Part shown: piece after piece, positions 1-61,450 of the stretch | How positions within the stretch are numbered: position 1 is the first letter of the stretch | Layout of the letters: every line of letters starts with the position of its first letter | Source of the DNA: Candidatus Uhrbacteria bacterium RIFOXYB12_FULL_58_10 | GTDB taxonomy: Bacteria > Patescibacteriota > Patescibacteriia > UBA9934 > GWF2-40-263 | Assembly: GCA_001791645.1 (NCBI GenBank) | Contig: MGFA01000021.1 | Span: 1-61,450, forward strand | DNA: 61,450 nucleotides | Direction: 5' to 3' | The notes under the pieces: model-generated | Told to the model about the DNA's origin: nothing | Database searches by the model: none | Seen by the model: the letters and a program-made list of their open reading frames with translations, nothing else | Program-made: the position numbers and the translations under genes

Positions 1-160
1 GGCATACAAGGCGTAAATACGGAAAAATGGTACCACGGAGGAACAGATGAGGGAAAGGAGGATGAGGGAGGGGAGCTAATCAATAATTAAGCGTGTCCAC
101 ATGGTGCTGACTGGTGGAAAATCACTTTCGTAGCTAGGGCGCACACAGGACAGGTCTACA

Positions 161-1009
161 TCAATGTCCTTGCCGCAACATAACGGCAACATATGACCAT
201 ACGCGCTGCTCCAGCTCCATGGTCACTCCACCGCGAAGTTTTCGGTGGGTATACCACCAGCGTCCGCTCGGACCGTACGTCCGGTCTTTCAGGAACGCGT
301 CATGTTTGCGTTCCCAGGAATGGAAGGCTCGGATCCATCGCCGCTTCTGTCGTTTGGTACGGACGTACGGGAGCCCGCGGACAAGGGAGAGCAGATGCAA
401 TCCAGCAAGCGTCTTTGGGTTCTGTGTCAGCCACAAGGATGCCTGGCGCACGACGTGCACGAGACAGCGTTGGATCCGCGCCTTTGGCCAGACGTCGTGA
501 ATGGCGTTCAAAAGGCCTCTTTGTCCGTCACAGACGACCACGTCCGGCTCCGTGTCATGCCACATGAGGTTTCGCAGGAAGTCCAACCAGGACGCGTGGC
601 ACTCCCGGGAAGTCGGCGCCCACGAGACCGGATGCCTGCGTATGCCATCCCCGGCGATGAGGAGCATGCATCGTCTTGGAACTACGGAAGTTGCGTCCAA
701 TACCAACACGCGGGGATTGGGAACCAATTGTGGTTTGGGCGGGTTCTGCCAGAAGGCGCAAAACCATGCAGAGACTGACTGCACGCTCACGCCTTTCTCG
801 GATGCGACTTCCGTAAGCGTCGATTTTCCGTTGAGCCATCGGACGAACGAAAACAACCGGGCGCGAACCTGGTTGTCCTTGCGTTTCCGCACGGCGTTCT
901 TGCCGCACTCGGGACATCTCCACCGCTTCGTCCCCGACGGGTGTGTTCCCCAACGCTGCATCTGTTTTCCGCACGACGGACACCGTTTCCTTGGTCCACT
1001 TAGGGTCAT
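161..1009 (-). mobile_element. IS256-family (IS1249-like) DDE transposase, apparently 3'-truncated
   Basis: N-terminal Zn ribbon (CPSCG...RWRCPECG), VLVLDAT and VVVCDGQRGL...WPKARIQRCLVHV motifs typical of IS256/Mutator transposases. Family resemblance seems to end after WWYTHRKLR, before the expected third catalytic residue. Confidence 0.75.
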
Positions 1010-1119
1010 ATGTCCCTAAGTTTCCCAGAACGGAGCTAATGCTAGAAGAAAACGGACGGTTTTACCAACTCGAAAGTTTAATTACCTCTTTATTTTCAAC
1101 AAATTCGAGCCATGAGCCA

Positions 1120-1148
1120 TTGACAAAAGGCTCATTTTTTCCTATAGT
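1120..1148 (+). promoter_or_regulatory. Sigma70-type promoter for the 1310 gene
   Basis: TTGACA-N17-TATAGT; inverted repeat ATGAGCC/GGCTCAT straddles the -35. Confidence 0.6.
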
Positions 1149-1309
1149 TAGCCAGTTCTGGGGCCGGTTTGAAACCTGGCTTAGGGACACGAACAGCGCG
1201 TTGTTGGATGGTGGGGTGAATTCCGACAGTTTCGTCGGATAAGCCCTGCCTGCCAAAGCGTGCCGATTCTTTGCAGCTGCCTCTTGGAGGAGCTGCATAG
1301 GAGTTCAAC

Positions 1310-2218
1310 ATGTGGTGGATCATCATAGGGCTCGTTGCCCTCCTCGTCATCACTGCCATCATTGCCACGACCAAGGTATGGAACCTCCAGGAGAAGGTCG
1401 CCGGGCTCGAGCGCGAGCAGAAGCAGTCGGCGAACACGACGTCCGAGACGCTCAGGCAGAAGGATCGGCTCATCGAGACGTTCGAACGCGACCTGCGCGT
1501 ACTCAACGACCACGACGCCGCGCTCCAGGCGAAGCTCGAAGCGATGCATTTGGCTGCGATGCGCTTCTGCGCCAGCGCCAAGGACATCTACTACGCCAAC
1601 GAGCATGACCCCGAGGGCTGGCAGGCGAAGCGTGGGTACGGAGTGCAAAAAGACTCCGGAGCACTCTGGTACTGGAACACGACCAAGCCGACCAGTGCGA
1701 CCGCCGAGGAGATCCTCTCCTGGAAGCCGACGGTGGACGAGTGGATCGAGTTCGCCAACAGCATTTCGGCTCACGCGGAAATGAACAAGAAGCAGTGGTG
1801 GGAAAAGGTGGAGGAACGTCGGGCGCGTCAAGCTGCACGTCGCGACCTCAACATCAAGTTCCTCCAGAACCTCCTGAGCCCGCACCGGGACATTCTCTCC
1901 GGACACGGGGGAGGCTTGAGCAGCGTGACTATCGACAAGGATCAGGATCTGCGGCTTCTGCAATTCCTCGAGGGTCTCCGGCGACTGATCGAGCTCGACC
2001 ACAAGGAGAATCCAGCTGACCCCTGGGGGCCGCAGGGGGTCGAGCACCACCTGCTGCATAAGACCTCGTTCACGGGCGCACTGCTTCGTCGTAAGCTCAT
2101 GGACCTCGTGACGCACCACAACCAGGAGTATATGGCCATCCTCGACAGGCTCCCGTCCGACATTGCGCAGTACTTCCTGCGCCAGACAGTCGCGGAACCG
2201 GTCGCAGCGGCTGGCTGA
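1310..2218 (+). CDS. Hypothetical protein with N-terminal membrane anchor and coiled coil
   Basis: 302-aa ORF, AGGAG before the ATG, hydrophobic N-terminus, GC3-biased codons. Confidence 0.75.
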   Translation: MWWIIIGLVALLVITAIIATTKVWNLQEKVAGLEREQKQSANTTSETLRQKDRLIETFERDLRVLNDHDAALQAKLEAMHLAAMRFCASAKDIYYANEHDPEGWQAKRGYGVQKDSGALWYWNTTKPTSATAEEILSWKPTVDEWIEFANSISAHAEMNKKQWWEKVEERRARQAARRDLNIKFLQNLLSPHRDILSGHGGGLSSVTIDKDQDLRLLQFLEGLRRLIELDHKENPADPWGPQGVEHHLLHKTSFTGALLRRKLMDLVTHHNQEYMAILDRLPSDIAQYFLRQTVAEPVAAAG

Positions 2219-2409
2219 TAGCAGCAGATAGACTCGCGCACCCGCGCTTGTCGGCAGACGTACTCGTCGCCGCCTCCGGGTGCGTTTTGCTTTCTTTGTT
2301 CTTATTACCCATATTTACCTCCTTCCCAGGACTAGGCACCCAGGACAGATGTGGCATTATTGTTCATGCCACATAACAAGGCAAACATATGGAGAATACA
2401 GGGAGCTTC

Positions 2410-2762
2410 GTAATTCACAGCTCGCAGGAGCTATTCGATCATGTGCAGGAGAATCTTGGCTTGATCCCCAAATGTCACATGGATCAAAGGGATTCTCGTT
2501 CACCAGATTATTCTCATGTGACGCATGCAATGCAGGAATCACCGCCGAGGAGAAAGTAAAGAATCTCAGAGATGGAACGGTAAGACGCTACGTCTATTAT
2601 CACTGCACAAGGCAGTTAGAAAAGCTCCAGCGATTACTGGCCGTAGTATCCAAGCTGGATTCGAACCAACAAAATGCCTTCATCATGCCTCTCGAACAGC
2701 TCAAAAGCCGCATCATCTTGAAGGACGACCGTCTGATCGTTGAAAAGACTAGGAAAACCTAA
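2410..2762 (+). pseudogene. Frameshifted remnant of a large serine recombinase (end of recombinase domain plus Zn beta-ribbon)
   Basis: SQELFDHVQENLGLIPK in one frame, then GSKGFSFTRLFSCDACNAGITAEEK...RRYVYYHCT in another; no catalytic N-terminus; next to a tRNA 3' end. Confidence 0.7.
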
Positions 2763-2789
2763 GGGTCGCCAAACGATCAACCTCAATCG

Positions 2790-2821
2790 AAAACCCGCAC
2801 TCAATGAAGAATGCGGGTTTT
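2790..2821 (-). terminator. Hairpin downstream of tRNA-Gln
   Basis: AAAACCCGCA...TGCGGGTTTT inverted repeat. Confidence 0.6.
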
Positions 2822-2862
2822 CTTGGTCACCCCCTGTCCCGGTCTGTAGGAACAGGTCGTGA

Positions 2863-2936
2863 TGGTTCCGGGACATGGATTCGAACCATGATTAAGGGAT
2901 TCAGAGTCCCTCGTCCTGCCGTTAGACGATCCCGGA
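2863..2936 (-). tRNA. tRNA-Gln(CTG)
   Basis: TCCGGGA/TCCCGGA acceptor stem, anticodon arm GGGA-CTCTGAA-TCCC, GGTTCGAATCC T arm, encoded CCA. Confidence 0.95.
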
Positions 2937-3064
2937 ATGGTCAGATTGTGCGGGCAGAATATCAACGTTTCTGGAATATGTCAACGAGCGCGAGGTGTTG
3001 AAAACAAAGAGACGACCGCGGGCATCGCCTCCTTGCTCCGAGTGGAGGGGGCGTCTCCTGGTCG

Positions 3065-3274
3065 TCAGTCGCGGAGAAACCGGACAAAGAATCCGGTCGC
3101 CATGGCGATCCCGGGGATTGCCAGGTAGAGGGCCATGGTGGCCAGGTTCCACTCCGGAGGGGTGGAGAACATGGTGTCGCCGCCGAAGCGGACGTCCCAG
3201 ATCCTGATTCCCAGGAGGGTGACGGCCCCGGCGGCGTAGAAAATAAGGAACCAGCGCAGCAGGTTGGACATCAT
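3065..3274 (-). CDS. Small two-helix membrane protein
   Basis: GGAGG 8 nt before the ATG; TTGACA-N17-TATTCT promoter at 3349-3321; two hydrophobic segments. Confidence 0.65.
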   Translation of the reverse strand: MMSNLLRWFLIFYAAGAVTLLGIRIWDVRFGGDTMFSTPPEWNLATMALYLAIPGIAMATGFFVRFLRD

Positions 3275-3394
3275 CAGCATTACCTCCATTGGCCAGCGGG
3301 ATGCGGGCCAAAGTAGACACAGAATAGCACAAAAACACGGTTTTGTCAACCGTGTTTTCATGTAATTTGCTTACCATTATCATCCCAATCATCC

Positions 3395-4396
3395 TCACTT
3401 CGCTCCGGTGGACGGGGACCTCGGCGCTCCGTTCCCCATTGTCGCGACCAATGCGTCCAGTAATTGATTCAACTGAACGCGGGAAGAGGCGGTGTGAAGG
3501 GCGTCGCGGAACCGTTTGGCGCCGGGGATGCCCTTGAAGTACCAGGAGAGATGTTTGCGGAACGTGACGACTCCTCGCTCGCCGTATTGTGCGACGTGCA
3601 GGTCGAGGTGACGCTTGACGGTCGCGACGCGCTCCTCCATGGAAACGACGCGCGGCGGTCGGCCCGCGAGAACATCATCGATTTGCGCGAAGATCCACGG
3701 GTTGCCGAGTGCGCCGCGCGCGACGAGAATTCCGTCGCAGCCTGAGACCGCGAGCGCCTCCTGGACAAGTTCGGCCCTGTGCACGTCGCCGTTGCACAGC
3801 ACGGGAATCGATACGGCTTCCTTTGCGCGACGGATCGCGGTCCAGTCCGCGATGCCGGCGTATCCTTGCGTTTTGGTTCTGCCGTGGATCGTGATGAGGT
3901 CCGCGCCAGCGGCCTCGAGGACCTTCGAAAACTCGATGCACTCGGCCGGGTCGGACCAGCCAAGGCGAATCTTGATCGACAACGGAACCGATATGACACT
4001 CTTCATCGCGCGGACGATTTTCGCCGCGAGCTCCGGTTCCTTCATGAGCGCCGCCCCATTGAAGTTGTGTACGATCTTATAGACGGGGCAGCCCATGTTC
4101 ACGTCAAAGCCCTCGGGCGCATGCCGTTGCGCGATGACGCGCGCGGCCTCGGCCATGGTCGCCGGATCAGACCCAAAGATTTGCTGGATGAGCGGCCGTT
4201 CCTCCGGGTGGATATCCGTCATCCCGAGCGTCTTGTCATTTCCGCGCATCACGGCCTCCGAGGACACCATTTCACGGAAGACGACCCACGACTCTCCAGT
4301 TTCCTTGACAATGCGACAAAACGCCGAGTCGGTCATGTCAGCCATCGGCGAGAGTGCTATAATCGGTTTAGGGAGCGCGGACCAGTCCAATTTCAT
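3395..4396 (-). CDS. dusB: tRNA-dihydrouridine synthase
   Basis: LSPMA, DVNMGCP, GAALMK, KIRLGW, TIHGRT, NGDV, ARGALGNPWIF motifs. Confidence 0.92.
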   Translation of the reverse strand: MKLDWSALPKPIIALSPMADMTDSAFCRIVKETGESWVVFREMVSSEAVMRGNDKTLGMTDIHPEERPLIQQIFGSDPATMAEAARVIAQRHAPEGFDVNMGCPVYKIVHNFNGAALMKEPELAAKIVRAMKSVISVPLSIKIRLGWSDPAECIEFSKVLEAAGADLITIHGRTKTQGYAGIADWTAIRRAKEAVSIPVLCNGDVHRAELVQEALAVSGCDGILVARGALGNPWIFAQIDDVLAGRPPRVVSMEERVATVKRHLDLHVAQYGERGVVTFRKHLSWYFKGIPGAKRFRDALHTASSRVQLNQLLDALVATMGNGAPRSPSTGAK

Positions 4397-4446
4397 AAGT
4401 CGCGTCATCATAGACGATAAAACGTAACGATTCAAGGCCGGGCGGG

Positions 4447-4728
4447 ATGGAAACGTCTTCGCCAGTCAATAACCTTTCGCATATGGCCGAGTATTTCAAC
4501 GTAGATCGAGAGGCAATTTTTGAGGAAATCGTGGAAAGGGGACGGGCACAGGGGGTGACCACCCAGGAAACGTACAATGACTTGGTCGAGGAAGTGATCG
4601 AAAGCCACCGTGCGGTCGGAGAAATCCATGATGATTCGCCGACCGAGGACATGGAAGAACAGCTGCGGGGTCGGTGGACGGATTATAAGGAGTCGCTCGG
4701 CCTTGACGACGCACAGCCGCAACTATGA
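4447..4728 (+). CDS. Small acidic hypothetical protein
   Basis: 93-aa ORF with ATGA overlap to the next gene. Confidence 0.7.
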   Translation: METSSPVNNLSHMAEYFNVDREAIFEEIVERGRAQGVTTQETYNDLVEEVIESHRAVGEIHDDSPTEDMEEQLRGRWTDYKESLGLDDAQPQL

Positions 4729-6089
4729 AGATTTCGTTTCATGGGGCCAACAACGAGGTGACGGGATCCTGTTTCCTGCTGACGGCAAACGACGCGCATG
4801 GCAAGGAACACCGCCTGCTCGTAGACTGCGGCATGTTTCAGGGCGAGCGCATGTGCGGGGATAAAAATATGTCGCCCTTCGGATTTGATCCAAGCTCGCT
4901 TGACGCGGTGTATGTGACGCATCCGCACGCCGACCACACCGGCCGTTTGCCAAAGCTGATCAAGGAAGGGTACGCGGGGCCGATTACCATGACCCACCCG
5001 TGCAAGGCGCTCACCAAGGTGGTGCTCGACGACGCCTATCACATCATGTCGGAGAACGCCAAAAAGTGCGGCGACAGGGTGCTGTATGAGCGCGAGGACC
5101 TTGAGACGCTTGAGGCACGGACGACCGGAATTGGATATCACGAGGAGATCGAAGTCGCTCCTGGAATCACGGTGATGTTTCATGATGCCGGGCATGTGCT
5201 TGGGTCCGCGTTTATTTCGTTTGAGGCGGAAGGGAGACGCGTGGTGTTTTCGGGCGACGTCGGCAACGACTACGTGCCGATTTTGCCGGATACGGAGCCT
5301 ATTTCAAGGGCGGACGTCGTGGTGTGCGAGGCGACCTACGGGCACCGCGTGCACGAGCCGCCGACGGAACGCGCTTCCAAGCTGCGCGCGGCCATCGAGG
5401 AAACGATTCACGCGGGAGGCGTGTTGCTGATCCCCGCATTTTCGATCGAGCGCACCCAGGAGCTTCTGTACGAGATTGACATAATGCTCCGCACGCTCAA
5501 GACGAGCGTCCCCATGTACCTCGATTCGCCGATGGCCATTCGTGCCACGGAAATTTATCGTCACTTCAAGGAGTATCTCCGGTTTGACACGCCGATCCTT
5601 TCCGAGCCGGACCGCGACTTTTTCTCGTTCCCAAATTTGCACGAAACTCTGCTTGTCGACGAGTCCAAGGCGATCAACGACGTGAAAGCCCCAAAGGTCA
5701 TTATCGCGGGATCCGGAATGATGTCCGGCGGGCGCATCATGCACCACCTCATGCGGTATCTTCCGGATCCGAAATCGCGCGTGCTGATCATCGGCTATCA
5801 GGCCGCCGGGACGCTCGGTCGAAAAATCTACGAGGGCGCGAAGACCGTGCGAATCTACGGGAAGGAAATCGAGGTGCACGCGGGCGTGGCTGCCATCGGC
5901 GCGTTTTCCGCGCATGCGGACATGAACAAGCTGACGCGCTGGCTGCAACCGGAGGACGGAAATGTTCCGAAAAAAATTTTTTTGGTGCACGGTGACCCGG
6001 AGGCAAAGGAGGTATTCGCCACGCACCTGCGCCATGAGCTGAAAACGAACGTGGTGATTCCGGCGTTCCAGTCGAGTCACGAGATATAG
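4725..6089 (+). CDS. MBL-fold beta-CASP ribonuclease (YSH1/TTHA0252-like)
   Basis: VDCG, THPHADHTG, AGHVLGSA, FSGDVG, EATYG, FSAHAD, LVHGD motifs. Confidence 0.92.
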   Translation: MKISFHGANNEVTGSCFLLTANDAHGKEHRLLVDCGMFQGERMCGDKNMSPFGFDPSSLDAVYVTHPHADHTGRLPKLIKEGYAGPITMTHPCKALTKVVLDDAYHIMSENAKKCGDRVLYEREDLETLEARTTGIGYHEEIEVAPGITVMFHDAGHVLGSAFISFEAEGRRVVFSGDVGNDYVPILPDTEPISRADVVVCEATYGHRVHEPPTERASKLRAAIEETIHAGGVLLIPAFSIERTQELLYEIDIMLRTLKTSVPMYLDSPMAIRATEIYRHFKEYLRFDTPILSEPDRDFFSFPNLHETLLVDESKAINDVKAPKVIIAGSGMMSGGRIMHHLMRYLPDPKSRVLIIGYQAAGTLGRKIYEGAKTVRIYGKEIEVHAGVAAIGAFSAHADMNKLTRWLQPEDGNVPKKIFLVHGDPEAKEVFATHLRHELKTNVVIPAFQSSHEI

Positions 6090-6185
6090 TCGTGACACTC
6101 GGCTGTCCGTTTGACACGCGTTTTGCTATTGCGTACGGTATTGTTCTGTCGCGAATGGACGCGACGTAAAATGACTGGAGGGAGC

Positions 6186-6578
6186 ATGCGAGTTTCCCAA
6201 GAAGGCGCCCGCCGGATGGACTGGGACGAGCTCCTGTGGGAAATCCCGGTCATTGGACGAGACTTCGAGGTTTTGCTTCCCATCGAGAACCTCGAACTTC
6301 TGCGCGGACCCATGGGGTCGATCACGCGCGCGGGAGACGACGTGCGCGTGCAGCCCGAGCTGCTTGTTCGCCAGTGGGTTGGGCACGCGCCCGAGTTCAT
6401 GGAGATCCGAGAGGGGTCGGGCTTCGTTCGCGTGGGTCTCGTCGATCATCATGCGCTGCTGCTTCCGGACACATCTATCGTGATCGTCGATCGCGCGATG
6501 TCTCCGGTGCATCGTCTCTGCGTTCCGGGCGACAACGTGCTCGCTTCATCCCGCTTCGGTCACATCGCCTCGGACTGA
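6186..6578 (+). CDS. Hypothetical protein
   Basis: GGAGGGAG before the ATG, TTGACA-N17-TACGGT at 6111-6139, fills the intergenic space. Confidence 0.6.
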   Translation: MRVSQEGARRMDWDELLWEIPVIGRDFEVLLPIENLELLRGPMGSITRAGDDVRVQPELLVRQWVGHAPEFMEIREGSGFVRVGLVDHHALLLPDTSIVIVDRAMSPVHRLCVPGDNVLASSRFGHIASD

Positions 6579-6643
6579 CGGTCCGGGCTTTTTCTTTCCA
6601 ATGGATGGACGAAACGACCGGTTTCCGCTAGGATACTCACGAT

Positions 6644-8434
6644 ATGATCGACCAGAAGCACATCAGAAACTTTTGCATCATCGCGCACATCGATCACGGA
6701 AAATCCACGCTCGCGGACCGTCTCTTGGAAGTGACCGGGACCGTGGAAAAACGAAAGATGAAGGAACAGATGCTCGACTCGATGGAACTTGAGCGCGAAA
6801 AGGGGATTACCATCAAGCTCGCGCCGGCGCGCATGGGACACAAGGGCCATACGCTCAACCTCATTGACACGCCCGGACACGTGGACTTCACCTACGAGGT
6901 GTCGCGCTCGCTCGCGGCCGTGGAGGGCGCGGTACTGCTCGTGGATGCCACGCAAGGCGTGCAGGCGCAGACCATCGGTAACCTGTATCTCGCGATGGGC
7001 GAGGATCTCACCATCATTCCTGTCCTCAACAAAATCGATCTTCCGGCCGCGGACATTCCGCGACGCACGGAAGAACTCGTGAAGTTGCTCGGGTGCGATC
7101 CTTCGGAGATCTTGCACGCGTCCGGAAAAACCGGCGCGGGCGTGCCGGAGCTGCTTGATGCCATCGTCGACCGCATTCCGTCGCCGACCGGCCAGGTGGA
7201 CGCCCCAGCGCGCGCGCTTGTTTTCGATTCCAAGTACGACGATTACAAGGGCGTGGTCGCATATGTCCGCGTGGTCGACGGCGCGTTCAAGCGGGCCGAG
7301 AACATCATCATGATGGCGACGCGCGCCGAGGGCGAGATCTTAGAGTTGGGCGCGCTGACTCCGGGGTATGCGCCGATGCCCCTTCTTGAAACGGGACAGA
7401 TCGGCTACATCGTCACCGGGCTGAAGGACATTCACGCGTGCGGCGTGGGCGATTCCATCACGGTCGCTAGCCAGCCGACGCGCGAGCCACTTCCGGGCTA
7501 CAAGCAGGTGCGGCCGATGGTGTACGCGGGGATCTTTCCAAAGGAGGGAAATGATTTCGAGCATTTACGCGAGGGCATGGAACGGTTGAAACTCAATGAC
7601 GCGGCGCTCACCTATGAACCGGAACATTCTCCCGCGCTCGGCTACGGGTTCCGCTGTGGGTTGCTCGGCATGTTGCATTTGGAAATCTTGAAGGAGCGCC
7701 TGCGTCGCGAGTTCAATCTCGATCTGATCGTCACGGTCCCTTCCGTCGCGTATCGCGTGAACGTGAAAGGGAAGGAATCGATGGTCATCAAGAGCCCCGT
7801 GGAATTGCCGGATCCATCCTCCATCGACTCCATTGAGGAACCGTGGGCAAAGGTGGATCTTGTGACCCCGTCCGAGTATGTCGGTGCCATCATGCAGTTT
7901 TGTCAGGAACGGCGCGGCGCGTACAAAGACACCGAATATCTTTCGACGCGACAGACGATCCTCCATTACGAGATGCCGCTTTCCATGCTCATCGTTGATT
8001 TTTATGACAAGCTAAAGAGCATCACGTCGGGATACGCGTCCATGAACTACGAGCTGCTCGATTATCGCGTCGCGGACGTGGTGCGGCTTGACATTCTCGT
8101 TGCGGAGGAGCCGGTGGAAGCGCTCTCAACGCTCACGTATCGTGACGACGCGGAGCGCGTGGGACGACGCGTGCTCTCCTCGTTGAAAAATGATATCCCG
8201 CAGGAATGGTTCGTCATCAAGTTGCAGGCGGCCGTGGGCGGGAAGATCGTGGCCTCGGAGCGTATCAGCGCGATGCGCAAGGATGTGACGGGATACCTGT
8301 ACGGCGGCGACGTGACACGCAAGAAAAAACTGCTTGAAAAGCAAAAGAAGGGGAAAAAGAAAATGGCCGAGCTCGGCAAGGGGAGCGTTGACATCCCAAC
8401 GAACGCGTATTTGAACGTGTTGAAACGCGGGTAA
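6644..8434 (+). CDS. lepA: Elongation factor 4
   Basis: IRNFCIIAHIDHGKSTLADR, DTPGHVDF, NKID, GGDVTRKKKLLEKQK. Confidence 0.98.
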   Translation: MIDQKHIRNFCIIAHIDHGKSTLADRLLEVTGTVEKRKMKEQMLDSMELEREKGITIKLAPARMGHKGHTLNLIDTPGHVDFTYEVSRSLAAVEGAVLLVDATQGVQAQTIGNLYLAMGEDLTIIPVLNKIDLPAADIPRRTEELVKLLGCDPSEILHASGKTGAGVPELLDAIVDRIPSPTGQVDAPARALVFDSKYDDYKGVVAYVRVVDGAFKRAENIIMMATRAEGEILELGALTPGYAPMPLLETGQIGYIVTGLKDIHACGVGDSITVASQPTREPLPGYKQVRPMVYAGIFPKEGNDFEHLREGMERLKLNDAALTYEPEHSPALGYGFRCGLLGMLHLEILKERLRREFNLDLIVTVPSVAYRVNVKGKESMVIKSPVELPDPSSIDSIEEPWAKVDLVTPSEYVGAIMQFCQERRGAYKDTEYLSTRQTILHYEMPLSMLIVDFYDKLKSITSGYASMNYELLDYRVADVVRLDILVAEEPVEALSTLTYRDDAERVGRRVLSSLKNDIPQEWFVIKLQAAVGGKIVASERISAMRKDVTGYLYGGDVTRKKKLLEKQKKGKKKMAELGKGSVDIPTNAYLNVLKRG

Positions 8435-8435
8435 C

Positions 8436-10172
8436 ATGGAAAAGCGCTGGGACATTGCCGAGCCGGTGACGGATTCGTTTCGGAAGCAGTTCGCGGAAAT
8501 GCATCCTGGACTTTTGCAGTTGATCTGGAATCGCGGGTTGCGCACGCAGGAGGAGGTCGATTTGTTTTTGAGTCCGGACTGGAGCCGCGACGTGCATGCG
8601 CCCGCGCTGTTTTCGCAGATGTCCGCGGCCGTTGCGCGGACGTTTCAGGCGCTCGAACGCGGCGAAGTGATTACCGTGCACGGGGATTACGACGCGGACG
8701 GCGTGTGCGGATCCGCGGTGATCATGGTGACGCTGCGCGACCTGTGCCGAGCCTTCGGGTTTGACGAGTCAAAGATCACGTCATTTATCCCGGATCGGGA
8801 AAAAGATGGATACGGCATGTCGGTCGCGACCATGGAGCATTTGCACGCGCATGAGCGCACCGGCCTCGTGATGACGGTCGACTGCGGGATTTCAAACAAG
8901 CCGGCGATCGAGCGCGGAAGAGAACTTGGCATCGATACCATCGTGTGCGATCACCACGTGATGCCCTTTGCGTTGCCGGAGTCCGCCATTCTGATTCATC
9001 CGCTGGTTCCCGGAGAAACATATCCGAACAAATCGCTCTGTGGAACGGGCGTGGCGTTTAAGCTCGCGTGCGGATTGCTTGAGGAAGCGCGACGGCGCGG
9101 CGCGGCGCTGCCGGAAGGCCATGAGAAGTGGCTGCTCGACCTGGTCGCGATCGCGACCGTCACGGACGTCATGCCGCTTCTGGGCGAGAACAGGCTTTTG
9201 GAAACGTTCGGGCTTCTCGTCTTGAACAAGACGCGGCGCGTGGGTCTCAGAAAGCTCATTGAAATCGCGGGAGGGAAGTTTGGGACGCTTGATACGTATG
9301 CGATCGGGTTTCAAATCGGGCCGCGTATCAATGCCGCCGGTCGCATGCGGCACGCGAGCGCCGCGCTCAAGGTGCTCCTGGAGGAGGATGACATGCGCGC
9401 GGCCGTGCTTGCTGACGAATTGAACGACGCCAACGTGGCGCGGCAACGCGCGTCCGACGCCATGTACAAGGAAGCGCTCGCGCAGGTCGGGGAGATCGGG
9501 GACCGCAAGATGGTCGTGGCCGTGGCAGACGGGTGGCCGGCCGGGCTCGTGGGGCTTGTCGCGGGAAAGCTCGTGACAACGTACGGGTGCCCCGCATACG
9601 TGGTCGGGATTCGGGACGGCAAGTACGTGGGGTCCGGCAGAAGCGTGGAGGGATTCGACGTGACGGATTGCCTGCGCGCGGCCGCGGAGCATTTTGATAA
9701 GTTTGGGGGGCATCCGCAGGCGTGTGGATTTTCCGTGACTGGCGCGGACCGGTTCGCGCGGGCCGTGGGGGCAATGAACGCATATGCCGAGCGCGCGCTT
9801 GCCGGCCGGTCGCTCCTGCCGACCGTGAAGGTGGATGCTGAAATCGACCTGGGCGACGTCACATGGGACTTTCAAGATGCCCTGGAAAAATTCGCGCCGT
9901 TTGGCGAGGGAAATCGCAAACCGGTCTTCGTTTCGCGCGGAGTCTCGGTTTCCGGCATCAACGCCATGGGCGCCGACGGCAAGCACCTGCGCCTGTCCGT
10001 GACGTCGCCGCGTGGTAAAATGGCAAAGATGGTTGGCTTCGGGTTTGGCGAGTGGGCCCGGAAGGCGCGCCTTGGCGATCGGCTCGATGCCGCGTTCGAG
10101 GTCGGCGTGAACGAATGGAACGGCAACCGAGAGTTGCAGTTGAGAATCGTTGATTTACGAATGGCGTTATGA
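8436..10172 (+). CDS. recJ: ssDNA-specific exonuclease RecJ
   Basis: GDYDADG, TVDCG, DHH, PRINAAGR, GSGRS, FGGH, PFGEGN motifs. Confidence 0.96.
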   Translation: MEKRWDIAEPVTDSFRKQFAEMHPGLLQLIWNRGLRTQEEVDLFLSPDWSRDVHAPALFSQMSAAVARTFQALERGEVITVHGDYDADGVCGSAVIMVTLRDLCRAFGFDESKITSFIPDREKDGYGMSVATMEHLHAHERTGLVMTVDCGISNKPAIERGRELGIDTIVCDHHVMPFALPESAILIHPLVPGETYPNKSLCGTGVAFKLACGLLEEARRRGAALPEGHEKWLLDLVAIATVTDVMPLLGENRLLETFGLLVLNKTRRVGLRKLIEIAGGKFGTLDTYAIGFQIGPRINAAGRMRHASAALKVLLEEDDMRAAVLADELNDANVARQRASDAMYKEALAQVGEIGDRKMVVAVADGWPAGLVGLVAGKLVTTYGCPAYVVGIRDGKYVGSGRSVEGFDVTDCLRAAAEHFDKFGGHPQACGFSVTGADRFARAVGAMNAYAERALAGRSLLPTVKVDAEIDLGDVTWDFQDALEKFAPFGEGNRKPVFVSRGVSVSGINAMGADGKHLRLSVTSPRGKMAKMVGFGFGEWARKARLGDRLDAAFEVGVNEWNGNRELQLRIVDLRMAL

Positions 10173-10597
10173 AAGTGCGTATTTATACGGACGGAGGATC
10201 CCGGGGAAATCCCGGTCCCGCGGCATCCGGGGCCGTGATCAAAAAGCTGACAGGCGATCTTGGGCCGCACGGCGAGGAGGGAGAACTCATTGCCCGCGTT
10301 TCGCGCTGGCTTGGGAAGGACACGAACAACCAGGCGGAATACGCCGCGATCATCATCGGTCTTGAGCGCGCGCGCGCGCTTGGCGCGACCGAGGTGGATA
10401 TGGTGATGGATTCGGAGCTGGCGGTGAAACAGCTGAACGGCATTTACAAGGTGAAGAATCCGGAAATCGCCAAACGCTTCGTCGAGGTGCACAATCTGAT
10501 TCAGGATTTTCGAAAAGTCACCTTTCGTCACGTTCGTCGGGCATATAACAAGGACGCCGACGCTCTCGTGAACGAATGCATTGACGCGCACATGTAG
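10169..10597 (+). CDS. rnhA: Ribonuclease HI (archaeal/actinobacterial type)
   Basis: YTDGGSRGNPG, TNNQAEY, DSELAVKQ, NKDADAL. Confidence 0.92.
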   Translation: MKVRIYTDGGSRGNPGPAASGAVIKKLTGDLGPHGEEGELIARVSRWLGKDTNNQAEYAAIIIGLERARALGATEVDMVMDSELAVKQLNGIYKVKNPEIAKRFVEVHNLIQDFRKVTFRHVRRAYNKDADALVNECIDAHM

Positions 10598-10640
10598 TCC
10601 CCTACGACCTTTTTTCGCCGCGTGCTATACTATGTCTACT

Positions 10641-11768
10641 ATGGCGTTTTTTGGACTTGGTCACAAGGCACCGCACACGTTTCTCGGCGTCGACATCGGC
10701 TCGTCCGGATTCAAGCTGGTCGAACTCGCGAATGAAAAGGGTCGCGCAAAGCTGATGACGTACGGATATACCGAACGCAAGCCGGGACAAACGGCTTTGT
10801 CGCCGTTTGAGAACACGAAGGCGAGCGGAGAGTTGCTCGCGAAGCTGTGCAAGCAGTCCGGGACGAAAGGGACCAAGGTCATGGCCGCGCTTCCGCTTTC
10901 AAGCGTTTTCTCCGCGATCGTGAGCGTCCCGCGCAAAAAAACAGAACGAGAAATGCAGCCGCTTGTAGACGCGCAAATCGCAAAGCTTACCCCGATTCCG
11001 CTGACGGAGATGGTGACGTACTCGACGTTCATTGACGGCATCAGGGGGGAGAAGGCCGAAAAGAAAAAGAAAAACGAGCCGAAGGCGGAAGAGCCGAAAG
11101 AGGCGAAACCGTCGGATCATGTGCGCGTGCTCGTGACGGGCGCGGCAAAGTCGCTCGTGCAAAAATACATTGAGATTTTTCGCGTCGCAAAGTTGGAGCT
11201 CCAAGCCATTGACACGGAGGCGTTCGCGCTCGTGCGTTCCCTCATCGGAAAAGACAAGAGTCCCATTGCCATTCTGGACGTCGGCGGCGTGCGCACGAAC
11301 ATTAGCATCGTTGAAAATGGCGTTCCGTTGCTGACGCGTTCCGTGAACATCGGCGGCGTCGCGGTCACGCGGCGCATCATGGACCAGATGCACGTTCCCG
11401 AATCCGAGGCCGAGCAGATGAAAATGGACCTCGGCAACATGGCCGGGGCTTCGGGAGGCGTTGGCGGACTTCCGCCCGTGCTCGACGCAGTGATGCAGCC
11501 GCTTCTCAATGAGATCCGTTACGCGTTTCAGCTGTACGCGGGAATGGAACTCGCGGAATTCAAGAAGGTGGAAAAGATCGTGCTGACCGGCGGGTCATCG
11601 CATTTGCCTCGCATCGTCGAGTTTTTGAAGGAGTCCTTGAACATGAACGTCTATCGGGGAGATCCGTGGGCGCGCGTCGTGTTCCCGGAAGACCTGCGGC
11701 CCGTGCTTGATGAGATCGGCTCGCGCATGGCGATTGCCATCGGGCTTGGGATGCGAGAGATCGAATGA
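10641..11768 (+). CDS. pilM: Type IV pilus assembly protein PilM
   Basis: GVDIGSSGFKLVEL, LDVGG, LTGGSS, AIAIGLGMR actin-like motifs. Confidence 0.92.
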   Translation: MAFFGLGHKAPHTFLGVDIGSSGFKLVELANEKGRAKLMTYGYTERKPGQTALSPFENTKASGELLAKLCKQSGTKGTKVMAALPLSSVFSAIVSVPRKKTEREMQPLVDAQIAKLTPIPLTEMVTYSTFIDGIRGEKAEKKKKNEPKAEEPKEAKPSDHVRVLVTGAAKSLVQKYIEIFRVAKLELQAIDTEAFALVRSLIGKDKSPIAILDVGGVRTNISIVENGVPLLTRSVNIGGVAVTRRIMDQMHVPESEAEQMKMDLGNMAGASGGVGGLPPVLDAVMQPLLNEIRYAFQLYAGMELAEFKKVEKIVLTGGSSHLPRIVEFLKESLNMNVYRGDPWARVVFPEDLRPVLDEIGSRMAIAIGLGMREIE

Positions 11769-11769
11769 T

Positions 11770-11874
11770 ATGCCGCCAAGGACGCACAGGATTTCGATCG
11801 TGGATCCTGACGCGTTTCTGCGCGAGTTGCGCGCGAGGGTAGAACGTCTGGTTGCCGACAAAAACGGCGAGTGA
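11770..11874 (+). CDS. Possible 34-aa peptide between pilM and the pilin
   Basis: ATG 1 nt after the pilM stop; MPPRTHRISIVDPDAFLRELRARVERLVADKNGE nearly fills the gap. Confidence 0.45.
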   Translation: MPPRTHRISIVDPDAFLRELRARVERLVADKNGE

Positions 11875-11888
11875 TAACATACGCGCAT

Positions 11889-12383
11889 ATGAAACGTGGA
11901 TTTACTATCGTCGAGCTGCTGGTCGTCGTCCTGATCATCGGTCTTGTCGGGACGCTTGCGGCGATTGCAGTGAATTCGGCTCGCTCGAAGCAACGCGACG
12001 CATCGCGTCTTTCAAACGTTCGTCAGGTACAATCCGCGCTTGAGAATTATTTCAACCAGTCAAACGCCTACCCGTCCGAGGAGAGCCTTCCGCTTGGAGA
12101 CAGCACGGAGAGTCTGTGTCTTGGCTCCGGCGGGTTCGCGGCGAGCTGTTCGGGTGACGATAACGTGTTTTTGCGCGTGGTGGTCGGAACGCTCGACAAG
12201 GGACTGGACGGCGCGGTCGCCTGCGGAACTCCGTCGCGTAACGCCTTTTGCTACTCCTCGCTCGAGGACGGCTCCGCGTACGCGGTCGGATTCGAGTTAG
12301 AAAATGCGCTTCCGCAGGTCGGTTTGGTCGCTGGGGCCAACTGTGCCACGCCCGAAGGGATGAAGGCCGGGTCCTGCGAGTAA
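11889..12383 (+). CDS. Type IV pilin-like protein
   Basis: MKRG|FTIVELLVV class III signal peptide; six Cys in the head domain. Confidence 0.92.
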   Translation: MKRGFTIVELLVVVLIIGLVGTLAAIAVNSARSKQRDASRLSNVRQVQSALENYFNQSNAYPSEESLPLGDSTESLCLGSGGFAASCSGDDNVFLRVVVGTLDKGLDGAVACGTPSRNAFCYSSLEDGSAYAVGFELENALPQVGLVAGANCATPEGMKAGSCE

Positions 12384-12384
12384 T

Positions 12385-15218
<2,834 letters not shown>

Positions 15219-15219
15219 T

Positions 15220-15525
15220 ATGTCTCTCACGAACGAAGAAATCCTGCATATCGCGACGCTGGCCCGTCTTCGGGTCGAACCCGAGGACTTACCGCGGTAT
15301 GCCGAGCAATTGGGATCCATTTTGGAATATGTGGCAAAACTCGACGAGCTTGAAATTGACGGCGTGACAGAACTCGCCCACGGCGCCGGACTCACGAACG
15401 TCTTTCGTCAGGATACGATCGCGCCAGTGGAGGCCGACGTTCGGCATCGTGTCATTGCGGCATTCCCGCATCGCGAGGGAGACTTGTTGGAGGTTCCGGC
15501 GGTATTTGTCGATCGAACTGAATAA
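15220..15525 (+). CDS. gatC: Asp/Glu-tRNA amidotransferase subunit C
   Basis: HIATLARL...ILEYV...NVFRQD...VPAV; directly before gatA. Confidence 0.92.
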   Translation: MSLTNEEILHIATLARLRVEPEDLPRYAEQLGSILEYVAKLDELEIDGVTELAHGAGLTNVFRQDTIAPVEADVRHRVIAAFPHREGDLLEVPAVFVDRTE

Positions 15526-15527
15526 GT

Positions 15528-16961
15528 ATGGACACGGCTATTGAAATGGCGCGCGACGTTCGCGAGGGAAAACGATCGAGCGAAGAGATCGTTCAGGAGT
15601 GCCTCGACCGCATCGAGGGTGGGAACGAGAAGCTGAACGCGCTTCTTGGCACGTTTGACGACGCGCTCGAGCGCGCGCGCGGCATTGACGAGCGACGCAC
15701 GGCCGGAGAAGACGTTGGTCCGCTCGGGGGCGTACCGGTCATTTTGAAGGACAACATGCTGGTGAAGGGGGAACGGTGCACGGCCGGATCACGCATTTTG
15801 GAAAACTATGACGCGCCGTATGACGCCACCGTGACCAAGAGGCTTCGCGCCGCGGGTGCCGTGTTGATCGGGCGCTCCAATTGTGACGAGTTCGCCATGG
15901 GATCCTCCACGGAGAACTCCCATTATGGGCCGACGCGCAACCCATGGGACACGGACCGCGTTCCCGGTGGCTCCTCCGGCGGTTCCGCGGTTGCGGTTGC
16001 CACGGGGTTCGCGCCGCTCGCGTTTGGGTCTGACACGGGTGGTTCCATCCGCCAACCGGCGTCGCTCTGCGGCGTCGTGGGATTGAAGCCAACGTATGGC
16101 CGCGTGTCCCGACACGGGTTGGTGGCGCTCGCGTCGAGTCTCGACCAGATCGGCCCGTTCGCGCGCACGGTGGAAGACGCCGCGCTCGCGCTTGAGGTCA
16201 TCCAGGGCGACGACCCGCTCGACGCGACGACCGTCGCTGGCGCGGACGCAAGCATTCCCGAGCTTCTCGAAAGGGACGTGAAGGGAATGCGCGTCGGCGT
16301 GCCGAAGGAGTATTTTCTGGAGGGCATGGATGAGGACGTGCGCCGGACGGTCATGGACGCGATTGCCGTGTACGAAAAGGCGGGCGCGAACATCGTGGAA
16401 ATCTCTTTGCCGAACGCGCCGTATGCGCTCGCTTCCTATTACGTCGTGATGCCGAGCGAGGCCTGTTCGAACCTTGGTCGGTTCGACGGCATTCGTTTCG
16501 GATATTCCTCGGAGGGAAGCACGTTGCTGGAAACGTACGAGCGTTCGCGCGGGGAAGGGTTCGGACCGGAAGTGCGGCGTCGCATCATGCTTGGGACCTT
16601 TGCGCTTTCGAAAGGATATGCGGACGCGTTTTACCGCAAGGCGCTCAAGGCCCGCACGCTCATCAAGCGCGATTTTGACGACGCGTTCAAGGATGTCGAC
16701 GTCATTGCCACGCCGACCTCGCCGTCGGTTGCCTGGCCCATCGGCGAGAAGTTCAACGACCCGCTTGCCATGTACCTCGCGGATATCTACACGGTTTCGG
16801 CAAACATGGCGACCATTCCCGGAATGTCGATTCCGTGCGGATTCGTCAACGAGCTTCCGGTCGGCCTCCAGCTGCTTGGCAGGACGTTTGACGAGTACGC
16901 GCTTTTCCGTGCCGGCGCGTATTACCAATCCGTTACGGATTGGCACACGCGGACTCCATGA
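15528..16961 (+). CDS. gatA: Asp/Glu-tRNA amidotransferase subunit A
   Basis: DEFAMGSSTE, PGGSSGGS, GSDTGGSIRQP, RRIMLGT. Confidence 0.97.
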   Translation: MDTAIEMARDVREGKRSSEEIVQECLDRIEGGNEKLNALLGTFDDALERARGIDERRTAGEDVGPLGGVPVILKDNMLVKGERCTAGSRILENYDAPYDATVTKRLRAAGAVLIGRSNCDEFAMGSSTENSHYGPTRNPWDTDRVPGGSSGGSAVAVATGFAPLAFGSDTGGSIRQPASLCGVVGLKPTYGRVSRHGLVALASSLDQIGPFARTVEDAALALEVIQGDDPLDATTVAGADASIPELLERDVKGMRVGVPKEYFLEGMDEDVRRTVMDAIAVYEKAGANIVEISLPNAPYALASYYVVMPSEACSNLGRFDGIRFGYSSEGSTLLETYERSRGEGFGPEVRRRIMLGTFALSKGYADAFYRKALKARTLIKRDFDDAFKDVDVIATPTSPSVAWPIGEKFNDPLAMYLADIYTVSANMATIPGMSIPCGFVNELPVGLQLLGRTFDEYALFRAGAYYQSVTDWHTRTP

Positions 16962-17713
16962 TCCCTTACCTCGAAATCAAAACGATTCAGCTCGGCCCTC
17001 TCACCATCCAGGCGTGGGGGTTATTTGTGGCGATCGGGATTTTTGTCGGCGCGTGGATGGGCGCGCGCATGGCGAAGCGCCGCGGGCTCGATGGCGGAGC
17101 GGTGTGGGATGCGTCGGCGTGGATCGTGGTCGGCGCCATGGTGATGGCGCGCGTTTTTCACGTGGCGCTATACGACCTCGCGACGTATCTTGCGGATCCG
17201 CTTTCGGTGATCGCGGTTTGGCGCGGAGGAATGTCGATGTTCGGCGGGCTGGTCGGTGCAACGCTCGCGGGAGTTTGGTTCATGCGTCGCCGCAAGCTCG
17301 ATTTTTGGAAATACGCTGACGCCATGATCTATGGCCTGCCGTTTGGCATTGGCATCGGGCGCATCGGGTGCTTTCTTATCCACGACCATCCCGGAACGCT
17401 CACGCGTTTCATTTTGGGCGTGCGTTACCCGGACGGTTCGATTCGCCACGACCTCGGTTTTTACGAGTCCATCTACGGCTTCGCGATCGCGATCGGTTTT
17501 CTCGTCCTCGCGCGTCGCAACGCCAAGCCGCCGGCGTACATCGTGACATTTCTCGTTACCTACGGCATCTTCCGTTTTTTCTCCGACTTTCTCCGCGTGG
17601 TCGACGCGCGGTATCTTGGTTTGACTCCCGCGCAGTACCTTTCCCTTGTCATGGTCGTTGCCGGAGGGTTGGTCTGGTACCGGTCACGCTTTCGCGCGGA
17701 TGCCCGTTGGTAA
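16958..17713 (+). CDS. lgt: Prolipoprotein diacylglyceryl transferase
   Basis: GGMSMFGG, GRIGCF, YGIFRFFSDFLR; multi-TM. Confidence 0.88.
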   Translation: MIPYLEIKTIQLGPLTIQAWGLFVAIGIFVGAWMGARMAKRRGLDGGAVWDASAWIVVGAMVMARVFHVALYDLATYLADPLSVIAVWRGGMSMFGGLVGATLAGVWFMRRRKLDFWKYADAMIYGLPFGIGIGRIGCFLIHDHPGTLTRFILGVRYPDGSIRHDLGFYESIYGFAIAIGFLVLARRNAKPPAYIVTFLVTYGIFRFFSDFLRVVDARYLGLTPAQYLSLVMVVAGGLVWYRSRFRADARW

Positions 17714-17754
17714 AAAAAGAACCCTTGCGTGAGGGCAGGGTGTGAGAAGGGGTG

Positions 17755-18543
17755 TCAGTTCGTCTGACGACCTTCACTGGCAGTCCGGACGTTCTCGATG
17801 TGCTTCCGCCACGCCTGGATCGGCGTGTATGGAACCCAGGTCCCTGGAGACCGCCAGGCGCGATCGTGCGCAGCATGGAAGTCGAGGTACGTCCTGTACC
17901 ATTCGGCCATCTGGCGGAAGGTCTGGCGTTCGCGGCGCGCCAGGAAGAGGACATCGAGGGAACGCCCGAGCATCGTGCCGCTCATCCAGCCACTGGTCGC
18001 GGCCGCGAACACGACGGCGGCCAGCAGAAACGTCTCGGTCGTGATGGCGTAGAGGAAGAGGCCGAAGGCCGCGAGGGAGAGAAGCGAGCCCAATGGTCGG
18101 AACAAGCCTCTCCAAATCGTCAGCAAGCCAAGAAGTTGGTCGGTCATGGGGGGTCTCCTTTGAGTGGGTGCGGCGGCCTGGGTCGGTGCCGCCGCGCAGC
18201 CGAGCGCGGCCAGCGCCTCGTATACCGAGCGGCTCCAGGTGGAGCGGTTCCACGGGCGGAATTTCCGCCAGTATTGCTCCATGTGCGCGCCGTATAGCGC
18301 AGTGACCTCCTCGAACGGCGTGCCAGTTCGCTCGGAGAAGCGCCGCAGCTGGCGGTACTTCCTCCAGGGACGGAACAGGACCGATCCGTTGAGGATGATG
18401 GAAACGACGTGCATTGGCGCGCTCACGCTGGACGAGCTGTACCACGCCAGTCCGGTGATCGCGAGCGCGATTGCCACGGTCAGCATCCCGCCCGCGGGTC
18501 CGTGTACTCCGTTCCAGACAATCCACAGGTTTTTCTCTTTCAT
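17755..18543 (-). CDS. Hypothetical membrane protein made of two similar halves
   Basis: GGAGG SD, TTGACA-N17-TATGTT at 18596-18568, internal AAAGGAG plus in-frame ATG at 18147. Confidence 0.7.
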   Translation of the reverse strand: MKEKNLWIVWNGVHGPAGGMLTVAIALAITGLAWYSSSSVSAPMHVVSIILNGSVLFRPWRKYRQLRRFSERTGTPFEEVTALYGAHMEQYWRKFRPWNRSTWSRSVYEALAALGCAAAPTQAAAPTQRRPPMTDQLLGLLTIWRGLFRPLGSLLSLAAFGLFLYAITTETFLLAAVVFAAATSGWMSGTMLGRSLDVLFLARRERQTFRQMAEWYRTYLDFHAAHDRAWRSPGTWVPYTPIQAWRKHIENVRTASEGRQTN

Positions 18544-18730
18544 TCTGCCTCCAGGAGTTGCTAAAGAAACATAGCCGGATTTCGATGTTTTGTCAACTCA
18601 ATTCTGGAACAGGACTGAATTTGAAACAAAGCTGTCGGCAGAAAAATGACAGAAAATTATTTGACAAATGCGCTGAATGAAGCGTATTTTTATATTCATA
18701 TTCATTTGTGCCGTTTCAAAATAGTCATAT

Positions 18731-19492
18731 ATGAAAAATAAGGATATCTTGTCTCCTGAAGTGCTTGAGCTTCTTGGGCTCGCTCGAAAGGATCTCGACG
18801 TGTACCAGGCGTTGCTTCGGCTCGGAAGCGCCCCGCTGCGACGTATCGCGGAGGAGGCGAACCTGAACCGAGGCACGACCTATGACGCGCTGAAACGGCT
18901 CCTCGACGCGGGGATCGCGTCTTATGTGGACGCGAAGACCCACAGGTATTTCACGGCGGAGGACCCGCATAAGCTCCGAGGGCTCGCGACGCGGCGCGAA
19001 GTGGCAATGCGCGAGGCCGCGCTTGATCTAGACGGGATGATTCCAGGGCTCGACGCGCTGCGAGGAGAATCGAGCTACCGCCCGGCCGTTCGCTATTACG
19101 AGGGCGACGCCGGGGTTCACGACATCCTTGAGGACATGATCGATGTCACGGAACGCTCGGAAACGAAAACATATCGCGTCTATTCGACCGCGGCGATTCG
19201 TGATCGCAAGGATGCGGCATGGCCCACGTTCAGCAAGGAGCGCGTGAAGCGCGGCGTGCGCGTGCGCGCGATCGCCGTGGGCAAGGGCGGCACGCTCGCC
19301 GGCCTCGACGAGCGCCGGTGGCTTTCGCAGGGCGAGAGCGCGCCAACGTACATCGCGATTTATCCCGGCAAGACGGCGTATATTTCCATGGACGCCAACA
19401 AACGTCTGTTCGGGGTGATCATTGAGGACGCTTCCATTGCCGCGACCCAGGAACTCATCTTCGACGCCCTTTGGAAGACGCTCGCGGCATGA
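18731..19492 (+). CDS. TrmB-family transcriptional regulator
   Basis: LGL...VYQALL...IAEEANLNRGTTYDALKRL wHTH; VRYYEG motif. Confidence 0.88.
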   Translation: MKNKDILSPEVLELLGLARKDLDVYQALLRLGSAPLRRIAEEANLNRGTTYDALKRLLDAGIASYVDAKTHRYFTAEDPHKLRGLATRREVAMREAALDLDGMIPGLDALRGESSYRPAVRYYEGDAGVHDILEDMIDVTERSETKTYRVYSTAAIRDRKDAAWPTFSKERVKRGVRVRAIAVGKGGTLAGLDERRWLSQGESAPTYIAIYPGKTAYISMDANKRLFGVIIEDASIAATQELIFDALWKTLAA

Positions 19493-19553
19493 CGCGTTTG
19501 GCCGTGGAGACGAATCATCGCCTCCATCCCAAACACGTTTTTCCGGAGCCAAG

Positions 19554-20123
19554 ATGTCTTTCCTCCTTCCCGGTCCGAGACCGAGTCTCGCGCTCATGTT
19601 CTGCGGTCCGCACGAGACGAACGAGTGGTCGCCGCGTTACCATCGCGTCGACCATGCCATCGCGATTGCGCGCGAAACGCGCTCGCCGCTCGTGATCGTG
19701 GGCGACGCGTTCGATGGACGCGACGTCGAGCACTTCGCCATGCGCGCGGCCAGTCGCGGCACGCGCGCGATCGGCGCATTCGATCCTGGTTCGCGCACGC
19801 TGACGGACGTTCGCGGCGCGCTCCGCCTCATCGGAAGCACCGCGGAGTTCGATGTCGTCGCCGACATCCTCGTGGTCACGGACGACTGGCACGCCCCGAG
19901 GTGCCTTGCCATGCTGTTCGGCGAGCGCCGCGTGCTCCTGCCCGATCGGGAAATCCGTTTTCATGACCGTTCCACGGACGCCGGCCCTCGCCCGCCCGCA
20001 TGGGTGAAGGAAGGGGAACTCCGCGGGATTGCGGACTATCACGCGGGGCGGGCCTACCGGCCGTTTGGTCCGCCTTTTGGCAAGCCGCACCATCCCACGG
20101 AATCCGCCTCTTCATCTTTCTGA
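19554..20123 (+). CDS. YdcF/DUF218-like protein (divergent)
   Basis: RVDHAI..., SRTL, LVVTDDWHAPR resembles the DUF218 VTxxxHxxR motif. Confidence 0.6.
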   Translation: MSFLLPGPRPSLALMFCGPHETNEWSPRYHRVDHAIAIARETRSPLVIVGDAFDGRDVEHFAMRAASRGTRAIGAFDPGSRTLTDVRGALRLIGSTAEFDVVADILVVTDDWHAPRCLAMLFGERRVLLPDREIRFHDRSTDAGPRPPAWVKEGELRGIADYHAGRAYRPFGPPFGKPHHPTESASSSF

Positions 20124-20141
20124 CGCCAACCCGGCGTTTTT

Positions 20142-20543
20142 TTACATCAGCTGGAAAAATTTGGCGATGATCCCGATGCGTTCGGATTTGATTTCTTCCC
20201 GCGGAGAAAATTCAATAGGCTCGCCGGTCGCAAGGCGGCGTTTCAGATTGTCCACGGCGAGGCAGACCCGTTTGGTTTCCTCGTCGAGTTGTGGATTCTT
20301 GTAGGCCCAAACGTATTGGTGGTTTCCGTCGCCGTTAAACGCCGCTTGGTCAAGGTGCACGTTCATGACAAAGCCGCCTTCCGGCGTTTCCGCGATGCTC
20401 GCGTGGAAACGGGGAAAGGCGGCTTCGTGGGCGCTTCTGACAAACGTAAGGCCCATGCCGGCCGTTTGATGCTCCGTATAACCGAGGTGAAGCATCAGCG
20501 TGCGAGCGTCCGTCGGAAGCGGTCCGGCGATCATGCAGCGCAT
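20142..20543 (-). CDS. Hypothetical protein, paralog of 22500-22892
   Basis: Shares GY.EH, FPR[FY]HA and N[VL]HLDQ motifs with 22500. Confidence 0.75.
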   Translation of the reverse strand: MRCMIAGPLPTDARTLMLHLGYTEHQTAGMGLTFVRSAHEAAFPRFHASIAETPEGGFVMNVHLDQAAFNGDGNHQYVWAYKNPQLDEETKRVCLAVDNLKRRLATGEPIEFSPREEIKSERIGIIAKFFQLM

Positions 20544-20639
20544 ATACAATCACTATACGGTCGCCAGGCCAACTGTCAAGAGCACCCTTGCGCTCATTTC
20601 GCGAATCCTGTATATTTTTGCCGCTCGCGCATCGATCAC

Positions 20640-20727
20640 GGAGAGGTCGCATAGAGGTCTAGTGCGCTCGCTTGGAAAGCGAGTATACCGCAAGGTATCG
20701 GAGGTTCGAATCCTCTCCTCTCCGCCA
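20640..20727 (+). tRNA. tRNA-Ser(GGA)
   Basis: GGAGAGG/CCTCTCC acceptor, CTCGC-TTGGAAA-GCGAG anticodon arm, long variable arm, CCA. Confidence 0.96.
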
Positions 20728-20824
20728 TCCCACTTCGCCCTTCGGGCTACGTTGGGGATTACTCACATTGCCGAAGGGTGAAGTGGGATGCCCCCAACGA
20801 AGCTCCGAAGGAGCGTAGTGGGGC
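20726..20824. repeat. REP/BIME-like cluster of palindromic units
   Basis: 20-bp inverted repeat 20726-20745/20771-20790 (one mismatch) plus a second, inverted unit CCCCAACGAAGCTCCGAAGGAGCGTAGTGGGG. Confidence 0.75.
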
Positions 20825-20889
20825 GAAAAGACAGCACGCAAAACGCGTGTTGTTTTGTGTTATTCGCGTATGAAACACTTCCGCCTTCG

Positions 20890-21885
20890 CTACTTCTTCG
20901 TGCTCATTGCGTTAATGGGCGGGCGAGGGTATTCGTTTGCTCGTTCTCGTGCAGCGGGGTCAAACCTTCCTCTATTAGTTTGCCAAACCCAAGGGGCAAA
21001 ATCCTGTCGCTGCCCACTCGATACCATCGGTTCGATATGTGTGTACATCGCCTCCACAGTATATGATCCATTTCTTTTTGCTGGTACCCGCTCTCCGCCT
21101 GAGAGAACTTTCATTTTGATTTCATCTACAACAACAATCGTGGGACCTTCTTTTTCCGCTCCGAATATCTTTTCTCCCGATAAGGAGCCGTCAAAATATA
21201 CCGTGTATGCCGGATCAAATTTAATGGCAGCATGTTGAAGAACGAAATGGAGTAAGTACGCATTATCCTTACTTAGAAAAATATTCTGTACTTCGGGAGG
21301 ATACCTTACGCGCAATGAAAAATCAGCAAATACGCCACGAGTTTCCTCTTGAATATTATTAAGCGATCCAGACGGAGCAGCGAGCTTTGCCAATACGATT
21401 GCCTCATCCTTTGAAGTCGCTTTATATGACTGATAGCGCGCATCGTCTTCCGAAACTCCAAAATCGGTCAGGGTTGGAAGTCCAAGAATAAAAATGGTGT
21501 TGCAACGAAGCTTACTGCCGAGTAGATCTCTCAGGGTTGGGTCAAGTGTCCGCTCTCGCTTCCGATACAATTTGGCGGCATCGACAATACCTCGATCATG
21601 ATTCTCATCTCCTAAATTAATCGACCAGCTATATTCAGGCGGAGTTCTGGATACTGTTGGGTCTACATATCCGCCAATTGGCTTACTGAAAAAAGTGATG
21701 TCCAGAGCGTTGCTCGCAAGTACGTCCGATGCGCCGTTAATGTACGCCCTCTCATCTTCTGTCAACGCCTCATATTCGCGTCGTGCAGATTCTGTACGTA
21801 AGCCCTCCCAGACGCGAAATTCACGCCGTTCAGTTTCCGCTGTTTGTCTTTCTTGTGATTCGCCACCGGGTTCCCCGATTTTCAT
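20890..21885 (-). CDS. Hypothetical protein, AT-richer than the backbone
   Basis: 331-aa ORF; no motif recognised. Confidence 0.7.
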   Translation of the reverse strand: MKIGEPGGESQERQTAETERREFRVWEGLRTESARREYEALTEDERAYINGASDVLASNALDITFFSKPIGGYVDPTVSRTPPEYSWSINLGDENHDRGIVDAAKLYRKRERTLDPTLRDLLGSKLRCNTIFILGLPTLTDFGVSEDDARYQSYKATSKDEAIVLAKLAAPSGSLNNIQEETRGVFADFSLRVRYPPEVQNIFLSKDNAYLLHFVLQHAAIKFDPAYTVYFDGSLSGEKIFGAEKEGPTIVVVDEIKMKVLSGGERVPAKRNGSYTVEAMYTHIEPMVSSGQRQDFAPWVWQTNRGRFDPAARERANEYPRPPINAMSTKK

Positions 21886-22100
21886 AAATACTCAATAATT
21901 TCGTAAATTATTATACCATGATGCCGCGATACCGTCTTTCGACTCACATGCCTCAAAACCTCCCTCCGATGAATCCCGAAGATCCCTTCAAAGGCCATCG
22001 TAAACCTGGTACTGAACCCACGGACACCGCCAGAAAGTGTCTCGGATTGTCCGGGGCGTTTTCTGTTTGTGTAAAAAAATCCCGCCACTGGGTGGGCGGG

Positions 22101-22427
22101 TCACTGGGCCTTGGCGAGGGTAAACTCGGCCGGGCCGGTTTTGGTGAGCACGAACGCATTCCCGGGGTACAACGGATCGGGGATGCTGACCGTTTCGGTT
22201 CCGGCGATCTTCCATGTGTCGAAGGTTTCGACGCGGAAGATCCAGCTCATGAGGTGATGTTCCTGGTCTGTGTACACCAATGCGATGGCGTACCCGTCCC
22301 TTGTCGGGGCCAGGGAGACGTACGTCCCCTCCGCTACCACGGTAGGGTACGTTTCCTTGGCGGCCGGCTCTGATGCGCAGGCCAGGATGAACGCGCCGAT
22401 GAGCGCGAGGGCGAAGAACAGTCGCAT
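22101..22427 (-). CDS. Putative lipoprotein
   Basis: Signal peptide ending ILA-C; GGAGG SD; TTGACA-N17-TAGGTT at 22477-22449. Confidence 0.7.
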   Translation of the reverse strand: MRLFFALALIGAFILACASEPAAKETYPTVVAEGTYVSLAPTRDGYAIALVYTDQEHHLMSWIFRVETFDTWKIAGTETVSIPDPLYPGNAFVLTKTGPAEFTLAKAQ

Positions 22428-22499
22428 GTTTCTTTCCTCCGGAGGGCCAACCTAGCGCGGATTGTTGGTTTTGTCAACGGTCTGTTAGAATGTCCACGT

Positions 22500-22892
22500 A
22501 TGAACACCTTTATTCCAGGCCCTCTCGCGGATACGGCGCGCAGTTTGTTGCGCAGGGCCGGATATGGCGAACATCGCGGCCGCGAGGCGCAACTTTCGTA
22601 CGTGAAGCGAATCCAAGGCACGTCGTTTCCGCGGTATCATGCCTACGTTGAGGATCGCAATGGCGGCATGCAGCTCAACCTGCACCTCGACCAGAAGGAA
22701 GCCACCTACGGGGGCAGCCATGCGCACAGCGGGGAATACGCGGGTCCGCTCGTGGAACGCGAAAACGCAAGAATCGTCGCGTTCGTGAAATCATTAGGAT
22801 CAACGCCGGAGCGCGCGCAAACGATTCACGAAACGGAACGCACGCCGTCCAAGAAACGCGGGGGATTTTTTAGTTGGCTTATCGGGGAATAA
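22500..22892 (+). CDS. Hypothetical protein, paralog of 20142-20543
   Basis: GYGEH, FPRYHAY, LNLHLDQ, HSGEY. Confidence 0.78.
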   Translation: MNTFIPGPLADTARSLLRRAGYGEHRGREAQLSYVKRIQGTSFPRYHAYVEDRNGGMQLNLHLDQKEATYGGSHAHSGEYAGPLVERENARIVAFVKSLGSTPERAQTIHETERTPSKKRGGFFSWLIGE

Positions 22893-23011
22893 CTATGACC
22901 AATGATTATTTGGCATTTCCCCTGAAGCTTGGGATCGATTTGGGTCGTGCCAAACGCATGGCTGGGCTCGTCGGGCAATTCCTTCCGTTTATCAAACCGT
23001 GATTTCCTCCT

Positions 23012-23965
23012 ATGCTCGTTAGCTTTCTCATGCTTGCCGGAGGATTCCTCCTTCTCTTGCGTGGCGCGCATTATCTGGTGCTTGGCGCGTCTTCGCTCGC
23101 GAGACGACTCGGGGTGAGCGCGCTCGTGGTCGGACTGACCGTGGTGGCGCTTGGTACGTCGATGCCGGAACTTGTCGTGAATTTGTTTTCCGCGGCGCGC
23201 GGATCAACGGACATCGCGGTGGGAAACGTGCTTGGAAGCAACATTGCGAACATCATGTTGATTCTTGGCCTCGCGGCGATCATCGCACCGATTACCGTGC
23301 AAAAGACCACGATCTGGAAGGAAATCCCTTTTTCCATTCTCGCGGTCACGCTCGTTTTCGTGATGGGGAACGACGTGTTGTTCGACGGGCGCATGCTTGA
23401 TGCGATTACGCGTATCGATGGGTTCGTCCTCCTCTCTTTTTTTGGGATCTTTCTCTATTATGTGTACGGGGTTAGCAAAAGGTCGGGCGAGCGCGGCGAT
23501 CCGGTCGGAGAGCTCACCATGCCGATGATCGCGCTGTATATCCTCGGAGGACTGGTTGCCCTTGGGATCGGAGGATCCATTGTCGTCGAGGGCGCGACGG
23601 GTTTCGCGCGGCTTGTCGGTCTTTCGGACCATGTGATTGCCATGACCATCGTTGCCATTGGGACCTCGTTGCCGGAGATGGCCACGTCGCTCGTTGCCGC
23701 GTACAAGAAGCACACGGACATCGCGATTGGAAATATCATCGGGTCGAACATTTTTAATGTATTCTTTGTGCTCGGGAGCAGCGCGCTTGTCCGTCCGCTT
23801 CCATTTGGCGAGTTTGCCTCGCGCGATGCCGCGATGGTGATATTCGCGTCCGTCTTCCTGTTTGTCAGTATGTTTATTGGGACGCGCCACCGATTTGATC
23901 GTTGGCAGGGCGTGGCGTTTGTGCTCACATATCTTCTGTACATCGGTTACATTTTGGTCGTCTGA
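23012..23965 (+). CDS. Calcium/sodium antiporter (YrbG family)
   Basis: Two alpha repeats: GTSMPE...GNVLGSN and GTSLPE...GNIIGSN. Confidence 0.93.
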   Translation: MLVSFLMLAGGFLLLLRGAHYLVLGASSLARRLGVSALVVGLTVVALGTSMPELVVNLFSAARGSTDIAVGNVLGSNIANIMLILGLAAIIAPITVQKTTIWKEIPFSILAVTLVFVMGNDVLFDGRMLDAITRIDGFVLLSFFGIFLYYVYGVSKRSGERGDPVGELTMPMIALYILGGLVALGIGGSIVVEGATGFARLVGLSDHVIAMTIVAIGTSLPEMATSLVAAYKKHTDIAIGNIIGSNIFNVFFVLGSSALVRPLPFGEFASRDAAMVIFASVFLFVSMFIGTRHRFDRWQGVAFVLTYLLYIGYILVV

Positions 23966-23966
23966 T

Positions 23967-26474
23967 ATGAATTTTGCCCGCGCATCGACTCGTACCACCG
24001 AGGATCTGTTCCGGGAACTGGGCGTTTCGTCGGATGGATTGGAAGCATTGCAGGCGGCCAGGCGCCTCGTGGAATCCGGACCGAACGAAATCGTGCGCGG
24101 CCGCGTGCGTTGGCATCGCATCTTGCTCCGCCAGTTTCGTTCGCCATTTTTGTATCTGCTGATTGTCGCCGCGTTGATCGCGTGGGCGCTCGGGGAAACG
24201 ATTGACGCCCTGATGATCGCCGGGTTCGTGTTGATAAATGCCGGGCTTGGGTTCGCGCAGGAATATCATTCCGAGCGTGCCGTGGAGCTCTTGCGCACGT
24301 TCGTTCGCGCGAAGGCGCGCGTGCGGCGGGCCGGAAAGGAAACGTGGGTGGAGAGCCGTGATTTGGTACCGGGCGACGTCGTGGTGGTCGAAACGGGCGA
24401 CATGATCCATGCGGACGTTCGATTCATTGGGGAGAACGATTTGGCCTTGGACGAATCCGTGCTCACGGGCGAATCCGCGCCCGTAAAAAAACAGGCGTCA
24501 GCACTCTCGTTTGAGGCAACCGAGCCGTATCAGGCAATAAACGTGGGGTTTGCCGGTACCACGGTGGTTTCAGGACATGGGGTCGGCGTGGTCATCGCGA
24601 CGGGTGTTCGCTCACAAATTGGAGAGCTGGCGAGGATGACTCGCGATACGGACGGCAAGAGTAACTTTGAAAAGAATGTCGGCTCGTTCAGCGCGTTCAT
24701 TCTACGCATTATTCTCATTACCCTTGCCGCGGTCTTCGTCGCGAATCTCGTGATCAAGGGAGATCATGCCAACGTTCCGGACCTCCTAATTTTTTCGATC
24801 GCGCTTGCCGTATCGGTTATCCCGGAGGCATTGCCGCTCGTGATGACGACCACGTTGTCGCGCGGCGCGCTGCGGCTTGCGAAGTAAAAAGTAGTTGTAA
24901 AGCGTCTATCCGCTATTGAGGACCTCGGGTCCATCGAGGTCCTGTGCACGGACAAGACGGGAACCCTGACGGAAAACAAGTTGGAAGTCGCGGACGTTTT
25001 CGGACATCGGCACGAATCCGTGCTGTTCGACGCGGCGGCCGGTTCCTCGTTTCTTGGCGAGCGTCGCGCGGGCCCGAACAACGCGTTTGACATCGCGATA
25101 TGGGATCGTCTCGCGGAATCCGACCGCAGGCGCGTCCAGTCGGCCGAAAGATCGCATGAAATTCCATTTGACCCGGCCAAGCGTTGGAACAGCGTCGTCG
25201 TTGACGGCCGCCTTGTCGTTCGCGGGTCGCCGGACGAGCTTGCCGCGTTGTGCGACGACGATTGCGGAGGCATGCGGGAATGGTCCGCCGAGCAGGGGAA
25301 GAAAGGTCGTCGCGTGCTTGCGGTTGCCGCGCGTACGGCTCAGGACGGCGATTGGCACGCGGAAGACGGCCCGTTGGCCATGGTCGGGGCGATTTCGTTC
25401 GTCGATCCGTTGAAGAAAACGGCGGCGCAGGCCATTGCGCATGCCAAACGTCTTGGCGTTGCCGTCAAAATTTTAACCGGTGACAGTCGGGAAGTTGCCG
25501 CGGCCGTGTCGCGCGAGGTCGGGCTCATCTCATCGAACATGGAAGTCATGACCGGAGAGGAATGGGAAGCGCTTCCGGAAGCCGATCGCGCAACGCAGGC
25601 GGAATCGCATTCCGTGTTCGCGCGCGTGTCGCCGCGCCAAAAGTACTTGATCATCCAGACATTGCAGGAGACCGGCGAGGTCGGATTTCTTGGGGAAGGA
25701 ATTAACGACGCGCCCGCCTTGAAAATCGCGTCCGTGGGAATCGTGGTCTCCGGCGCAAGTGACATCGCGCGCGAGGCCGCGGATATCGTGCTGTTGCAGC
25801 AATCGCTCGACGTTATCATTCGAGGCATCCGCGAAGGACGTTCTGTTTTTGCAAATACGGTTAAGTACGTGAAGGCCACGCTCGCCTCGAACTTTGGAAA
25901 CTTTCTCGCGGTTGCCACGGCGACATTGCTGGTAGACTATTTGCCGATGCTTCCGGTGCAGATTCTTCTTCTGAACCTTCTCTCCGACTTTCCCATGATC
26001 GCGATTGCCACGGACGCGGTTGACGCCGATGAGCTCAGACGGCCGCGGGTATATGATCTGCGCGATATTGTCTATTCGGCCACGGTGCTCGGCGTGGTCA
26101 GTACGGTGTTCGATTTTATTTTCTTCGGCCTATTCAGTCGGATTTCGCCCGAGGTCCTCCATACCAATTGGTTTATCGGCTCGATTCTTACCGAGCTCGT
26201 GCTCATCTTTTCCATTCGTACCCGGCTTCCTTTTTGGCGGGCGGTCCATCCGGCGCGCCCGTTGTTCTGGCTTTCCGCGGTCGCGGCCGTTGCTACCATT
26301 TGGATTCCATTCACGGCATTCGGCGAACGTGTCTTTCGTTTTATCTCGCCATCGTCTGTTGACGTGTGGCTCATCCTCGGGATCGTCGTCGTTTATTTCG
26401 TGGTCACGGAAATGGTAAAACTTGCCTCATACCGGCTGGCAAGCGGCCTTGCGAAAACCGCGCAAGACAGCTAA
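23967..26474 (+). pseudogene. P-type cation (Mg2+/H+-type) ATPase interrupted by one in-frame TAA at 24885-24887
   Basis: TGES, IPEALP, LAK*KVVVKRL, DKTGTLT, DP, TGD, GEGIND all in one frame. Confidence 0.85.
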
Positions 26475-26483
26475 AGTCCGACC

Positions 26484-28304
26484 ATGGACCCCAAGGAAGA
26501 AATCAAATCACGGGTGGATATCGCCGAGCTGGTCGGCGAGTATTTGCCGCTCAAGCCGGCCGGACCTTCGCGGTTCCGGGCGCTTTGTCCGTTTCATGCC
26601 GAAAAGACCCCGTCGTTCCATGTTTCCGCGGACAAGCAGATTTGGCATTGCTTCGGTTGCAATGAGGGAGGGGACTGCTTTTCGTTCGTGATGAAAATGG
26701 AAGGGATGGATTTTCCGGAGGCGCTCATGCATTTGGGAAAGAAGGTCGGGGTTGAGGTCGTTCGTTTTTCCGCGACCGAGACGAACGAGAAACGGCGTCT
26801 TCTGGAAGCGAACGACCTTGCCGCGCGTTATTATCGCAAGGTGTTGATGGAATCCGCAGTCGGTGTGAACGCGCGCGCTTATTTGGAGCGGCGGGGGATT
26901 CCGGATACGCTCGCGGAAACATTTGGTCTGGGATTCGCGCCGGACGCCTGGGACGCATTGACCGTATTTTTGAGCAAACGTGGATTTCAGCCGGTCGAGC
27001 AGGAGAAAGCCGGTCTTGTCCTTCGTCGAAAGGACGGAAGCGGCGTGTATGACCGGTTTCGAAATCGTCTGATGATCCCGCTTTGTGACGCGCATGGGAA
27101 CGTGATCGGTTTCACTGGCCGTGTCATGCCGCAGGAAGGGTCGCAAGCGTCAGAAGACGGGCCGAAATACATGAATTCGCCGGAGACGGAGATTTATCAC
27201 AAGGGAAGAACCTTGTATGGCCTGCATCTTGCGAAACAGGCGATCAAGCGCGAGGGGCGCGTGGTGATCGTCGAGGGAAATCTCGACGTAGTGGCCTCGC
27301 ACAAGGCAGGCGTGGAGAACGTGGTCGGATCGTCCGGCACGGCGCTTACCGAGGATCAGCTCGCGATCCTGAGACGCTTTACGACGACCATAGTCTTTTC
27401 CTTTGACGCGGACGCCGCCGGTTTTAAGGCGGCGCAGCGCGGCATTGCTCTCGCTCGGCGCAGTGGATTCGACGTGCGCGTGGCCGTGCTTCCGGCAGAT
27501 GCGGGGAAGGATCCGGACGAGGCCGTTCAGAACGATCCGGAATTGTGGCGCGTCGCGTGCGCCAAGACCGTGCCCATCATGCAATATTTTATCGATCGTG
27601 CGGCCGTGGGCCGTGATCTTTCCAGCGTAGATGATAAGCGCGCGGTTGCGGCGCTTCTTATTCCCGAGTTATCTCAAATCAAGGATGTCATCGAGCGGGA
27701 ACACTGGCTACAAACCGTCTCGGATTTGCTTCGCACGAATACGGATGTCCTGCGTGATGCCATAAATGGGACGCAGATGAGCGGTTCGGTTCGTCCGGAA
27801 CGAGCAGGTGTTGGCACGGCTCGAGTCCCCGCGTCCCGTGCCGCGTCGCCGACGACGCGCGACGAACAGGCCGTTCGATCGTTGCTTGGAATGCTCGTTC
27901 AGGTGCCGTCGGTTCGTGAAATGATTGTCCTGGCTTTGGAAGCCCGTTTGTTGCCTTCGGACCGCGTTTGGGCGCTTTACAACGACATGCGGGAGGAGTA
28001 TCATTCGAGCCAGTCAATGGACCAGGCACCCCACTCATATTTTGGCCGGCTTGAAGCCCGCTTGACGGGCCGGGACCACGAACGCTCCCTGCTGCACGAA
28101 ATCGTTTTGCACGGAGAAGAGATCGTCGCCCAATTGCCGCCCGAACGGGTCGCTGACCAGGTTCATGAGCTTCTTGATTCCCTTACCGCGTCCGACCATG
28201 ACCGCCGACGGAAGGCGATCGAGGCGGATATGCGCCGTGCCGAGCAGGCCGGAGACAAGGCAACCGTGGAAAAACTCATCCGTGAATTTAATGCGCTGCG
28301 ATAG
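26484..28304 (+). CDS. dnaG: DNA primase
   Basis: CPFH...CFGC Zn finger, FRNRLMIP, KYMNSPET, TOPRIM VEG/FDAD, KDPD. Confidence 0.97.
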   Translation: MDPKEEIKSRVDIAELVGEYLPLKPAGPSRFRALCPFHAEKTPSFHVSADKQIWHCFGCNEGGDCFSFVMKMEGMDFPEALMHLGKKVGVEVVRFSATETNEKRRLLEANDLAARYYRKVLMESAVGVNARAYLERRGIPDTLAETFGLGFAPDAWDALTVFLSKRGFQPVEQEKAGLVLRRKDGSGVYDRFRNRLMIPLCDAHGNVIGFTGRVMPQEGSQASEDGPKYMNSPETEIYHKGRTLYGLHLAKQAIKREGRVVIVEGNLDVVASHKAGVENVVGSSGTALTEDQLAILRRFTTTIVFSFDADAAGFKAAQRGIALARRSGFDVRVAVLPADAGKDPDEAVQNDPELWRVACAKTVPIMQYFIDRAAVGRDLSSVDDKRAVAALLIPELSQIKDVIEREHWLQTVSDLLRTNTDVLRDAINGTQMSGSVRPERAGVGTARVPASRAASPTTRDEQAVRSLLGMLVQVPSVREMIVLALEARLLPSDRVWALYNDMREEYHSSQSMDQAPHSYFGRLEARLTGRDHERSLLHEIVLHGEEIVAQLPPERVADQVHELLDSLTASDHDRRRKAIEADMRRAEQAGDKATVEKLIREFNALR

Positions 28305-28331
28305 GCAAGTATCGCTTTTTGGCGTTTACGT

Positions 28332-29630
28332 ATGGTCAAGACGAAAAAGAAACCAGGAAAGCAAACCAAGCCCGTAAAAAAGCTGGCGGCTTCCTCAGGA
28401 AAAAAGGTCAAGCCCGCAAAAAAGAGCGCGGTTGCCAACAAGGTGGCGAAACCGTCGAAGTCCGCGTCGTCGAAGTCCGCTTCGGCACGCAAACCGTCCC
28501 GCGCTCCTGCCGCTCCCAGGGCGCGATACGTGCGCATGCCTCCGCCCACGCCGGAAGCCATCGACCGGCTGATCCGGAAAGGACAGCAGCGCGGATTCGT
28601 CACGGAAAACGAGGTCCTCTTCGCCTTTCCGGACGTCGAGGATTATTTGGGCGATTTGCGTGAGTTTCTTGAACGGCTCGACCGCATTGGCGTTCACTTC
28701 ATCGAAATGAAGGAAGGAATCCTCGGGCGCGACAAGGAACGTACCGACGTATACGACAAGATCCGAAATACGCGCTCAACGCGAAAGACCAACGAAGTTC
28801 CGGAGTTGTCGCAGGATTCCATCCAAATGTATTTGCGCGAGATCGGAAAGATTCCGCTTTTGAACGGAGAGGAAGAAGTGGCGCTTGCCAAGCGCAAGGA
28901 ACGCAATGACAAGGAAGCGGAGCGGCGCATCATTGAGGCGAATTTGCGTCTCGTGGTGTCGATCGCCAAGAAGTTCGTTGGCAAGCAGCTGTCGCTTCTC
29001 GACCTGATCCAGGAAGGGAATATCGGCTTGTTCCGAGCCGTGAAAAAGTTTGAATATCGAAAGGGATACAAGTTCTCAACCTACGCGACATGGTGGATTC
29101 GACAGGCGATCACGCGTGCGCTTGCCGACCAGAGCCGCACCATTCGCATCCCGGTCCACATGGTGGAAACCATCAACCGGTTCATGCAGGTGGAGCGCCG
29201 CCTTATCCAGGACCTCGGCCGCGAGCCGTTGCCGGAGGAGATCGCGGCGGAAATGAACGAGCCGCTCGAAAAGGTCCAACACATCATCCGCATCTCGCAG
29301 GACACCGTGTCGCTCGAAACGTCCGTCGGCGACGACGACGAAGACTCGAAGCTCGAGGACTTCATCGAGGACATCAAGACCATTTCGCCTGACCGTGCCG
29401 CGGCCCGCGAGCTTCTGCGCGACTACGTGAACAACGCCATGAAGGACTTGAGCCCACGCGAGCAGAAGATCCTTGAGATGCGTTTCGGCCTTACGGACGG
29501 CGTGAGCCACACGCTCGAGGAAGTGGGCAAGGAATTCGATGTCACGCGCGAGCGTATTCGCCAAATCGAGGCAAAGGCCCTCGAAAAGATCCAGTCGCAC
29601 CCCATGATCGAGAAGCTGAGGGATTACTAG
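28332..29630 (+). CDS. rpoD: Primary RNA polymerase sigma factor
   Basis: [53 protein letters not shown]; follows dnaG. Confidence 0.97.
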
Positions 29631-29667
29631 GAATTAAAAAAATGCCGTACGTTTTAGTCTCCATGCG

Positions 29668-29695
29668 AAAACGAGCTGGCGGGCCAGCTCGTTTT
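29668..29695. terminator. Bidirectional intrinsic terminator
   Basis: AAAACGAGCTGGC-GG-GCCAGCTCGTTTT between convergent genes. Confidence 0.8.
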
Positions 29696-29712
29696 GCGTT
29701 ACCAAACGGACT

Positions 29713-30858
29713 CTAGTCGTTCATCTTCCAAAGCCGCACGACGTCTGCGATGTCCTTTTCTGTAACGATCGGTCCGGTCTCGTCTGTGGAAGTTTTGTCA
29801 TGGGCCTTGAGTTGTTCAAGGTGACGCTTGAGCGCACGTTCGGCCTTCTCGATTTCGAGTTCGTCCGGGAACTCGTCATCGAGCGCATCAAGTTCAAGTA
29901 TAACCTCACTCAGACGCTTTGATTCCTTGGCGATACGCTCGGTAGAAGCCGCGGCCGCGGCCGGATCGCTCGAGAGACTCGCATGCGTATACCTTGCTTC
30001 GATTGATACCTTTGCACTTGCCTCGTCGATGAGATCAAGAGCTTTGTCAGGGAGGAAACGATCTTTGATTTTGGCGGAGAGGCGAATGGCCGAGCGGAGC
30101 GTCTCATCCGGGATTTGGACGCCGTGGAACTGCTCGTATGTTCCTTTGATACCGCGCAAGATCTCGAAGCTGTCGGCCTCGTTGGGCTCGCCCACGAAGA
30201 CCGGCTGGAAGCGCCTGTTCAGGGCGTCATCTGGTTTAATGAACTTTTCATATTCCTTCCAGGTCGTAGCACCGACGGCCTGCAGATCGCCTCGTGCCAG
30301 GGCGGGCTTCAGGATGTCCGATATGTTCATTGATCCTTCCGCGCCGGATGCCTCCTCAATCATGTGTATCTCGTCGATAAAGAGAATGACCTTCCTTCCC
30401 ATCGCCTCTATCTCAGAGGTCAGGCTCTTCATCCGTTGCTCGAATTCCCCTCGATATTTGGTTCCTGAGATGATACCGGTTAGGTCGAGGCAAAGGACTC
30501 TTTTTCCCGCGAGGGACTTTGGCACGTATCCTTTGTGGATGCGCCTGGCCAGTCCTTCGACGATTGCCGTCTTGCCCACTCCTGGCTCGCCAAGCAACAG
30601 GGGATTGTTCTTTCGGCGCCTGGAAAGGATGTGCACGACACGTTCGATTTCCTCCTCGCGGCCGATCACTGGGTCGAGGTTGTCCGTCTCGGCCTCATGG
30701 GTAAGATCGCGAGTGTATGTCTTTAAAATCGATTGTCCTCCCCCCATGCCGCGGAAAGATGAACCACCCCCCCTACGTTGCTTGGCAAGTAAGATGACAG
30801 CTCCAATAACTAACGCAATGCCGACGGAAGTGTATGGGTTGATTGATGAGAAATCCAT
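29713..30858 (-). CDS. ClpB/ClpC-type ATPase with only AAA+ module 1 and an N-terminal TM helix
   Basis: LDPVIGRE, GEPGVGKT, GTKYRGEFE, LFIDE, ALNRRFQ, RFLPDKALDLIDEA; stops at DIADVVRLW. Confidence 0.88.
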   Translation of the reverse strand: MDFSSINPYTSVGIALVIGAVILLAKQRRGGGSSFRGMGGGQSILKTYTRDLTHEAETDNLDPVIGREEEIERVVHILSRRRKNNPLLLGEPGVGKTAIVEGLARRIHKGYVPKSLAGKRVLCLDLTGIISGTKYRGEFEQRMKSLTSEIEAMGRKVILFIDEIHMIEEASGAEGSMNISDILKPALARGDLQAVGATTWKEYEKFIKPDDALNRRFQPVFVGEPNEADSFEILRGIKGTYEQFHGVQIPDETLRSAIRLSAKIKDRFLPDKALDLIDEASAKVSIEARYTHASLSSDPAAAAASTERIAKESKRLSEVILELDALDDEFPDELEIEKAERALKRHLEQLKAHDKTSTDETGPIVTEKDIADVVRLWKMND

Positions 30859-31033
30859 AGAAAAGTGAGTCAGCAACTGGATATTTGATAGATGATGACC
30901 AATCGGTCGAAGCTGATATTTAAAATAATCATATCATGCTTATTAATTTTGGGATAATTTGCAACGGAAATGATATCTTAGGTATATACTTTCGCAAAGG
31001 TCGAGGGAAGAAACATTAGGACGTATAAATCCT

Positions 31034-31669
31034 ATGGATAATGAGGAGGTGACGCTCATAGAACAATCCAAAACAAAACCCGATGCGTTCGGGCGGTTGT
31101 ACGATCGCTACTACCGACCCGTCTTCGGGTTTTTACTCTCGCGAACGCACAACGTTGAGGTCGCAAAGGATCTATGCAGCGAAACGTTCTTTCAGGCGCT
31201 GAAGAACATTCGCCGGTATGAGCCGCGCGGCAAGCCGTTCAAAAGTTGGTTGTTCGCCATTGCGGTCGCGCAACTTGGCACATATTTTAGAAGTCGAAAA
31301 CGCTATCTTCCTGTGGCCATCGATGAAGCGCCAGAGCTGGTGGCAAACGAAGATTATCGCCCTGACGTTGTCATGCTTGCGAGTGAGGATGACGCAGACA
31401 TGCGTCAACAAACGTATCGACTGCGAAAATATCTCAGGAAATTAAACCAAAAGCAACAGAATATCATCAGCATGCGGTTTTTCTCCAAGATGACCGTGCC
31501 TGAAATAGCTGCCACCGTAAAAATGAAGGAAGGGACGGTTAAGTCTCACATTCATCGGTCTCTTAAAAAACTACGGGTCCTAATGACCGAATCGACGGCC
31601 AACGACAGGTATGAACGAACTGACGCTCTCACAACTCGAACAGCTTTTGGAACGGATGGAGCCCGCTGA
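31034..31669 (+). CDS. ECF RNA polymerase sigma factor
   Basis: AFGRLYDRY, AKDL, FKSWLFAIA, EGTVKSHIHR. Confidence 0.92.
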   Translation: MDNEEVTLIEQSKTKPDAFGRLYDRYYRPVFGFLLSRTHNVEVAKDLCSETFFQALKNIRRYEPRGKPFKSWLFAIAVAQLGTYFRSRKRYLPVAIDEAPELVANEDYRPDVVMLASEDDADMRQQTYRLRKYLRKLNQKQQNIISMRFFSKMTVPEIAATVKMKEGTVKSHIHRSLKKLRVLMTESTANDRYERTDALTTRTAFGTDGAR

Positions 31670-31985
31670 GACGCCAGACGTTCCAGAACACCGATATGCG
31701 CTACGTCGAGCGCTGTTAAACTCGACATTATTTGAGCGTAATCGATTTTATGTTGTTTGGACGCGGTTTTTTCTTCAGACAACCTCCATCGTGGCCGGCG
31801 GGGCGGTTATCGCGGTTCTCGTGGTGAACGTGCTCACCGTGGAAATCGACCAGCAGACCCGTCGATCATCAGTGGCGGGTCGTGCGCCGGTGCCCATTGA
31901 GATCGTGTCATTTACGGAGAAACCGGAGGTGCGCCACGTGCTTGAATTCGCAAGTCCATCCATTCAGTTCGCAACAAGCCGTTAA
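31611..31985 (+). CDS. Putative single-TM anti-sigma factor
   Basis: Overlaps the ECF 3' end; HRYALRRALL helix followed by a hydrophobic segment. Confidence 0.6.
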   Translation: MNELTLSQLEQLLERMEPAETPDVPEHRYALRRALLNSTLFERNRFYVVWTRFFLQTTSIVAGGAVIAVLVVNVLTVEIDQQTRRSSVAGRAPVPIEIVSFTEKPEVRHVLEFASPSIQFATSR

Positions 31986-32274
31986 TTCAATCATCGTGCC
32001 TACCGACAAGTGGGCACGATGTTTATTTTTTCAAACGGTATGTTATGATAGATGTGCTCCACGAACGAACTGATTTGGGCTAAATTTGGTACTTGGGCTT
32101 GGTAATGTTCCTCTTCCCAGGAAGAGAACTGAGAGCCACGCGGTTAAGCCGATTCTGACTCGGGTTCCCGGTGAAAACTGGCAGCACGAACAGGAAACGC
32201 GTCCCGATAAGGGAATACCCGACTGCAAGAGGACCAAATCCAGTGCGTACGTGGAGTTTTCGTTTTATGTTCGT

Positions 32275-32949
32275 ATGATTCGACGTCTCATCCAAATTGC
32301 AGCCTGTTCTATCGTCGTGCCTGCCTTTTTTTGGGGCGGATGCCAATGGATCGTGCTTTCGATGGCAACGGGCGTTGTCGCGTATCCATCAGACAACATT
32401 GCGCACGCGCCAGTCGTAATTGTATTAGGCGCCAGCGTTTTGGCGAATGGACAGCCATCGGACATTCTTGCCGATCGTCTCACCGTTGCGGCAAACTTGT
32501 ATACGGCCGGTCTTGCGGATAAGGTTCTCGTATCCGGCGATAACGGACAGGACGGATACGACGAGGTAAACGCCATGCGCCGATATCTGCTCGCGGCTGG
32601 CGTTGCCGCGGAGGACCTATTTTTAGATCACGCGGGATTTGACACGTATGATTCGATGTATCGTGCCCGACACGTGTTCGGGGTTACGGACGCGATCGTC
32701 GTCACGCAGCAATATCATCTTTCCAGGGCGCTGTATCTGGCTGATGCGGTGGGCATGCATGCGCAGGGCGTTTCTTCCGATCTACAGCCATACGCAAAGC
32801 AGGCCTGGTTTTCCGCCCGGGAGTCATTGGCCCGGGTAAAGGCCGTTGTAAACGTATTATTCGGCGCGGAACCGACATATTTTGGCGAGCCAATCGATTT
32901 GGCAGGAGATGGCAGGACTACGTGGGACGAAGGTATTTCTTCCCCTTAA
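32275..32949 (+). CDS. SanA/YdcF-family protein
   Basis: IVLGA, LVSGDN, DHAGFDTYDS, VTQQYHLSRA, RE motifs. Confidence 0.9.
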   Translation: MIRRLIQIAACSIVVPAFFWGGCQWIVLSMATGVVAYPSDNIAHAPVVIVLGASVLANGQPSDILADRLTVAANLYTAGLADKVLVSGDNGQDGYDEVNAMRRYLLAAGVAAEDLFLDHAGFDTYDSMYRARHVFGVTDAIVVTQQYHLSRALYLADAVGMHAQGVSSDLQPYAKQAWFSARESLARVKAVVNVLFGAEPTYFGEPIDLAGDGRTTWDEGISSP

Positions 32950-34165
32950 GACGTTCTGGCAAATAACATTGTTCTGCCTCCTTTGGGTTTTTAAAATCTG
33001 GAGTATATTTGTATCCATCGCCGAACCCAAGGTTTTTCATGAGCGTGGTGGGGGCATTGCGAAGGTGGATTGGGACTGGTTCCGCCGGAAGGTCGCGGAT
33101 GTCGCGCTGGACGCGGCCATAGGCAACGTAGAGCGCGTTCGATTTTGGCGCCTGTGCAAGGTATGCCACGCATTGGGCTAGGATGACGTTACATTCCGGC
33201 ATGCCAATTTGGTGGCTTGCCTGGAACGCCGCGACCGCCTGGACAAGCGCGTTTGGGTCCGCGAGCCCAATGTCCTCCGAGGCAAAGCGAACGAGTCGTC
33301 GTGCCACGTATATTGGGTCCTCGCCGGCCTCGAGCATGCGTCCGAGCCAATAGAGCGCGGCGTCCGCGTCCGAGCCGCGCATTGACTTGTGAAGCGCGGA
33401 GATCACGTTGTAGTGCTCCTCGCCCGCGCGATCATAGAGCAGATGCGTTTTTTGAAGGGCGTCCGCGACGCGCGTTCGGTCGACGTGGCCGGTGCTTGCC
33501 GCGAGTTCGAGCGCGTTCAACGCCACGCGCGCGTCGCCGTTTGACATCATCGCGAGATATTCCAAGGCATCATCGGCAGGCGGGGCTGTCATGGAAAGAC
33601 CGCGTTTTGCGTCTGATAGCGCGCGCCTTAAGATCGCGACGATGTCAGGAACATCGAGCATTTCAAGGATGAACACGCGGCAGCGGGAAAGAAGGGCGGC
33701 GTTCACCTCGAATGACGGATTTTCGGTTGTCGCGCCAATCAGGATGATGGTTCCGTGTTCGACCGCGGGAAGAAACGCGTCCTGCTGCGCCTTGTTGAAA
33801 CGATGTATTTCATCGACGAACAAAATCGTTTTTTCTCCGTACAGCTTTTGACGGTCTGCCGCCCCCGCGATGACCTCACGGATGTCCTTCACCGTTCCGG
33901 AAACCGCGCTGAACGGGACGAAGTTTGCCTTTGTTTGTTCGGCAATGATTTTGGCAAGCGTTGTTTTTCCGCTTCCGGGCGGTCCCCAAAAGACCATTGA
34001 CGGGATTTCGTCGCGAACAAGCGCTTCCCGCAAAATGGTTCCTTCGCCGATGATTTTCCGCTGTCCCTCATATTCCTCAAGCGTTTTTGGCCGCATTCGC
34101 TCCGCAAGGGGTGCGCTTCGGTTTTCGGTCTCCGGAGAGTCAAAGAGGGTTTTGGGCTTGGCCAT
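32918..34165 (-). CDS. rarA: Replication-associated recombination protein A (MgsA)
   Basis: PLAERMRP, GPPGSGKT, DEIHRFNKAQQD, TTENPSF, SEDIGLAD. Confidence 0.96.
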   Translation of the reverse strand: MAKPKTLFDSPETENRSAPLAERMRPKTLEEYEGQRKIIGEGTILREALVRDEIPSMVFWGPPGSGKTTLAKIIAEQTKANFVPFSAVSGTVKDIREVIAGAADRQKLYGEKTILFVDEIHRFNKAQQDAFLPAVEHGTIILIGATTENPSFEVNAALLSRCRVFILEMLDVPDIVAILRRALSDAKRGLSMTAPPADDALEYLAMMSNGDARVALNALELAASTGHVDRTRVADALQKTHLLYDRAGEEHYNVISALHKSMRGSDADAALYWLGRMLEAGEDPIYVARRLVRFASEDIGLADPNALVQAVAAFQASHQIGMPECNVILAQCVAYLAQAPKSNALYVAYGRVQRDIRDLPAEPVPIHLRNAPTTLMKNLGFGDGYKYTPDFKNPKEAEQCYLPERLKGKKYLRPT

Positions 34166-34242
34166 AGGATAATACTGTAGCACGAACACGGATCCTTTGA
34201 TTTATTGACGGTTTTTCTATTTCTAGGTATGCTGCGCGGGTT

Positions 34243-35058
34243 ATGTTTATCACTGTCATTACCGATTGTCGCGACGCCAACGCGCAGTCACGCCAGGAAA
34301 CTCGTTACGCCGAACTGTTTCCTGGAACGCACGTGTCGTTCGTGGGCGTGACTTCGGACATCGAGGCGGCGGGAAATCTCATCGACATGCTTGACGCCGC
34401 GGGCGATGCCGAGGGAGTGGTTGCCGTAAACGTGGCACCACGCCATGGCCGGGCAAAGGAAAAGTGGCCGAATGGAACGCCGTTTGGGTACCTTTGGTTC
34501 AAGAAGGTACTGATCGTGTGCACCATTGACGGCGAAACGTTGTCGCTTTTGAAAAAGTTCGATCTTGCGGACCGAGTGAACGTAACGGATATCCGCGAGG
34601 TGATGGCATTTGGCGGATATGATGCCCCGACGATTGAACGCGCGGCTACCAGCCAGTTTCGTAGCTTTGATTATCTTCCGCGTCTCGCGCGCATCGTATG
34701 GGAGCACAAGCGCGTCCCGTGCGAGGTTCTGCCATTTTCAGAAGTTCCGGACGCGGGCCTGGGCGTATGGTGGATTGATTCCTTTGGCAACTGCAAGACC
34801 ACGCTGCTCCAGAGCGATATCCAGTTCGAGGAAGGGGCAAAGCGTGAGATCGTGCTTAACAAGTTGGCGATAGAGGCCACTTGTTATGCGCAACTTCGCT
34901 CTGTGCCGGATTACTACACCGGGCTCATCGCCGGGTCATCGGGATACGGCGACAGGCGATTCATTGAGCTCGTCGTACAGGGAAGCTCCGCGGCAAAGCA
35001 TTATCAGATCAGCCAGAAGGATACGTTTGAAATCAACGTTGGCGAGAAAGCCGTATAG
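34243..35058 (+). CDS. SAM hydrolase/halogenase-like (DUF62) protein
   Basis: ITVITD, QFRS, WIDSFGNCKT, GSSG...IELVVQG. Confidence 0.7.
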   Translation: MFITVITDCRDANAQSRQETRYAELFPGTHVSFVGVTSDIEAAGNLIDMLDAAGDAEGVVAVNVAPRHGRAKEKWPNGTPFGYLWFKKVLIVCTIDGETLSLLKKFDLADRVNVTDIREVMAFGGYDAPTIERAATSQFRSFDYLPRLARIVWEHKRVPCEVLPFSEVPDAGLGVWWIDSFGNCKTTLLQSDIQFEEGAKREIVLNKLAIEATCYAQLRSVPDYYTGLIAGSSGYGDRRFIELVVQGSSAAKHYQISQKDTFEINVGEKAV

Positions 35059-35148
35059 ACCCCTTATGCGTCCGCGATAGATGCGGTCCGGATACGGTTT
35101 ACATGATACCAAAAGACCCGCTGTCGCGGGTCCATTTCTTCGATTTGT

Positions 35149-36603
35149 TTAAACGCCCATGCCTCCGAAGAATTTGCGCGGAGCCATCTTCGGCCTGCGG
35201 CTCCCGCCGCTGCGTCCGCCGGGTTTGGATCCGCCCTGTGGCCTTCGTGATGGCACTCCTTCAGCCTTTGCGCCCTTGTCGCGACGGTATTCTGAATCAT
35301 AGGAGGGGCGCGGGGCACTCGCGCCGATCACCGAGGTACTCCGCGGCCTCGAAGACGACGAAGCGCCATGGGTAGGACGTGGCGCGCCGCCCCCGTGTCC
35401 GCCATGCGGACGGCGAGAGAATGAGCGACTGTCACGGTCGCCTGCGTCGGACATGTCGAGTTTGCGCGCGGGCGGGAGATCTGGAGTTTTTGTGATGTTT
35501 AGCTGGATGCGAACGAGCTTTTCAATTTCACGCACGTCTTTGCCCTGGTCCGGCGTGGCGAACGAAATGGCCTTGCCGGCCATTCCGGCGCGGCCCGTGC
35601 GACCGATGCGGTGCACATAATCTTCAGCCTGGTCCGGAAGGTCAAAGTTTATCACGAGTTCGATGCCGGTTACGTCAATGCCGCGCGCGGCAATGTCAGT
35701 GGCGACCAACACGCGGTACTTGCCGTTTTTAAAACCTTCGAGCGCCTCGCGACGTTGGCTAAGCGAACGATTCGAGTGAATTTCCGCGGCCGTGAAATCC
35801 ATCTTTTTTAGCATACGCGAGATTTTGGTCGCTCCGTGCTTGGTGCGCGAGAACACGAGAACCGTGCCGTGATACTCGTTGAGCAGTTTTTCAAGCAAAC
35901 GGATTTTGTCGGATTTTTCGACCACGAACAATTCCTGCGCGACCCCTTCGGCCGCGGTTCCAGAGCGCGCGATTTCCACGCGCACCGGCATGGCCATGTA
36001 GTTCGCGGCAATCTTTGAAATTTCCGGCGGCATGGTCGCGCTGAACAGGAGAGTCTGGCGCTTCGGCGGAACATGCTTGAGCACGCGGTTGATTTGCGGG
36101 GCAAATCCCATGTCGAGCATACGGTCCGCTTCGTCGAGCACGAGGACCGTGACATTCGAAAGGTCGACGCTTCGTTGGTCCAAGTGGTCGTTGAGACGAC
36201 CGGGGGTGGCGACAATCACGTGCGGATTCTTTTTGATCGCCGAGATCTGGTTTCCAATGGAAGCCCCACCAATAAGCACGGCGGTGCGAAGTCCTGCCTG
36301 TTTGCCGATTTTCTGCAGTGTCTCATCGACCTGCAGCGCCAATTCGCGCGTGGGAAGCAAAACGAGGCCGCGGCCCTTGGTGGCCGCGAGCCGCATGAGC
36401 ATGGGGATGGAGAAAGCAAGGGTTTTGCCCGTTCCCGTTTGCGCGATGCCGATGACGTCCTGTCCTTGGACGGCGATCGGGATGGCTTTCTCCTGAATCG
36501 GAGTCGGCGTGACATACTTAAGTCGGGCAAGGACGTCGAGCAAGCTCGGCGCGATTCCAAGCCCGTAGAACCCACCATTTTGGGGGTTTTGGGTGTTGGT
36601 CAT
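35149..36603 (-). CDS. DEAD-box RNA helicase (RhlE-like)
   Basis: PTPIQ, AQTGTGKT, PTRELA, DEAD, SAT, HRIGRTGR; basic tail. Confidence 0.96.
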   Translation of the reverse strand: MTNTQNPQNGGFYGLGIAPSLLDVLARLKYVTPTPIQEKAIPIAVQGQDVIGIAQTGTGKTLAFSIPMLMRLAATKGRGLVLLPTRELALQVDETLQKIGKQAGLRTAVLIGGASIGNQISAIKKNPHVIVATPGRLNDHLDQRSVDLSNVTVLVLDEADRMLDMGFAPQINRVLKHVPPKRQTLLFSATMPPEISKIAANYMAMPVRVEIARSGTAAEGVAQELFVVEKSDKIRLLEKLLNEYHGTVLVFSRTKHGATKISRMLKKMDFTAAEIHSNRSLSQRREALEGFKNGKYRVLVATDIAARGIDVTGIELVINFDLPDQAEDYVHRIGRTGRAGMAGKAISFATPDQGKDVREIEKLVRIQLNITKTPDLPPARKLDMSDAGDRDSRSFSRRPHGGHGGGAPRPTHGASSSSRPRSTSVIGASAPRPSYDSEYRRDKGAKAEGVPSRRPQGGSKPGGRSGGSRRPKMAPRKFFGGMGV

Positions 36604-36728
36604 ACGAAATAAGGTGACCCGATTCCTTCGGGTCACCTTAATCGTTGACACACGAGGTTCGAGTCCGTTGGCCCTGTCAGCAGGGTCAAATCACAAAGAA
36701 TACTACCTCATTTCTTCAGAAATGTCAA
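36604..36728 (-). promoter_or_regulatory. Promoter and structured leader of the helicase gene
   Basis: TTGACA(36728)-N17-TAGTAT; hairpins at 36689-36668 and 36640-36610. Confidence 0.65.
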
Positions 36729-36760
36729 GATTTTATGGGTCTGTGCTAAAATGCTGCCAC

Positions 36761-38536
36761 ATGCGACCGCTTCTTGAGGCTACGGGCCTCGTGAAAATCT
36801 ATGGGAGGCAGAAAGTCCTTGACAAGGTCTCGTTTGTCATTTCCGAGGGGGCTCACATAGGATTAATTGGAAGAAACGGTTCCGGAAAGACAACCCTTCT
36901 CAGAATTCTGGCAGGTGACGAAGAATGCGACGGCGGGGACGTGCGCCAGATGCCTTGGGCGCGGCTTGGCGTGCTGCGACAGCACGATTTGCTTCCGGAA
37001 ACCGGCACGACGATCGCGTTTTTGGCGGACGGCAGCGGTCGGCCTGAGTGGGAATGCGCGAAACTCGCCGCGCGGTTCGGACTTTGTCCCGCGGAGCTTC
37101 AAAAGGCGCCGGCGTCGCTGTCGGGCGGCTATCAGATGCGCGTGAAAATCGTCCGCATGCTGCTCGATCGTCCGACGCTGCTGTTGCTCGACGAACCCAT
37201 GAACTATCTTGACCTTCCGACGTTGCTCCTACTCGAGGAATTCCTGAAGGATTATCCGGGCGCGTTCGTAATGACCTCGCATGATCGGGAGGCCATGCAA
37301 AACATCTGCGCGTCTACCTGGGAAATTGAGCGCGCCATGCTTTCCGAGTTTCCAGGCGACTTGGAGACATATCTGGATTGGAAGGAAGAACAGGCCGAGT
37401 TCGTGCGGCGGACGAACAAGAGACTCAGGCGTGAAATGGCGGACGCGCAGGCGTTTGTTGATCGCTTTCGCGCGAAAGCAAGCCTGGCAACTCGCGCGCA
37501 AAGCAAGATGAAACATATTGCCAAGCTCCGCACGCAGCTGCGGCAAACTGGAACGGATCTTCCAACCGCAGCGTTTCGCATCCCGTGTCCGAGAATCACA
37601 TCGGGTCCGGCCGTAGTATGCGACGGACTTTCCGTAGGGTATGGCGGCATGGCCGTGGTGCGAGATATTTCGCTCGATATTCCGCGCGGGGCAAAGGTGG
37701 GAGTGGTCGGAGAAAACGGGAGAGGGAAGTCAACGCTCCTGAAGACGCTCGCGGGGATACTTCCCGCCATCGACGGAACGTACAAATGGTGGCATCATGC
37801 GGATATCGGCTACTTCTCCCAATTGTCGGAGGACACCCTGTCTCCGGACATGACCGTGCTGCAAGCGCTCACGGCTGCCGCGCCGTCGGACGCATCCGCC
37901 GAGCAAGTGCTCGCCGCGGCCGGCGCGTTTCTTTTTCGAAACGACGACCTTGAAAAGCCCTGCCGCGTGTTATCCGGCGGCGAGCGTGCTCGCGTCCGTT
38001 TGGCCCGTCTCATCCTCCGAGCACATAATGTGCTCATCCTCGACGAGCCAACGAACCATCTGGACGTCGAAACGGTCGAGGTGCTCGCCGGAGCCTTGAA
38101 GCAGTATCCGGGAACGGTCGTCGTGGTGTCTCACGCTCGTACGTTCATGAACGCGCTCGTGGATCGTTTGTATGAGATTCGGTCCGGTTCCATCCGGCAC
38201 TATACGGGGACCTATGAGGAATACGTGTCCGACCTCACGGCGTACTCGGAGGAGGTTTCGCACGCATCGGCCGACGTGGCGGACGAACGCATTGAGGCGA
38301 ATAAGGAGCGCAAGGAGCGCACGGCCGTTCTTCGACAGCTTCGACGATCACAGGAACGGTTCGAGGCGAGGATGGCGGCCGTCGACAAGGAAAAAAGCAT
38401 GTTGCTCGCCTTCTTTTTTGAGAATCCGACCGATTATGCGCCGGACAAGGCCATGCGGCTTGCGGAGCTCAATGACGAACTTTCCAGTCTTGAAAAGGAG
38501 TGGCTCGCGGTCGAAGAAAAAATAATCCTGGCATAA
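36761..38536 (+). CDS. ABC-F family ATP-binding protein
   Basis: Two ABC domains (GRNGSGKT/LSGG/LDEP and GENGRGKS/LSGGE/LDEPTNHLD), no TM segments. Confidence 0.93.
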   Translation: MRPLLEATGLVKIYGRQKVLDKVSFVISEGAHIGLIGRNGSGKTTLLRILAGDEECDGGDVRQMPWARLGVLRQHDLLPETGTTIAFLADGSGRPEWECAKLAARFGLCPAELQKAPASLSGGYQMRVKIVRMLLDRPTLLLLDEPMNYLDLPTLLLLEEFLKDYPGAFVMTSHDREAMQNICASTWEIERAMLSEFPGDLETYLDWKEEQAEFVRRTNKRLRREMADAQAFVDRFRAKASLATRAQSKMKHIAKLRTQLRQTGTDLPTAAFRIPCPRITSGPAVVCDGLSVGYGGMAVVRDISLDIPRGAKVGVVGENGRGKSTLLKTLAGILPAIDGTYKWWHHADIGYFSQLSEDTLSPDMTVLQALTAAAPSDASAEQVLAAAGAFLFRNDDLEKPCRVLSGGERARVRLARLILRAHNVLILDEPTNHLDVETVEVLAGALKQYPGTVVVVSHARTFMNALVDRLYEIRSGSIRHYTGTYEEYVSDLTAYSEEVSHASADVADERIEANKERKERTAVLRQLRRSQERFEARMAAVDKEKSMLLAFFFENPTDYAPDKAMRLAELNDELSSLEKEWLAVEEKIILA

Positions 38537-38547
38537 GCCAAAGCGGT

Positions 38548-39057
38548 ATGCGCGTTCCAAAACGCCGTGGCGAACAATTGGCTCAGACGAAAAAGACACA
38601 CGATGCGTTTTTAACGCCCGCGGCCATTCAGCGCATGCGTGATGAAATCCTGCGACTTGAAAAAAAGGAGCGCCCGCCCGCGGCCGAGGAATTGCGTCGT
38701 ACGGCGGCCATGGGGGATTTGTCGGAAAATGCCGCGTATTCATATGCGAAATTGCAACTTCGGCGCATCAACAACCGCATTGATTCGCTCAAGCTTCGCG
38801 TGGCGAACGCGATTCCGATTGAATCCGGAGTGGGTGAGGATGGACGTGTTCGGATCGGAACAAGCGTGACTGTTCGCGCGGGAGGGCGTGAACAGACGTT
38901 TGAAGTCGTTGGCGCGCAGGAGACGAATCCATTGCGCGGACGCATCTCGTATTTGTCTCCCATCGGCGCCGCGCTCATGGGAAAGAAGAAAGGAGAAGGG
39001 GCAACGGTCGCCACGGCCTTCGGAGAGGTCACGTATGAAATTCTAGGGGTTCGATAA
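38548..39057 (+). CDS. GreA/GreB-family elongation factor
   Basis: GDLSENAAY, ISYLSPIGAALMG. Confidence 0.9.
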   Translation: MRVPKRRGEQLAQTKKTHDAFLTPAAIQRMRDEILRLEKKERPPAAEELRRTAAMGDLSENAAYSYAKLQLRRINNRIDSLKLRVANAIPIESGVGEDGRVRIGTSVTVRAGGREQTFEVVGAQETNPLRGRISYLSPIGAALMGKKKGEGATVATAFGEVTYEILGVR

Positions 39058-39059
39058 TT

Positions 39060-40304
39060 ATGCGTATCGCGATCATTGGCGGAGGGGCTGCCGGGCTCAT
39101 GTGTGCCGCAACCGCGCTCGAAGCTTATCCGGACGCCGAAGTGTTTTTGATCGAGCGCAACGATGGGCTTGGGAAAAAGGTTATCATTTCCGGCGGAGGC
39201 CGATGCAACGTTACGACCGGCATTCGCGACGTTCGGACGCTTCTCACCAAATATCCGCGCGGCGGCAAATTTTTAACGCGCGCCATGCATCGATTCTCGC
39301 CGGAAGCCGTGTATGCCTGGTTTGAAGAACACGGAGTGCCATTAAAGACGCAGGCGGATCAGCGCGTGTTTCCGCGGTCGGACGATGGGCATGATATTGT
39401 CCGGGCGTTTGAAACTTTTTTCCAAAATCCACGTGCTCATCTTTTGTTGAACACATCTTGTATTCAGGTAGAAAAACAAAAGGATGAGTTCGTCTTGACG
39501 CTAAGGGGAACAGACGAGCCATTGCGAGCCGATGCGCTTGTCCTTACGACGGGCGGACAAGCATACCGTCAAACCGGATCCACGGGCGACGGCTATGCGT
39601 TCGCCGCCGCGCTCGGCCACACCATTACCCCGCTTGCTCCGTCGCTCAACGCGTTTTATACGAGCGAGACCTGGCCCGGGGAGCTTTCCGGGCTGTCGTT
39701 TCAGAACGCGACCGTCTCCTCGCCGCGTGACAGGCGCTTTTCGTTCACGGGCCCGTTTCTGTTCACGCACAAGGGGGTGAGCGGACCGGCCGTGTTCGCC
39801 CTGTCTTCGATTGTTGCCTTTGAAACGTACGATGCCAGGCATCCGCTCGAAATTCGCATCGACCTGTTTCCCGAGCGGACGTTCGATGCGATGCGGGCCG
39901 AGATCGAACAATACGCCGCGGAAATGCCAAACAAGCAGTTCGTCAACGTACTCGGAATGACCGTTCCAAAATCCTTGTCCGAAGTGATAATTCGCGAGCT
40001 TGGCATTTCGGAAACGAAGCGCGCGAACCAGGTGGCCAAAAAAGATATTGCGCGCGCCGTCGAGTGGCTAAAAGGAATTCCATTGCATGTGGTGCAACGC
40101 GGGTCGGGGGATGAATTCGTCACGGCCGGTGGCGTGGAGTTGTCTGAGATCGACCCCGGGACTATGGAGTCGAAGGTGTGCCCAGGTTTATTTTTCGCCG
40201 GGGAAATTCTGAACGTGGACGGATTTACGGGTGGATTTAATCTCCAGGCTTCCTGGGCCACCGGACGCCTGGCAGGAGAGAACGTTGGGAAAACACACAA
40301 ATAA
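39060..40304 (+). CDS. HI0933/BaiN-family flavoprotein
   Basis: GGGAAG, SGGGRCNVT, FTHKGVSGP, VTAGGV, GFTGGFNLQ. Confidence 0.93.
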   Translation: MRIAIIGGGAAGLMCAATALEAYPDAEVFLIERNDGLGKKVIISGGGRCNVTTGIRDVRTLLTKYPRGGKFLTRAMHRFSPEAVYAWFEEHGVPLKTQADQRVFPRSDDGHDIVRAFETFFQNPRAHLLLNTSCIQVEKQKDEFVLTLRGTDEPLRADALVLTTGGQAYRQTGSTGDGYAFAAALGHTITPLAPSLNAFYTSETWPGELSGLSFQNATVSSPRDRRFSFTGPFLFTHKGVSGPAVFALSSIVAFETYDARHPLEIRIDLFPERTFDAMRAEIEQYAAEMPNKQFVNVLGMTVPKSLSEVIIRELGISETKRANQVAKKDIARAVEWLKGIPLHVVQRGSGDEFVTAGGVELSEIDPGTMESKVCPGLFFAGEILNVDGFTGGFNLQASWATGRLAGENVGKTHK

Positions 40305-40325
40305 AAGACTCGGACAGCTCGATAG

Positions 40326-40787
40326 TCAGGAGCTTTGCGGGTCTTTTTCCTTTCCAAACGCGACGACGATCCAGTCCTCGAGAAACCGGAGGAACTCTTC
40401 GCGACGGTCCTCGAAGCACGCCTCGGCTAAATGGTCGAACGGGCGGCTTTCCGGAGTGTATTCAAAATGGACGCGGATTTCCCGGTCCATGAAAACGCGC
40501 AAATGATACTGAAAGTGGAAGTTGGCCAGCTTTCGTAGCCCGATGATTTCGTCGCTGTCGACCCAGGCGATGCGATGGTCACAAAACCCGTGATGCGTCT
40601 TTAGGTGTTCGATGAGTCCTTGGACCGACCGGCCAGGCGCAAGGTATCCAATGAGGAAATTTTGGCGAATATTATGTCGGATGATGCCGAGCCTCAGCAA
40701 TGCGTCGCGGACATAAGGAAACACCGGGGCGAGCACGGCCCAGGCAGAAGCCTTGAATCTGTCGAATAACGAGAGGCGAATGTACAT
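40326..40787 (-). CDS. Hypothetical protein
   Basis: 153-aa ORF filling the gap; QYHLRVF...HFEYTPE. Confidence 0.7.
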   Translation of the reverse strand: MYIRLSLFDRFKASAWAVLAPVFPYVRDALLRLGIIRHNIRQNFLIGYLAPGRSVQGLIEHLKTHHGFCDHRIAWVDSDEIIGLRKLANFHFQYHLRVFMDREIRVHFEYTPESRPFDHLAEACFEDRREEFLRFLEDWIVVAFGKEKDPQSS

Positions 40788-40853
40788 GTTTCGAGTATAG
40801 CAGAGCCATTGACAGGACGGAACAAATTTGGTTCAGTGCGCGCGGAGGTGCTT

Positions 40854-41933
40854 ATGGAATCAGCAGACAAGCCCGTCGTGCCGTTCAATCCGAACGGGGG
40901 CCTTACCCTCGTCGCAATGCCCGGGTTCGAGGAACAGGCACGACGCGCGGCGCGGCGCGTGGACGAACTGAGCCGCCGTTCCGCGAACAAGCAGTATACC
41001 CCCGTGGATCTGGCGATCCCGGAGGTCGGGGAGCATCCGAGCGGCGAACCATACATGTATCTCGGGAAGCGGCACATCGGCGGGCACGACTGCGTGATCA
41101 TCACGAGCGGCCCGGGAACCCACCAGATGCAGAGCGAGCTCTTCTGGGTCCTGAACCACCTGCAGGGCAGGCACGCGGGGCGCATCACGGTGGTCACCGG
41201 CTACTTCCCCCTCGGTCGCACGGACAAGGATGAGGGCGAAAAGGGGTTCGCCATGGTGTCCTACGTGGTGGCGATGATGCAGGCGGCCGCGAACGACAGG
41301 CTGTCGCGCATCGTTTCGGTGGACATGCACGCGGCGCAGACCGTTGGCGCGGGTCGCTCCGGGAGCATCACCGAGCTGTCGATGGTGCGCGTCGTGCTCG
41401 ACCGCGCCATCCGCGACGTGTTGAACGCGGGGCAGAGACCCGTGCTGGTGTTTCCGGACGACGGGTCTGCAAAGCGCACGGGGGAGGCGATCGACCGGCT
41501 CGAGGCCGATCTTCGCATGCACCTGCCCGTGGTGTGTGGCATCAAGCGTCGCAAGTCGAGCACCCATGCGGAGCTGCGCCGGCTGTTCGGCGACGTCGAC
41601 CAGCTGCCTGGCGCGATCGCGCTCTGCGTCGACGACGAGATCGCCACCGGAGGGACCAACGTCACCGCCGCCGCCGGCATCATCGGCGAGTACCGCGCCC
41701 TCGAAGTGCGGACGGTCGTCACGCACGGCGTGTTCGGGAAGGGCTTCGCGGAACGATTTTCCGTGTCCGATTGCCCGGTGAGCCGCGTGTACGTCACCGA
41801 TACCATCCCGCCGCGCCCGTGGCTCGCAGGCTTCCTGGAGTCCGGGAGAATCGTGGTCGTCCCTTGGACGGACGAGCTTGCGGAGGCGCTGTACTTCATG
41901 CACTGGAACACGTCGATTCGTTCCATGCGCTGA
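40854..41933 (+). CDS. Divergent ribose-phosphate pyrophosphokinase-like protein
   Basis: RTDK, VDMHA, FPDDG, VDDEIATGGT, THGVF, VTDTIP; GGAGG SD. Confidence 0.8.
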   Translation: MESADKPVVPFNPNGGLTLVAMPGFEEQARRAARRVDELSRRSANKQYTPVDLAIPEVGEHPSGEPYMYLGKRHIGGHDCVIITSGPGTHQMQSELFWVLNHLQGRHAGRITVVTGYFPLGRTDKDEGEKGFAMVSYVVAMMQAAANDRLSRIVSVDMHAAQTVGAGRSGSITELSMVRVVLDRAIRDVLNAGQRPVLVFPDDGSAKRTGEAIDRLEADLRMHLPVVCGIKRRKSSTHAELRRLFGDVDQLPGAIALCVDDEIATGGTNVTAAAGIIGEYRALEVRTVVTHGVFGKGFAERFSVSDCPVSRVYVTDTIPPRPWLAGFLESGRIVVVPWTDELAEALYFMHWNTSIRSMR

Positions 41934-41961
41934 CTTCATTGGCCAATTTCGGCCAATTTTT

Positions 41962-42885
41962 TTATCTCCTCAGTCCGCGGCCGGTGACTAGGGTGCCGAT
42001 GAGCGAGACCACGAGCGATGCGACGATAATCGCGAATGGGATCCAAAGATGGTTTGCGAAGGGAAGCCCCTGCACGTTCATTCCGTAAAAACTCGCGATG
42101 AGCGTTGGCGGCATGAGCGAAACCGAAATGACCGTGAGCGTGCCGAGACGGTCGTTGGTGCGATGCGCCAGCACGGTTTCGTTCACCTCGAACAGGGTGT
42201 CCACGGTCGCGTGGAGATTGGCAACGTTCACGCGATAGCCGTCGAGCTTGTCCTCAAGATCCTCGAAGTACACGCGGTGCTCCTCGGGAAGGAAGTCGCG
42301 CTTCATGTCGCCGAGTTTTCGGATCACGCGGCGCTGCGGCTCGAGCGAGTGCAGGAGGTGGAGCACGTTGCGGCGAAGCGCGCCGAGGCGGATGGTGGTT
42401 TCGCGGGCGTTGTGTTCCGCGACCTCTTCCTCGAGCAGGTGTGTTTCTCGCATGAGTTCCGCGATGATGCGGCCGTATTCCTCGAACACCGCGTCAAGCA
42501 CGTGGTAGGTGAGCAGGCTGACGGGCTGGCCGGACTTTGTCGTTTCACGCCGCATGCGCGGCGACTGCCTGACGAGTTGAAAATATCGGTCGAGCGCCTC
42601 GATCGGCTCGGCCGCGGCCGTGACAAAGTAGGTGTTTTCCAGAAACATCGCGAAGTGCCTGTTGCGAAGCTCGCGTCGCACGCGGTCGTATCTTGGGACG
42701 ATAATGATCGCCATCGCGTAGTACTTGTATTCGTCGAGCTTCGGAAAGTCCGTCGCCTCCGCAATGTCCTCGTAGTCGAGCGTATGAAATTTAAATGTGG
42801 CGCGCATCGCCTCCTGCATGGGCGCGTCGCATGGCGATGCGTGCCACCAGGTGTATGCCTTTTCTTCGAGGTTTGGAATTTCCAT
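41962..42885 (-). CDS. corA: CorA-family Mg2+ transporter
   Basis: PPTLIASFYGMN and two C-terminal TM helices. Confidence 0.88.
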   Translation of the reverse strand: MEIPNLEEKAYTWWHASPCDAPMQEAMRATFKFHTLDYEDIAEATDFPKLDEYKYYAMAIIIVPRYDRVRRELRNRHFAMFLENTYFVTAAAEPIEALDRYFQLVRQSPRMRRETTKSGQPVSLLTYHVLDAVFEEYGRIIAELMRETHLLEEEVAEHNARETTIRLGALRRNVLHLLHSLEPQRRVIRKLGDMKRDFLPEEHRVYFEDLEDKLDGYRVNVANLHATVDTLFEVNETVLAHRTNDRLGTLTVISVSLMPPTLIASFYGMNVQGLPFANHLWIPFAIIVASLVVSLIGTLVTGRGLRR

Positions 42886-42917
42886 AGGACATGCGTTACG
42901 TTCCTGGCAATGATACC

Positions 42918-43718
42918 TCAGACGACCGGATTGATCGATGCGTTTGGATGCGGGCTTTTCGCAAGCGGCGTTGTCTCAATGGACGCGAGCAGGATTTTCG
43001 TTTCTTCCTTTGTGAGTTCGCGGCACGCGCCCACGGGCAGGTCGCCGAGCTCGACGTTCATGACGCGAATGCGCCTGAGCGTGTTGACCGCGTGTCCCAG
43101 CGCCTCGCACATGCGGCGGATCTGTCGGTTGCGCCCCTCCGTAAGGACTATACGGAACGTTTTTTCGTCCACGCGAGTCACGCGGGCGGGCTTGGTCATG
43201 GAACCAAGAATCATCATGCCGCTCGCCATCTTCTCTAGCGCCACATCGTCGATGGGACGCAACACGGATACGACGTATTCCTTCTCGTGGTGGTAGCGAG
43301 GGTGCGTGATGCGCTCGGAGAGCCGCCCGTCGTTGGTCAGAAGCAGCAGCCCCGACGACGCCACGTCCAGGCGGCCGATGGGGAATGCGCGGCCCGGTAG
43401 TTTCAAAAAGGTCAGAATCGAATCCCGTGCCTTCGGATCCACGCTCGTGATAATGCCGACCGGCTTGTGAAACGCGTAATACACGGGTTTCGGCTTTGCG
43501 GTCATGACCTCGTTTCCCCTCACTCGCACGTCGTCGGATTCATCTACCGTCATGCCAAGCTCCGCGACCTTTCCATTGACCAAAACCATGCCGTCCGCAA
43601 TAAGCGCGTCGGCCTTGCGACGCGAACACAGTCCGCGGTCCGCGAGATGCTTGTTGAGGCGCGTTTTCACAAACGGTTCATGATATGGTCGATGATCATT
43701 CGGTTGCGATCGCGGCAT
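42918..43718 (-). CDS. rRNA pseudouridine synthase (RsuA/RluB/RluF family)
   Basis: S4 domain, HKPVG, GRLD, GLLLLTNDG, EGRNRQIRRM. Confidence 0.93.
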   Translation of the reverse strand: MPRSQPNDHRPYHEPFVKTRLNKHLADRGLCSRRKADALIADGMVLVNGKVAELGMTVDESDDVRVRGNEVMTAKPKPVYYAFHKPVGIITSVDPKARDSILTFLKLPGRAFPIGRLDVASSGLLLLTNDGRLSERITHPRYHHEKEYVVSVLRPIDDVALEKMASGMMILGSMTKPARVTRVDEKTFRIVLTEGRNRQIRRMCEALGHAVNTLRRIRVMNVELGDLPVGACRELTKEETKILLASIETTPLAKSPHPNASINPVV

Positions 43719-43843
43719 GTCGTTGCGACTGAGGATTTTCCCGAGCACGACGGTCCGGAAAAGCACAGAATAGTTTTCATAATGGATTTGGATGGAGTGC
43801 GAATTGACACTATCAAGAAAATGAGACAGAATCAAGTGTTTTT

Positions 43844-46015
43844 ATGCGTGAAATTCTCAAGACCCATTTTGGCTACGACGCGTTCCGGCCACTTCAAGAG
43901 GAGATCATGAATGCGGCGCTTCGTGGAGAAGACGCGCTCGTGCTGATGCCGACCGGGGGAGGGAAGTCACTCTGCTATCAGCTACCCGCGCTCCTGTTTG
44001 ACGGGGTGACTCTCGTGATTTCGCCGCTCATCGCGCTCATGAAGGACCAGGTGGACGCGCTCGTGGCAAACGGCATTGCCGCCGCATTTTTGAATAGCTC
44101 GCTCACGGACGACGAAATGGATTCCGTGCGGTTTCGCGCGCTGTCCGGGGAATTGAAAATATTGTATGTGGCTCCGGAGCGCCTCGCGTCCTATGGGTTC
44201 CAGGATTTTTTGCGCCAGTTGCGCGTGTCGCTCATTGCCGTTGACGAGGCGCATTGTATTTCCGAGTGGGGACACGACTTCCGGCCCGATTATCGCAACC
44301 TGAAGGATTTGCGCCGCGCGTTTCCGGACGTGCCGGTCATGGCGCTCACGGCCACGGCCACGCCGAAGGTGCGGGAGGACATCGTGGCGCAGCTTGGCAT
44401 GCCGTCCGCGCCGGTTTTCGTGTCGAGTTTCAACCGTCCAAACCTGAACTACGTTTTGCGCCAGAAGCAAAATGCGTTCGCGCAGCTTGCGCAACTGTTG
44501 GAAACGTATCGGGAAAAGCCGGTGATCATCTACTGTTTCTCGCGCAAAGACACCGAGTCGCTCGCCGAGAGCCTGTGCGCGGCCGGCTTTCGCGCCGCGG
44601 CATACCACGCGGGGCTCGATCGCGAGACGCGCGCGCGGACGCAGGACGAGTTCATTCGCGACGAGGTATCCATCATCGTGGCCACGATCGCGTTTGGCAT
44701 GGGAATTGACAAGCCCGACGTCCGGCTCGTCGCGCACATGGATTTACCAAAGTCGATCGAGGGCTATTACCAGGAAACCGGTCGCGCGGGACGCGACGGG
44801 CTGCCGAGCGAGTGCGTGCTGTTCTACTCGTTCGGCGACAAGCGCAAGCAGGACTTTTTTATCGGTCAGATTGCCGAAGAGGCCGAGCGCGAGCTTGCGC
44901 GGGCCAAGCTCGCGCAGGTGATCGCCTATGGCGAAACCGACCAGTGTCGGCGCAAGTTTCTGCTCGAGTATTTCGGCGAGCCGTGGGACGACGAGCGGTG
45001 CGGGTCGTGCGACAACTGCGTCGCGCAGCCGAAGGAGTCGCGCGACGTCACCGAGCTCGCGCACAAGGTGTTCGAGGCGGTCATGCGCACGGGCGAGCGA
45101 TTCGGCGCCGCGCACGTGTGCGACGTGCTGCGCGGATCGCGCAAGGAACGCATCGTGCAGAATCGCCATGATACGCTCACGGTCCACGGCACCGCGCGCG
45201 ACGTGTCCGTTGACCTGCTGCGCGAGGTTATCCGGCTCATGCAAAAACAGGGATATCTCCAAAAGAACGACGGCGATTATCCAACGCTTTGCGTGAGCCA
45301 GTACGGTCGCCAGGCGTTCGAGGATGGAGAGCGCATTCTCCTGCCGATTTCTGCGTCGGAGCCCGTGCGCGCCTTTGCGAAGCCGTCGCGTAACGCAACC
45401 GCGGGCGGTCTCGCCTTCGACCAGGACCTGTTCGACCAGCTCCGTCGCGAGCGCAAGGCAATCGCCGATGAACACAATGTGCCGCCGTTCATCATCTTTG
45501 GCGACCGCACGCTGCAAGAGATGGCGTTTTATTTTCCGCAGAGCAGGGAACGCCTCGCGACGATCTTCGGCGTGGGTGCGCGCAAACTCGACGCGTTCGG
45601 CGAGCTGTTTCTCGCGGTGATTCGCGGTTACGCGACGGAACGCGGCCTGGCCGAGCGACCGAACCCAAGGCAGCCCGTCCGACCGATGGTCGCCTCTGCG
45701 CCCAGGCGATCATCCACGATCAGCCAAACCGGCGAGCTTGTGCGGCAGGGCCTGTCGCTTGAGCAGATCATGGTCGAGCGCAAGCTCTCCGCCGGGACGA
45801 TTATCCAGCATGTGACGGCGATCCTTGGCGCAGGGGAGGACCTCGACATCGAGTCGCTCCGTCCGTCCACCGCTCGTCTAACTGCCATTGGGGACGCCTT
45901 TCGCGCCGCCAACACGTCGTTTCTTACACCGGTCAAGGAAATCCTCGGTAATGATTTCTCCTACGACGAAATTCGCCTCGCCCGCCTTTTTCTCACCAGA
46001 GACCAACAAAATTAA
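43844..46015 (+). CDS. recQ: DNA helicase RecQ
   Basis: TGGGKSLCYQLP, DEAHCISEWGHDFRP, QETGRAGRDG, Zn/RQC, HRDC. Confidence 0.97.
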   Translation: MREILKTHFGYDAFRPLQEEIMNAALRGEDALVLMPTGGGKSLCYQLPALLFDGVTLVISPLIALMKDQVDALVANGIAAAFLNSSLTDDEMDSVRFRALSGELKILYVAPERLASYGFQDFLRQLRVSLIAVDEAHCISEWGHDFRPDYRNLKDLRRAFPDVPVMALTATATPKVREDIVAQLGMPSAPVFVSSFNRPNLNYVLRQKQNAFAQLAQLLETYREKPVIIYCFSRKDTESLAESLCAAGFRAAAYHAGLDRETRARTQDEFIRDEVSIIVATIAFGMGIDKPDVRLVAHMDLPKSIEGYYQETGRAGRDGLPSECVLFYSFGDKRKQDFFIGQIAEEAERELARAKLAQVIAYGETDQCRRKFLLEYFGEPWDDERCGSCDNCVAQPKESRDVTELAHKVFEAVMRTGERFGAAHVCDVLRGSRKERIVQNRHDTLTVHGTARDVSVDLLREVIRLMQKQGYLQKNDGDYPTLCVSQYGRQAFEDGERILLPISASEPVRAFAKPSRNATAGGLAFDQDLFDQLRRERKAIADEHNVPPFIIFGDRTLQEMAFYFPQSRERLATIFGVGARKLDAFGELFLAVIRGYATERGLAERPNPRQPVRPMVASAPRRSSTISQTGELVRQGLSLEQIMVERKLSAGTIIQHVTAILGAGEDLDIESLRPSTARLTAIGDAFRAANTSFLTPVKEILGNDFSYDEIRLARLFLTRDQQN

Positions 46016-46110
46016 GCCAACCTTTATCCCTTGCGTCGCGGAATCGTCCTTGCTATACTCTCCACGCCGGAACCATTCCGGGGTAGCTCAGCGGTAGAGC
46101 AGTGGACTGT

Positions 46111-46578
46111 GGCACGCGTTTGTCGACTTTATTGAAAAATATGGCCGACAAGCGAACCTACGCCCAACGTGCAGAAACGATAAAGCGCGCAGTCAGTAAG
46201 CGTCGGAAGAACGTTCGGACGCCGGCCATCGAGTATCTTGGTGGCAGGGGTCAGAATTGCATACTGATTTGCGCGAATTGTCATCGCGAAGCGCACGCGG
46301 GCATTACGCAGCTTCCGGCGGAGACGTCGGAATGAAACAGGGTGAATTGTCCCGCGTAAAAAGTGGGATCCCGCAACAGGCGGTGACTGGAAGCCGTCGT
46401 CGGTAACGACACGGTAATCAGCAGCCAAGCTCGATCATCGGGTCGAGAAGGTTCAGAGACTATCCTTTCGAGGAGTACCTCTCCGGCAAACGCTGGGGCG
46501 GGAAGCGCCCTGCATCCATGCTCGTTTGAGAAGGATGAAGATATAGTCCACGCTTTCGGGAAACCGAGAGACCACGTG
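46111..46578 (+). ncRNA. Group I self-splicing intron (468 nt) at tRNA position 35/36
   Basis: U before the 5' splice site, terminal G, Q AATCAGCAGCC (46416), R GTTCAGAGACTA (46451), S AAGATATAGTCC (46538), P3 CAGGGTG/CGCCCTG, P9 GAAA hairpin, IGS ATTACGCAG (46303). Confidence 0.93.
46141..46335 (+). pseudogene. Internally deleted HNH homing-endonuclease ORF inside the intron
   Basis: ...AIEYLGG joined almost directly to CILICANCHREAH; the first CxxC and the HH core are missing. Confidence 0.7.
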
Positions 46579-46613
46579 TAATCCATTGGTCATGGGTTCG
46601 AATCCCATCCCCG

Positions 46614-46718
46614 GAGCCATGAGAAGGCGTGTGAGGTGACCCACATGCCTTGTCAAAAAGTCGTCATTAAAAAATGGCGATTTTTTGTTTAATCCTTGAG
46701 CAAATAGCGACCCTTGGT
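46614..46718 (+). repeat. Direct repeat R1 (105 bp) starting in the tRNA-Asn 3' end
   Basis: 103/105 identical to 50596-50700; contains the hairpin AAAAAGTCGTCATT...AATGGCGATTTTTT. Confidence 0.93.
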
Positions 46719-46930
46719 GGCTTGCCAAGAATTCCAAAACTCCCAGAACACAAATTAATGGCCGTCGATGCCGTAGAGGCTCGTAACGGGTCTATATTAG
46801 CCGCATACAATTCCTATGTCCGAAATGCTGGTTAGTTCTTTGGTTCAACTGTGCATCTTGCACAACAGGAGTCGCGGAGGAGGCAAATAAATATCTAATA
46901 ATTCTAGTTCGTGTTACTATTTTCTACGAT

Positions 46931-47602
46931 ATGCTATCAAAAACAGAATTGAAAAGATTAGAAAAGAGAGCCTGCAAGCCGACTCCACTAAACGAAAAAG
47001 GATTTAATCCAAAAGCAAACATTCCTTTCGGATGTACGACCGATGCCGTACGAAAAGCAATGCAGGACTATTTGGATTTTTTGAGCCATATAAACCTAAA
47101 GCTTCATTCGAAAAATATCGAGAGACTCGAATCTTTTGTGATGATGGCTAATTTCAGCAGTATAGTAGGTGAATTCATGGGTGCTAGCATTCCAAAGTAC
47201 TGTCAGACAATATTACGGAACGAATATCATAATGGTCATCCAGATTTGATCCCAACGAATCGCTACCCGAAAAATTCAATTTTGCATGGTGAGGACGGAA
47301 TCGAGATAAAGGCTTCAAGACACGTCAGTGGGTGGCAAGGTCACAACCCAGAGGCTTGTTGGTTACTGGTTTTCATTTTTGAAAGCAATACACCACGCGA
47401 TTCAGCAGCAGGCAGTCCTCCCATTCCATTCAAATTCAAAGAAGTACTTGGAGCGCAACTTAAAGTCGAGGACTGGACTTTTTCTGGTCGCTCAGCGACG
47501 AGTAGGCGAACTATCACCGCGAGTGTGAACAGGAGTGGGTATGAAAAGATGAAAAGGAATTGGATTTATCGAGATGACTCATCTTCAAGTGTCGTTGAGT
47601 AA
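46931..47602 (+). CDS. Putative type II restriction endonuclease (PD-(D/E)xK fold)
   Basis: GHPDL...GIEIKAS motif, 223 aa, convergent with and overlapping a DNA methyltransferase gene. Confidence 0.72.
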   Translation: MLSKTELKRLEKRACKPTPLNEKGFNPKANIPFGCTTDAVRKAMQDYLDFLSHINLKLHSKNIERLESFVMMANFSSIVGEFMGASIPKYCQTILRNEYHNGHPDLIPTNRYPKNSILHGEDGIEIKASRHVSGWQGHNPEACWLLVFIFESNTPRDSAAGSPPIPFKFKEVLGAQLKVEDWTFSGRSATSRRTITASVNRSGYEKMKRNWIYRDDSSSSVVE

Positions 47603-49129
47603 CGACAACTTCGGCACGGCCTTTTTTGCCAGATCAAAATACTCTGAGTTCACTTCAATTCCAATTGATTCAAGTCCACACGCGTTTGCCGCAGCGAGCG
47701 TCGATCCAGATCCCATGAATGGATCTAGTATGATTCCCTTACCCAAAGGCAAAGAGGCATAAACGATTTTTCGCAAAAACGATTGCGGTTTTAGACTTGG
47801 GTGCCCTGCGAGTTTTCGTTCATGTTGAGAAGTGCGTTCGCTAGGAATTAAATCCTCGAACGGATTGCCATTGGGAAGGCGGCGAAGTCCTCCTGTTCCA
47901 AATTTTCGCAAAGAATCTTGGACGCGCATGCCAGCGGGGAGCTTACTACGAAAGATACCCCACGGTTCATAGCATCCCCTTGGTAAGGAACAAACGTTCG
48001 TGAATTCTTCCTCAGCATTTTTTGGTCTGTCCCCACCGCGCAAAGTTCGTACTAATCGCATTGTCTGCCCCCTAAACTCAAGACCGCCGTCTTCCAGAGC
48101 TCTATAAACAAGAGGTGCAATGAAAGCATTGTTCGCAATGAACACATGCCCTCCCGGTTGAAGAATTCTGCCGGACTTCTCAGCAAGTTTTCTGAAAAAA
48201 TTGTAAATTCTAGAGCGTTCTTTTTCGTTAAGTGCTGTAAATCTAGGTAACGGTGATCGGGTATGGCCATCAAAGGAAGGCGGAACTCTCCAAACACCCC
48301 CGCTTCCGTTTTTCATTTTCTTGAGCTGATCCGTATCAAACTCTACAACACCGTAAGGCGGATCTGTAACTATTGCGTGAATGCTATGTGGAGCGGCATT
48401 ATCCATCCATTCAAAGCAATCCGCATGGAATAATCGAGACAAGCCGATCTTTTCGGACGGGTAATCGCGACGTAGTTGGTTGGTTTTTTGGTTATCCAGT
48501 AGCGATTCTTGAAAAAGTGTTTTTGGTACTTCACTGGTAAAACTTTTAATCACATCTACAACAGTTCCTTGAATTGTGAGACGGGATGGTTGAATAAAAA
48601 TTGGCTTTAAATCTGGATTGGCTGGCTGAAGTCTGACCCGATTCTTTTCTTTGTAATATTGTTTTAATGTAGTTTCTGATCCATCAATCAACGCGACGAT
48701 TTTTTGACCGTTCTCTGCTACTTGTTGATTTCGAATAATTACAACATCGCCGTCATTTATATTTTCGTCAATCATGCTATTGCCAGAGACTCGAAGAGCG
48801 TAGGTGTCTCCGGACCTTGGCAGCTTTGATCGTGGAACTGCTATTGTTTCATTCTCTGCAATCGCCTCGATTGGCTTTCCAGCGGCGATCGTTCCGAGTA
48901 ATTGTACTTGGACCAGAGAGTCGTTATCCGGCAAGGTAAGAGCTCGGGCTCTATTTTCGACCTTCTCAAGATGACCGCCATTTTTTAACTTTGAAACATG
49001 AAAATGGGCTGTCGAAACAGAAGCAAATTTAAAATGTTTCTGGATCTCCTCGAGAGATGGCGAATATCCCTTCTTTTTAGAAGAACTTCTTATGAAGTCG
49101 AGTACTTCTTTTTGACGTTTGGTTTGCAT
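47585..49129 (-). CDS. LexA repressor fused to a beta-class (N4C/N6A) DNA methyltransferase
   Basis: LexA wHTH (TKRQKEVLDFI...GYSPSLEEI), IAAG cleavage site, GNSM Ser, TTLK Lys; then DPPY, HPSLKP, DPFMGSGST in the same frame. Confidence 0.93.
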   Translation of the reverse strand: MQTKRQKEVLDFIRSSSKKKGYSPSLEEIQKHFKFASVSTAHFHVSKLKNGGHLEKVENRARALTLPDNDSLVQVQLLGTIAAGKPIEAIAENETIAVPRSKLPRSGDTYALRVSGNSMIDENINDGDVVIIRNQQVAENGQKIVALIDGSETTLKQYYKEKNRVRLQPANPDLKPIFIQPSRLTIQGTVVDVIKSFTSEVPKTLFQESLLDNQKTNQLRRDYPSEKIGLSRLFHADCFEWMDNAAPHSIHAIVTDPPYGVVEFDTDQLKKMKNGSGGVWRVPPSFDGHTRSPLPRFTALNEKERSRIYNFFRKLAEKSGRILQPGGHVFIANNAFIAPLVYRALEDGGLEFRGQTMRLVRTLRGGDRPKNAEEEFTNVCSLPRGCYEPWGIFRSKLPAGMRVQDSLRKFGTGGLRRLPNGNPFEDLIPSERTSQHERKLAGHPSLKPQSFLRKIVYASLPLGKGIILDPFMGSGSTLAAANACGLESIGIEVNSEYFDLAKKAVPKLSLLNDT

Positions 49130-49154
49130 AGTCTTGACGGCGTTAAGTTCACTC

Positions 49155-49183
49155 ACCATAATAGAAAAAAAGTAGAAAGTCAA
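49155..49183 (-). promoter_or_regulatory. lexA-MTase promoter with candidate operator
   Basis: TTGACT-N17-TATGGT with TTCTA-N6-TTCTA filling the spacer. Confidence 0.6.
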
Positions 49184-49210
49184 TCACTAACTTATTCACA
49201 CCTTTATCGT

Positions 49211-49417
49211 ATGGCAAAGTCTAACAAAAATTCCGGAAAACCATGGAGCTCCTCTGATCAGAACCAACTCGGGAAGCTAGCAAAGCAAAATACACCAACG
49301 CGGGTTATTGGTTTGAAGCTTGGTCGAACACCTGATGGTGTTCGTGGCATGGCTCAGAAGCTCGGGGTTAGCCTTAAACCTACGAATCAGGCCCCGTACA
49401 ACCGACGAAAATCGTAG
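49211..49417 (+). CDS. Small basic Myb/HTH-like protein (68 aa)
   Basis: GKPWS...IGLKLGRTPDGVRGMAQKLG. Confidence 0.75.
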   Translation: MAKSNKNSGKPWSSSDQNQLGKLAKQNTPTRVIGLKLGRTPDGVRGMAQKLGVSLKPTNQAPYNRRKS

Positions 49418-49430
49418 TCAATTTTTGAAT

Positions 49431-50306
49431 ATGGCACTTTTAAACAAAAATCACATCAAATCGGTTGTTGCTGTTGGCACACTGAAGGACGACGGAAGTT
49501 TTGCGTGTGACTCCACAAGTTTCCTCGTCGGCTTCTTAATCACAAATAGTGATGATCCGAAGCAAAAGCTTTATAGAACTTTTTTGGTGACAAACAGACA
49601 TGTATTTGAGAAACGAAAAAAAGCGTGGCTACGATTCAACAAAGACGACGGCAAAGGAATGATTTTTGACATCGATCTGAATTTTGAGAATGGTGATACG
49701 CGATGGTTGGCGCATCCCGATCCAGAAGTCGATCTCGCACTACTTAGCATTAGCCCGGCCGCGCTTAAACAAAACAACGTGCAACCCACCTTCATTTCTG
49801 AGGAAATGTTTGGATACAGCGGTAAATTTGAGGAAATTGGTATCGCTGTTGGTGACGAGGTGTTTGCGATTGGATTTCCAATGGGATTCGCGGGTGAGGT
49901 ACAAAACTATCCGTGTGTTAAGGCTGGTCTTATTTCCAGGATAGACCAGGAGATAATCAAGAAACGAAAGGCATTCGTCGTCGATTCATCTATCTTCCCA
50001 GGTAATAGTGGCGGCCCAGTGATTCTAAAGCCCACCATCACATCATTAAGCGATACGAAAGCCGTCGGTCAGCCATTTTTACTTGGGGTTATTAGTGGTT
50101 ATCTCACATATAGCGAGCAGCTTTTTACGCATCAGACGAATCCTCCAACAGTGGTAAGCTCGACCCGGGAAAATTCGGGTTTAAGTTTTTGTGTCCCGAT
50201 GGATTTTGTAAGGGAAATATATGATATATGGCTGATGAACCAAAAACCGGTGGAAGAGCCACAAAAAAGTACCACACCAGAGGATCTTAAAGAAAAGGCG
50301 AGCTAG
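49431..50306 (+). CDS. Trypsin-like serine protease, no signal peptide
   Basis: TNRHV (His), DLAL (Asp), PGNSGGP (Ser). Confidence 0.88.
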   Translation: MALLNKNHIKSVVAVGTLKDDGSFACDSTSFLVGFLITNSDDPKQKLYRTFLVTNRHVFEKRKKAWLRFNKDDGKGMIFDIDLNFENGDTRWLAHPDPEVDLALLSISPAALKQNNVQPTFISEEMFGYSGKFEEIGIAVGDEVFAIGFPMGFAGEVQNYPCVKAGLISRIDQEIIKKRKAFVVDSSIFPGNSGGPVILKPTITSLSDTKAVGQPFLLGVISGYLTYSEQLFTHQTNPPTVVSSTRENSGLSFCVPMDFVREIYDIWLMNQKPVEEPQKSTTPEDLKEKAS

Positions 50307-50309
50307 AGC

Positions 50310-50432
50310 AATCTCATATTTTGGCCGATGGGTGTCCGAGTATTCCAACGCCTGCGCGTCGGTCAAATCCTCTCCCCGCTCCTTCTTCCAAAGCTCCTTA
50401 AACGACTGAATCCGTTCGTCATTTGTGCGCAT
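50310..50432 (-). pseudogene. Fragment of a small mobile-element-type protein
   Basis: MRTNDERIQSFKELWKKERGEDLTDAQALEY, then the frame runs on antisense into the protease gene. Confidence 0.4.
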
Positions 50433-50595
50433 AGGATTATTGTGAAAAGCCCTTGAAACCATCGTATCCATGATTTGAGACACAGGCCATTCTCGTGTCT
50501 CATTTGTCTCATTTCGATGAGACCCGGGTGCCAGTTTGACCCCTCTAAAAGACCCCTCAAACATTGTCGTAAAGTGAGTTCGAGACCCGTACGCC

Positions 50596-50799
50596 GAGCC
50601 ATGAGAAGGCGTGTGAGGTGACCCACATGCCTTGTCAAAAAGTCGTCATTGAAAAATGGCGATTTTTTGTTTAATCCTTGAGCAAATGGCGACCCTTGGT
50701 AGACCATCAAAAAACCGAACCGCCTGGGACGCAAAGTCGTCGAATTTTTCTTAAACGCCCGAAACTGCAAATTCGCCCTATTTTTTCGGTTCGATCCCC
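50596..50799 (+). repeat. Repeat R2 (R1-like part plus R3-like part)
   Basis: 50596-50700 matches R1; 50677-50799 matches 55387-55510; T-loop-like GTTCGA at both ends. Confidence 0.92.
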
Positions 50800-50850
50800 G
50801 ACCACAGTTCTCGGTGGATTAATCACGCAATTTAAGGTACATTTTGCATC

Positions 50851-51774
50851 ATGAAATCCATCATTCTCAACACCGATGCCAAGATGCCCATTTTGGGATT
50901 AGGCACTTGGAATGCTCCGAAAGATAAAGTTGGCTTGGCTGTAAAACAAGCTTTATTAGACTTCGGGTATTCACATATCGATTGCGCCCATGTTTACGAG
51001 AACGAAAAAGAAGTCGGACAGGTTTTTCATGAAGTATTCAGTACAGGTCAGCGAACAAGAGAGGAAATCTTCGTGACGAGCAAGCTTTGGAATTACGATC
51101 ACGCGAAAGAGGATGTTGTGAATGCGTGCAAGCAGACGTTAGTCGATTTGCAACTCAATTATCTTGATTTGTATCTCATGCATTTTGGCGTCGCTTCGCC
51201 TCATGGCATGGGTATCGAGCCGCTCGATGCCAATGGCGTGCTGATAACGGCAAAAGTTTCCATTCGTGAAACATGGGAAGCGATGCAGAAGCTTGTGGGT
51301 ATGGGTCTCGTCAAAGCGATTGGTGTCTCAAACTTCACCGTACCAATGCTTGTTGATCTCCTGACGTACGCCGAGATCATCCCGGCGATGAATCAGATCG
51401 AGCTTCACCCATACAATCAACAGACCAAGTTAGTTGAATTCTGCAAACAACAGAATATCGCCGTGACCGCTTATTCTCCGCTCGGTTCTCAAGCAGAGAT
51501 GAATAATGGCAAGCTGGCTCTCCTTGAGGATGAAAAAATTAATGAAATTGCAGCCGCTCACGGAAAGACTCCGAGTCAAATATTACTTCGTTGGGGTATT
51601 CAACGAGAAACCGTTGTGATCCCAAAAAGCACGACCCTCGAGCATATCAAGGAAAATAATGAGGTGTTTGATTTTATTTTGTCGGATGACGAGCTTTTGA
51701 AGATTTCGTCTTTAGAGCGCGGTCTTCGCTATGTGGATCCGTATGAGTGGTGGAAGATTCCATATTTTGGATAG
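50851..51774 (+). CDS. Aldo/keto reductase
   Basis: GLGTW, IDCAHVY, TSKLW, YLDLYLMH, IGVSNF, NQIELHP, IPKS. Confidence 0.96.
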   Translation: MKSIILNTDAKMPILGLGTWNAPKDKVGLAVKQALLDFGYSHIDCAHVYENEKEVGQVFHEVFSTGQRTREEIFVTSKLWNYDHAKEDVVNACKQTLVDLQLNYLDLYLMHFGVASPHGMGIEPLDANGVLITAKVSIRETWEAMQKLVGMGLVKAIGVSNFTVPMLVDLLTYAEIIPAMNQIELHPYNQQTKLVEFCKQQNIAVTAYSPLGSQAEMNNGKLALLEDEKINEIAAAHGKTPSQILLRWGIQRETVVIPKSTTLEHIKENNEVFDFILSDDELLKISSLERGLRYVDPYEWWKIPYFG

Positions 51775-51785
51775 GAAATAAAGTT

Positions 51786-52373
51786 ATGAATCCTCTTATT
51801 ATTTTTGGAATCCTAGCGGGAGTTTTCAGCGCAATTTCATACCCTCCTTACATCATTGCCATTTTCAAGGGCAAGGCGAAGCCGGAGCGAGCTTCGTGGT
51901 TGATTTGGAGCGTGCTGACCGCCATGGGCTTTTTTACCCAGCTTGCCGTGGGTGCCACCAACTCACTTTGGCTACCGGGCATTCAAGGAATCGGTGTCAT
52001 AATTGTCTTTCTCTTATCCATTCGCTATGGATTCGGAGGTCTGCTAAAAAGAGACATAGCAACTCTTGTTGCGGCGGGACTAACCTTGCTGATCTGGTAT
52101 GTAACCGACAACGCCATCCTCGCTGTGTATTTAACCGTCTTAATTGACGGCATGGGCGCGTGGCTAACCATCATTAAGTCGTACGAGCACCCGGAAAGCG
52201 AGACGTTGATTACATGGGCACTTTCTGGAACGGGCGGGTTCTTTGGGCTTCTGGCGGTCGGCGCTTACAACATGCCAGTTCTCGCATATCCGTTCTATAT
52301 TTTCTTATGTAATTTTGCTGTAGTGGCGGCTATACTTCTTGGTAGGAAAAAACTTGCAAAACTCGTTGTATGA
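51786..52373 (+). CDS. Multi-pass membrane protein (PQ-loop-like)
   Basis: About 7 hydrophobic segments; PY...KP...SW and IKSY..P.SE motifs. Confidence 0.75.
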   Translation: MNPLIIFGILAGVFSAISYPPYIIAIFKGKAKPERASWLIWSVLTAMGFFTQLAVGATNSLWLPGIQGIGVIIVFLLSIRYGFGGLLKRDIATLVAAGLTLLIWYVTDNAILAVYLTVLIDGMGAWLTIIKSYEHPESETLITWALSGTGGFFGLLAVGAYNMPVLAYPFYIFLCNFAVVAAILLGRKKLAKLVV

Positions 52374-52951
52374 ATTCATCCGCATCTCGAATGGTAATTT
52401 TCTTCAATCGATTTCCACTTTTAGAAAAGACCCTTACTGCCCTGAACCAGGCAAATATTCCTTTCGCTATAGGTGGTAGCGGTTGCTTGTTTCTTTTTGG
52501 TAACGAACGCTTACCAGATGATGTTGATATCTATCTTCCAAACGATAGACACGACGAAGCAGATCGGCTTTTCAGCATTACATCCTTTCCATACCGCTCA
52601 GAACAGGAAGAGGTTCGAAATTCCAACGTTGACGGAGATCACTCGATTCAGCTCACGAGCAGTCTCATCCTGAAGATTGGCGGCAAGAATTACGATCTTG
52701 CGTTGACTAAGGATACAGAATCAATGCGGCTTGAGATGGAATACACAGGACAAAAAGTATTCTTGTATCCACCCGAGGACGTTCTGCTGATTAAAGCTTT
52801 GCTACAGCGTGGTCTGGATGTTGGTAAACACGACATTGAGGATATTCGGAATTTTATGAAAATCTATCCGAATCTTCGAATGGATTATCTTGAAAAACGC
52901 ATCTTGAGTCTTGATGCAAAAGATCGCGTTGGAAATATCTTTGGAGGGTAA
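52370..52951 (+). CDS. Putative nucleotidyltransferase (Pol-beta fold)
   Basis: IGGS...RLPDDVDI and C-terminal K...KHDIED. Confidence 0.65.
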   Translation: MNSSASRMVIFFNRFPLLEKTLTALNQANIPFAIGGSGCLFLFGNERLPDDVDIYLPNDRHDEADRLFSITSFPYRSEQEEVRNSNVDGDHSIQLTSSLILKIGGKNYDLALTKDTESMRLEMEYTGQKVFLYPPEDVLLIKALLQRGLDVGKHDIEDIRNFMKIYPNLRMDYLEKRILSLDAKDRVGNIFGG

Positions 52952-53047
52952 ATCAAGGCTCTCTACGCTGAGAATATGTATATTTTTTCTGATAGAATCT
53001 GGTTTCCTGTAAAGGATGGCCTAGTTTTTCTTTAGTATAAAATTATT

Positions 53048-54109
53048 ATGGAAGGACGAAATAGCCCAGACGCGAGTTCATCACTTGAAAATCGAGATAA
53101 ACGCAGCGAAGTGCTACGGAGGCTGATGAAATACGCAAAGAATGTCGAAGGATTCCAAGGAAAAACCGCTGGAGAAGTTTTTGACTCAAAAAATGAACAG
53201 TCGCGTAGAGAGCTCCTGAAAGATTTATCTGCTGAACAGTACTGTCAGCTAATAGCGGGTATCAACGGTGTTTTGCGAGGAAGAGATCAGAAAGATTGGG
53301 ACATGGACGGCGTGGGAGTGACAGCCGCCGGACACGAAGTAGTTGGAAAACATATTTTTCCTCGTCACGAGGATAAAATAGAAATCATGACGAAAGTATG
53401 GGAAGCGGCACAAGCAATGAATGTCGAAGGACGTGATCTGGAAGACATCGGCATGCTCCTTGGCTCTATGCTTGTGGAGGTGCATCCATTTGCCGATGGC
53501 AATGGTCGTACGAGCCGTCTTGTTTATACCTTGGTAAAAGATGGTTACTCAGAAGAAAAGTTGAGGGCTGTTTTAGGAGAAGAGGGTCGAGAAGAAGTCG
53601 ATATGGCGCTTACGAAGGTGGACGTCAACGAGCTTTTTGAGAAAAAACATGGAAGAGGAAACGTCGTGGTAAATCCGGAGAGCATCCATGGGATTCTGCC
53701 TGACGACGGAGCTCCCCCATATAGCGGTCTAACTTTCCCCGAAGGTACCGATCAGGAGGTACATGAAAGCATCATAGAGGCGGGAAGAAACGATGAGCGT
53801 ATCTTTACGGCTGCCATTTTGGAGTTTCTTCGCACACGTGAATGGTTGAGTGCGCAGGAACTCGTAAAGTCGTACGGGCAAAGAAAAGTCCTTTTGGTTC
53901 AAAAGCTTCTCTCTGTACTTACCGCGGAGGAGACCAATGAACTCGAAAAAACCTATTGGAATCTCAAAAAGACCTATACGGAAGAGATGATCGACATCTT
54001 CGTTCACCCCGACAAGCCGGAACACAAAGTCAGGGGTGACGATTCTGAAAGACGCTTGCTTGATGTCTTCAAGCAGAGGATCGCCGAGCGAACTATGCTT
54101 ATCGAGTAG
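53048..54109 (+). CDS. Fic-domain protein
   Basis: Canonical HPFADGNGRTSR. Confidence 0.88.
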   Translation: MEGRNSPDASSSLENRDKRSEVLRRLMKYAKNVEGFQGKTAGEVFDSKNEQSRRELLKDLSAEQYCQLIAGINGVLRGRDQKDWDMDGVGVTAAGHEVVGKHIFPRHEDKIEIMTKVWEAAQAMNVEGRDLEDIGMLLGSMLVEVHPFADGNGRTSRLVYTLVKDGYSEEKLRAVLGEEGREEVDMALTKVDVNELFEKKHGRGNVVVNPESIHGILPDDGAPPYSGLTFPEGTDQEVHESIIEAGRNDERIFTAAILEFLRTREWLSAQELVKSYGQRKVLLVQKLLSVLTAEETNELEKTYWNLKKTYTEEMIDIFVHPDKPEHKVRGDDSERRLLDVFKQRIAERTMLIE

Positions 54110-54278
54110 GTTTAGGCCTTAGTAGCTAATTGAAAACTGAAACTTTGGAACTTCTCCATGCTCATTTTGACCATCGGATAGATACTCAATAGTTCGGTAA
54201 GTACGTAAGAACTGGAGCCAAGTGGGGCCGACCAGAGCAATTTGGTCGGTTTTACTTTTGCTTATCAATTTCAAATGA

Positions 54279-54330
54279 AACTTTATAGAGTTGTGTATAT
54301 TTTGACTAACTTTATAAAGTTTGATAAAAT
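54279..54330 (+). promoter_or_regulatory. Promoter with two 14-bp palindromic operators
   Basis: AACTTTATAGAGTT (54279) and perfect AACTTTATAAAGTT (54308) within TTGACT-N17-TAAAAT. Confidence 0.72.
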
Positions 54331-54350
54331 CGTCGGGTAACTGAATTCAT

Positions 54351-55289
54351 ATGACGACCCGTCAAAAACTTGAGGTCATAAAAATTTCGTTGGGGGTAAC
54401 CCAAACCAAACTCGCCGAAAGATTCGGTGTGTCTTTTGCGGCATTCAACAGTTGGTGGACCGGCAAATCCGTTCCGCGCCAAAAGATGCTCGCCGCCATT
54501 GAAGATTTATTTTTGGAAGTGACTGGCGAGAAGTTAATTTCTGATGAACAGCTCCTCGCAAAAAAGAAGGAACTGCGCCAAAAGTCGGCCGCACACAAGA
54601 GCATCATCGGAGAAATTTTGGACCATCCGGACATTCGTGACCAATTCATCCTCAAGCTCACCTACCACACGAACCGAATCGAAGGGAGCACACTAACCGA
54701 ACCAGATACGGCTGCGATTTTGTTTGATAATGCTGCATTGCCTGACAAAACCTTGACCGAGCATCTTGAGGCGAAAAATCATCAGACAGCCCTAAATTAC
54801 TTGTTTGAGCACGTTCAAAAAAAAAAGAAGCTTGATGAGGACTTTGTTCTAAAAATCCACGGGATTCTCATGAACGGCGTACGACCGGACGCAGGTTTGT
54901 ACCGTCTTCATGCTGTTCGTATTGTTGGCGCTAATGTACCGACGGCCAATTATCTTCGCATCCCTGATTTGATTCCGGATGTCATGAAAGAAGTCGCGAA
55001 GTCTCAAAAAACGAGTGACATCGTCGGGGTTATAGCCACTGTTCATGCGCGATTCGAACAAATCCACCCATTTTCCGATGGTAATGGCCGAGTCGGGCGT
55101 TTACTCATGAACGCGATGCTTCTTACGGCCAATTTCGCTCCGGCCGTCATTCGTCAGGAACAAAAGCGATTGTATTATACCTATCTCCAGAAAGCTCAAA
55201 CGATAGGCGATTGCAGCCAGCTGGAGGATTATCTCTGTGATGCCGTAAAAGATGGATTTGAAATTTTAGAACGTGTGGATAGGAAATAA
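54351..55289 (+). CDS. XRE-HTH plus Fic protein (class II-like)
   Basis: TQTKLAERFGVS HTH, TNRIEG inhibitory motif, HPFSDGNGRVGR. Confidence 0.9.
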   Translation: MTTRQKLEVIKISLGVTQTKLAERFGVSFAAFNSWWTGKSVPRQKMLAAIEDLFLEVTGEKLISDEQLLAKKKELRQKSAAHKSIIGEILDHPDIRDQFILKLTYHTNRIEGSTLTEPDTAAILFDNAALPDKTLTEHLEAKNHQTALNYLFEHVQKKKKLDEDFVLKIHGILMNGVRPDAGLYRLHAVRIVGANVPTANYLRIPDLIPDVMKEVAKSQKTSDIVGVIATVHARFEQIHPFSDGNGRVGRLLMNAMLLTANFAPAVIRQEQKRLYYTYLQKAQTIGDCSQLEDYLCDAVKDGFEILERVDRK

Positions 55290-55386
55290 CAATAAGATGG
55301 TGAAATATGAAACTCTCACCCTAAAATAACCCCTCAACTATTGCTGAATTCTAGGTCGAGACAAGTTCGTCGAACCATGTTTAAAG

Positions 55387-55514
55387 CTTGAGCAAATAAC
55401 GACCCTTGGTAGTCCACCCAGAAAGCCGAAGCACCCGGGACGCAAAATCATCGAATTTTCCTCAAACGTCCGAAACTGCAAATTTGCCTTATTTTTTCGG
55501 TTCGATCCCCATCC
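55387..55514 (+). repeat. Repeat R3, a diverged copy of the distal part of R2
   Basis: CTTGAGCAAAT...CGACCCTTGGTAG...CCGAAACTGCAAATT...TTTTTTCGGTTCGATCCCC. Confidence 0.88.
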
Positions 55515-55540
55515 TAGGCAAAATGTAGGCGAAGAACAAG

Positions 55541-56005
55541 TTATTCCGCTGTCGGAGTTGTGGGAGGAGTGCCAAGCGAAGATCCTTCTGGAAGAATCTG
55601 AATCGTACTCGCCGTCACGCTTCCATCATCGTTACTAGTTCCCGTGACCGTGATCGTCGTCCCCGTTGTAAGATCCGCTGAGGAGCCTTCCGTCATTTCG
55701 TTGATCTTGGATACATCCGAGAAGAAGACCAGCTTGGAGCCACCGTCAGGAAGCTTGATCGTCATGCTTTCAGCATCCACTGAGAGGATCTCACCACTTA
55801 CGAACCCGCCACCGGCTTGGCTTCGTGCAAAGCCGCCCATTCCGCCGGACATCCCGGATCGCTGGCTTGGATCGAAATCACCGAAACGCGATGCAAGGTC
55901 ACTCATGTCTGGGGTCTGCGATTTGGCATATTGCATGCCACCAAAGAACGCGCCTCCACCCACGATAACGGCCGTAGCGATGACACTGAGAAGAATCTTT
56001 TTCAT
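55541..56005 (-). CDS. Membrane-anchored small protein (DUF5666-like OB fold) of the exporter operon
   Basis: TM ending FFGGMQY, GEILS...KLPDGGSK, DGSVTA. Confidence 0.72.
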   Translation of the reverse strand: MKKILLSVIATAVIVGGGAFFGGMQYAKSQTPDMSDLASRFGDFDPSQRSGMSGGMGGFARSQAGGGFVSGEILSVDAESMTIKLPDGGSKLVFFSDVSKINEMTEGSSADLTTGTTITVTGTSNDDGSVTASTIQILPEGSSLGTPPTTPTAE

Positions 56006-56023
56006 AGAAACATTGATAAATAA

Positions 56024-57241
56024 TTATTCATAACGTAAGGCCACGATCGGGTTCAGCCCGGCGGCGCGTCGTGCCGGGTAGTATCCGAAGATGATACCGA
56101 TGGCGGCCGAGACACCGAACGCAAGGAGAACCGACGACCATGAGACGCTCGTGCTGACAATCCCCAGCGCCGAAACGACGTAGGAAATGCCAAGACCAAG
56201 CGCAATACCGATGATTCCTCCCGCGAGCGTCAACATGACGGATTCAACGAGAAACTGCTGTTCAATCTCTTTGCGCTTGGCGCCGATCGCCTTGCGCAAG
56301 CCGATTTCTTTCGTGCGTTCCGTGACGCTCGTGAGCATCATGTTCATGATGCCGATGCCTCCCACAACAAGAGAGATCCCAGCAACGGCCGCAAGAAGGG
56401 TCGTAAACGTTTCCGTGACGCTTGAGGCAGTCGCGATGATGTCGGCTTGGTTCAAGATGCTAAAGTCTGCCGACGCCGCATCAAGGTGATGTCGGCTAAG
56501 CAAAAGATTCGTGATTTCCGTTTCCAATTCATCAACCGTTTTTTCGCTCGTTGCCTGTACGGAGATGCTCGTCACGTACTCGTCGCCAGAGAAATATCGC
56601 TGTGCCGTTGAAAGCGGGATGAAGATCATGTCATCTTGGCTTGAGAACGAGCTGCCACCTTTCGCGACGGTCACTCCAACGACGGTAAACTGGCTCCCGT
56701 TGATACGAATCGTTTGTCCAACGGGGCTAACACCTTCTCCGAAGAGATCTGTACTAACCGTAGGACCAAGCACCGCCACCTTGGCAACACTTGCTTGCTG
56801 TTGATCGGTAATAAAACTCCCTTCGGCCACCTGCACGTTTCGTACTCCCGTGTAACTGGATGTCGTACCGACAATGGACGTATTCGTATTGGTTCCTTTG
56901 GCCGCCACCTGATAGCGGGAGCTGACTTCCGGCGCGACGGCTTGAGCTACCGAGATTTCATCCGCGATTGCCTGCGCATCTTCCGCGGTCAACGACTTCG
57001 CCGAACCGCGCTGCGTGGCAACGCCTCCGAATGAGCGTTGTGATCCCGGCTGAACTTGGATGAGGTTTGCTCCGATTGATTGAATGCTCGCCTGGATGGA
57101 CGCCTGCGATCCTTGCCCGATGGACACCATGGCGATCACCGAGCTAATGCCAATGATGATGCCGAGGGTCGTTAAACCCGAGCGCACCTTGTTACTGGAA
57201 AGCGCGAGAAATGTTTCTTCGAGCAAGTCAGAAATAATCAT
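56024..57241 (-). CDS. MacB/FtsX-family ABC permease
   Basis: RSGLTTLGIIIG, GGIGIMNMML.SVTERTKEIGLRKAIGA, YPARRAA. Confidence 0.95.
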   Translation of the reverse strand: MIISDLLEETFLALSSNKVRSGLTTLGIIIGISSVIAMVSIGQGSQASIQASIQSIGANLIQVQPGSQRSFGGVATQRGSAKSLTAEDAQAIADEISVAQAVAPEVSSRYQVAAKGTNTNTSIVGTTSSYTGVRNVQVAEGSFITDQQQASVAKVAVLGPTVSTDLFGEGVSPVGQTIRINGSQFTVVGVTVAKGGSSFSSQDDMIFIPLSTAQRYFSGDEYVTSISVQATSEKTVDELETEITNLLLSRHHLDAASADFSILNQADIIATASSVTETFTTLLAAVAGISLVVGGIGIMNMMLTSVTERTKEIGLRKAIGAKRKEIEQQFLVESVMLTLAGGIIGIALGLGISYVVSALGIVSTSVSWSSVLLAFGVSAAIGIIFGYYPARRAAGLNPIVALRYE

Positions 57242-57918
57242 ACGAGTTTGTCGCTTTCAATCTTTCCGTCCCGAATGAAGATGATCCTGTCGGCGTGCTG
57301 CGCCACATCTGGCTCGTGCGTGATGAGGATGATGGTGCGCTTCTCTTCGCGGTTAAGTTTGCGGAACGTTTCAAGGACGATTTGTCCGGTTTGGGTATCA
57401 AGGTTTCCCGTCGGTTCGTCGGCGAGAATAAGCGACGGCTGGTTGACGAGCGCACGAGCGATTGCTACGCGCTGAATCTGGCCACCTGAGAGCTGGTTGG
57501 AGAGATGATGGAAGTATTGCTCGTCGAGTCCTGCTGATTTCAAGGCTGCCTTGGCGACCTTTTCACGCTCTTCTTTAGGAATTTGTTTGTAAACGAGAGG
57601 GAGCGTCACATTGCGCAGAGCGCTTGCGCGTGGCAAGAGGTTGAACGCCTGAAAGACGAACCCGATATGCTCGCGGCGAATGTCCGCCAGCTCATCTTCG
57701 GACAACGTGGACACGTCTTTGCAGTCGAGAACGTAGGTTCCGCTCGTCGGCGTATCCAGTGCGCCCAAAATATGCATGAGCGTACTTTTGCCTGAGCCAG
57801 ACGGTCCCATGATTGCCACAAACTCCCCGTCGCGGATAGTGAAGCTCACCCCTTTGAGAGCATCAAAGGATCCTGCGCCAGTTACGTACGTTTTAGTGAC
57901 GTTCCTTACTTCAATCAT
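57238..57918 (-). CDS. ABC transporter ATP-binding protein (LolD/MacB type)
   Basis: GPSGSGKST, LSGGQ, LADEPTGNLD, ITH. Confidence 0.96.
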   Translation of the reverse strand: MIEVRNVTKTYVTGAGSFDALKGVSFTIRDGEFVAIMGPSGSGKSTLMHILGALDTPTSGTYVLDCKDVSTLSEDELADIRREHIGFVFQAFNLLPRASALRNVTLPLVYKQIPKEEREKVAKAALKSAGLDEQYFHHLSNQLSGGQIQRVAIARALVNQPSLILADEPTGNLDTQTGQIVLETFRKLNREEKRTIILITHEPDVAQHADRIIFIRDGKIESDKLV

Positions 57919-57922
57919 ACAT

Positions 57923-59902
57923 TTAGCGAGGGAACGAGCCACTGAATCCACCCGAGGGGCCGCCACCACTATTCAACAAACTTGGGGCAGATGAAGCGGA
58001 GGTTGAGGTCGCGGTATCCGTTACGGTTCTCGTGACGACATACTCGCCAGCGTTCAAGCCGGAGACGATTTCACTTTGTGTATCGTTGGAAAGACCAACT
58101 TCAACCGTTACCTGTCGTGGCAGAGTGTCTGATGTGACACCCCGCGTTCCGCCGGTTTCCGTTGCACCATCAAGAACTTCGACGTAAGAGGAATCACCGT
58201 ATGACTTCACTGCGCTACTCGAAACCACGACGACGTTTTGTCGAATGTCGGTGATGATAGAGATATTTGCGCTCATGCCGGAGAGTACTCGTTCGTCTTC
58301 GGTATCAAGGGCAATGAGTACGTTGTAGCTTACGACGCCTTGGGATACGGTGCCGATAGTATCGATTTGGATGACCTTTCCGGTCGTGGTCAGATCCTCG
58401 ATCGCATCGAACGTGAGCGTCGCGCGGTCGTCGATCGCGACTTTCGCCACATCAACTTCGTTCAGGGTCATCTGTGCCGTGAACTGGTCGGCCACAACGA
58501 TTGCGAGCGCGCTGCCCGAAGATTCCGTTTCACCAACGTGCAAACTGACGCTCGCCAACGTTCCGCTAATCGGAGCGCGAACCGTATATTCCGCCAAGTC
58601 CTCGAGCGCATCGTTATATTTGTTCTGTGCACTTTCAAGACTCAATTCTTGGGAGCGAACATCAAGACTGTCGGTATCGACCGAGAGATCCGCAAGCTGC
58701 TGTTCTCGTTCGGCGACCGTTTCCTTGGCTTCGGCAATCTCGTCTTCATCCGCGCCATCGGCAACGTCCTCGTAGTTTTCTTGTGCGGTCACGAGACTGA
58801 TCTCTGCTTCTTCAACGGTATCTTCGGCATCGGCAATTGAGTTTGGCGCGCTCAAGTCCGTTTCCTCGATGGTATTCGCTGAAGATTGTAGCGAGCTGAT
58901 AATGCCGTTCGTGGTAACGACATCCGCAGGAATAGTCGTCATCATTTCATCGATGTGGTCGGCGATAGCAGAATTCTCGTAGCCATTATCTTCGATGCGA
59001 TTCAAAAGAATCTGAGCACTGTTGAGCGCATTGGAAATATCTTCGGCGACCTGAAGCGTAAGCGTAATAACCTCCGCTTTGTCGTCCGTACTGCTGTCTC
59101 GGCATGAGTTTTGAAACGCAGACCACGCATCATCGTAAGAATCCTGCGCCGTGTCGTAATCGCTCAGCACATCGTCGGAATATGAAGAACTGGCCATCAA
59201 GTTGTAATACCCAATGTACTCCTCTTCGCTCTGTTCCGTGCCAATAAAGTCCGACAGATCTGTCATGAGACTTGTAATGTCCGCGAACGCTTCAGCCACG
59301 GCGTTGTAACCGTTCTCGGAAGCTGATTCGAGATCCTGTTCCGCCGAGGTCTGTACTTTGGTTAAGTTGCGTTCGGCTTGTTCCAAAGAACGCTGCGCGT
59401 TATCGATGTCATCCTGCGCATCGTCTAGTTCATCGTCGGTAGGGCTGTTTTCTAAATCGCTCAGCGTTCTCTGTGCTTGTGCAAGAGCATTTTCCGCCTG
59501 AAGGAGTGAGAGCGTGTCAGGATCTGCCATCAGCTTCTCGTAAGCGATCTGTGCGCTCTCAAGGCTGATTCTCGCGTCGCGTACGCTCTTTTGGGCATCC
59601 TTGGCATCAAGAACAGCAATGATGTCACCTTCCTCAAGCTGCTGCCCGTTTTTTGCGACGAGCTGTACGACTTTGCCAGACACTTCCGGCTTCACCTCGA
59701 TTTCCGCTTCGCCTTGAACCTGTCCGGTACCAGAAACATTCGTCGTAAGCGTTCCTTTCTCTGCGACTTCAAGAACATACCGCGCCTGTGCGGTATCGGT
59801 GCTGAATGCTCGAACGATGAGGATTCCTCCCCCTAACAATAAAATGCCTGCCAGTATTGCGGTTTTCTTTCGCTGACGGAGAAATTGATAAATACGTTGC
59901 AT
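57923..59902 (-). CDS. Efflux periplasmic-adaptor (MacA/HlyD-like) subunit with a very long acidic helical region
   Basis: N-terminal TM, lipoyl half motifs (SGKV...GD; VRAPISG), NEVD, VEVGLSND. Confidence 0.88.
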   Translation of the reverse strand: MQRIYQFLRQRKKTAILAGILLLGGGILIVRAFSTDTAQARYVLEVAEKGTLTTNVSGTGQVQGEAEIEVKPEVSGKVVQLVAKNGQQLEEGDIIAVLDAKDAQKSVRDARISLESAQIAYEKLMADPDTLSLLQAENALAQAQRTLSDLENSPTDDELDDAQDDIDNAQRSLEQAERNLTKVQTSAEQDLESASENGYNAVAEAFADITSLMTDLSDFIGTEQSEEEYIGYYNLMASSSYSDDVLSDYDTAQDSYDDAWSAFQNSCRDSSTDDKAEVITLTLQVAEDISNALNSAQILLNRIEDNGYENSAIADHIDEMMTTIPADVVTTNGIISSLQSSANTIEETDLSAPNSIADAEDTVEEAEISLVTAQENYEDVADGADEDEIAEAKETVAEREQQLADLSVDTDSLDVRSQELSLESAQNKYNDALEDLAEYTVRAPISGTLASVSLHVGETESSGSALAIVVADQFTAQMTLNEVDVAKVAIDDRATLTFDAIEDLTTTGKVIQIDTIGTVSQGVVSYNVLIALDTEDERVLSGMSANISIITDIRQNVVVVSSSAVKSYGDSSYVEVLDGATETGGTRGVTSDTLPRQVTVEVGLSNDTQSEIVSGLNAGEYVVTRTVTDTATSTSASSAPSLLNSGGGPSGGFSGSFPR

Positions 59903-59968
59903 ATGATTTCTTCAGGAGTGGCAACACTATAAAAAAACGCCAGTGAAGAAAGTGTAAAGAAGCGGCTA

Positions 59969-59998
59969 CCAAAAAACGCCCGCATGGGCGTTTTTTGG
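59969..59998 (-). terminator. Intrinsic terminator after the histidine kinase
   Basis: CCAAAAAACGCCC-GCAT-GGGCGTTTTTTGG. Confidence 0.75.
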
Positions 59999-60018
59999 AA
60001 GAACACTCCCCGATGTAA

Positions 60019-61011
60019 CTAGGAAGCGCGGGAGATGGGAAGCGTAATGACGACCCTCGTTCCTTTGTCAGGAACGCTCTGTATATCAATCTTGCCACGG
60101 TGGGCGCGTATCACAGCGTTGGCAATCGACAAGCCGAGCCCGCTGCCGCCAGTTCCGCGAGAACGACTCTTTTCTGCTCGATAGAAACGATCAAATACAT
60201 GCGCAATGTCTTCAGGTTTCATGCCAATGCCCGTGTCTTCGATTTCAATAATGGCTTGTGACTGTTCTTTTGAAAGACGAAATTCGATGCTCCCACCGGA
60301 TTTGTTGTAGCAAACTGCGTTCTTGAGAATATTGGCAATGGCCTGCGAGAGCATCTGCCTGTCGCCAAAGACGGTGACACCAGCATCGGCGTTCATGAAG
60401 CAATCGATATTGATGTCGTTTTTTGCCGCAAGTTCTGTAAATCGTTCAGCGGTTTCCCGAAGGAGCGATGCGAGTTCGATCTTTTCTTTGTTTTGAATGT
60501 TGATGTTGCGCTCCGCAAAATAGGAAAGTTGCAGCAAGTCCTCCACAAGTTGGGTCATGCGGTGTACCTCTTCAAGATGACTTTTAATTTTCTTTTCTTC
60601 TTTCGTGTCTTTATTTCTTCGCAATTGGCTTTCCAGTCCTGTTTGCAAAATGGCCAATGGGGTACGAAGCTCGTGCGAAGCATCGCCTAAAAATTGGCGT
60701 TGACGCTGATAGGCAGACCGAATCGGGCGAAGTGTTAGCCCCGCAAGGCCGTAACTGAGTAGCGCGGCGACAATAAGCAGCACGCCATTCACCATGAAAA
60801 TCGTGCTTTGAAAATCCTCCTGAATGTTGCGCATGTCTGGTCCCGGTGGCGGTAGGCGTTCTGTAACTTCTTGTCCCGAAGTCGACTCGTCAAATCGTGC
60901 ACGCAGACGCTCCGAAAAAATAGAGCGACTGATTCCGCTCGAAGAAGCCAAAATACCCGCAAGAATCGCCACATACACGATGGTGAGGACGATTCTTGTT
61001 TTGACGAACAT
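60019..61011 (-). CDS. Sensor histidine kinase
   Basis: Two TM helices, ASHELRTPL, N box, DTGIG, FDRFYR, GSGLGL. Confidence 0.95.
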   Translation of the reverse strand: MFVKTRIVLTIVYVAILAGILASSSGISRSIFSERLRARFDESTSGQEVTERLPPPGPDMRNIQEDFQSTIFMVNGVLLIVAALLSYGLAGLTLRPIRSAYQRQRQFLGDASHELRTPLAILQTGLESQLRRNKDTKEEKKIKSHLEEVHRMTQLVEDLLQLSYFAERNINIQNKEKIELASLLRETAERFTELAAKNDINIDCFMNADAGVTVFGDRQMLSQAIANILKNAVCYNKSGGSIEFRLSKEQSQAIIEIEDTGIGMKPEDIAHVFDRFYRAEKSRSRGTGGSGLGLSIANAVIRAHRGKIDIQSVPDKGTRVVITLPISRAS

Positions 61012-61015
61012 GAGG

Positions 61016-61450
61016 CTAGACGAGTCGGTAGCCTTTGCCCCAAACGGTTTCAATACGTTGCGCATATTCTTTTGGTAATTTCTTACGCAAATTCTTTACA
61101 TGGACGTTGACGACGTTACTGAATTCGTCATGAAATCTGTCCCACACGTGGGAAAGGATATCTTCCCGCGTGACGACAGCTCCACGATTACGCAGGAGAA
61201 GTTCCAGCAAGCCGAATTCCCGAAGCGTGACATCAAGCTTTTTCTTTTTTATCCAGACTTGCTGCGAACGGGTATCTAAACGCAAGTCATCGAGCTCAAG
61301 AACGTCTCCGGTTAGCTGCGGCGTTCGTCGAAGCACGGTACGCATGCGGGCAAGGAGCTCGTCGAAAGAAAAAGGCTTTACGAGATAATCATCTCCGCCG
61401 ATGTTGAGTCCCGCGATCTTGTCCTCTGTGGTATCGCGAGCAGTAAGAAA
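61016..61450 (-). CDS. OmpR-family response regulator (5' end beyond the window)
   Basis: LTARD...GGDDYLVKPF, REFGLL, NVVNVHVKNLRKK, ETVWGKGY. Confidence 0.93.
   Translation of the reverse strand, partial: FLTARDTTEDKIAGLNIGGDDYLVKPFSFDELLARMRTVLRRTPQLTGDVLELDDLRLDTRSQQVWIKKKKLDVTLREFGLLELLLRNRGAVVTREDILSHVWDRFHDEFSNVVNVHVKNLRKKLPKEYAQRIETVWGKGYRLV

Follow-up and report, generated by a model that had tools for sequence, protein, structure and literature searches.

The question raised by this locus is how an organism whose assembly appears to lack the tRNA for a single amino acid decodes that amino acid. The window analysed here (the whole stretch of DNA, 61,450 nucleotides) is contig C21 of a draft assembly of 1.12 Mb in 28 contigs with N runs (57.6% G+C), which is 100% complete by marker genes and 0.77% contaminated. 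ARAGORN reports 43 tRNA genes for 19 amino acids in this assembly, with asparagine alone missing, and the set becomes complete when a split gene in the window is counted. This tRNA-Asn(GUU) gene lies at 46077-46619, and a group I intron of 468 nt interrupts it between nucleotides 35 and 36. A first-pass annotation of the sequence had proposed a group I intron at exactly this point of the anticodon, and the proposal is borne out by an Rfam score above the gathering threshold and by relatives that fix the junction. From the comparative evidence described below, we consider it very probable that this is a genuine group I intron, which splits the anticodon of the assembly's sole tRNA-Asn(GUU) gene at 35/36. 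The parts of the gene are as follows.

46077-46110, + strand: 5' exon of tRNA-Asn, positions 1-35, read from the sequence; ends in ...GGACUGU, with C32, U33, G34 and U35
46111-46578, + strand: group I intron, 468 nt, ending in ...ACGUG; identified by Rfam RF00028, homologues at the same junction and covariation
46579-46616, + strand: 3' exon of tRNA-Asn, U36 to G73, beginning with UAAUCC; identified from the sequence and the cloverleaf of the joined exons
46617-46619, + strand: encoded CCA, directly 3' of the 3' exon

When position 46110 was joined to 46579 by a script, the exons gave a clean 75-nt cloverleaf that ARAGORN recognized as tRNA-Asn(gtt), in agreement with the earlier reading that they rejoin to the anticodon GUU; from the unjoined gene ARAGORN reported no tRNA, and the suspicion that standard annotation would overlook this gene was therefore justified. 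The Rfam model RF00028 (Intron_gpI) matches positions 46334-46570 with 59.1 bits (E 1.9e-12; gathering score 50), and this is its sole match in the 1.12-Mb assembly. The match begins only at 46334 because a P1 loop of 197 nt, which contains an open reading frame (ORF), separates the 5' splice site from the guide sequence and the remaining ribozyme. The DNA of the window is present in groundwater metagenomes, a look for RNA runs containing the locus found none, and in run X1, which may be the source sample of the assembly, a 24.5-kb contig spans 45800-46643 with 0 differences. In run X9, the sequence 45800-46110 is matched without a difference by a contig of 359 nt that breaks off right at the 5' splice site, and positions 46133-46428 are without cover; this break might reflect a different or intron-less allele in a near-identical strain or, equally, a break of the assembly graph at shared tRNA sequence. 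A scan of 45900-46800 for promoters and terminators returned 0 sites of each kind, and blastn of 46300-46622 against named phages gave no match.

The position of the junction follows from comparison with relatives. In a BLAST search of the locus against 60 related genomes, the intron interior was found in 16, of which 13 gave complete split genes, and all 13 show the order CUGU|intron...GUG|UAA, their introns measuring 230-579 nt. Since the base after CUGU is G and UAA must come from the 3' exon, the insertion can be placed uniquely at 35/36. Intron-less relatives of the same order (L019-L021) carry a gene that reads CUGUUAA, and three congeneric genomes (G004, G007 and G008) likewise have uninterrupted CUGUUAA genes that ARAGORN reports directly as tRNA-Asn(gtt); the 5' half of the window gene differs from the uninterrupted tRNA-Asn of G004 by one base. 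These uninterrupted genes fix the junction and indicate that the presence of the intron varies among relatives. A brute-force ARAGORN scan of neighbouring junctions gave many spurious tRNA calls and was replaced by this empty-site comparison. A blastn comparison of the window flanks with the loci of G003, G004, G007 and G008 returned no matches that would mark the filled and empty sites as orthologous loci.

The presence of a second, uninterrupted tRNA-Asn gene, which the first-pass annotation had left to be checked, would bear directly on the need for splicing. None was found in the 100%-complete draft assembly by ARAGORN or by BLAST with the exons, whose other matches in the same genome are parts of tRNA-Gln and tRNA-Phe plus a repeat of the tRNA-Asn 3' half at 50575. 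Because asparagine is the only amino acid lacking among the tRNAs of an assembly of this completeness, its decoding probably depends on splicing of the intron, which we infer from structure, conservation and need; in a draft of 28 contigs with N runs, an unassembled second tRNA-Asn is possible. Among the other tRNAs called by ARAGORN are two tRNA-His(GTG) (C6:35850-35926 and C24:31634-31708), a tRNA-Ile with the anticodon TAT (C14:55285-55361) and a tRNA-Pro(CGG) of 91 nt, longer than usual (C1:3513-3603).

To describe the ribozyme, we used an alignment (A2) of 46 rows, consisting of the window intron and 45 introns of up to 300 nt, onto whose columns the structure written from one reference intron (L018) was mapped; 56 pairs were counted. 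The elements, as they lie in the window, are listed below.

46107-46111, + strand: P1, 5' strand (exon C32-U35 and the first intron base, G), pairing with 46307-46311; 5' splice site after 46110
46307-46311, + strand: P1, 3' strand, the internal guide sequence (C followed by GCAG); GCAG invariant in 46/46 rows
46314-46331, + strand: P2 hairpin, 7 bp, GAGA tetraloop; 7/7 pairs changed on both sides among relatives and 7/7 standard in the window
46338-46342, + strand: P3, 5' strand, CAGGG, pairing with 46508-46512; 3/5 pairs with both-side changes
46348-46423, + strand: P4-P5 domain, identified by pairing in the window and covariation
46348-46349 and 46387-46390, paired with 46418-46423, + strand: P4; outer two pairs covary
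46393-46402 with 46407-46415, + strand: P5/P5a, GUAA loop; pairing in the window and covariation
46424-46426 with 46450-46452, + strand: P6; pairing, covariation and fold
46430-46447, + strand: P6a hairpin; pairing, covariation and fold
46458-46462, + strand: P7, 5' strand, GACUA, pairing with 46544-46548 (UAGUC) and forming a pseudoknot with P3
46463-46466 with 46471-46474, + strand: P7.1-like hairpin; 3/4 pairs covary
46478-46501, + strand: P7.2-like hairpin; fold of -14.6 kcal/mol
46508-46512, + strand: P3, 3' strand, pairing with 46338-46342
46513-46517 with 46533-46537, + strand: P8 hairpin; 4/5 pairs covary
46538-46548, + strand: J8/7 (AAGAUA) and P7 3' strand (UAGUC); GAUAUAGUCCA invariant in A2
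46553-46570, + strand: P9 hairpin, 7 bp, GAAA tetraloop; 6/7 pairs covary
46578, + strand: terminal intron G (omega-G), with the 3' splice site directly after it

Across A2, standard pairs occupy 92.0% of the cells, compared with 33.2-45.1% when the 3' partners are slid by 1-3 columns, a share that is favoured by deriving the structure from one of the aligned sequences. Changes on both sides occur in 39/56 pairs as given and in 21-25 when slid, and the covariation score of 0.468 compares with 0.05-0.11 for the slid pairings and 0.153 for shuffles, with 0/500 shuffles reaching it. All 56 tested P1-P9 pairs are standard in the window intron, which also retains all 48 columns that are invariant across the 46 rows. 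In the window, each of the helices P3, P4, P5, P6, P7 and P8 is paired, the P3/P7 pseudoknot of the RF00028 core included. The first-pass annotation had described the core group I elements as readable, and each one that it named was indeed present, most of them being backed by the comparison with relatives.

Individual elements show the same agreement. The P1 pairing CUGU/GCAG, including the wobble between U35 and G46308 at the 5' splice site, is invariant in 46/46 rows, and the fifth P1 pair, which joins the first intron base to the base just before GCAG, shows covariation (GC 27, AU 8, CG 3, GU 2). The outer two base pairs of P4 form in 100% of the cells while changing identity (UA 39 and AU 7; GC 35 and CG 11). 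P7, which is expected to be the guanosine-binding helix, reads GACUA/UAGUC in 46/46 rows and agrees with the Rfam consensus AGACUA...UAGUC; the motif GAUAUAGUCCA belonged to the search pattern by which most A2 rows were found, and it is present too in the 13 relatives found by BLAST. The intron end ...GUG precedes UAA in 14/14 BLAST-found split genes (window included) and, by construction, in all of those found by pattern. GNRA tetraloops cap L2 (GAGA), L5a (GUAA) and L9 (GAAA) of the window intron. By eye, no convincing conserved P10 pairing with the 3' exon was found across A2, and in the window a P10 of 4 bp (AUUA/UAAU) is possible only at a 1-nt offset. P10 is dispensable in many introns.

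Three features go beyond the earlier reading of this intron: a pair of hairpins separating P7 from the 3' strand of P3 (P3'), a 37-nt insert in P4 and a decayed HNH gene in the P1 loop. The first of these can be placed in the context of the wider family. We scanned genomes, one per species, for a pattern consisting of the J8/7-P7 motif, a gap of 20-30 nt and GUG|UAAY, with the 5' exon sequence CUGU left out of the pattern, and found at least 119 loci, of which at least 70 are complete split tRNA-Asn genes. Other matches listed comprise 6 cut by contig ends, 11 with a doubtful or missing 5' exon and 32 outside a tRNA context. The record titles of the matches listed are mostly those of Saccharibacteria, Parcubacteria, Peregrinibacteria, Gracilibacteria, Uhrbacteria, Kaiserbacteria and other Patescibacteria, with a few assemblies titled as Omnitrophota or 'Gammaproteobacteria'. 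In genomes sampled evenly across the phylum, the exact intron-exon pattern occurs in 19/401 genomes (18/400 without the window's own), and the reversed control gave 0. The intron is part of a mobile family that is widespread in Patescibacteria.

Together with the window and the 13 BLAST-found relatives, 69 other genomes bring the collected set to at least 83 distinct split tRNA-Asn genes, with 54 introns of 185-350 nt and 29 of 433-723 nt. The two hairpins between P7 and P3' are found in 71 of the 83, including the window intron (family A). Family B, the remaining 12, has neither hairpin and forms a single clade with a support of 1.00 in a tree of the aligned core. The P7-P3' interval is where introns of subgroup IA bear P7.1 and P7.2, and subgroup IC3 is defined by a compact core devoid of both. 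Among viral contigs (IMG/VR), 6 of 33 pattern matches were split tRNA-Asn genes (L145, L147, L155, L169, L176 and L177), three of which (L145, L169 and L177) have a common, distinct acceptor stem; these six loci could be either copies carried by phages, able to spread the intron, or Patescibacteria contigs wrongly classed as viral, one of the contigs being 543 kb long. In genome G034 (the source of L018), a second tRNA-like 5' half lies ~84 nt upstream of the split tRNA-Asn, and contig G002:C70 contains four separate matches to the tRNA-Asn 5' half; these extra 5' halves could represent a tRNA array or tRNA fragments.

The second feature interrupts a helix of the core.

46350-46386, + strand: 37-nt insert within the 5' strand of P4, following its second pair and preceding its third; absent from 13/13 close relatives

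The insert consists of two abutting hairpins, 46350-46368 and 46369-46386, without linker bases, and these two hairpins are also its minimum-energy fold (-15.8 kcal/mol, z -2.59). Such an arrangement implies, as a structural model, that P4 becomes a four-way junction without unpaired linker. Two-hairpin inserts at the same site are present in 7 of the 71 collected family-A introns (the window and L098, L034, L118, L037, L084 and L061). The six others measure 36-71 nt, and all seven fold as two end-to-end hairpins of largely different sequence whose stems are compensated. The carriers are scattered across the intron core tree, so that introns may exchange the module or may have lost it repeatedly, and the inserts of the window, L098 and L034 start alike by eye, which suggests common descent or exchange between introns. 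The insert leaves every core pair intact, and we read it as a tolerated peripheral module. That it represents a peripheral module of group I introns not described before, in which two hairpins turn P4 into a perfect four-way junction, is a tentative proposal that we put at well under even odds; if true, the insert could stabilize the fold or tune its rate, and hence the supply of tRNA-Asn. The notion that the insert is a repeated mini-element was dropped, as it is single-copy in the genome and has elsewhere only chance matches of 10-11 nt. A P3-like stretch inside it, AACAGGCGG, was aligned by Rfam as P3 and was rejected as such, the relatives placing the true P3 at 46338-46342.

The third feature lies in the P1 loop.

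46141-46335, + strand: ORF of 64 aa within the P1 loop, a decayed HNH homing-endonuclease gene overlapping the guide sequence and P2 at its 3' end

Against the Pfam HNH profile (PF01844), the product of this ORF scores 19.6 bits, under the cut-off of 21.4, and matches only the C-terminal half of the profile (positions 31-46 of 47). It aligns end to end with a 106-aa protein from the same genus (G003), which reaches 23.6 bits against the same cut-off, except that residues 39-80 (42 residues) are missing from the window product; the corresponding deletion is an in-frame gap of 126 nt, with which the first CxxC and the catalytic HH are lost. The loss of these motifs and a Pfam score below the cut-off suggest that the 64-aa product is an inactive remnant. 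An ORF of the same family occupies the P1 loop in 29/29 long introns, of which 22 have apparently intact copies (100-135 aa) and 7, including the window, decayed ones. The decayed ORFs are truncated, frameshifted or internally deleted, and a second one with an in-frame deletion is found in G036. Members of the family are ~106 aa long and have a basic N-terminal stretch (KRTYADRAEYLKKAV-KRR). The best match of the G003 protein among solved structures is 6me0_C, the endonuclease domain of a group II intron maturase (E 0.0014), and its relatives amount to 801 database clusters at E up to 0.001 among 805 candidates. Source annotations of the family are HNH or McrA-like nucleases or hypothetical proteins, and the few source organisms shown are Patescibacteria, Parcubacteria or an unclassified 'bacterium'. 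In the core tree, ORF-bearing and ORF-less introns are interleaved as sister pairs, as would fit repeated loss or gain of the ORF.

These observations can be combined into a course of splicing that follows the textbook group I mechanism. In the precursor RNA, C32-U35 and the first intron base would pair with C-GCAG (46307-46311) to create P1 with its U35.G wobble. A free guanosine bound at P7 would attack after U35 (46110|46111), and the terminal G46578 would next occupy the guanosine site. The 3'-OH of U35 would then attack after G46578, so that U35 is ligated to U36 and the anticodon reads GUU again. The ~106-aa HNH endonuclease of the family presumably cuts intron-less tRNA-Asn genes and thereby drives homing. 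With 42 codons lost, including those of the first CxxC and the HH, the window intron is probably no longer mobile on its own, and it would persist since the cell needs its splicing.

An intron that splices is not the only reading of such a locus. The window intron has the lowest RF00028 score of 14 introns (59.1 bits, compared with 70.6-97.5 bits for the 13 relatives), its P4 helix is broken into by an insert, and the draft assembly, in 28 contigs, contains N runs, so that the element could be a decaying one that no longer splices within a pseudogene, with a working tRNA-Asn in an unassembled part of the genome. Misfolding is conceivable in view of the second P3-like stretch that Rfam aligned within the insert. 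The low score, however, is explained by the ORF in P1 and the insert in P4, while the 56 tested core pairs and the 48 invariant columns are all kept, the six other introns with two-hairpin inserts at the same site have intact cores, and no second tRNA-Asn was detected by ARAGORN or BLAST in a 100%-complete assembly; we therefore regard a dead element as unlikely. An error of assembly, in which a tRNA-Asn gene and an unrelated intron fragment were joined into a chimera, deserves consideration in that tRNA genes and conserved intron cores are hubs of shared k-mers in metagenome graphs and the contigs of runs X7 and X9 break near the junction. Yet the X1 contig crosses the whole locus without a difference and the same architecture recurs in the 83 distinct split genes collected, which leaves such an artefact with almost no probability.

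A genuine intron could also splice only with the help of a protein, either a host factor or the remnant 64-aa product acting as a maturase, instead of by itself. Many group I introns require protein cofactors in vivo, and the remnant ORF is still in frame, as is the decayed ORF of G036 with its in-frame deletion. On the other hand, 54 of the 83 collected introns are without any ORF, which argues against a general dependence of the ribozyme on the ORF product, and the other decayed ORFs, truncated or frameshifted, show no common pattern. Moreover, the three GNRA loops (L2, L5a and L9) are of a kind that usually stabilizes a self-sufficient fold. Dependence on a cofactor thus appears quite improbable, somewhat more so than a dead element though less so than an assembly artefact, and autonomous splicing of the tRNA-Asn intron is the reading that we prefer.

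The element is of a known and common kind, of which the P4 insert alone is possibly undescribed. Like the classical tRNA introns, it is a small anticodon-loop ribozyme with P1 formed from anticodon-loop bases, GNRA tetraloops in L2 and L9 and, probably, a host tRNA that depends on splicing. It differs from them in its host, tRNA-Asn, in the site at 35/36 and in the two P7-P3' hairpins that the majority form, including the window, carries; the minority form without these hairpins (12/83 collected) looks more IC3-like. With the Synechocystis tRNA-fMet intron it shares an endonuclease gene of its own and a scattered distribution among relatives. The enzyme of the Synechocystis intron, I-Ssp6803I, is of the PD-(D/E)XK type, whereas the family in the window is HNH. 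Homing endonucleases of the HNH type are found in phage group I introns, for example I-HmuI and I-TevIII, and the present family resembles these in being a small HNH (His-Me finger) nuclease encoded within a group I intron, with the intact relatives reaching the Pfam HNH cut-off. Unlike them, it is a separate family of ~106 aa, and the copy in the window is devoid of the catalytic core.

The survey of Williams (bioRxiv 2020, doi 10.1101/2020.01.27.920355) mapped 5292 intron-split bacterial tRNA genes and raised the number of types from 4 to 21. The first-pass annotation had already surmised that the class was not new, and that view is supported both by this survey and by at least 70 species-level genomes in which the gene is split in the same way. 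In the survey, assemblies of unnamed phyla have 0.49 split tRNA genes per genome, tRNAscan-SE and ARAGORN at their defaults overlook such genes, introns longer than ~400 bp hold whole or partial genes, and the four classical tRNA introns are all marked as subgroup IC3 (doi 10.1101/2020.01.27.920355). The window intron resembles the introns of that study in its anticodon-loop site, the U at -1, the G at omega and its frequency in metagenome assemblies, and under the naming rule used there (anticodon-loop position 4, U at -1, G at omega) it is 'Asn.4Ug'. The running text of Williams (2020) never names Asn, the list of 21 types standing in Table 1 and Figure 3 outside that text, and 'Asn.4Ug' is likely among them. 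Nor does this running text mention an HNH gene in P1, an insert in P4 or P7.1/P7.2 hairpins, all three of which are present in the window. No paper that names a group I intron in bacterial tRNA-Asn came up in our text search of the literature. PMC5733544, which reports an ORF of 150 codons in the Synechocystis tRNA-fMet intron, deals with tRNAs other than Asn, and Lui et al. (2021, PMC8172020) describe some tRNAs of their circularized genomes as hard to detect owing to group I introns. According to PMC8450103, tRNAscan-SE 2.0 is not designed for such introns.

With default tRNA finders, this genome appears to lack tRNA-Asn, as will many Patescibacteria genomes, and tRNA-based estimates of completeness or calls of codon reassignment can be misled in this way. 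In this minimal genome, essential decoding would rest on a ribozyme that persists beyond the decay of its own nuclease gene, which fits the usual life cycle of homing introns, in which invasion is followed by decay of the nuclease gene and then by retention or loss. Current understanding is unchanged by these findings, and the 83 collected introns, as naturally occurring versions of a small ribozyme in which a four-way-junction insert in P4 is optional, are possibly useful for folding studies.

The 3' side of the gene has features of its own. A direct repeat of 126 nt, 93% identical, occurs at 46593-46718 and 50575-50700, 3982 nt apart, and comprises the last 24 nt of the tRNA-Asn gene, the encoded CCA and 99 nt downstream. 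Right after the tRNA, the G+C content falls from ~62% to 43-46% and stays low for ~9 kb (~46600 to ~55500). The pattern suggests that one or two genomic islands have integrated at the 3' end of tRNA-Asn; no integrase was found among the ORFs scanned. Within this region, an ORF of 532 aa (47585-49183, - strand) combines a LexA DNA-binding domain (Pfam E 5.5e-15), an S24 peptidase (3.3e-29) and an N6/N4 DNA methylase (4.6e-21), and may encode an SOS-type self-cleaving repressor fused to a methyltransferase. The neighbouring ORF of 223 aa (46931-47602) has no Pfam match and could encode the partner restriction enzyme.

Follow-up and report, generated by a model that had tools for sequence, protein, structure and literature searches.

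Why should a 4-kb block of genes for restriction and defence adjoin a tRNA gene, bounded by the ends of a small mobile element, and lack the recombinase that its relatives carry for movement? This question is raised by the window analysed here, the 61,450-nt stretch of contig MGFA01000021.1 from Candidatus Uhrbacteria bacterium RIFOXYB12_FULL_58_10, a tiny CPR groundwater bacterium. We consider it likely that the block, called island 1 below, is a recombinase-less member of a Candidatus Uhrbacteria family of integrative elements of 2.8-5 kb, the recombinase to look for being a large serine recombinase (LSR).

The first-pass annotation described the block as bounded by 105-bp direct repeats, and these are real. 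Repeat copies 1 and 2 (Table) mismatch at 2 of 105 positions, and a search with the 105-nt first copy as exact query, allowing up to three mismatches, recovered solely these two sites (0 and 2 mismatches, respectively); the chance expectation of such a match was 0, no match arising in 100 dinucleotide-preserving shuffles. The pair extends to 126 nt at 93% identity (46593-46718 and 50575-50700, spacing 3982), the extra 21 nt being tRNA-like and partially similar between the copies. A partial third copy follows island 2, and a fourth lies after tRNA-Gln(ttg) on contig C3, both being absent from that annotation, which also overlooked the tRNA intron and the two-island extent of the low-G+C block: between 46.6 and 55.5 kb, which covers both islands, G+C is 44-46%, against 55-65% in the flanks.

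That the first copy begins in the true 3' end of tRNA-Asn was likewise borne out. ARAGORN did not call tRNA-Asn(GTT) at this locus because a 468-nt group I intron splits the gene; joining the two exons restores a canonical 75-nt tRNA-Asn(gtt), and no second tRNA-Asn was called anywhere else in the genome. The intron matches Rfam RF00028 at 46334-46570 (59.1 bits, E 2.7e-13; gathering score 50), and its ORF, which matches Pfam HNH weakly (E 0.0013, below cut-off), is shorter than the one at the same place in the same-genus genome G003.

Table. Features of the tRNA-Asn locus and of the array behind it (window coordinates)
Feature	Start	End	Strand	Remarks
tRNA-Asn(GTT) exon 1	46077	46110	+	Identity of 97% to the corresponding exon in G003 and G004 (same genus)
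Group I intron in anticodon loop	46111	46578	+	Contains a shortened HNH-like ORF (about 46141-46335)
tRNA-Asn exon 2	46579	46619	+	GAGCCA end, predicted attL junction
Repeat copy 1	46614	46718	+	Left-end module A of island 1, with two hairpins, preceded by GAGCCA
Island 1	46620	50601		Ends are module A (left) and RE (right)
Putative type II restriction endonuclease, 223 aa	46931	47602	+	PADLOC REase_II, E 3.4e-7, partial match
LexA-methyltransferase fusion, 532 aa	47585	49183	-	LexA DNA-binding domain, S24 peptidase, N6/N4 DNA methyltransferase
Small ORF, previously labelled HTH	48998	49417	+	
Trypsin-like serine protease, defence candidate	49320	50306	+	Pfam Trypsin_2, E 1.1e-12
RE195 5' remnant, truncated	50331	50432	-	34-codon stump of right-end gene
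Right-end module RE of island 1	50433	50601	+	Repeated GTCTCAT motif, then pseudo-tRNA 3' end terminating GAGCCA
Repeat copy 2	50596	50700	+	GAGCCA plus module A of island 2
Module B	50701	50799	+	87% identity to 55419-55510; ~80-88% in relatives; after A in most relatives
Island 2 cargo	50851	55289	+	Aldo-keto reductase, membrane protein, 193-aa protein, Fic, HTH-Fic (Pfam)
Decayed island 2 right-end module	55300	55377	+	AACCA end; final ~65 nt align with RE
Repeat copy 3	55378	55510	+	Final 33 nt of A plus module B'
Third imported block	55541	61450	-	DUF5666 protein, MacB, ABC ATPase, HlyD-type protein, two-component system; reaches contig end

Between the repeats, the five ORFs of 46931-50564 hold no tyrosine or serine recombinase domain in Pfam, in agreement with the claim that no integrase lies inside, and the LexA-methyltransferase and protease labels were upheld as well, the nuclease label as a putative one. 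The endonuclease, matched by no Pfam or NCBIfam family, is encoded convergently to the methylase gene and overlaps it; the latter product matches LexA_DNA_bind, Peptidase_S24 and N6_N4_Mtase in Pfam, NCBIfam lexA (179.6 bits, cut-off 110.95) and PADLOC MTase_II (E 3.4e-96), and the protease matches PADLOC PDC-S45 (E 6.9e-30). The HTH label gained no such support, this ORF having no match in Pfam, PADLOC or NCBIfam. Island 1 carries, besides the PDC-S45-like protease, a putative restriction-modification pair of type II whose methylase is fused to LexA.

The second copy had been said to start in a tRNA-3'-like sequence; this is a pseudo-tRNA, and more precisely the conserved right end (RE) of island 1. 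RE is 84% identical to C7:295-423 and 92-93% identical to sequences of G143 and G155, which belong to another family; it can also be aligned with G068 and G143, and shares the GTCTCATTTGTCTCAT motif with the recombinase-bearing elements of contig C6. Matches to the last ~240 nt of island 1 occur in 9 of 161 other genomes of the order. Next to RE lies what is left of RE195, in relatives an Xis-like Zn-ribbon protein of about 165 aa: over its first 78 codons the 50181-50564 frame shows 87% identity to the full-length genes of G143 and G155, and the alignment ends there. RE followed by repeat copy 2 reads like an attP-type junction.

On the order of its modules, island 1 is the first unit of a head-to-tail array of at least three: tRNA-Asn, A, island 1 and RE are followed by A-B, island 2 and a decayed RE, and these by the tail of A with B and the third imported block. 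Neither island encodes a recombinase. In island 2, 54351-55289 matches PADLOC PDC-S04/SoFic (E 3.1e-46), the reductase shows 88% amino acid identity to cargo of the element L059, and the 193-aa protein shares 83-89% identity with cargo of L058 and L063, in which a recombinase or its remnant lies downstream. The third block shows 82-93% amino acid identity to G029, where it stands directly after tRNA-Gln(ctg)|A-B, and its MacB is merely 38-43% identical to those of same-genus genomes. The content behind the repeat is indeed variable among related genomes, as the first-pass annotation would have it, and the cargo of the family is mosaic: the reductase and 193-aa genes of island 2 occur in the elements of others, while among 161 other genomes of the order none was found to have the island 1 cargo (46719 to about 50330). 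These comparisons support the view of the block as foreign DNA at a tRNA 3' end.

In this reading module A belongs to the element rather than to the host. An opposite view would have A-B serve tRNA-Asn as its native trailer, perhaps as a terminator or as a small RNA transcribed with it; the elements would have copied it from a host, and the island would have arrived by homologous recombination or through a long attP/attB identity, not by tandem insertion of elements each with an A of its own. It can draw on the position of A directly after a genuine tRNA-Asn in many genomes, on the strong structure of A (repeat copy 1 folds at -37.5 kcal/mol, z -6.0), on G-C to A-T changes on both strands of its first hairpin in L060 and L079, and on a conservation far above that of ordinary spacer DNA. 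However, A was found in only 27 of 100 relatives, scattered across families, and not in the other 73, and the tRNA-Asn genes that it directly follows, although genuine, are divergent. Such loci make up 6 of the 10 fetched from relatives, 9 of the 15 from the genome collection and 7 of the 14 from metagenomes (overlapping sets, some records standing in more than one). In the same-genus G003 and G004 what comes after the tRNA-Asn is a plain hairpin and then the gene of a membrane protein, A, B, RE and island all being absent. Module A also stands after tRNA-Gln(ctg) in G029, after tRNA-Gln(ttg) on C3 and in L072, and after non-tRNA DNA with a GGAGCCA end. It is moreover better conserved than the tRNA preceding it (over 12 tRNA-Asn|A-B loci A averages 95.5% pairwise identity, the tRNA 82% and B 76%), its G+C is that of the islands and not of the host, and a second module, A2, behaves likewise at tRNA-Gln(ctg), having four copies in the genome and a patchy distribution among relatives. 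We therefore regard a native trailer as improbable and assign A, from this distribution, to the element.

The right end agrees with its target. The RE of C21 terminates in GAGCCA and adjoins a tRNA-Asn with that end, whereas the otherwise near-identical RE of C7 terminates in GAACCA and adjoins the trailer of a tRNA-Gln(ctg) ending in GAACCA, so that the RE core appears to change together with the tRNA end.

Since the repeat exceeds the assembler word length, the assembly might have threaded a copy of island 1, either foreign or a free circle, between two copies of A. The contigs of four other runs all stop inside A, none confirming the pairing of left and right flanks, and in run X7 the island contigs are roughly twice as deep as the RecQ flank (8.7-9.8 versus 4.3-5.0). 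In run X3, however, island 1 and the chromosomal flank are equally deep (10.0 versus 10.9), and two of its contigs (X3 records 9 and 10) cross the boundaries between tRNA and A and between A and island 1; the two copies have two differing positions and four distinct flanks, and independent assemblies (G068, G059, G143, L076, L079 and L085) again show tandem arrays and junctions of the RE|A or pseudo-tRNA|A kind. The junction at repeat copy 3 is bridged by contigs of other runs (X3 record 12, X7 record 22). We consider an artefact very improbable.

The complete relatives suggest which enzyme may move the family. In L058, L059, L060, L067 and L081, tRNA-Asn|A-B is followed by one to three cargo genes and then by a 444-aa recombinase (Resolvase, Recombinase and Zn_ribbon_recom domains; mutual identity 92-100%), beside whose gene's 5' end lies RE-like sequence, although these right ends are only partly RE-like and not all terminate in GAGCCA. 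Its best NCBIfam match is the CcrB model (E 8.4e-32, far below the family cut-off). The source genome itself shows this architecture with a recombinase in place: on contig C6, tRNA-Ser(tga) precedes two tandem elements, and at the end of each stand an LSR, the GTCTCATTTGTCTCAT motif and a pseudo-tRNA end repeated with the sequence after the real tRNA; these LSRs are merely 52% identical to the tRNA-Asn type and their junction sequences differ. Of 100 relatives, 5 have an LSR with 75% or more identity to the tRNA-Asn type, and all five also have A or RE; 22 of the 27 genomes with A or RE are without such a close LSR. The proposal that a recombinase might co-occur with the locus stood to the extent that LSR homologues, genes or remnants, accompany 13 of 66 A/RE loci of other genomes (567 kb), and that LSR remnants lie in arrays without an intact recombinase (C15:297-509, L063, L072 and L073); it failed for the source genome, in which no intact LSR of the tRNA-Asn type was found and, by sequence, no helper LSR was identified for mobilisation of island 1 in trans. 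Because related elements with the same ends carry an LSR, islands 1 and 2 have none and the genome has none of the tRNA-Asn type intact, island 1 is best described as a recombinase-less derivative.

Serine recombinases normally require just a 2-bp shared core, and we know of no LSR property that explains either the 6-nt match between RE and tRNA or the extreme conservation of the 100-nt A. A 6-nt identity shifting with the target (GAGCCA/GAACCA) would suit the overlap region of a tyrosine recombinase, Xer-type or other, encoded elsewhere; elements exploiting host Xer enzymes are the model for this idea, the genome has three tyrosine recombinases, and an inverted repeat ACGCC/GGCGT can be read around the junction. 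Homologues of these three enzymes, however, were found at 0 of the same 66 loci, and in complete copies it is LSR genes that sit at the element ends, so that we find movement by a tyrosine recombinase hard to credit.

Under the LSR reading, elements of the family would enter tRNA genes that end in GAGCCA or GAACCA, at the very 3' terminus, the crossover probably falling in or beside this hexamer. The left end is module A, 100 nt with two hairpins and usually followed by B; the right end is RE, comprising the GTCTCAT repeat, the promoter region of a gene that reads inward (in complete relatives an LSR of the CcrB/XisF kind) and the pseudo-tRNA 3' end. The LSR presumably joins RE|A of the circular form to the tRNA end, and integration would recreate the tRNA, with tRNA|A as the left junction and RE|flank as the right one. 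A newcomer entering an occupied tRNA would place its RE against the resident module A, giving the second 105-bp repeat of the window; the repeats, which do bound the block in an att-like manner, would therefore be two near-invariant left ends of tandem related elements and not the duplication of a target by a single insertion. Island 1 has kept both ends, with no more than the stump of an alternative right-end gene, RE195, in the place of the recombinase. It could leave only if an LSR acted in trans or if its two flanking copies of A underwent homologous recombination, and either route would yield a circle of 3982 bp with an RE|A junction, the repeat spacing supporting the circle size first proposed.

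Whether such exit still occurs is where a further reading departs from the preferred one: islands 1 and 2 may be dead, chromosomally fixed remnants and the repeat a scar without present function, the origin being the same and present activity the sole difference. We hold this to be a real but not the favoured possibility. The truncated RE195 fits a dead remnant equally well as a mobilisable element, the RE of island 2 is decayed, copy 3 is without most of A, and no cognate LSR is present in the genome; the contigs, which end within module A, showed neither a circle nor an empty site nor any other excision product. Against it, the ends of island 1 are intact, A differing at 0-2 of 105 positions from other copies and RE retaining 92-93% identity to copies of another family, and the 105-bp identity remains a substrate for RecA-type deletion.

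Among known systems, SCCmec, moved by CcrAB, is a serine-recombinase cassette at the 3' end of the conserved gene rlmH, and composite tandem cassettes and recombinase-less pseudo-cassettes of it occur. The elements described here share insertion of that kind, tandem composites and recombinase-less members, but their target is a tRNA, and SCCmec has two recombinases, much larger cassettes and hosts of another phylum.

Cis-mobilizable elements (CIMEs) are described as decayed ICEs or IMEs mobilised in cis by an integrase-encoding neighbour, and ICE/IME arrays as growing by repeated site-specific insertion, or accretion (review PMC5704250). Like these, island 1 has no integration or transfer genes, keeps both end sites and stands in tandem with relatives at a tRNA 3' end; unlike CIMEs as presented there, neither of its neighbours encodes an integrase, conjugation genes are lacking, and the recombinase family is serine rather than (mostly) tyrosine. 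The tycheposons of Prochlorococcus (Hackl et al., bioRxiv 10.1101/2020.12.28.424599) are likewise small cargo elements of a streamlined genome; one after another they insert at its tRNA genes and build up islands in which partial tRNAs and pieces of integrases are left behind. As described, they mostly use tyrosine recombinases (LSRs being a minority, 27 of 937), many carry replication genes, and neither a conserved 100-nt end module nor an RE195-type gene is reported for them.

The closest precedent appears to be the ssrA islands of Dehalococcoides, as described by McMurdie et al. (2011, PMC3146451). In that account their target is the tmRNA T-loop and their integrase belongs to a six-gene module next to attL, whereas the elements here target the final 6 nt of tRNA-Asn or tRNA-Gln (tRNA-Ser for the sister type) and the recombinase stands alone at the right end, reading inward; the size of 2.8-5 kb, the 100-nt near-invariant two-hairpin left end and the CPR host also set the present elements apart. 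Both, however, form tandem arrays of low-G+C islands behind a tRNA or tmRNA gene present in a single copy, and the repeat that bounds each island takes in the RNA-gene 3' end together with further conserved sequence around it; both use an LSR of the CcrB kind; and both include members without an integration module, which in Dehalococcoides were proposed to be cis-mobilizable (PMC3146451), the kind of element that island 1 resembles.

The two 105-nt sequences that the first-pass annotation had described as direct repeats bounding a defence module (46614-46718 and 50596-50700) indeed differ at only 2 of 105 positions, none of 100 shuffles of the window gave such a match, and a repeat search lengthened both copies to 126 nt, 93% identical and spaced 3982 nt apart. 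The annotation was also right that the first copy begins in the real 3' end of tRNA-Asn, the segments 46077-46110 and 46579-46619 forming together a canonical 75-nt tRNA-Asn(gtt), and that a different tRNA-like sequence lies 5' of GAGCCA in the second copy. ARAGORN called no tRNA at the start of the first copy and found no further tRNA-Asn in the 1.12-Mb genome of 28 contigs. The gene is interrupted by a group I intron (Rfam RF00028, 46334-46570, 59.1 bits, E = 2.7e-13) holding a shortened HNH-like ORF. In a relative from the same genus (G003) the intron is present and its HNH ORF is longer, another of that genus (G004) has a tRNA-Asn without intron, and a genome of another family (G068) carries a homologous intron and ORF close to its array; the literature on group I introns in tRNA-Asn consisted, among the matches listed, of organelle or unrelated papers. 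At the far end of the block between the repeats (island 1) only GAGCCA is identical to the host tRNA and the preceding 21 nt differ at about 7 positions; this tRNA-like fragment appears to belong to the element family, as part of its right-end module (RE), and not to the tRNA of the host.

The approximately 100 nt that follow GAGCCA in both copies (module A) are likewise a property of the elements and not of the host, judging from their distribution among genomes. A search with RE, A and the module that comes after A (module B) yielded matches in 27 of 100 relatives from several families, with A+B identities of 83-88%; exact A and RE patterns gave no match among viral contigs. A true tRNA-Asn directly precedes module A in 6 of the 10 loci fetched from relatives, in 9 of 15 loci from genome collections and in 7 of 14 metagenome loci, three sets that overlap, with some records in more than one. 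The tRNA-Asn genes preceding it differ in their stems between loci, and over 12 loci the mean pairwise identity was 95.5% for A, 82% for the tRNA and 76% for B. Its left neighbour can also be tRNA-Gln(ctg), tRNA-Gln(ttg), a pseudo-tRNA end or unrelated DNA with only GGAGCCA in common; the left border of the module is in all cases a tRNA-type end, G(A/G)(A/G)CCA. Neither A, B nor RE follows tRNA-Asn in G004 and G003, where a simple hairpin and a membrane-protein gene are found instead. Module A folds into two hairpins (z = -6.0) with a T run after the second, and in the first one G-C pairs have changed to A-T on both strands in two loci (L060 and L079). We read the hairpin followed by the T run as a putative terminator; a simple terminator scan called neither hairpin.

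The locus is an array and not a single island (see table), with a G+C content of 44-46% over 46.6-55.5 kb against 55-65% upstream. Part of the first-pass interpretation stands, namely that of a foreign block at a tRNA end without a recombinase, and part is refined, the repeat being a module of the elements in the array rather than a duplicate created by the block's own insertion. The third block, with its efflux cluster, DUF5666 and two-component system, looks horizontally acquired from sequence comparison: its proteins share 82-93% identity with those of a genome from a different genus, G029, whose copies of these genes stand directly after tRNA-Gln(ctg), A and B without islands 1 or 2. Its MacB is only 38-43% identical to the best match in eight genomes of the same genus, where the nearby RecQ reaches 64-69%, and the MacB of the same genus matches the second copy of this genome, on contig C5, and not that of the third block. 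The far chromosomal flank of the array was not located: when the sequence that lies 3' of tRNA-Asn in G003 and G004 was compared with this genome, blastn found no match, and the sole tblastx match (C1:83.3-83.8 kb) has no RE nearby.

Features of the tRNA-Asn array and of related elements (positions refer to the window unless a contig or locus is named)
Feature	Position	Strand	Description
tRNA-Gln(ctg) end of the contig	2380-2936	-	tRNA-Gln(ctg); two-hairpin module A2 at 2785-2870; serine-recombinase fragment at 2466-2714
Intron-bearing tRNA-Asn	46077-46619		468-nt group I intron between anticodon positions 35 and 36
Array unit 1			tRNA-Asn, A, island 1 (46620-50601), RE
Putative endonuclease, island 1	46931-47602		223 aa; PADLOC REase_II match over part of the model, E = 3.4e-7; without family in Pfam and NCBIfam
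LexA-methylase fusion, island 1	47585-49183	-	532 aa; convergent with the 223-aa putative endonuclease gene
Small ORF, island 1			no family
Trypsin-like protease, island 1			match to defence candidate PDC-S45, E = 6.9e-30
Right-end gene RE195, remnant	50331-50432	-	
Right-end gene RE195, remnant	C7:15-270		
Array unit 2			A-B, island 2 (cargo 50851-55289), decayed RE
Third junction	55378-55510		last 33 nt of the 105-mer and about 100 nt that follow copy 2 (module B); 86-87% identity
Array unit 3			A-tail-B', DUF5666, MacB, ABC ATPase, HlyD-type protein, two-component system, to contig end (third block 55541-61450)
tRNA-Ser(tga) array	C6:7423-15200		tRNA-Ser(tga), then two tandem elements, each with a 468-469-aa large serine recombinase
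RE195, full-length	L092:8700-9206		
RE195, full-length	L093:9351-9881		
RE195, full-length	L028:5901-6353		

That the repeat is a product of misassembly is unlikely, given that its copies have distinct flanks and two differences between them, and that the same junction types recur in independent assemblies. Contigs from four groundwater and soil runs (X3, X7, X8 and X10) join the tRNA to A and A to island 1 and span the third junction; all of them break off in the stretch of A that the copies have in common. Among the joints listed for them none is that of an emptied site or of the 3982-bp circle that had been envisaged, a result that is silent either way. In X3 island 1 has the depth of its chromosomal flank, which argues against a free circle in that sample. 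Over 46696-55319 of the window, the depth of island 1 in X7 was about twice that of the RecQ flank, and that of island 2 relative to the same flank was about 1.5 times in X3 and 2.6-3 times in X7, differences that are a hint only; the higher values may well come from related elements that other community members carry.

Judged by the families of its genes, "defence module" would be a fair label for island 1. The LexA part of its fusion protein is complete, comprising the DNA-binding domain and the S24 peptidase (NCBIfam lexA, 179.6 bits with an equivalog cut-off of 110.95), and the methylase part matches Pfam N6_N4_Mtase and PADLOC MTase_II (E = 3.4e-96). With the putative endonuclease beside it, this clear methylase would make up a candidate type II restriction-modification system. 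The host has a separate lexA (C19:42440-43042), and the fusion could tie the control of restriction-modification to DNA damage. Both the small ORF and the protease gene probably have their start codons within a copy of a 22-nt repeat of 77% identity (49210-49231 and 49430-49451). Island 2 ends in two Fic proteins, one of them a PDC-S04/SoFic match (E = 3.1e-46), and its cargo overlaps that of complete elements of other genomes, with an aldo-keto reductase 88% identical in L059 and a 193-aa protein 83-89% identical in L058 and L063.

The five ORFs of island 1 (46931-50564) include no recombinase domain, as had been noted from the sequence, and neither island 2 nor the third block holds a recombinase. 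Complete loci of relatives (L058, L059, L030/L060 from G059, L032/L067 from G024, and L081) consist of tRNA-Asn, A-B, one to three cargo genes and then a large serine recombinase (LSR), with whole elements of about 2.8-5.1 kb. In these five loci the LSR is a 444-aa protein encoded on the opposite strand, with 92-100% mutual identity, and RE-like sequence adjoins the 5' end of its gene. The domain combination Resolvase, Recombinase and Zn_ribbon_recom that characterises LSR elements is present in these relatives with the same ends and in the elements of contig C6, and absent from island 1. An LSR at least 75% identical to this tRNA-Asn type was found in 5 of 100 relatives, all five with A or RE; of the 27 genomes that have one of these modules, the remaining 22 lack such an enzyme. 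As to a co-occurring recombinase, serine-recombinase homologues appeared in 13 of the 66 A/RE loci of other genomes (567 kb) and homologues of the three tyrosine recombinases of this genome in none, and these three were rejected as helpers. Nor do the units form an integron: no tyrosine recombinase was found at the locus or in the 66 related loci, and the units measure 3-5 kb and contain several genes. The tRNA-Asn-type LSR survives in this genome solely as a 71-residue remnant, 79% identical, on contig C15.

RE comprises about 170 nt before the second GAGCCA, and recurs on contig C7 of this genome (C7:295-423, 84%), in G068, G059, G073 and G076, and in two genomes of another family, G143 and G155, at 92-93% identity over 240-268 nt. 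With this RE at one end and an A identical to the neighbouring copy at 103 of 105 positions at the other, island 1 has ends that look intact by sequence; at the right end of island 2 only about 65 nt of a decayed RE remain. In relatives an inward-reading gene for a protein of about 165 aa (RE195) has its start overlapped by RE. In elements that lack a recombinase this gene invariably comes first, counted inwards from the right end, and island 1 keeps just the first 34 codons of its real frame. RE195 has 21 full-length homologues in a large protein collection, all without a name or a Pfam family, the only Pfam hint being HTH_17 in one homologue (E = 0.008). A first structural model from 6 sequences was poor (pLDDT 57.8), and a second from 23 sequences (pLDDT 89.7) shows a predicted fold in which a helical hairpin and a ribbon with four cysteines are combined with a winged helix at the C terminus. 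Foldseek with the second model returned nothing at E ≤ 0.001; the C-terminal 52 residues or so have a non-significant likeness to BldC, to the Xis of mycobacteriophage Pukovnik and to a DNA-binding protein of phage P2 (TM 0.61-0.68 on the target, E 0.2-0.9). The RE195 profile gave no significant match to PDB sequences.

The RE of the window ends in GAGCCA, as does the adjoining tRNA-Asn, and the near-identical RE of C7 ends in GAACCA and abuts A2, a module that in the window follows a tRNA-Gln(ctg) also ending in GAACCA. Because the end of RE matches that of its target tRNA, we infer that strand exchange would take place in or beside these six bases. The core common to RE and the tRNA end is GAGCCA, and ACGCC/GGCGT flank the junction. 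A serine recombinase would need just two shared bases, which accounts neither for the six-base match nor for the near-invariance of the 100-nt module A. On C6, where this design recurs with the enzyme present, each unit has the LSR, then the motif GTCTCATTTGTCTCAT common to the RE of the window, and then a pseudo-tRNA end, with the sequence downstream of the real tRNA-Ser repeated at each junction; one of the two LSR frames has an internal TAA. More serine-recombinase genes or fragments stand beside tRNA-Glu (twice), tRNA-Pro and tRNA-Gln(ctg), the last of these in the window. Module A2 has four copies in the genome, those beyond the window being at C7:417-500, C3:155-235 and C7:1558-1608, and is patchy elsewhere (7 of 60 other genomes searched). 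Its presence with a recombinase fragment at tRNA-Gln(ctg) means that element arrays occupy both ends of the contig. Module A also stands, as its fourth copy, after tRNA-Gln(ttg) on C3, with low-G+C DNA from there to the end of C3. A metagenome contig (L072) has tRNA-Gln(ttg) and A, about 1.8 kb of cargo and the C-terminal remnant of a serine recombinase; by this order the start of C15 may adjoin the end of C3 in this genome.

As a tentative model, to which we give a low probability, the tRNA-Asn locus of Uhrbacteria would be a cassette platform run by LSRs. Cassettes of 3-5 kb would form head-to-tail stacks and be exchanged between families, each bounded by the ultra-conserved 100-nt left module, doubling as the new trailer of the tRNA, and by the pseudo-tRNA right module. 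The recombinase-less cassettes would be working satellites and not wrecks, in which RE195, an orphan protein with a Zn ribbon and a C-terminal domain like that of Xis, would attract or guide a recombinase provided in trans, and the 6-nt core, changing with the target tRNA, would decide where a cassette lands.

The genomes of CPR bacteria are of about 1 Mb and, to our knowledge, very little has been described of how they gain genes. This locus offers a concrete route, in which miniature elements dependent on serine recombinases enter at the ends of tRNA genes, accumulate there as arrays and spread genes of restriction, Fic, protease, efflux and redox functions from one Uhrbacteria family to another; the arrays seem integrase-free because most units have lost the integrase. 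Module A, more conserved than the tRNA adjoining it, and the family-less RE195 are specific parts that can be tested. Should the recombinases indeed act on the final bases of tRNA genes, they would be of interest as tools for site-specific integration with short and conserved targets.

Among the matches listed, the literature held no description of such elements in CPR bacteria or Patescibacteria. Island 1 has the regenerated target of an Islander-type tRNA-targeted island, as defined in the available portion of PMC4383910, since the spliced tRNA-Asn is intact and foreign low-G+C DNA begins directly after CCA; the integrase inside the island that belongs to this type is missing. The concept of CIMEs and accretion, as far as the text available from PMC5704250 presents it, fits island 1, which has no integration or transfer genes, save that no neighbour supplies a recombinase in cis, island 2 and the third block being the adjoining units. 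The closest described system is that of the ssrA-specific islands of Dehalococcoides, for which the part of PMC3146451 available reports islands arrayed in tandem after the tmRNA gene, a serine recombinase of the CcrB family, and some units without integration module proposed to be cis-mobilizable. Tycheposons, in the available part of their description (bioRxiv 10.1101/2020.12.28.424599), have in common with these arrays the tRNA-targeted stacking in a streamlined genome. What sets the present arrays apart is a CPR host, elements of miniature size that insert at the last few tRNA bases, a left module of extreme conservation and, at the right end, the orphan RE195 in place of the recombinase.

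Follow-up and report, generated by a model that had tools for sequence, protein, structure and literature searches.

Introduction

Restriction-modification (R-M) systems require that methylation stay ahead of restriction, and occasional damage to their own hosts is known. To our knowledge, the described controls of these systems are C proteins, methyltransferases bearing a helix-turn-helix (HTH) and antisense RNAs, none of which senses the state of the chromosome. In the type II methyltransferases M.SsoII/M.Ecl18kI, M.EcoRII and M.MspI, an N-terminal HTH autoregulates the enzyme's own gene, and the PvuII, AhdI and Esp1396I systems are controlled by C proteins. Type I restriction is alleviated after DNA damage, as described for EcoKI, in a ClpXP-dependent manner.

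Here, we analyzed a 61,450-nucleotide stretch of a Patescibacteria-type genome (contig MGFA01000021.1, positions 1 to 61,450; hereafter the window; the genome has 1,123,060 bases and 58% GC), in which a type II methyltransferase is fused to a LexA-type repressor. As in the M.SsoII group, a DNA-binding domain is found at the methyltransferase N-terminus together with a putative operator in its own promoter, and repression of the methyltransferase gene (M) would be expected to shift the balance toward the restriction gene (R). Unlike the HTH of those enzymes, the domain here is an entire LexA whose catalytic residues do not vary, so that a DNA-damage signal could remove the repressor, and the module and its promoter are common to at least 15 methyltransferase clusters. 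The proposed role of a dedicated regulator that times the R-M pair is shared with the C-protein systems; in contrast to these, no small HTH_3 controller (C) gene was found upstream of 46931, the LexA module sits on M and not before R, and it includes a sensor-protease domain, which is absent from C proteins. The proposed outcome, less restriction relative to modification on a damaged chromosome, resembles EcoKI alleviation but would be reached in a type II system when self-cleavage of the repressor lifts transcriptional repression from M.

Results

The methyltransferase carries a complete LexA

The M gene occupies 47585..49129 on the minus strand (stop codon included) and encodes a 514-residue LexA-methyltransferase fusion, as seen from the ORF and domain searches. 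The frame is open for 532 residues from a TTG (47585..49183, minus strand); we took the ATG at 49129 as the start because the conserved promoter falls inside the TTG extension. In the 532-residue numbering, Pfam returned LexA_DNA_bind (PF01726) at 21-81 (55.3 bits against a cut-off of 23.7), Peptidase_S24 (PF00717) at 95-209 (101 bits) and N6_N4_Mtase (PF01555) at 268-521 (76 bits). The protein scored 179.6 bits against the NCBIfam lexA equivalog TIGR00498 (cut-off 110.95; 182.6 bits in the genome search) and 320 bits against the PADLOC model MTase_II (residues 236-511), and LexA structures matched the S24 part by sequence (e.g., 3k2z at 7e-32).

All following residue numbers refer to the 514-residue protein, whose domains and residues can be read directly. 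It comprises a winged-helix DNA-binding domain (wHTH, residues 3-63; 48941..49123, minus strand; PF01726), the predicted self-cleavage site Ala83-Gly84 (IAAG; 48878..48883, minus strand), a Peptidase S24 domain (residues 77-191; 48557..48901, minus strand; PF00717) with Ser118 (GNSM) and Lys156 (TLK), a variable linker of poorly conserved alignment columns (about residues 197-235; 48425..48541, minus strand), and an N6/N4 DNA methyltransferase domain (residues 236-511; 47597..48424, minus strand; PF01555, MTase_II). Within the last of these, DPPY (256-259) precedes FMGSGST (471-477), the motif order of a beta-class enzyme. Stand-alone methyltransferase homologs (298-368 aa, 62-69% identical to the methyltransferase of the fusion) start within the linker stretch, at about residues 197-235. 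An earlier note on this DNA had described a complete LexA fused to a beta-class methyltransferase in a 514-aa ORF, and domain scores, residues and motif order all agree with it. What characterizes a TIGR00498 protein was present in the fused LexA, namely the wHTH, an S24 domain with Ala-Gly and Ser/Lys, and a score above the curated cut-off; with every self-cleavage residue in place, the LexA part is apparently self-cleaving.

A convergent restriction endonuclease completes the pair

The R gene (46931..47602, plus strand) encodes a 223-aa protein of the PD-(D/E)XK type II restriction endonuclease class, assigned from D105, E125, K127 and the fold, and converges on M with an 18-bp overlap (47585-47602). 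By sequence, it has 3135 homologs, none bearing a name; it had no match in Pfam or NCBIfam and none among solved structures, and PADLOC returned REase_II at 3.4e-07. All 34 aligned homologs share the three residues (HPD...GIEIK). The AF2 model (pLDDT 90.3) gave no Foldseek match at E <= 0.001 (best NaeI, 2.9e-03). All top 12 matches of a wide structural search were type II restriction endonucleases, with NaeI the best (Z 9.3, rmsd 3.5, 142 aligned) and SwaI (Z 7.0), SfiI (6.5) and EcoRV (5.8) among the others. When 80 loci were examined and the 7 without room on their contig set aside, the same R and M families were convergent in all 73 assessable loci. Judged by sequence and predicted structure, the pair is a type II R-M system, because of its MTase_II score, the restriction endonuclease fold with invariant D/E/K, and the 73/73 convergence. 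Both the overlapping ORF with its nuclease motif and the pairing proposed in the earlier note are thereby borne out, the former by the ORF map and the invariant triad, the latter by the enzyme matches and the conserved gene neighborhood, itself a direct observation.

The pair lies in a probably acquired cassette

At about 46 kb, the GC content falls from about 0.60 to 0.45. A 126-nt direct repeat, whose left copy (46593..46718, plus strand) begins within the 3' end of a tRNA gene and whose right copy (50575..50700, plus strand) is 93% identical to it, bounds a low-GC cassette of ~4 kb that holds the R-M pair; this cassette with its type II R-M system was probably acquired horizontally. Joining the candidate tRNA exons and running ARAGORN did not fix their splice sites, with very many joins accepted. 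The ORFs tested from 46 to 56 kb, a set that did not take in every small ORF, included no integrase, and no phage or ICE genes were found around M. Divergent from M lie a 68-aa ORF of no known family (49211..49417, plus strand; no Pfam or PADLOC match) and a trypsin-like serine protease gene (49320..50306, plus strand; Trypsin_2, PADLOC candidate PDC-S45 at 6.9e-30). Trypsin_2 occurred in 4 of 44 divergent neighbors of related loci, with that of the window counted, and the protease is not a conserved partner of the R-M pair.

The GC drop, together with contigs of other assemblies that end at the 126-nt repeats, might suggest that the fusion is an artefact of assembly or gene calling. This reading is refuted by bridging contigs and by recurrence in independent assemblies, and we give it practically no weight. 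The fusion junction, whose read coverage the earlier note had wished to see checked, is spanned by single contigs from runs X1 (46676-50372), X5 (48075-49748) and X7 (46771-48853; a different study), each with 0 differences, i.e., by three runs from at least two studies. In X1, the cassette has a depth similar to that of its flank, and the same architecture is found in thousands of independent records.

The fusion promoter contains a putative private operator

The near-consensus M promoter (TTGACT, 17 nt, TATGGT; 49155..49183, minus strand) belongs to a block conserved in relatives. Its -35/-10 spacer is filled by a direct repeat, TTTCTAC-N4-TTTCTAT (49161..49178, minus strand), the putative operator of the fused LexA. 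Of 80 related loci, 74 have the repeat TTTCTAY-N4-TTTCTAT in the spacer of their own promoter, and the pattern has a single match in the 1,123,060-base genome, at the M promoter; promoter layout and uniqueness were both read directly. Upstream of R genes it was seen in 3 of 62 cases, the control level. From its position in the promoter, its conservation and one covarying case, we infer that the TTTCTAY repeat is the private operator of the fused LexA; the covarying case is locus L059, the sole module whose helix has Q in place of F (as does the host LexA), where the repeat unit reads CTTTCGGT. Recognition-helix variants that can be compared with their repeat units are so far those of L059, of L049/L054/L081/L163 and of the host LexA. 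The conserved repeat could instead be a promoter feature or a site for another factor.

The -35 is preceded, at a distance of about 8 nt, by a DnaA-box-like element, TGTGAATAA (49192..49200, minus strand; TGTGGATAA in relatives). Perfect DnaA boxes numbered 48 in promoter windows vs 20 elsewhere in 607,517 bases, a relaxed form was present in 65 of 78 related loci, and none of 62 regions upstream of R genes had the element, again the control level. The host dnaA gene has a perfect box 53 nt upstream.

Face to face with the M promoter, an opposite-strand promoter (TTGACG, 17 nt, CATAAT; 49134..49162, plus strand) points toward the small ORF and the protease gene, with the -10 boxes of the two overlapping. 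A comparable promoter was found in 36 of 78 related loci vs 0.6% of random segments. We considered the palindrome TATACT-N3-AGTATA (24/79 upstream regions at <=2 mismatches vs 10/1580 shuffles) as an operator and rejected it; a more convincing reading takes it for the -10 boxes of two promoters that face each other, AAGTCAA being the opposite -35.

The fused LexA is distinct from the host LexA

The genome encodes a separate stand-alone lexA, for which the earlier note had proposed a search, as well as recA. The fused LexA is 45% identical to the host LexA and carries a different recognition helix (S37-V-S-T-A-H-F-H44, compared with S-P-A-T-V-H-Q-H). The promoter of the host lexA is laid out alike but carries another repeat unit, GTTCGGT-N4-GTTCGGT, as judged from the two boxes found there. 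A GTTC-N7-GTTCG scan for the host SOS regulon was dropped as too noisy in a 58% GC genome. The fused protein is thus like an SOS LexA (TIGR00498) in its full-length match, domains, cleavage residues and promoter layout, and unlike one in its fusion to an enzyme, its recognition helix and repeat unit, and a putative operator that occurs once in the genome. Because of this single occurrence, a pattern search indicates that the fused LexA is not a global SOS regulator.

The LexA module recurs on many methyltransferases

The earlier note had surmised that such fusions may already exist among CPR database records; there are thousands, under both LexA and methyltransferase names. In protein clusters, we found 3106 LexA-bearing proteins of 282-900 aa, and among the best 120, 119 carried N6_N4_Mtase and 1 carried MT-A70. 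At the genomic level, 183 relatives of the module were found; the nearest 80 comprised 72 complete fusions (435-613 aa), one 300-aa frame and 7 that run off their contig, with no stand-alone LexA of ~200 aa among them. A convergent abutting ORF lies next to the fusion in 63 of these 80, which, with the best 120 proteins, answers the architecture and nuclease co-occurrence search that the note had proposed. Pfam searches on 71 partners identified TaqI (11), BglII (9), MamI (3) and HindIII (2), as well as Tsp45I, Bpu10I, MutH-like (3) and His-Me/HNH nucleases. Of 301 genomes sampled from the phylum, at least 15 contain the fusion, and a viral collection yielded only 1 relative with the query used. 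Far from being unique to this strain, as the note had allowed, the fusion belongs to a large family with a conserved putative operator.

The 73 complete fusions fall into 15 methyltransferase clusters, and LexA parts are up to 95.5% identical although joined to different clusters; because of this, the LexA module appears portable among methyltransferases. Compared across methyltransferase clusters, the fused LexA parts show a median of 68% identity (roughly 55-75% overall, 82 modules). Each of the 82 fused modules retains the cleavage residues A, G, S, M and K, so that the loss of Ala-Gly, Ser or Lys in homologs, which the note had raised, was not seen; this invariance despite divergence argues for selection on self-cleavage. 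The same Ser/Lys/Ala-Gly invariance would also be expected if cleavage served protein turnover only.

The R-M family of the window itself is LexA-free in 72 of 73 loci, and the LexA module appears to have been grafted onto a pair that normally lacks it. At locus L140 of this family, a separate LexA-like S24 gene ends 15 nt before the M start, and, by eye, unfused members often have a small regulator-like stretch upstream of M. Among 63 related convergent systems, 35 have a C-protein-like HTH gene (HTH_3) directly before R, and in these, restriction timing does not need the LexA module. Neighbors of related loci include the defense-type genes AbiU2, SMODS and Schlafen-like; divergent neighbors are heterogeneous, and in 37 of 80 loci none was seen within 200 bp.

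Discussion

We consider it fairly probable that the LexA module serves M as a private autorepressor and that its RecA-stimulated self-cleavage derepresses methylation during DNA damage. The DNA binding, the cleavage, its trigger and its outcome enter this proposal as predictions. The methyltransferase would have acquired the N-terminal LexA module as the transcriptional controller of the system itself, and, as a dimer, the module would bind TTTCTAY-N4-TTTCTAT in the M promoter spacer and repress transcription. In a naive cell, the strong M promoter would fire first and keep methylation ahead of restriction; as fusion protein accumulates, it would shut its own promoter, with less convergent transcription into R. 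RecA-ssDNA filaments, formed upon DNA damage, at stalled forks or where the system's own nuclease breaks unmethylated sites, would trigger self-cleavage at Ala83-Gly84, the DNA-binding domain would be lost, and the M promoter would be derepressed. The earlier note had suggested that cleavage frees the methyltransferase. Because the Ala-Gly site precedes S24, which is still joined to the methyltransferase, only the ~83-aa DNA-binding domain would be released, and S24 and methyltransferase would stay together. Methylation capacity would rise relative to restriction, which would correspond to restriction alleviation in a type II system and hold self-restriction in check. The DnaA-box-like element upstream of the -35 may bring a replication-linked input. 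The arrangement probably lets DNA damage raise protective methylation.

The LexA module might act as no more than a dimerizing autorepressor, like a C protein or the N-terminal HTH of a methyltransferase, with cleavage carrying no signal. A putative operator confined to its own promoter fits this, as do the C-like HTH gene before R in many relatives and the regulator-like stretch upstream of M in unfused family members. A dimerization domain alone would, however, be free to lose the Ala-Gly, Ser-Met and Lys that are kept in every one of the 82 modules, and we regard this reading as unlikely, if still a serious one. The direction of the response might also be the reverse of that proposed here. 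LexA cleavage products are degraded in E. coli, and R-M pairs can kill cells after methylation is lost. If RecA filaments from phage replication induced cleavage and the S24-methyltransferase fragment were degraded, methylation could fall and not rise, and the nuclease, being stable, would kill the infected cell, in keeping with the AbiU2, SMODS and Schlafen-like surroundings of related loci and the PDC-S45-like protease in the window. Against this, cleavage also lifts the repressor off a near-consensus promoter, such that methyltransferase synthesis should rise, nothing in our analysis points to fragment instability, and ordinary DNA damage would kill the host. This abortive-defense alternative, also raised in the earlier note, found no specific support in our analysis, and we deem it improbable.

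It is more doubtful still that the module is the repressor of a mobile cassette, akin to phage CI or ICE SetR, that silences the opposite-strand promoter and its divergent cargo until SOS induction, with the methyltransferase incidental. The fused LexA does resemble these S24 repressors in being predicted to self-cleave, private to its element, equipped with its own putative operator and set between paired promoters. The opposite-strand promoter is present in the leader of nearly half of the loci and in the window, the putative operator would sit just downstream of its start, 126-nt repeats flank the cassette at a tRNA gene, and the module moves between methyltransferase families. In contrast to CI and SetR, it is fused to the enzyme it would regulate and has no phage or ICE genes nearby. 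The divergent neighbors are heterogeneous and in 37 of 80 loci not seen within 200 bp, a DNA methyltransferase is the fusion partner in all of the best 120 proteins, no integrase was among the ORFs tested, and the viral collection held a single relative with the query used.

Beyond the private autorepressor of M, a broader proposal is that Patescibacteria hold a portable cassette, consisting of a DnaA box, an operator promoter facing an opposite-strand promoter, and LexA-methyltransferase, which is swapped among many unrelated type II R-M systems and sets methyltransferase dosage from RecA filaments and DnaA as two signals of chromosome state. We offer it tentatively, as a possibility to which we give less than even weight.

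Searching the literature on LexA, methyltransferases, Patescibacteria/CPR/Parcubacteria and R-M systems, in part at the level of titles and abstracts, we found no published description of a LexA-methyltransferase fusion controlling R-M. A 2017 study by Sanchez-Osuna, Barbe and Erill (Environ Microbiol 19:3465) reportedly treats the Patescibacteria SOS network and may bear on both LexA boxes and such fusions. A 2026 preprint on CPR methyltransferases contains 0 occurrences of LexA, S24, fusion, fused or SOS, and part of a Thermus phage preprint describes LexA-like repressors that are unfused.

In public records, the fusion genes are named 'transcriptional repressor LexA' or 'site-specific DNA-methyltransferase', and such names can mislead the reconstruction of SOS regulons in Patescibacteria. 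For simple tests in E. coli, the putative operator, promoter and cleavage residues are now known in sufficient detail. If true, joining a cleavable SOS repressor to a methyltransferase would tie the balance of restriction and modification directly to DNA damage. Should the portable-cassette proposal hold as well, self-restriction or damage would raise methylation in a homeostatic loop, and R-M systems would have a damage-sensing immune checkpoint in a lineage that is reported to be largely without CRISPR.

The fusion gene and its convergent nuclease

The interval 46931-49183 holds two convergent genes. On the minus strand, the open frame of the fusion gene (M gene; 47585..49183) encodes 532 aa from a TTG codon; translation most probably begins at the ATG at 49129, giving 514 aa, because homologs share this start (MLTKRQKEV...) and the TTG extension contains the conserved promoter. 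Pfam places LexA_DNA_bind, Peptidase_S24 and N6_N4_Mtase in that order along the protein, which scored 179.6 bits with the NCBIfam lexA equivalog (cut-off 110.95) and, over residues 236-511, 320 bits with PADLOC MTase_II. The self-cleavage residues are present (the Ala83-Gly84 site, Ser118 and Lys156), and the methyltransferase motifs follow the beta-class order, DPPY before FMGSGST. By domain, residue and score, we assign the fused module to LexA. It is 45% identical to the host LexA, and is predicted not to be the SOS master regulator of the host genome (1.12 Mb, 28 contigs, rated 100% complete), which carries a separate stand-alone lexA of 204 aa on contig 19, as well as recA and dnaA.

The R gene (46931..47602, plus strand) encodes 223 aa and shares 18 bp with the 3' end of the fusion gene. 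Its product gave no match in Pfam, NCBIfam or PDB sequence searches, and its 3135 homologs are all unnamed. All 34 aligned sequences retain D105, E125 and K127 (HPD...GIEIK), and the first 12 structural matches of an AlphaFold2 model (pLDDT 90.3) are all type II restriction enzymes. NaeI matched with Z 9.3 (rmsd 3.5, 142 aligned), and further matches included SwaI (Z 7.0), SfiI and 3ndh (both 6.5) and EcoRV (5.8); Foldseek by itself was weak. The earlier note had described a complete LexA joined to a beta-class methyltransferase and converging on a 223-aa nuclease ORF, and the domains, residues, motif order and structural matches confirm this observation in every particular.

That the fusion is an artefact is exceedingly improbable. 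Contigs from three other sequencing runs cross the LexA/methyltransferase junction with 0 differences (X1, 46676-50372; X5, 48075-49748; and X7, from a different study, 46771-48853), and the depth of the cassette in X1 equals that of its flank. The contigs of these runs break only at 126-nt repeats.

Genomic setting

At 46 kb, GC content drops from about 0.60 to 0.45. A pair of 126-nt direct repeats, the left (46593-46718) starting inside a tRNA gene at its 3' end and the right (50575-50700) 93% identical to it, encloses the R-M pair, a 68-aa ORF that belongs to no known family (49211-49417, plus strand) and the trypsin-like protease gene that it precedes (49320-50306, plus strand; PADLOC defence candidate PDC-S45, 6.9e-30). 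The R-M cassette looks horizontally acquired; the ORFs tested at the cassettes include no integrase.

A third, partial repeat copy lies at 55378-55510, so that the three copies bound two low-GC cassettes of ~4.0 and ~4.7 kb beside the tRNA gene. The second cassette holds an aldo-keto reductase gene (50851-51774), two Fic/DOC-domain genes (53048-55289, plus strand; one with an HTH_3 domain) and a weak nucleotidyltransferase-like ORF. The tRNA gene (46077-46619, plus strand), missed by ARAGORN, is interrupted by a group I intron (46334-46570; Rfam RF00028, 59.1 bits against 50) containing a 77-aa ORF (46102-46335) that weakly matches HNH. Joining the exons by the usual rule (exon end U46108, intron end G46576) yields a 75-nt tRNA-Thr(UGU); these splice sites are tentative because ARAGORN also accepted many other joins.

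Distribution of the fusion

Of the 120 matches listed for the whole protein, 6 are full-length fusions (69-79% identical); the remaining 114 are stand-alone methyltransferases (298-368 aa) with 62-69% identity across the methyltransferase part. The LexA part as query gave 3106 protein matches when candidate lengths were restricted to 282-900 aa; all 120 listed proteins combine LexA_DNA_bind and S24 with a DNA methyltransferase domain, which is N6_N4_Mtase in 119 and MT-A70 in one. The listed fusions are labelled Uhrbacteria, Falkowbacteria, Parcubacteria or Paceibacterota by source, and are recorded as 'transcriptional repressor LexA' or 'site-specific DNA-methyltransferase'. The literature searched yielded no account of this architecture.

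Among species-representative genomes, we analyzed the best 80 of 183 relatives of the LexA part. Their frames comprise 72 complete at 435-613 aa, one of 300 aa and 7 running off a contig end, with no stand-alone LexA of ~200 aa among them. One locus (L069) carries two fusion genes less than 6 kb apart (1820-3415 and 5751-7424, the second running off the contig end). LexA matches occur in 246 of 301 sampled genomes of the phylum; in at least 15 of them, the window's own included, the match lies in a frame of 447-633 aa (14 among 150 listed of 321 matches, plus one from a further search, in which 9 of the 301 genomes passed E <= 1e-55); these tallies take in the unpublished genome G154, whose sole contribution is a match of stand-alone size.

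Nuclease partners and exchange of the LexA module

A convergent ORF lies within 150 bp downstream of the fusion gene in 63 of the 80 loci, often overlapping it by 5 or 17 bp, resembling the window; the remainder comprise 8 co-directional ORFs, one farther ORF and 8 loci that are not assessable. Pfam searches of 71 partner ORFs, in which several families may fall on one protein, returned Endonuclease_7 (14), TaqI (11), BglII (9), MamI (3), MutH (3), HindIII (2), HNH (2), Tsp45I (1) and Bpu10I (1). The window's nuclease family is absent from these 80 loci, and their methyltransferases are only distantly related to that of the window.

Conversely, when 80 metagenomic loci with the window's nuclease family were examined, its methyltransferase family was convergent just downstream in 73; in the other 7 the contig ends too early to judge. 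A LexA relative occurs in only one of them (L140:1166-2872, minus strand), where it is unfused: a separate gene for a 220-aa LexA-like S24 repressor stops 15 nt short of the start of the methyltransferase gene, which is convergent with the nuclease gene. The two families being mostly LexA-free, an ordinary, widespread R-M pair has gained a LexA module in a small clade. Counting the window, there are 73 complete fusions, in 15 methyltransferase clusters; LexA parts up to 95.5% identical are found on different clusters, and the module therefore moves between R-M systems.

In 35 of the 63 convergent loci, R is immediately next to a small HTH gene, as in classical C-R operons; these HTH genes were sorted into two families by eye, and all 7 tested are HTH_3 (42-72 bits). 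The window has no small HTH gene abutting R. Several unfused loci of its R-M family (among L083-L162) encode, just upstream of M, a conserved peptide (...WDKAGKLK..RHP.NGYRLY...) that by eye looks like a MerR/excisionase-type HTH.

A conserved control region

The fused module is accompanied by a conserved promoter. TGTGGATAA(C) is followed, after ~8-10 nt, by a -35 element (TTGACT or TTGATT, displaced 2-3 nt in one subgroup), a direct repeat TTTCTAY-N4-TTTCTAT filling the spacer, and a -10 element (TATAAT or TATACT). In relaxed form the repeat occurs at the fusion's own promoter in 74 of 80 loci, and its pattern occurs once in the host genome, at 49161-49178; upstream of R genes it is not above control level. 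The host lexA promoter (contig 19, ~42340-42440) shares this layout with a different spacer unit, GTTCGGT-N4-GTTCGGT, and an inverted copy 3' of the -10; this repeat may be the host SOS box. A scan for its regulon gave too much noise to be usable. The recognition helix reads S-V-S-T-A-H-F-H in the fusions versus S-P-A-T-V-H-Q-H in host LexA, and in L059, the sole fused module in which Q replaces this F, the repeat unit is CTTTCGGT. From position, conservation, uniqueness and this one covarying case, we infer that TTTCTAY-N4-TTTCTAT is the putative operator of the fused LexA.

TGTGGATAA corresponds, as reverse complement, to the DnaA-box consensus TTATCCACA. Its perfect form occurs in 48 promoter windows versus 20 places elsewhere in the loci's 607,517 bases, and a relaxed form in 65 of 78 loci; upstream of R genes the element is not above control level. 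The window's copy, TGTGAATAA (49192-49200), still fits TTATNCACA. A perfect box lies, in the same orientation, 53 nt upstream of the host dnaA, and a perfect TTATCCACA lies further upstream of the host lexA, oriented towards a divergent metK-like gene.

Two subgroups depart from this layout. In one (L003, L031, L044, L053, L063, L065-L067, L071-L073, L076-L080 and others), the ATG lies only ~6-7 nt past TATAAT, which suggests leaderless transcripts and leaves no room for an opposite-strand promoter. In the other (L049, L054, L081 and L163), two copies of a variant unit, ATCGAAAGT, lie downstream of the -10; the opposite strand there resembles the main block (TTGACTTTCGAT...), so the control block seems to be inverted relative to the gene.

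Proposed mechanism and alternatives

With the anatomy, conservation and distribution of the LexA-methyltransferase system established, we infer a mechanism (binding, cleavage, trigger and outcome) that we regard as probable: the fusion protein would repress its own promoter via the spacer repeat, and RecA filaments would trigger self-cleavage at Ala83-Gly84, which would remove the DNA-binding domain, leave the S24-methyltransferase part whole and derepress methylation under damage.

All 82 of the fused modules compared keep the cleavage-site and catalytic residues (Ala, Gly, Ser, Met and Lys) unchanged, which argues for selection on self-cleavage; that the protein is a plain autorepressor without signalling we consider unlikely. 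A suicidal switch acting through lost methylation, which the earlier note had entertained, seems more doubtful still. Slightly less probable again is a cassette repressor acting chiefly on the opposite promoter. A near-consensus opposite-strand promoter lies inside the leader in 36 of 78 loci, versus 0.6% of random segments, and of the 10 loci where both promoters fit the strict pattern, 9 have a distance of 3 nt between the -10 boxes. In the window it spans 49134..49162 (plus strand), facing the M promoter (49183..49155, minus strand), whose -10 overlaps its own, and points into the 68-aa ORF and protease gene, both downstream of it. Divergent neighbours at other loci are heterogeneous, often of defence type.

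HTH-bearing methyltransferases and C proteins time R-M systems, and we propose that the fused LexA system works alike, with the difference that here the DNA-binding part is a complete, predicted self-cleaving LexA and the promoter is shared and portable. Under RecA-triggered derepression, loss of the DNA-binding domain would release the M promoter and so increase convergent transcription into R, and the DnaA-box-like element may contribute a replication-linked input. Damage to the chromosome, or its cutting by the system's own nuclease, would thereby tip the balance towards methylation.
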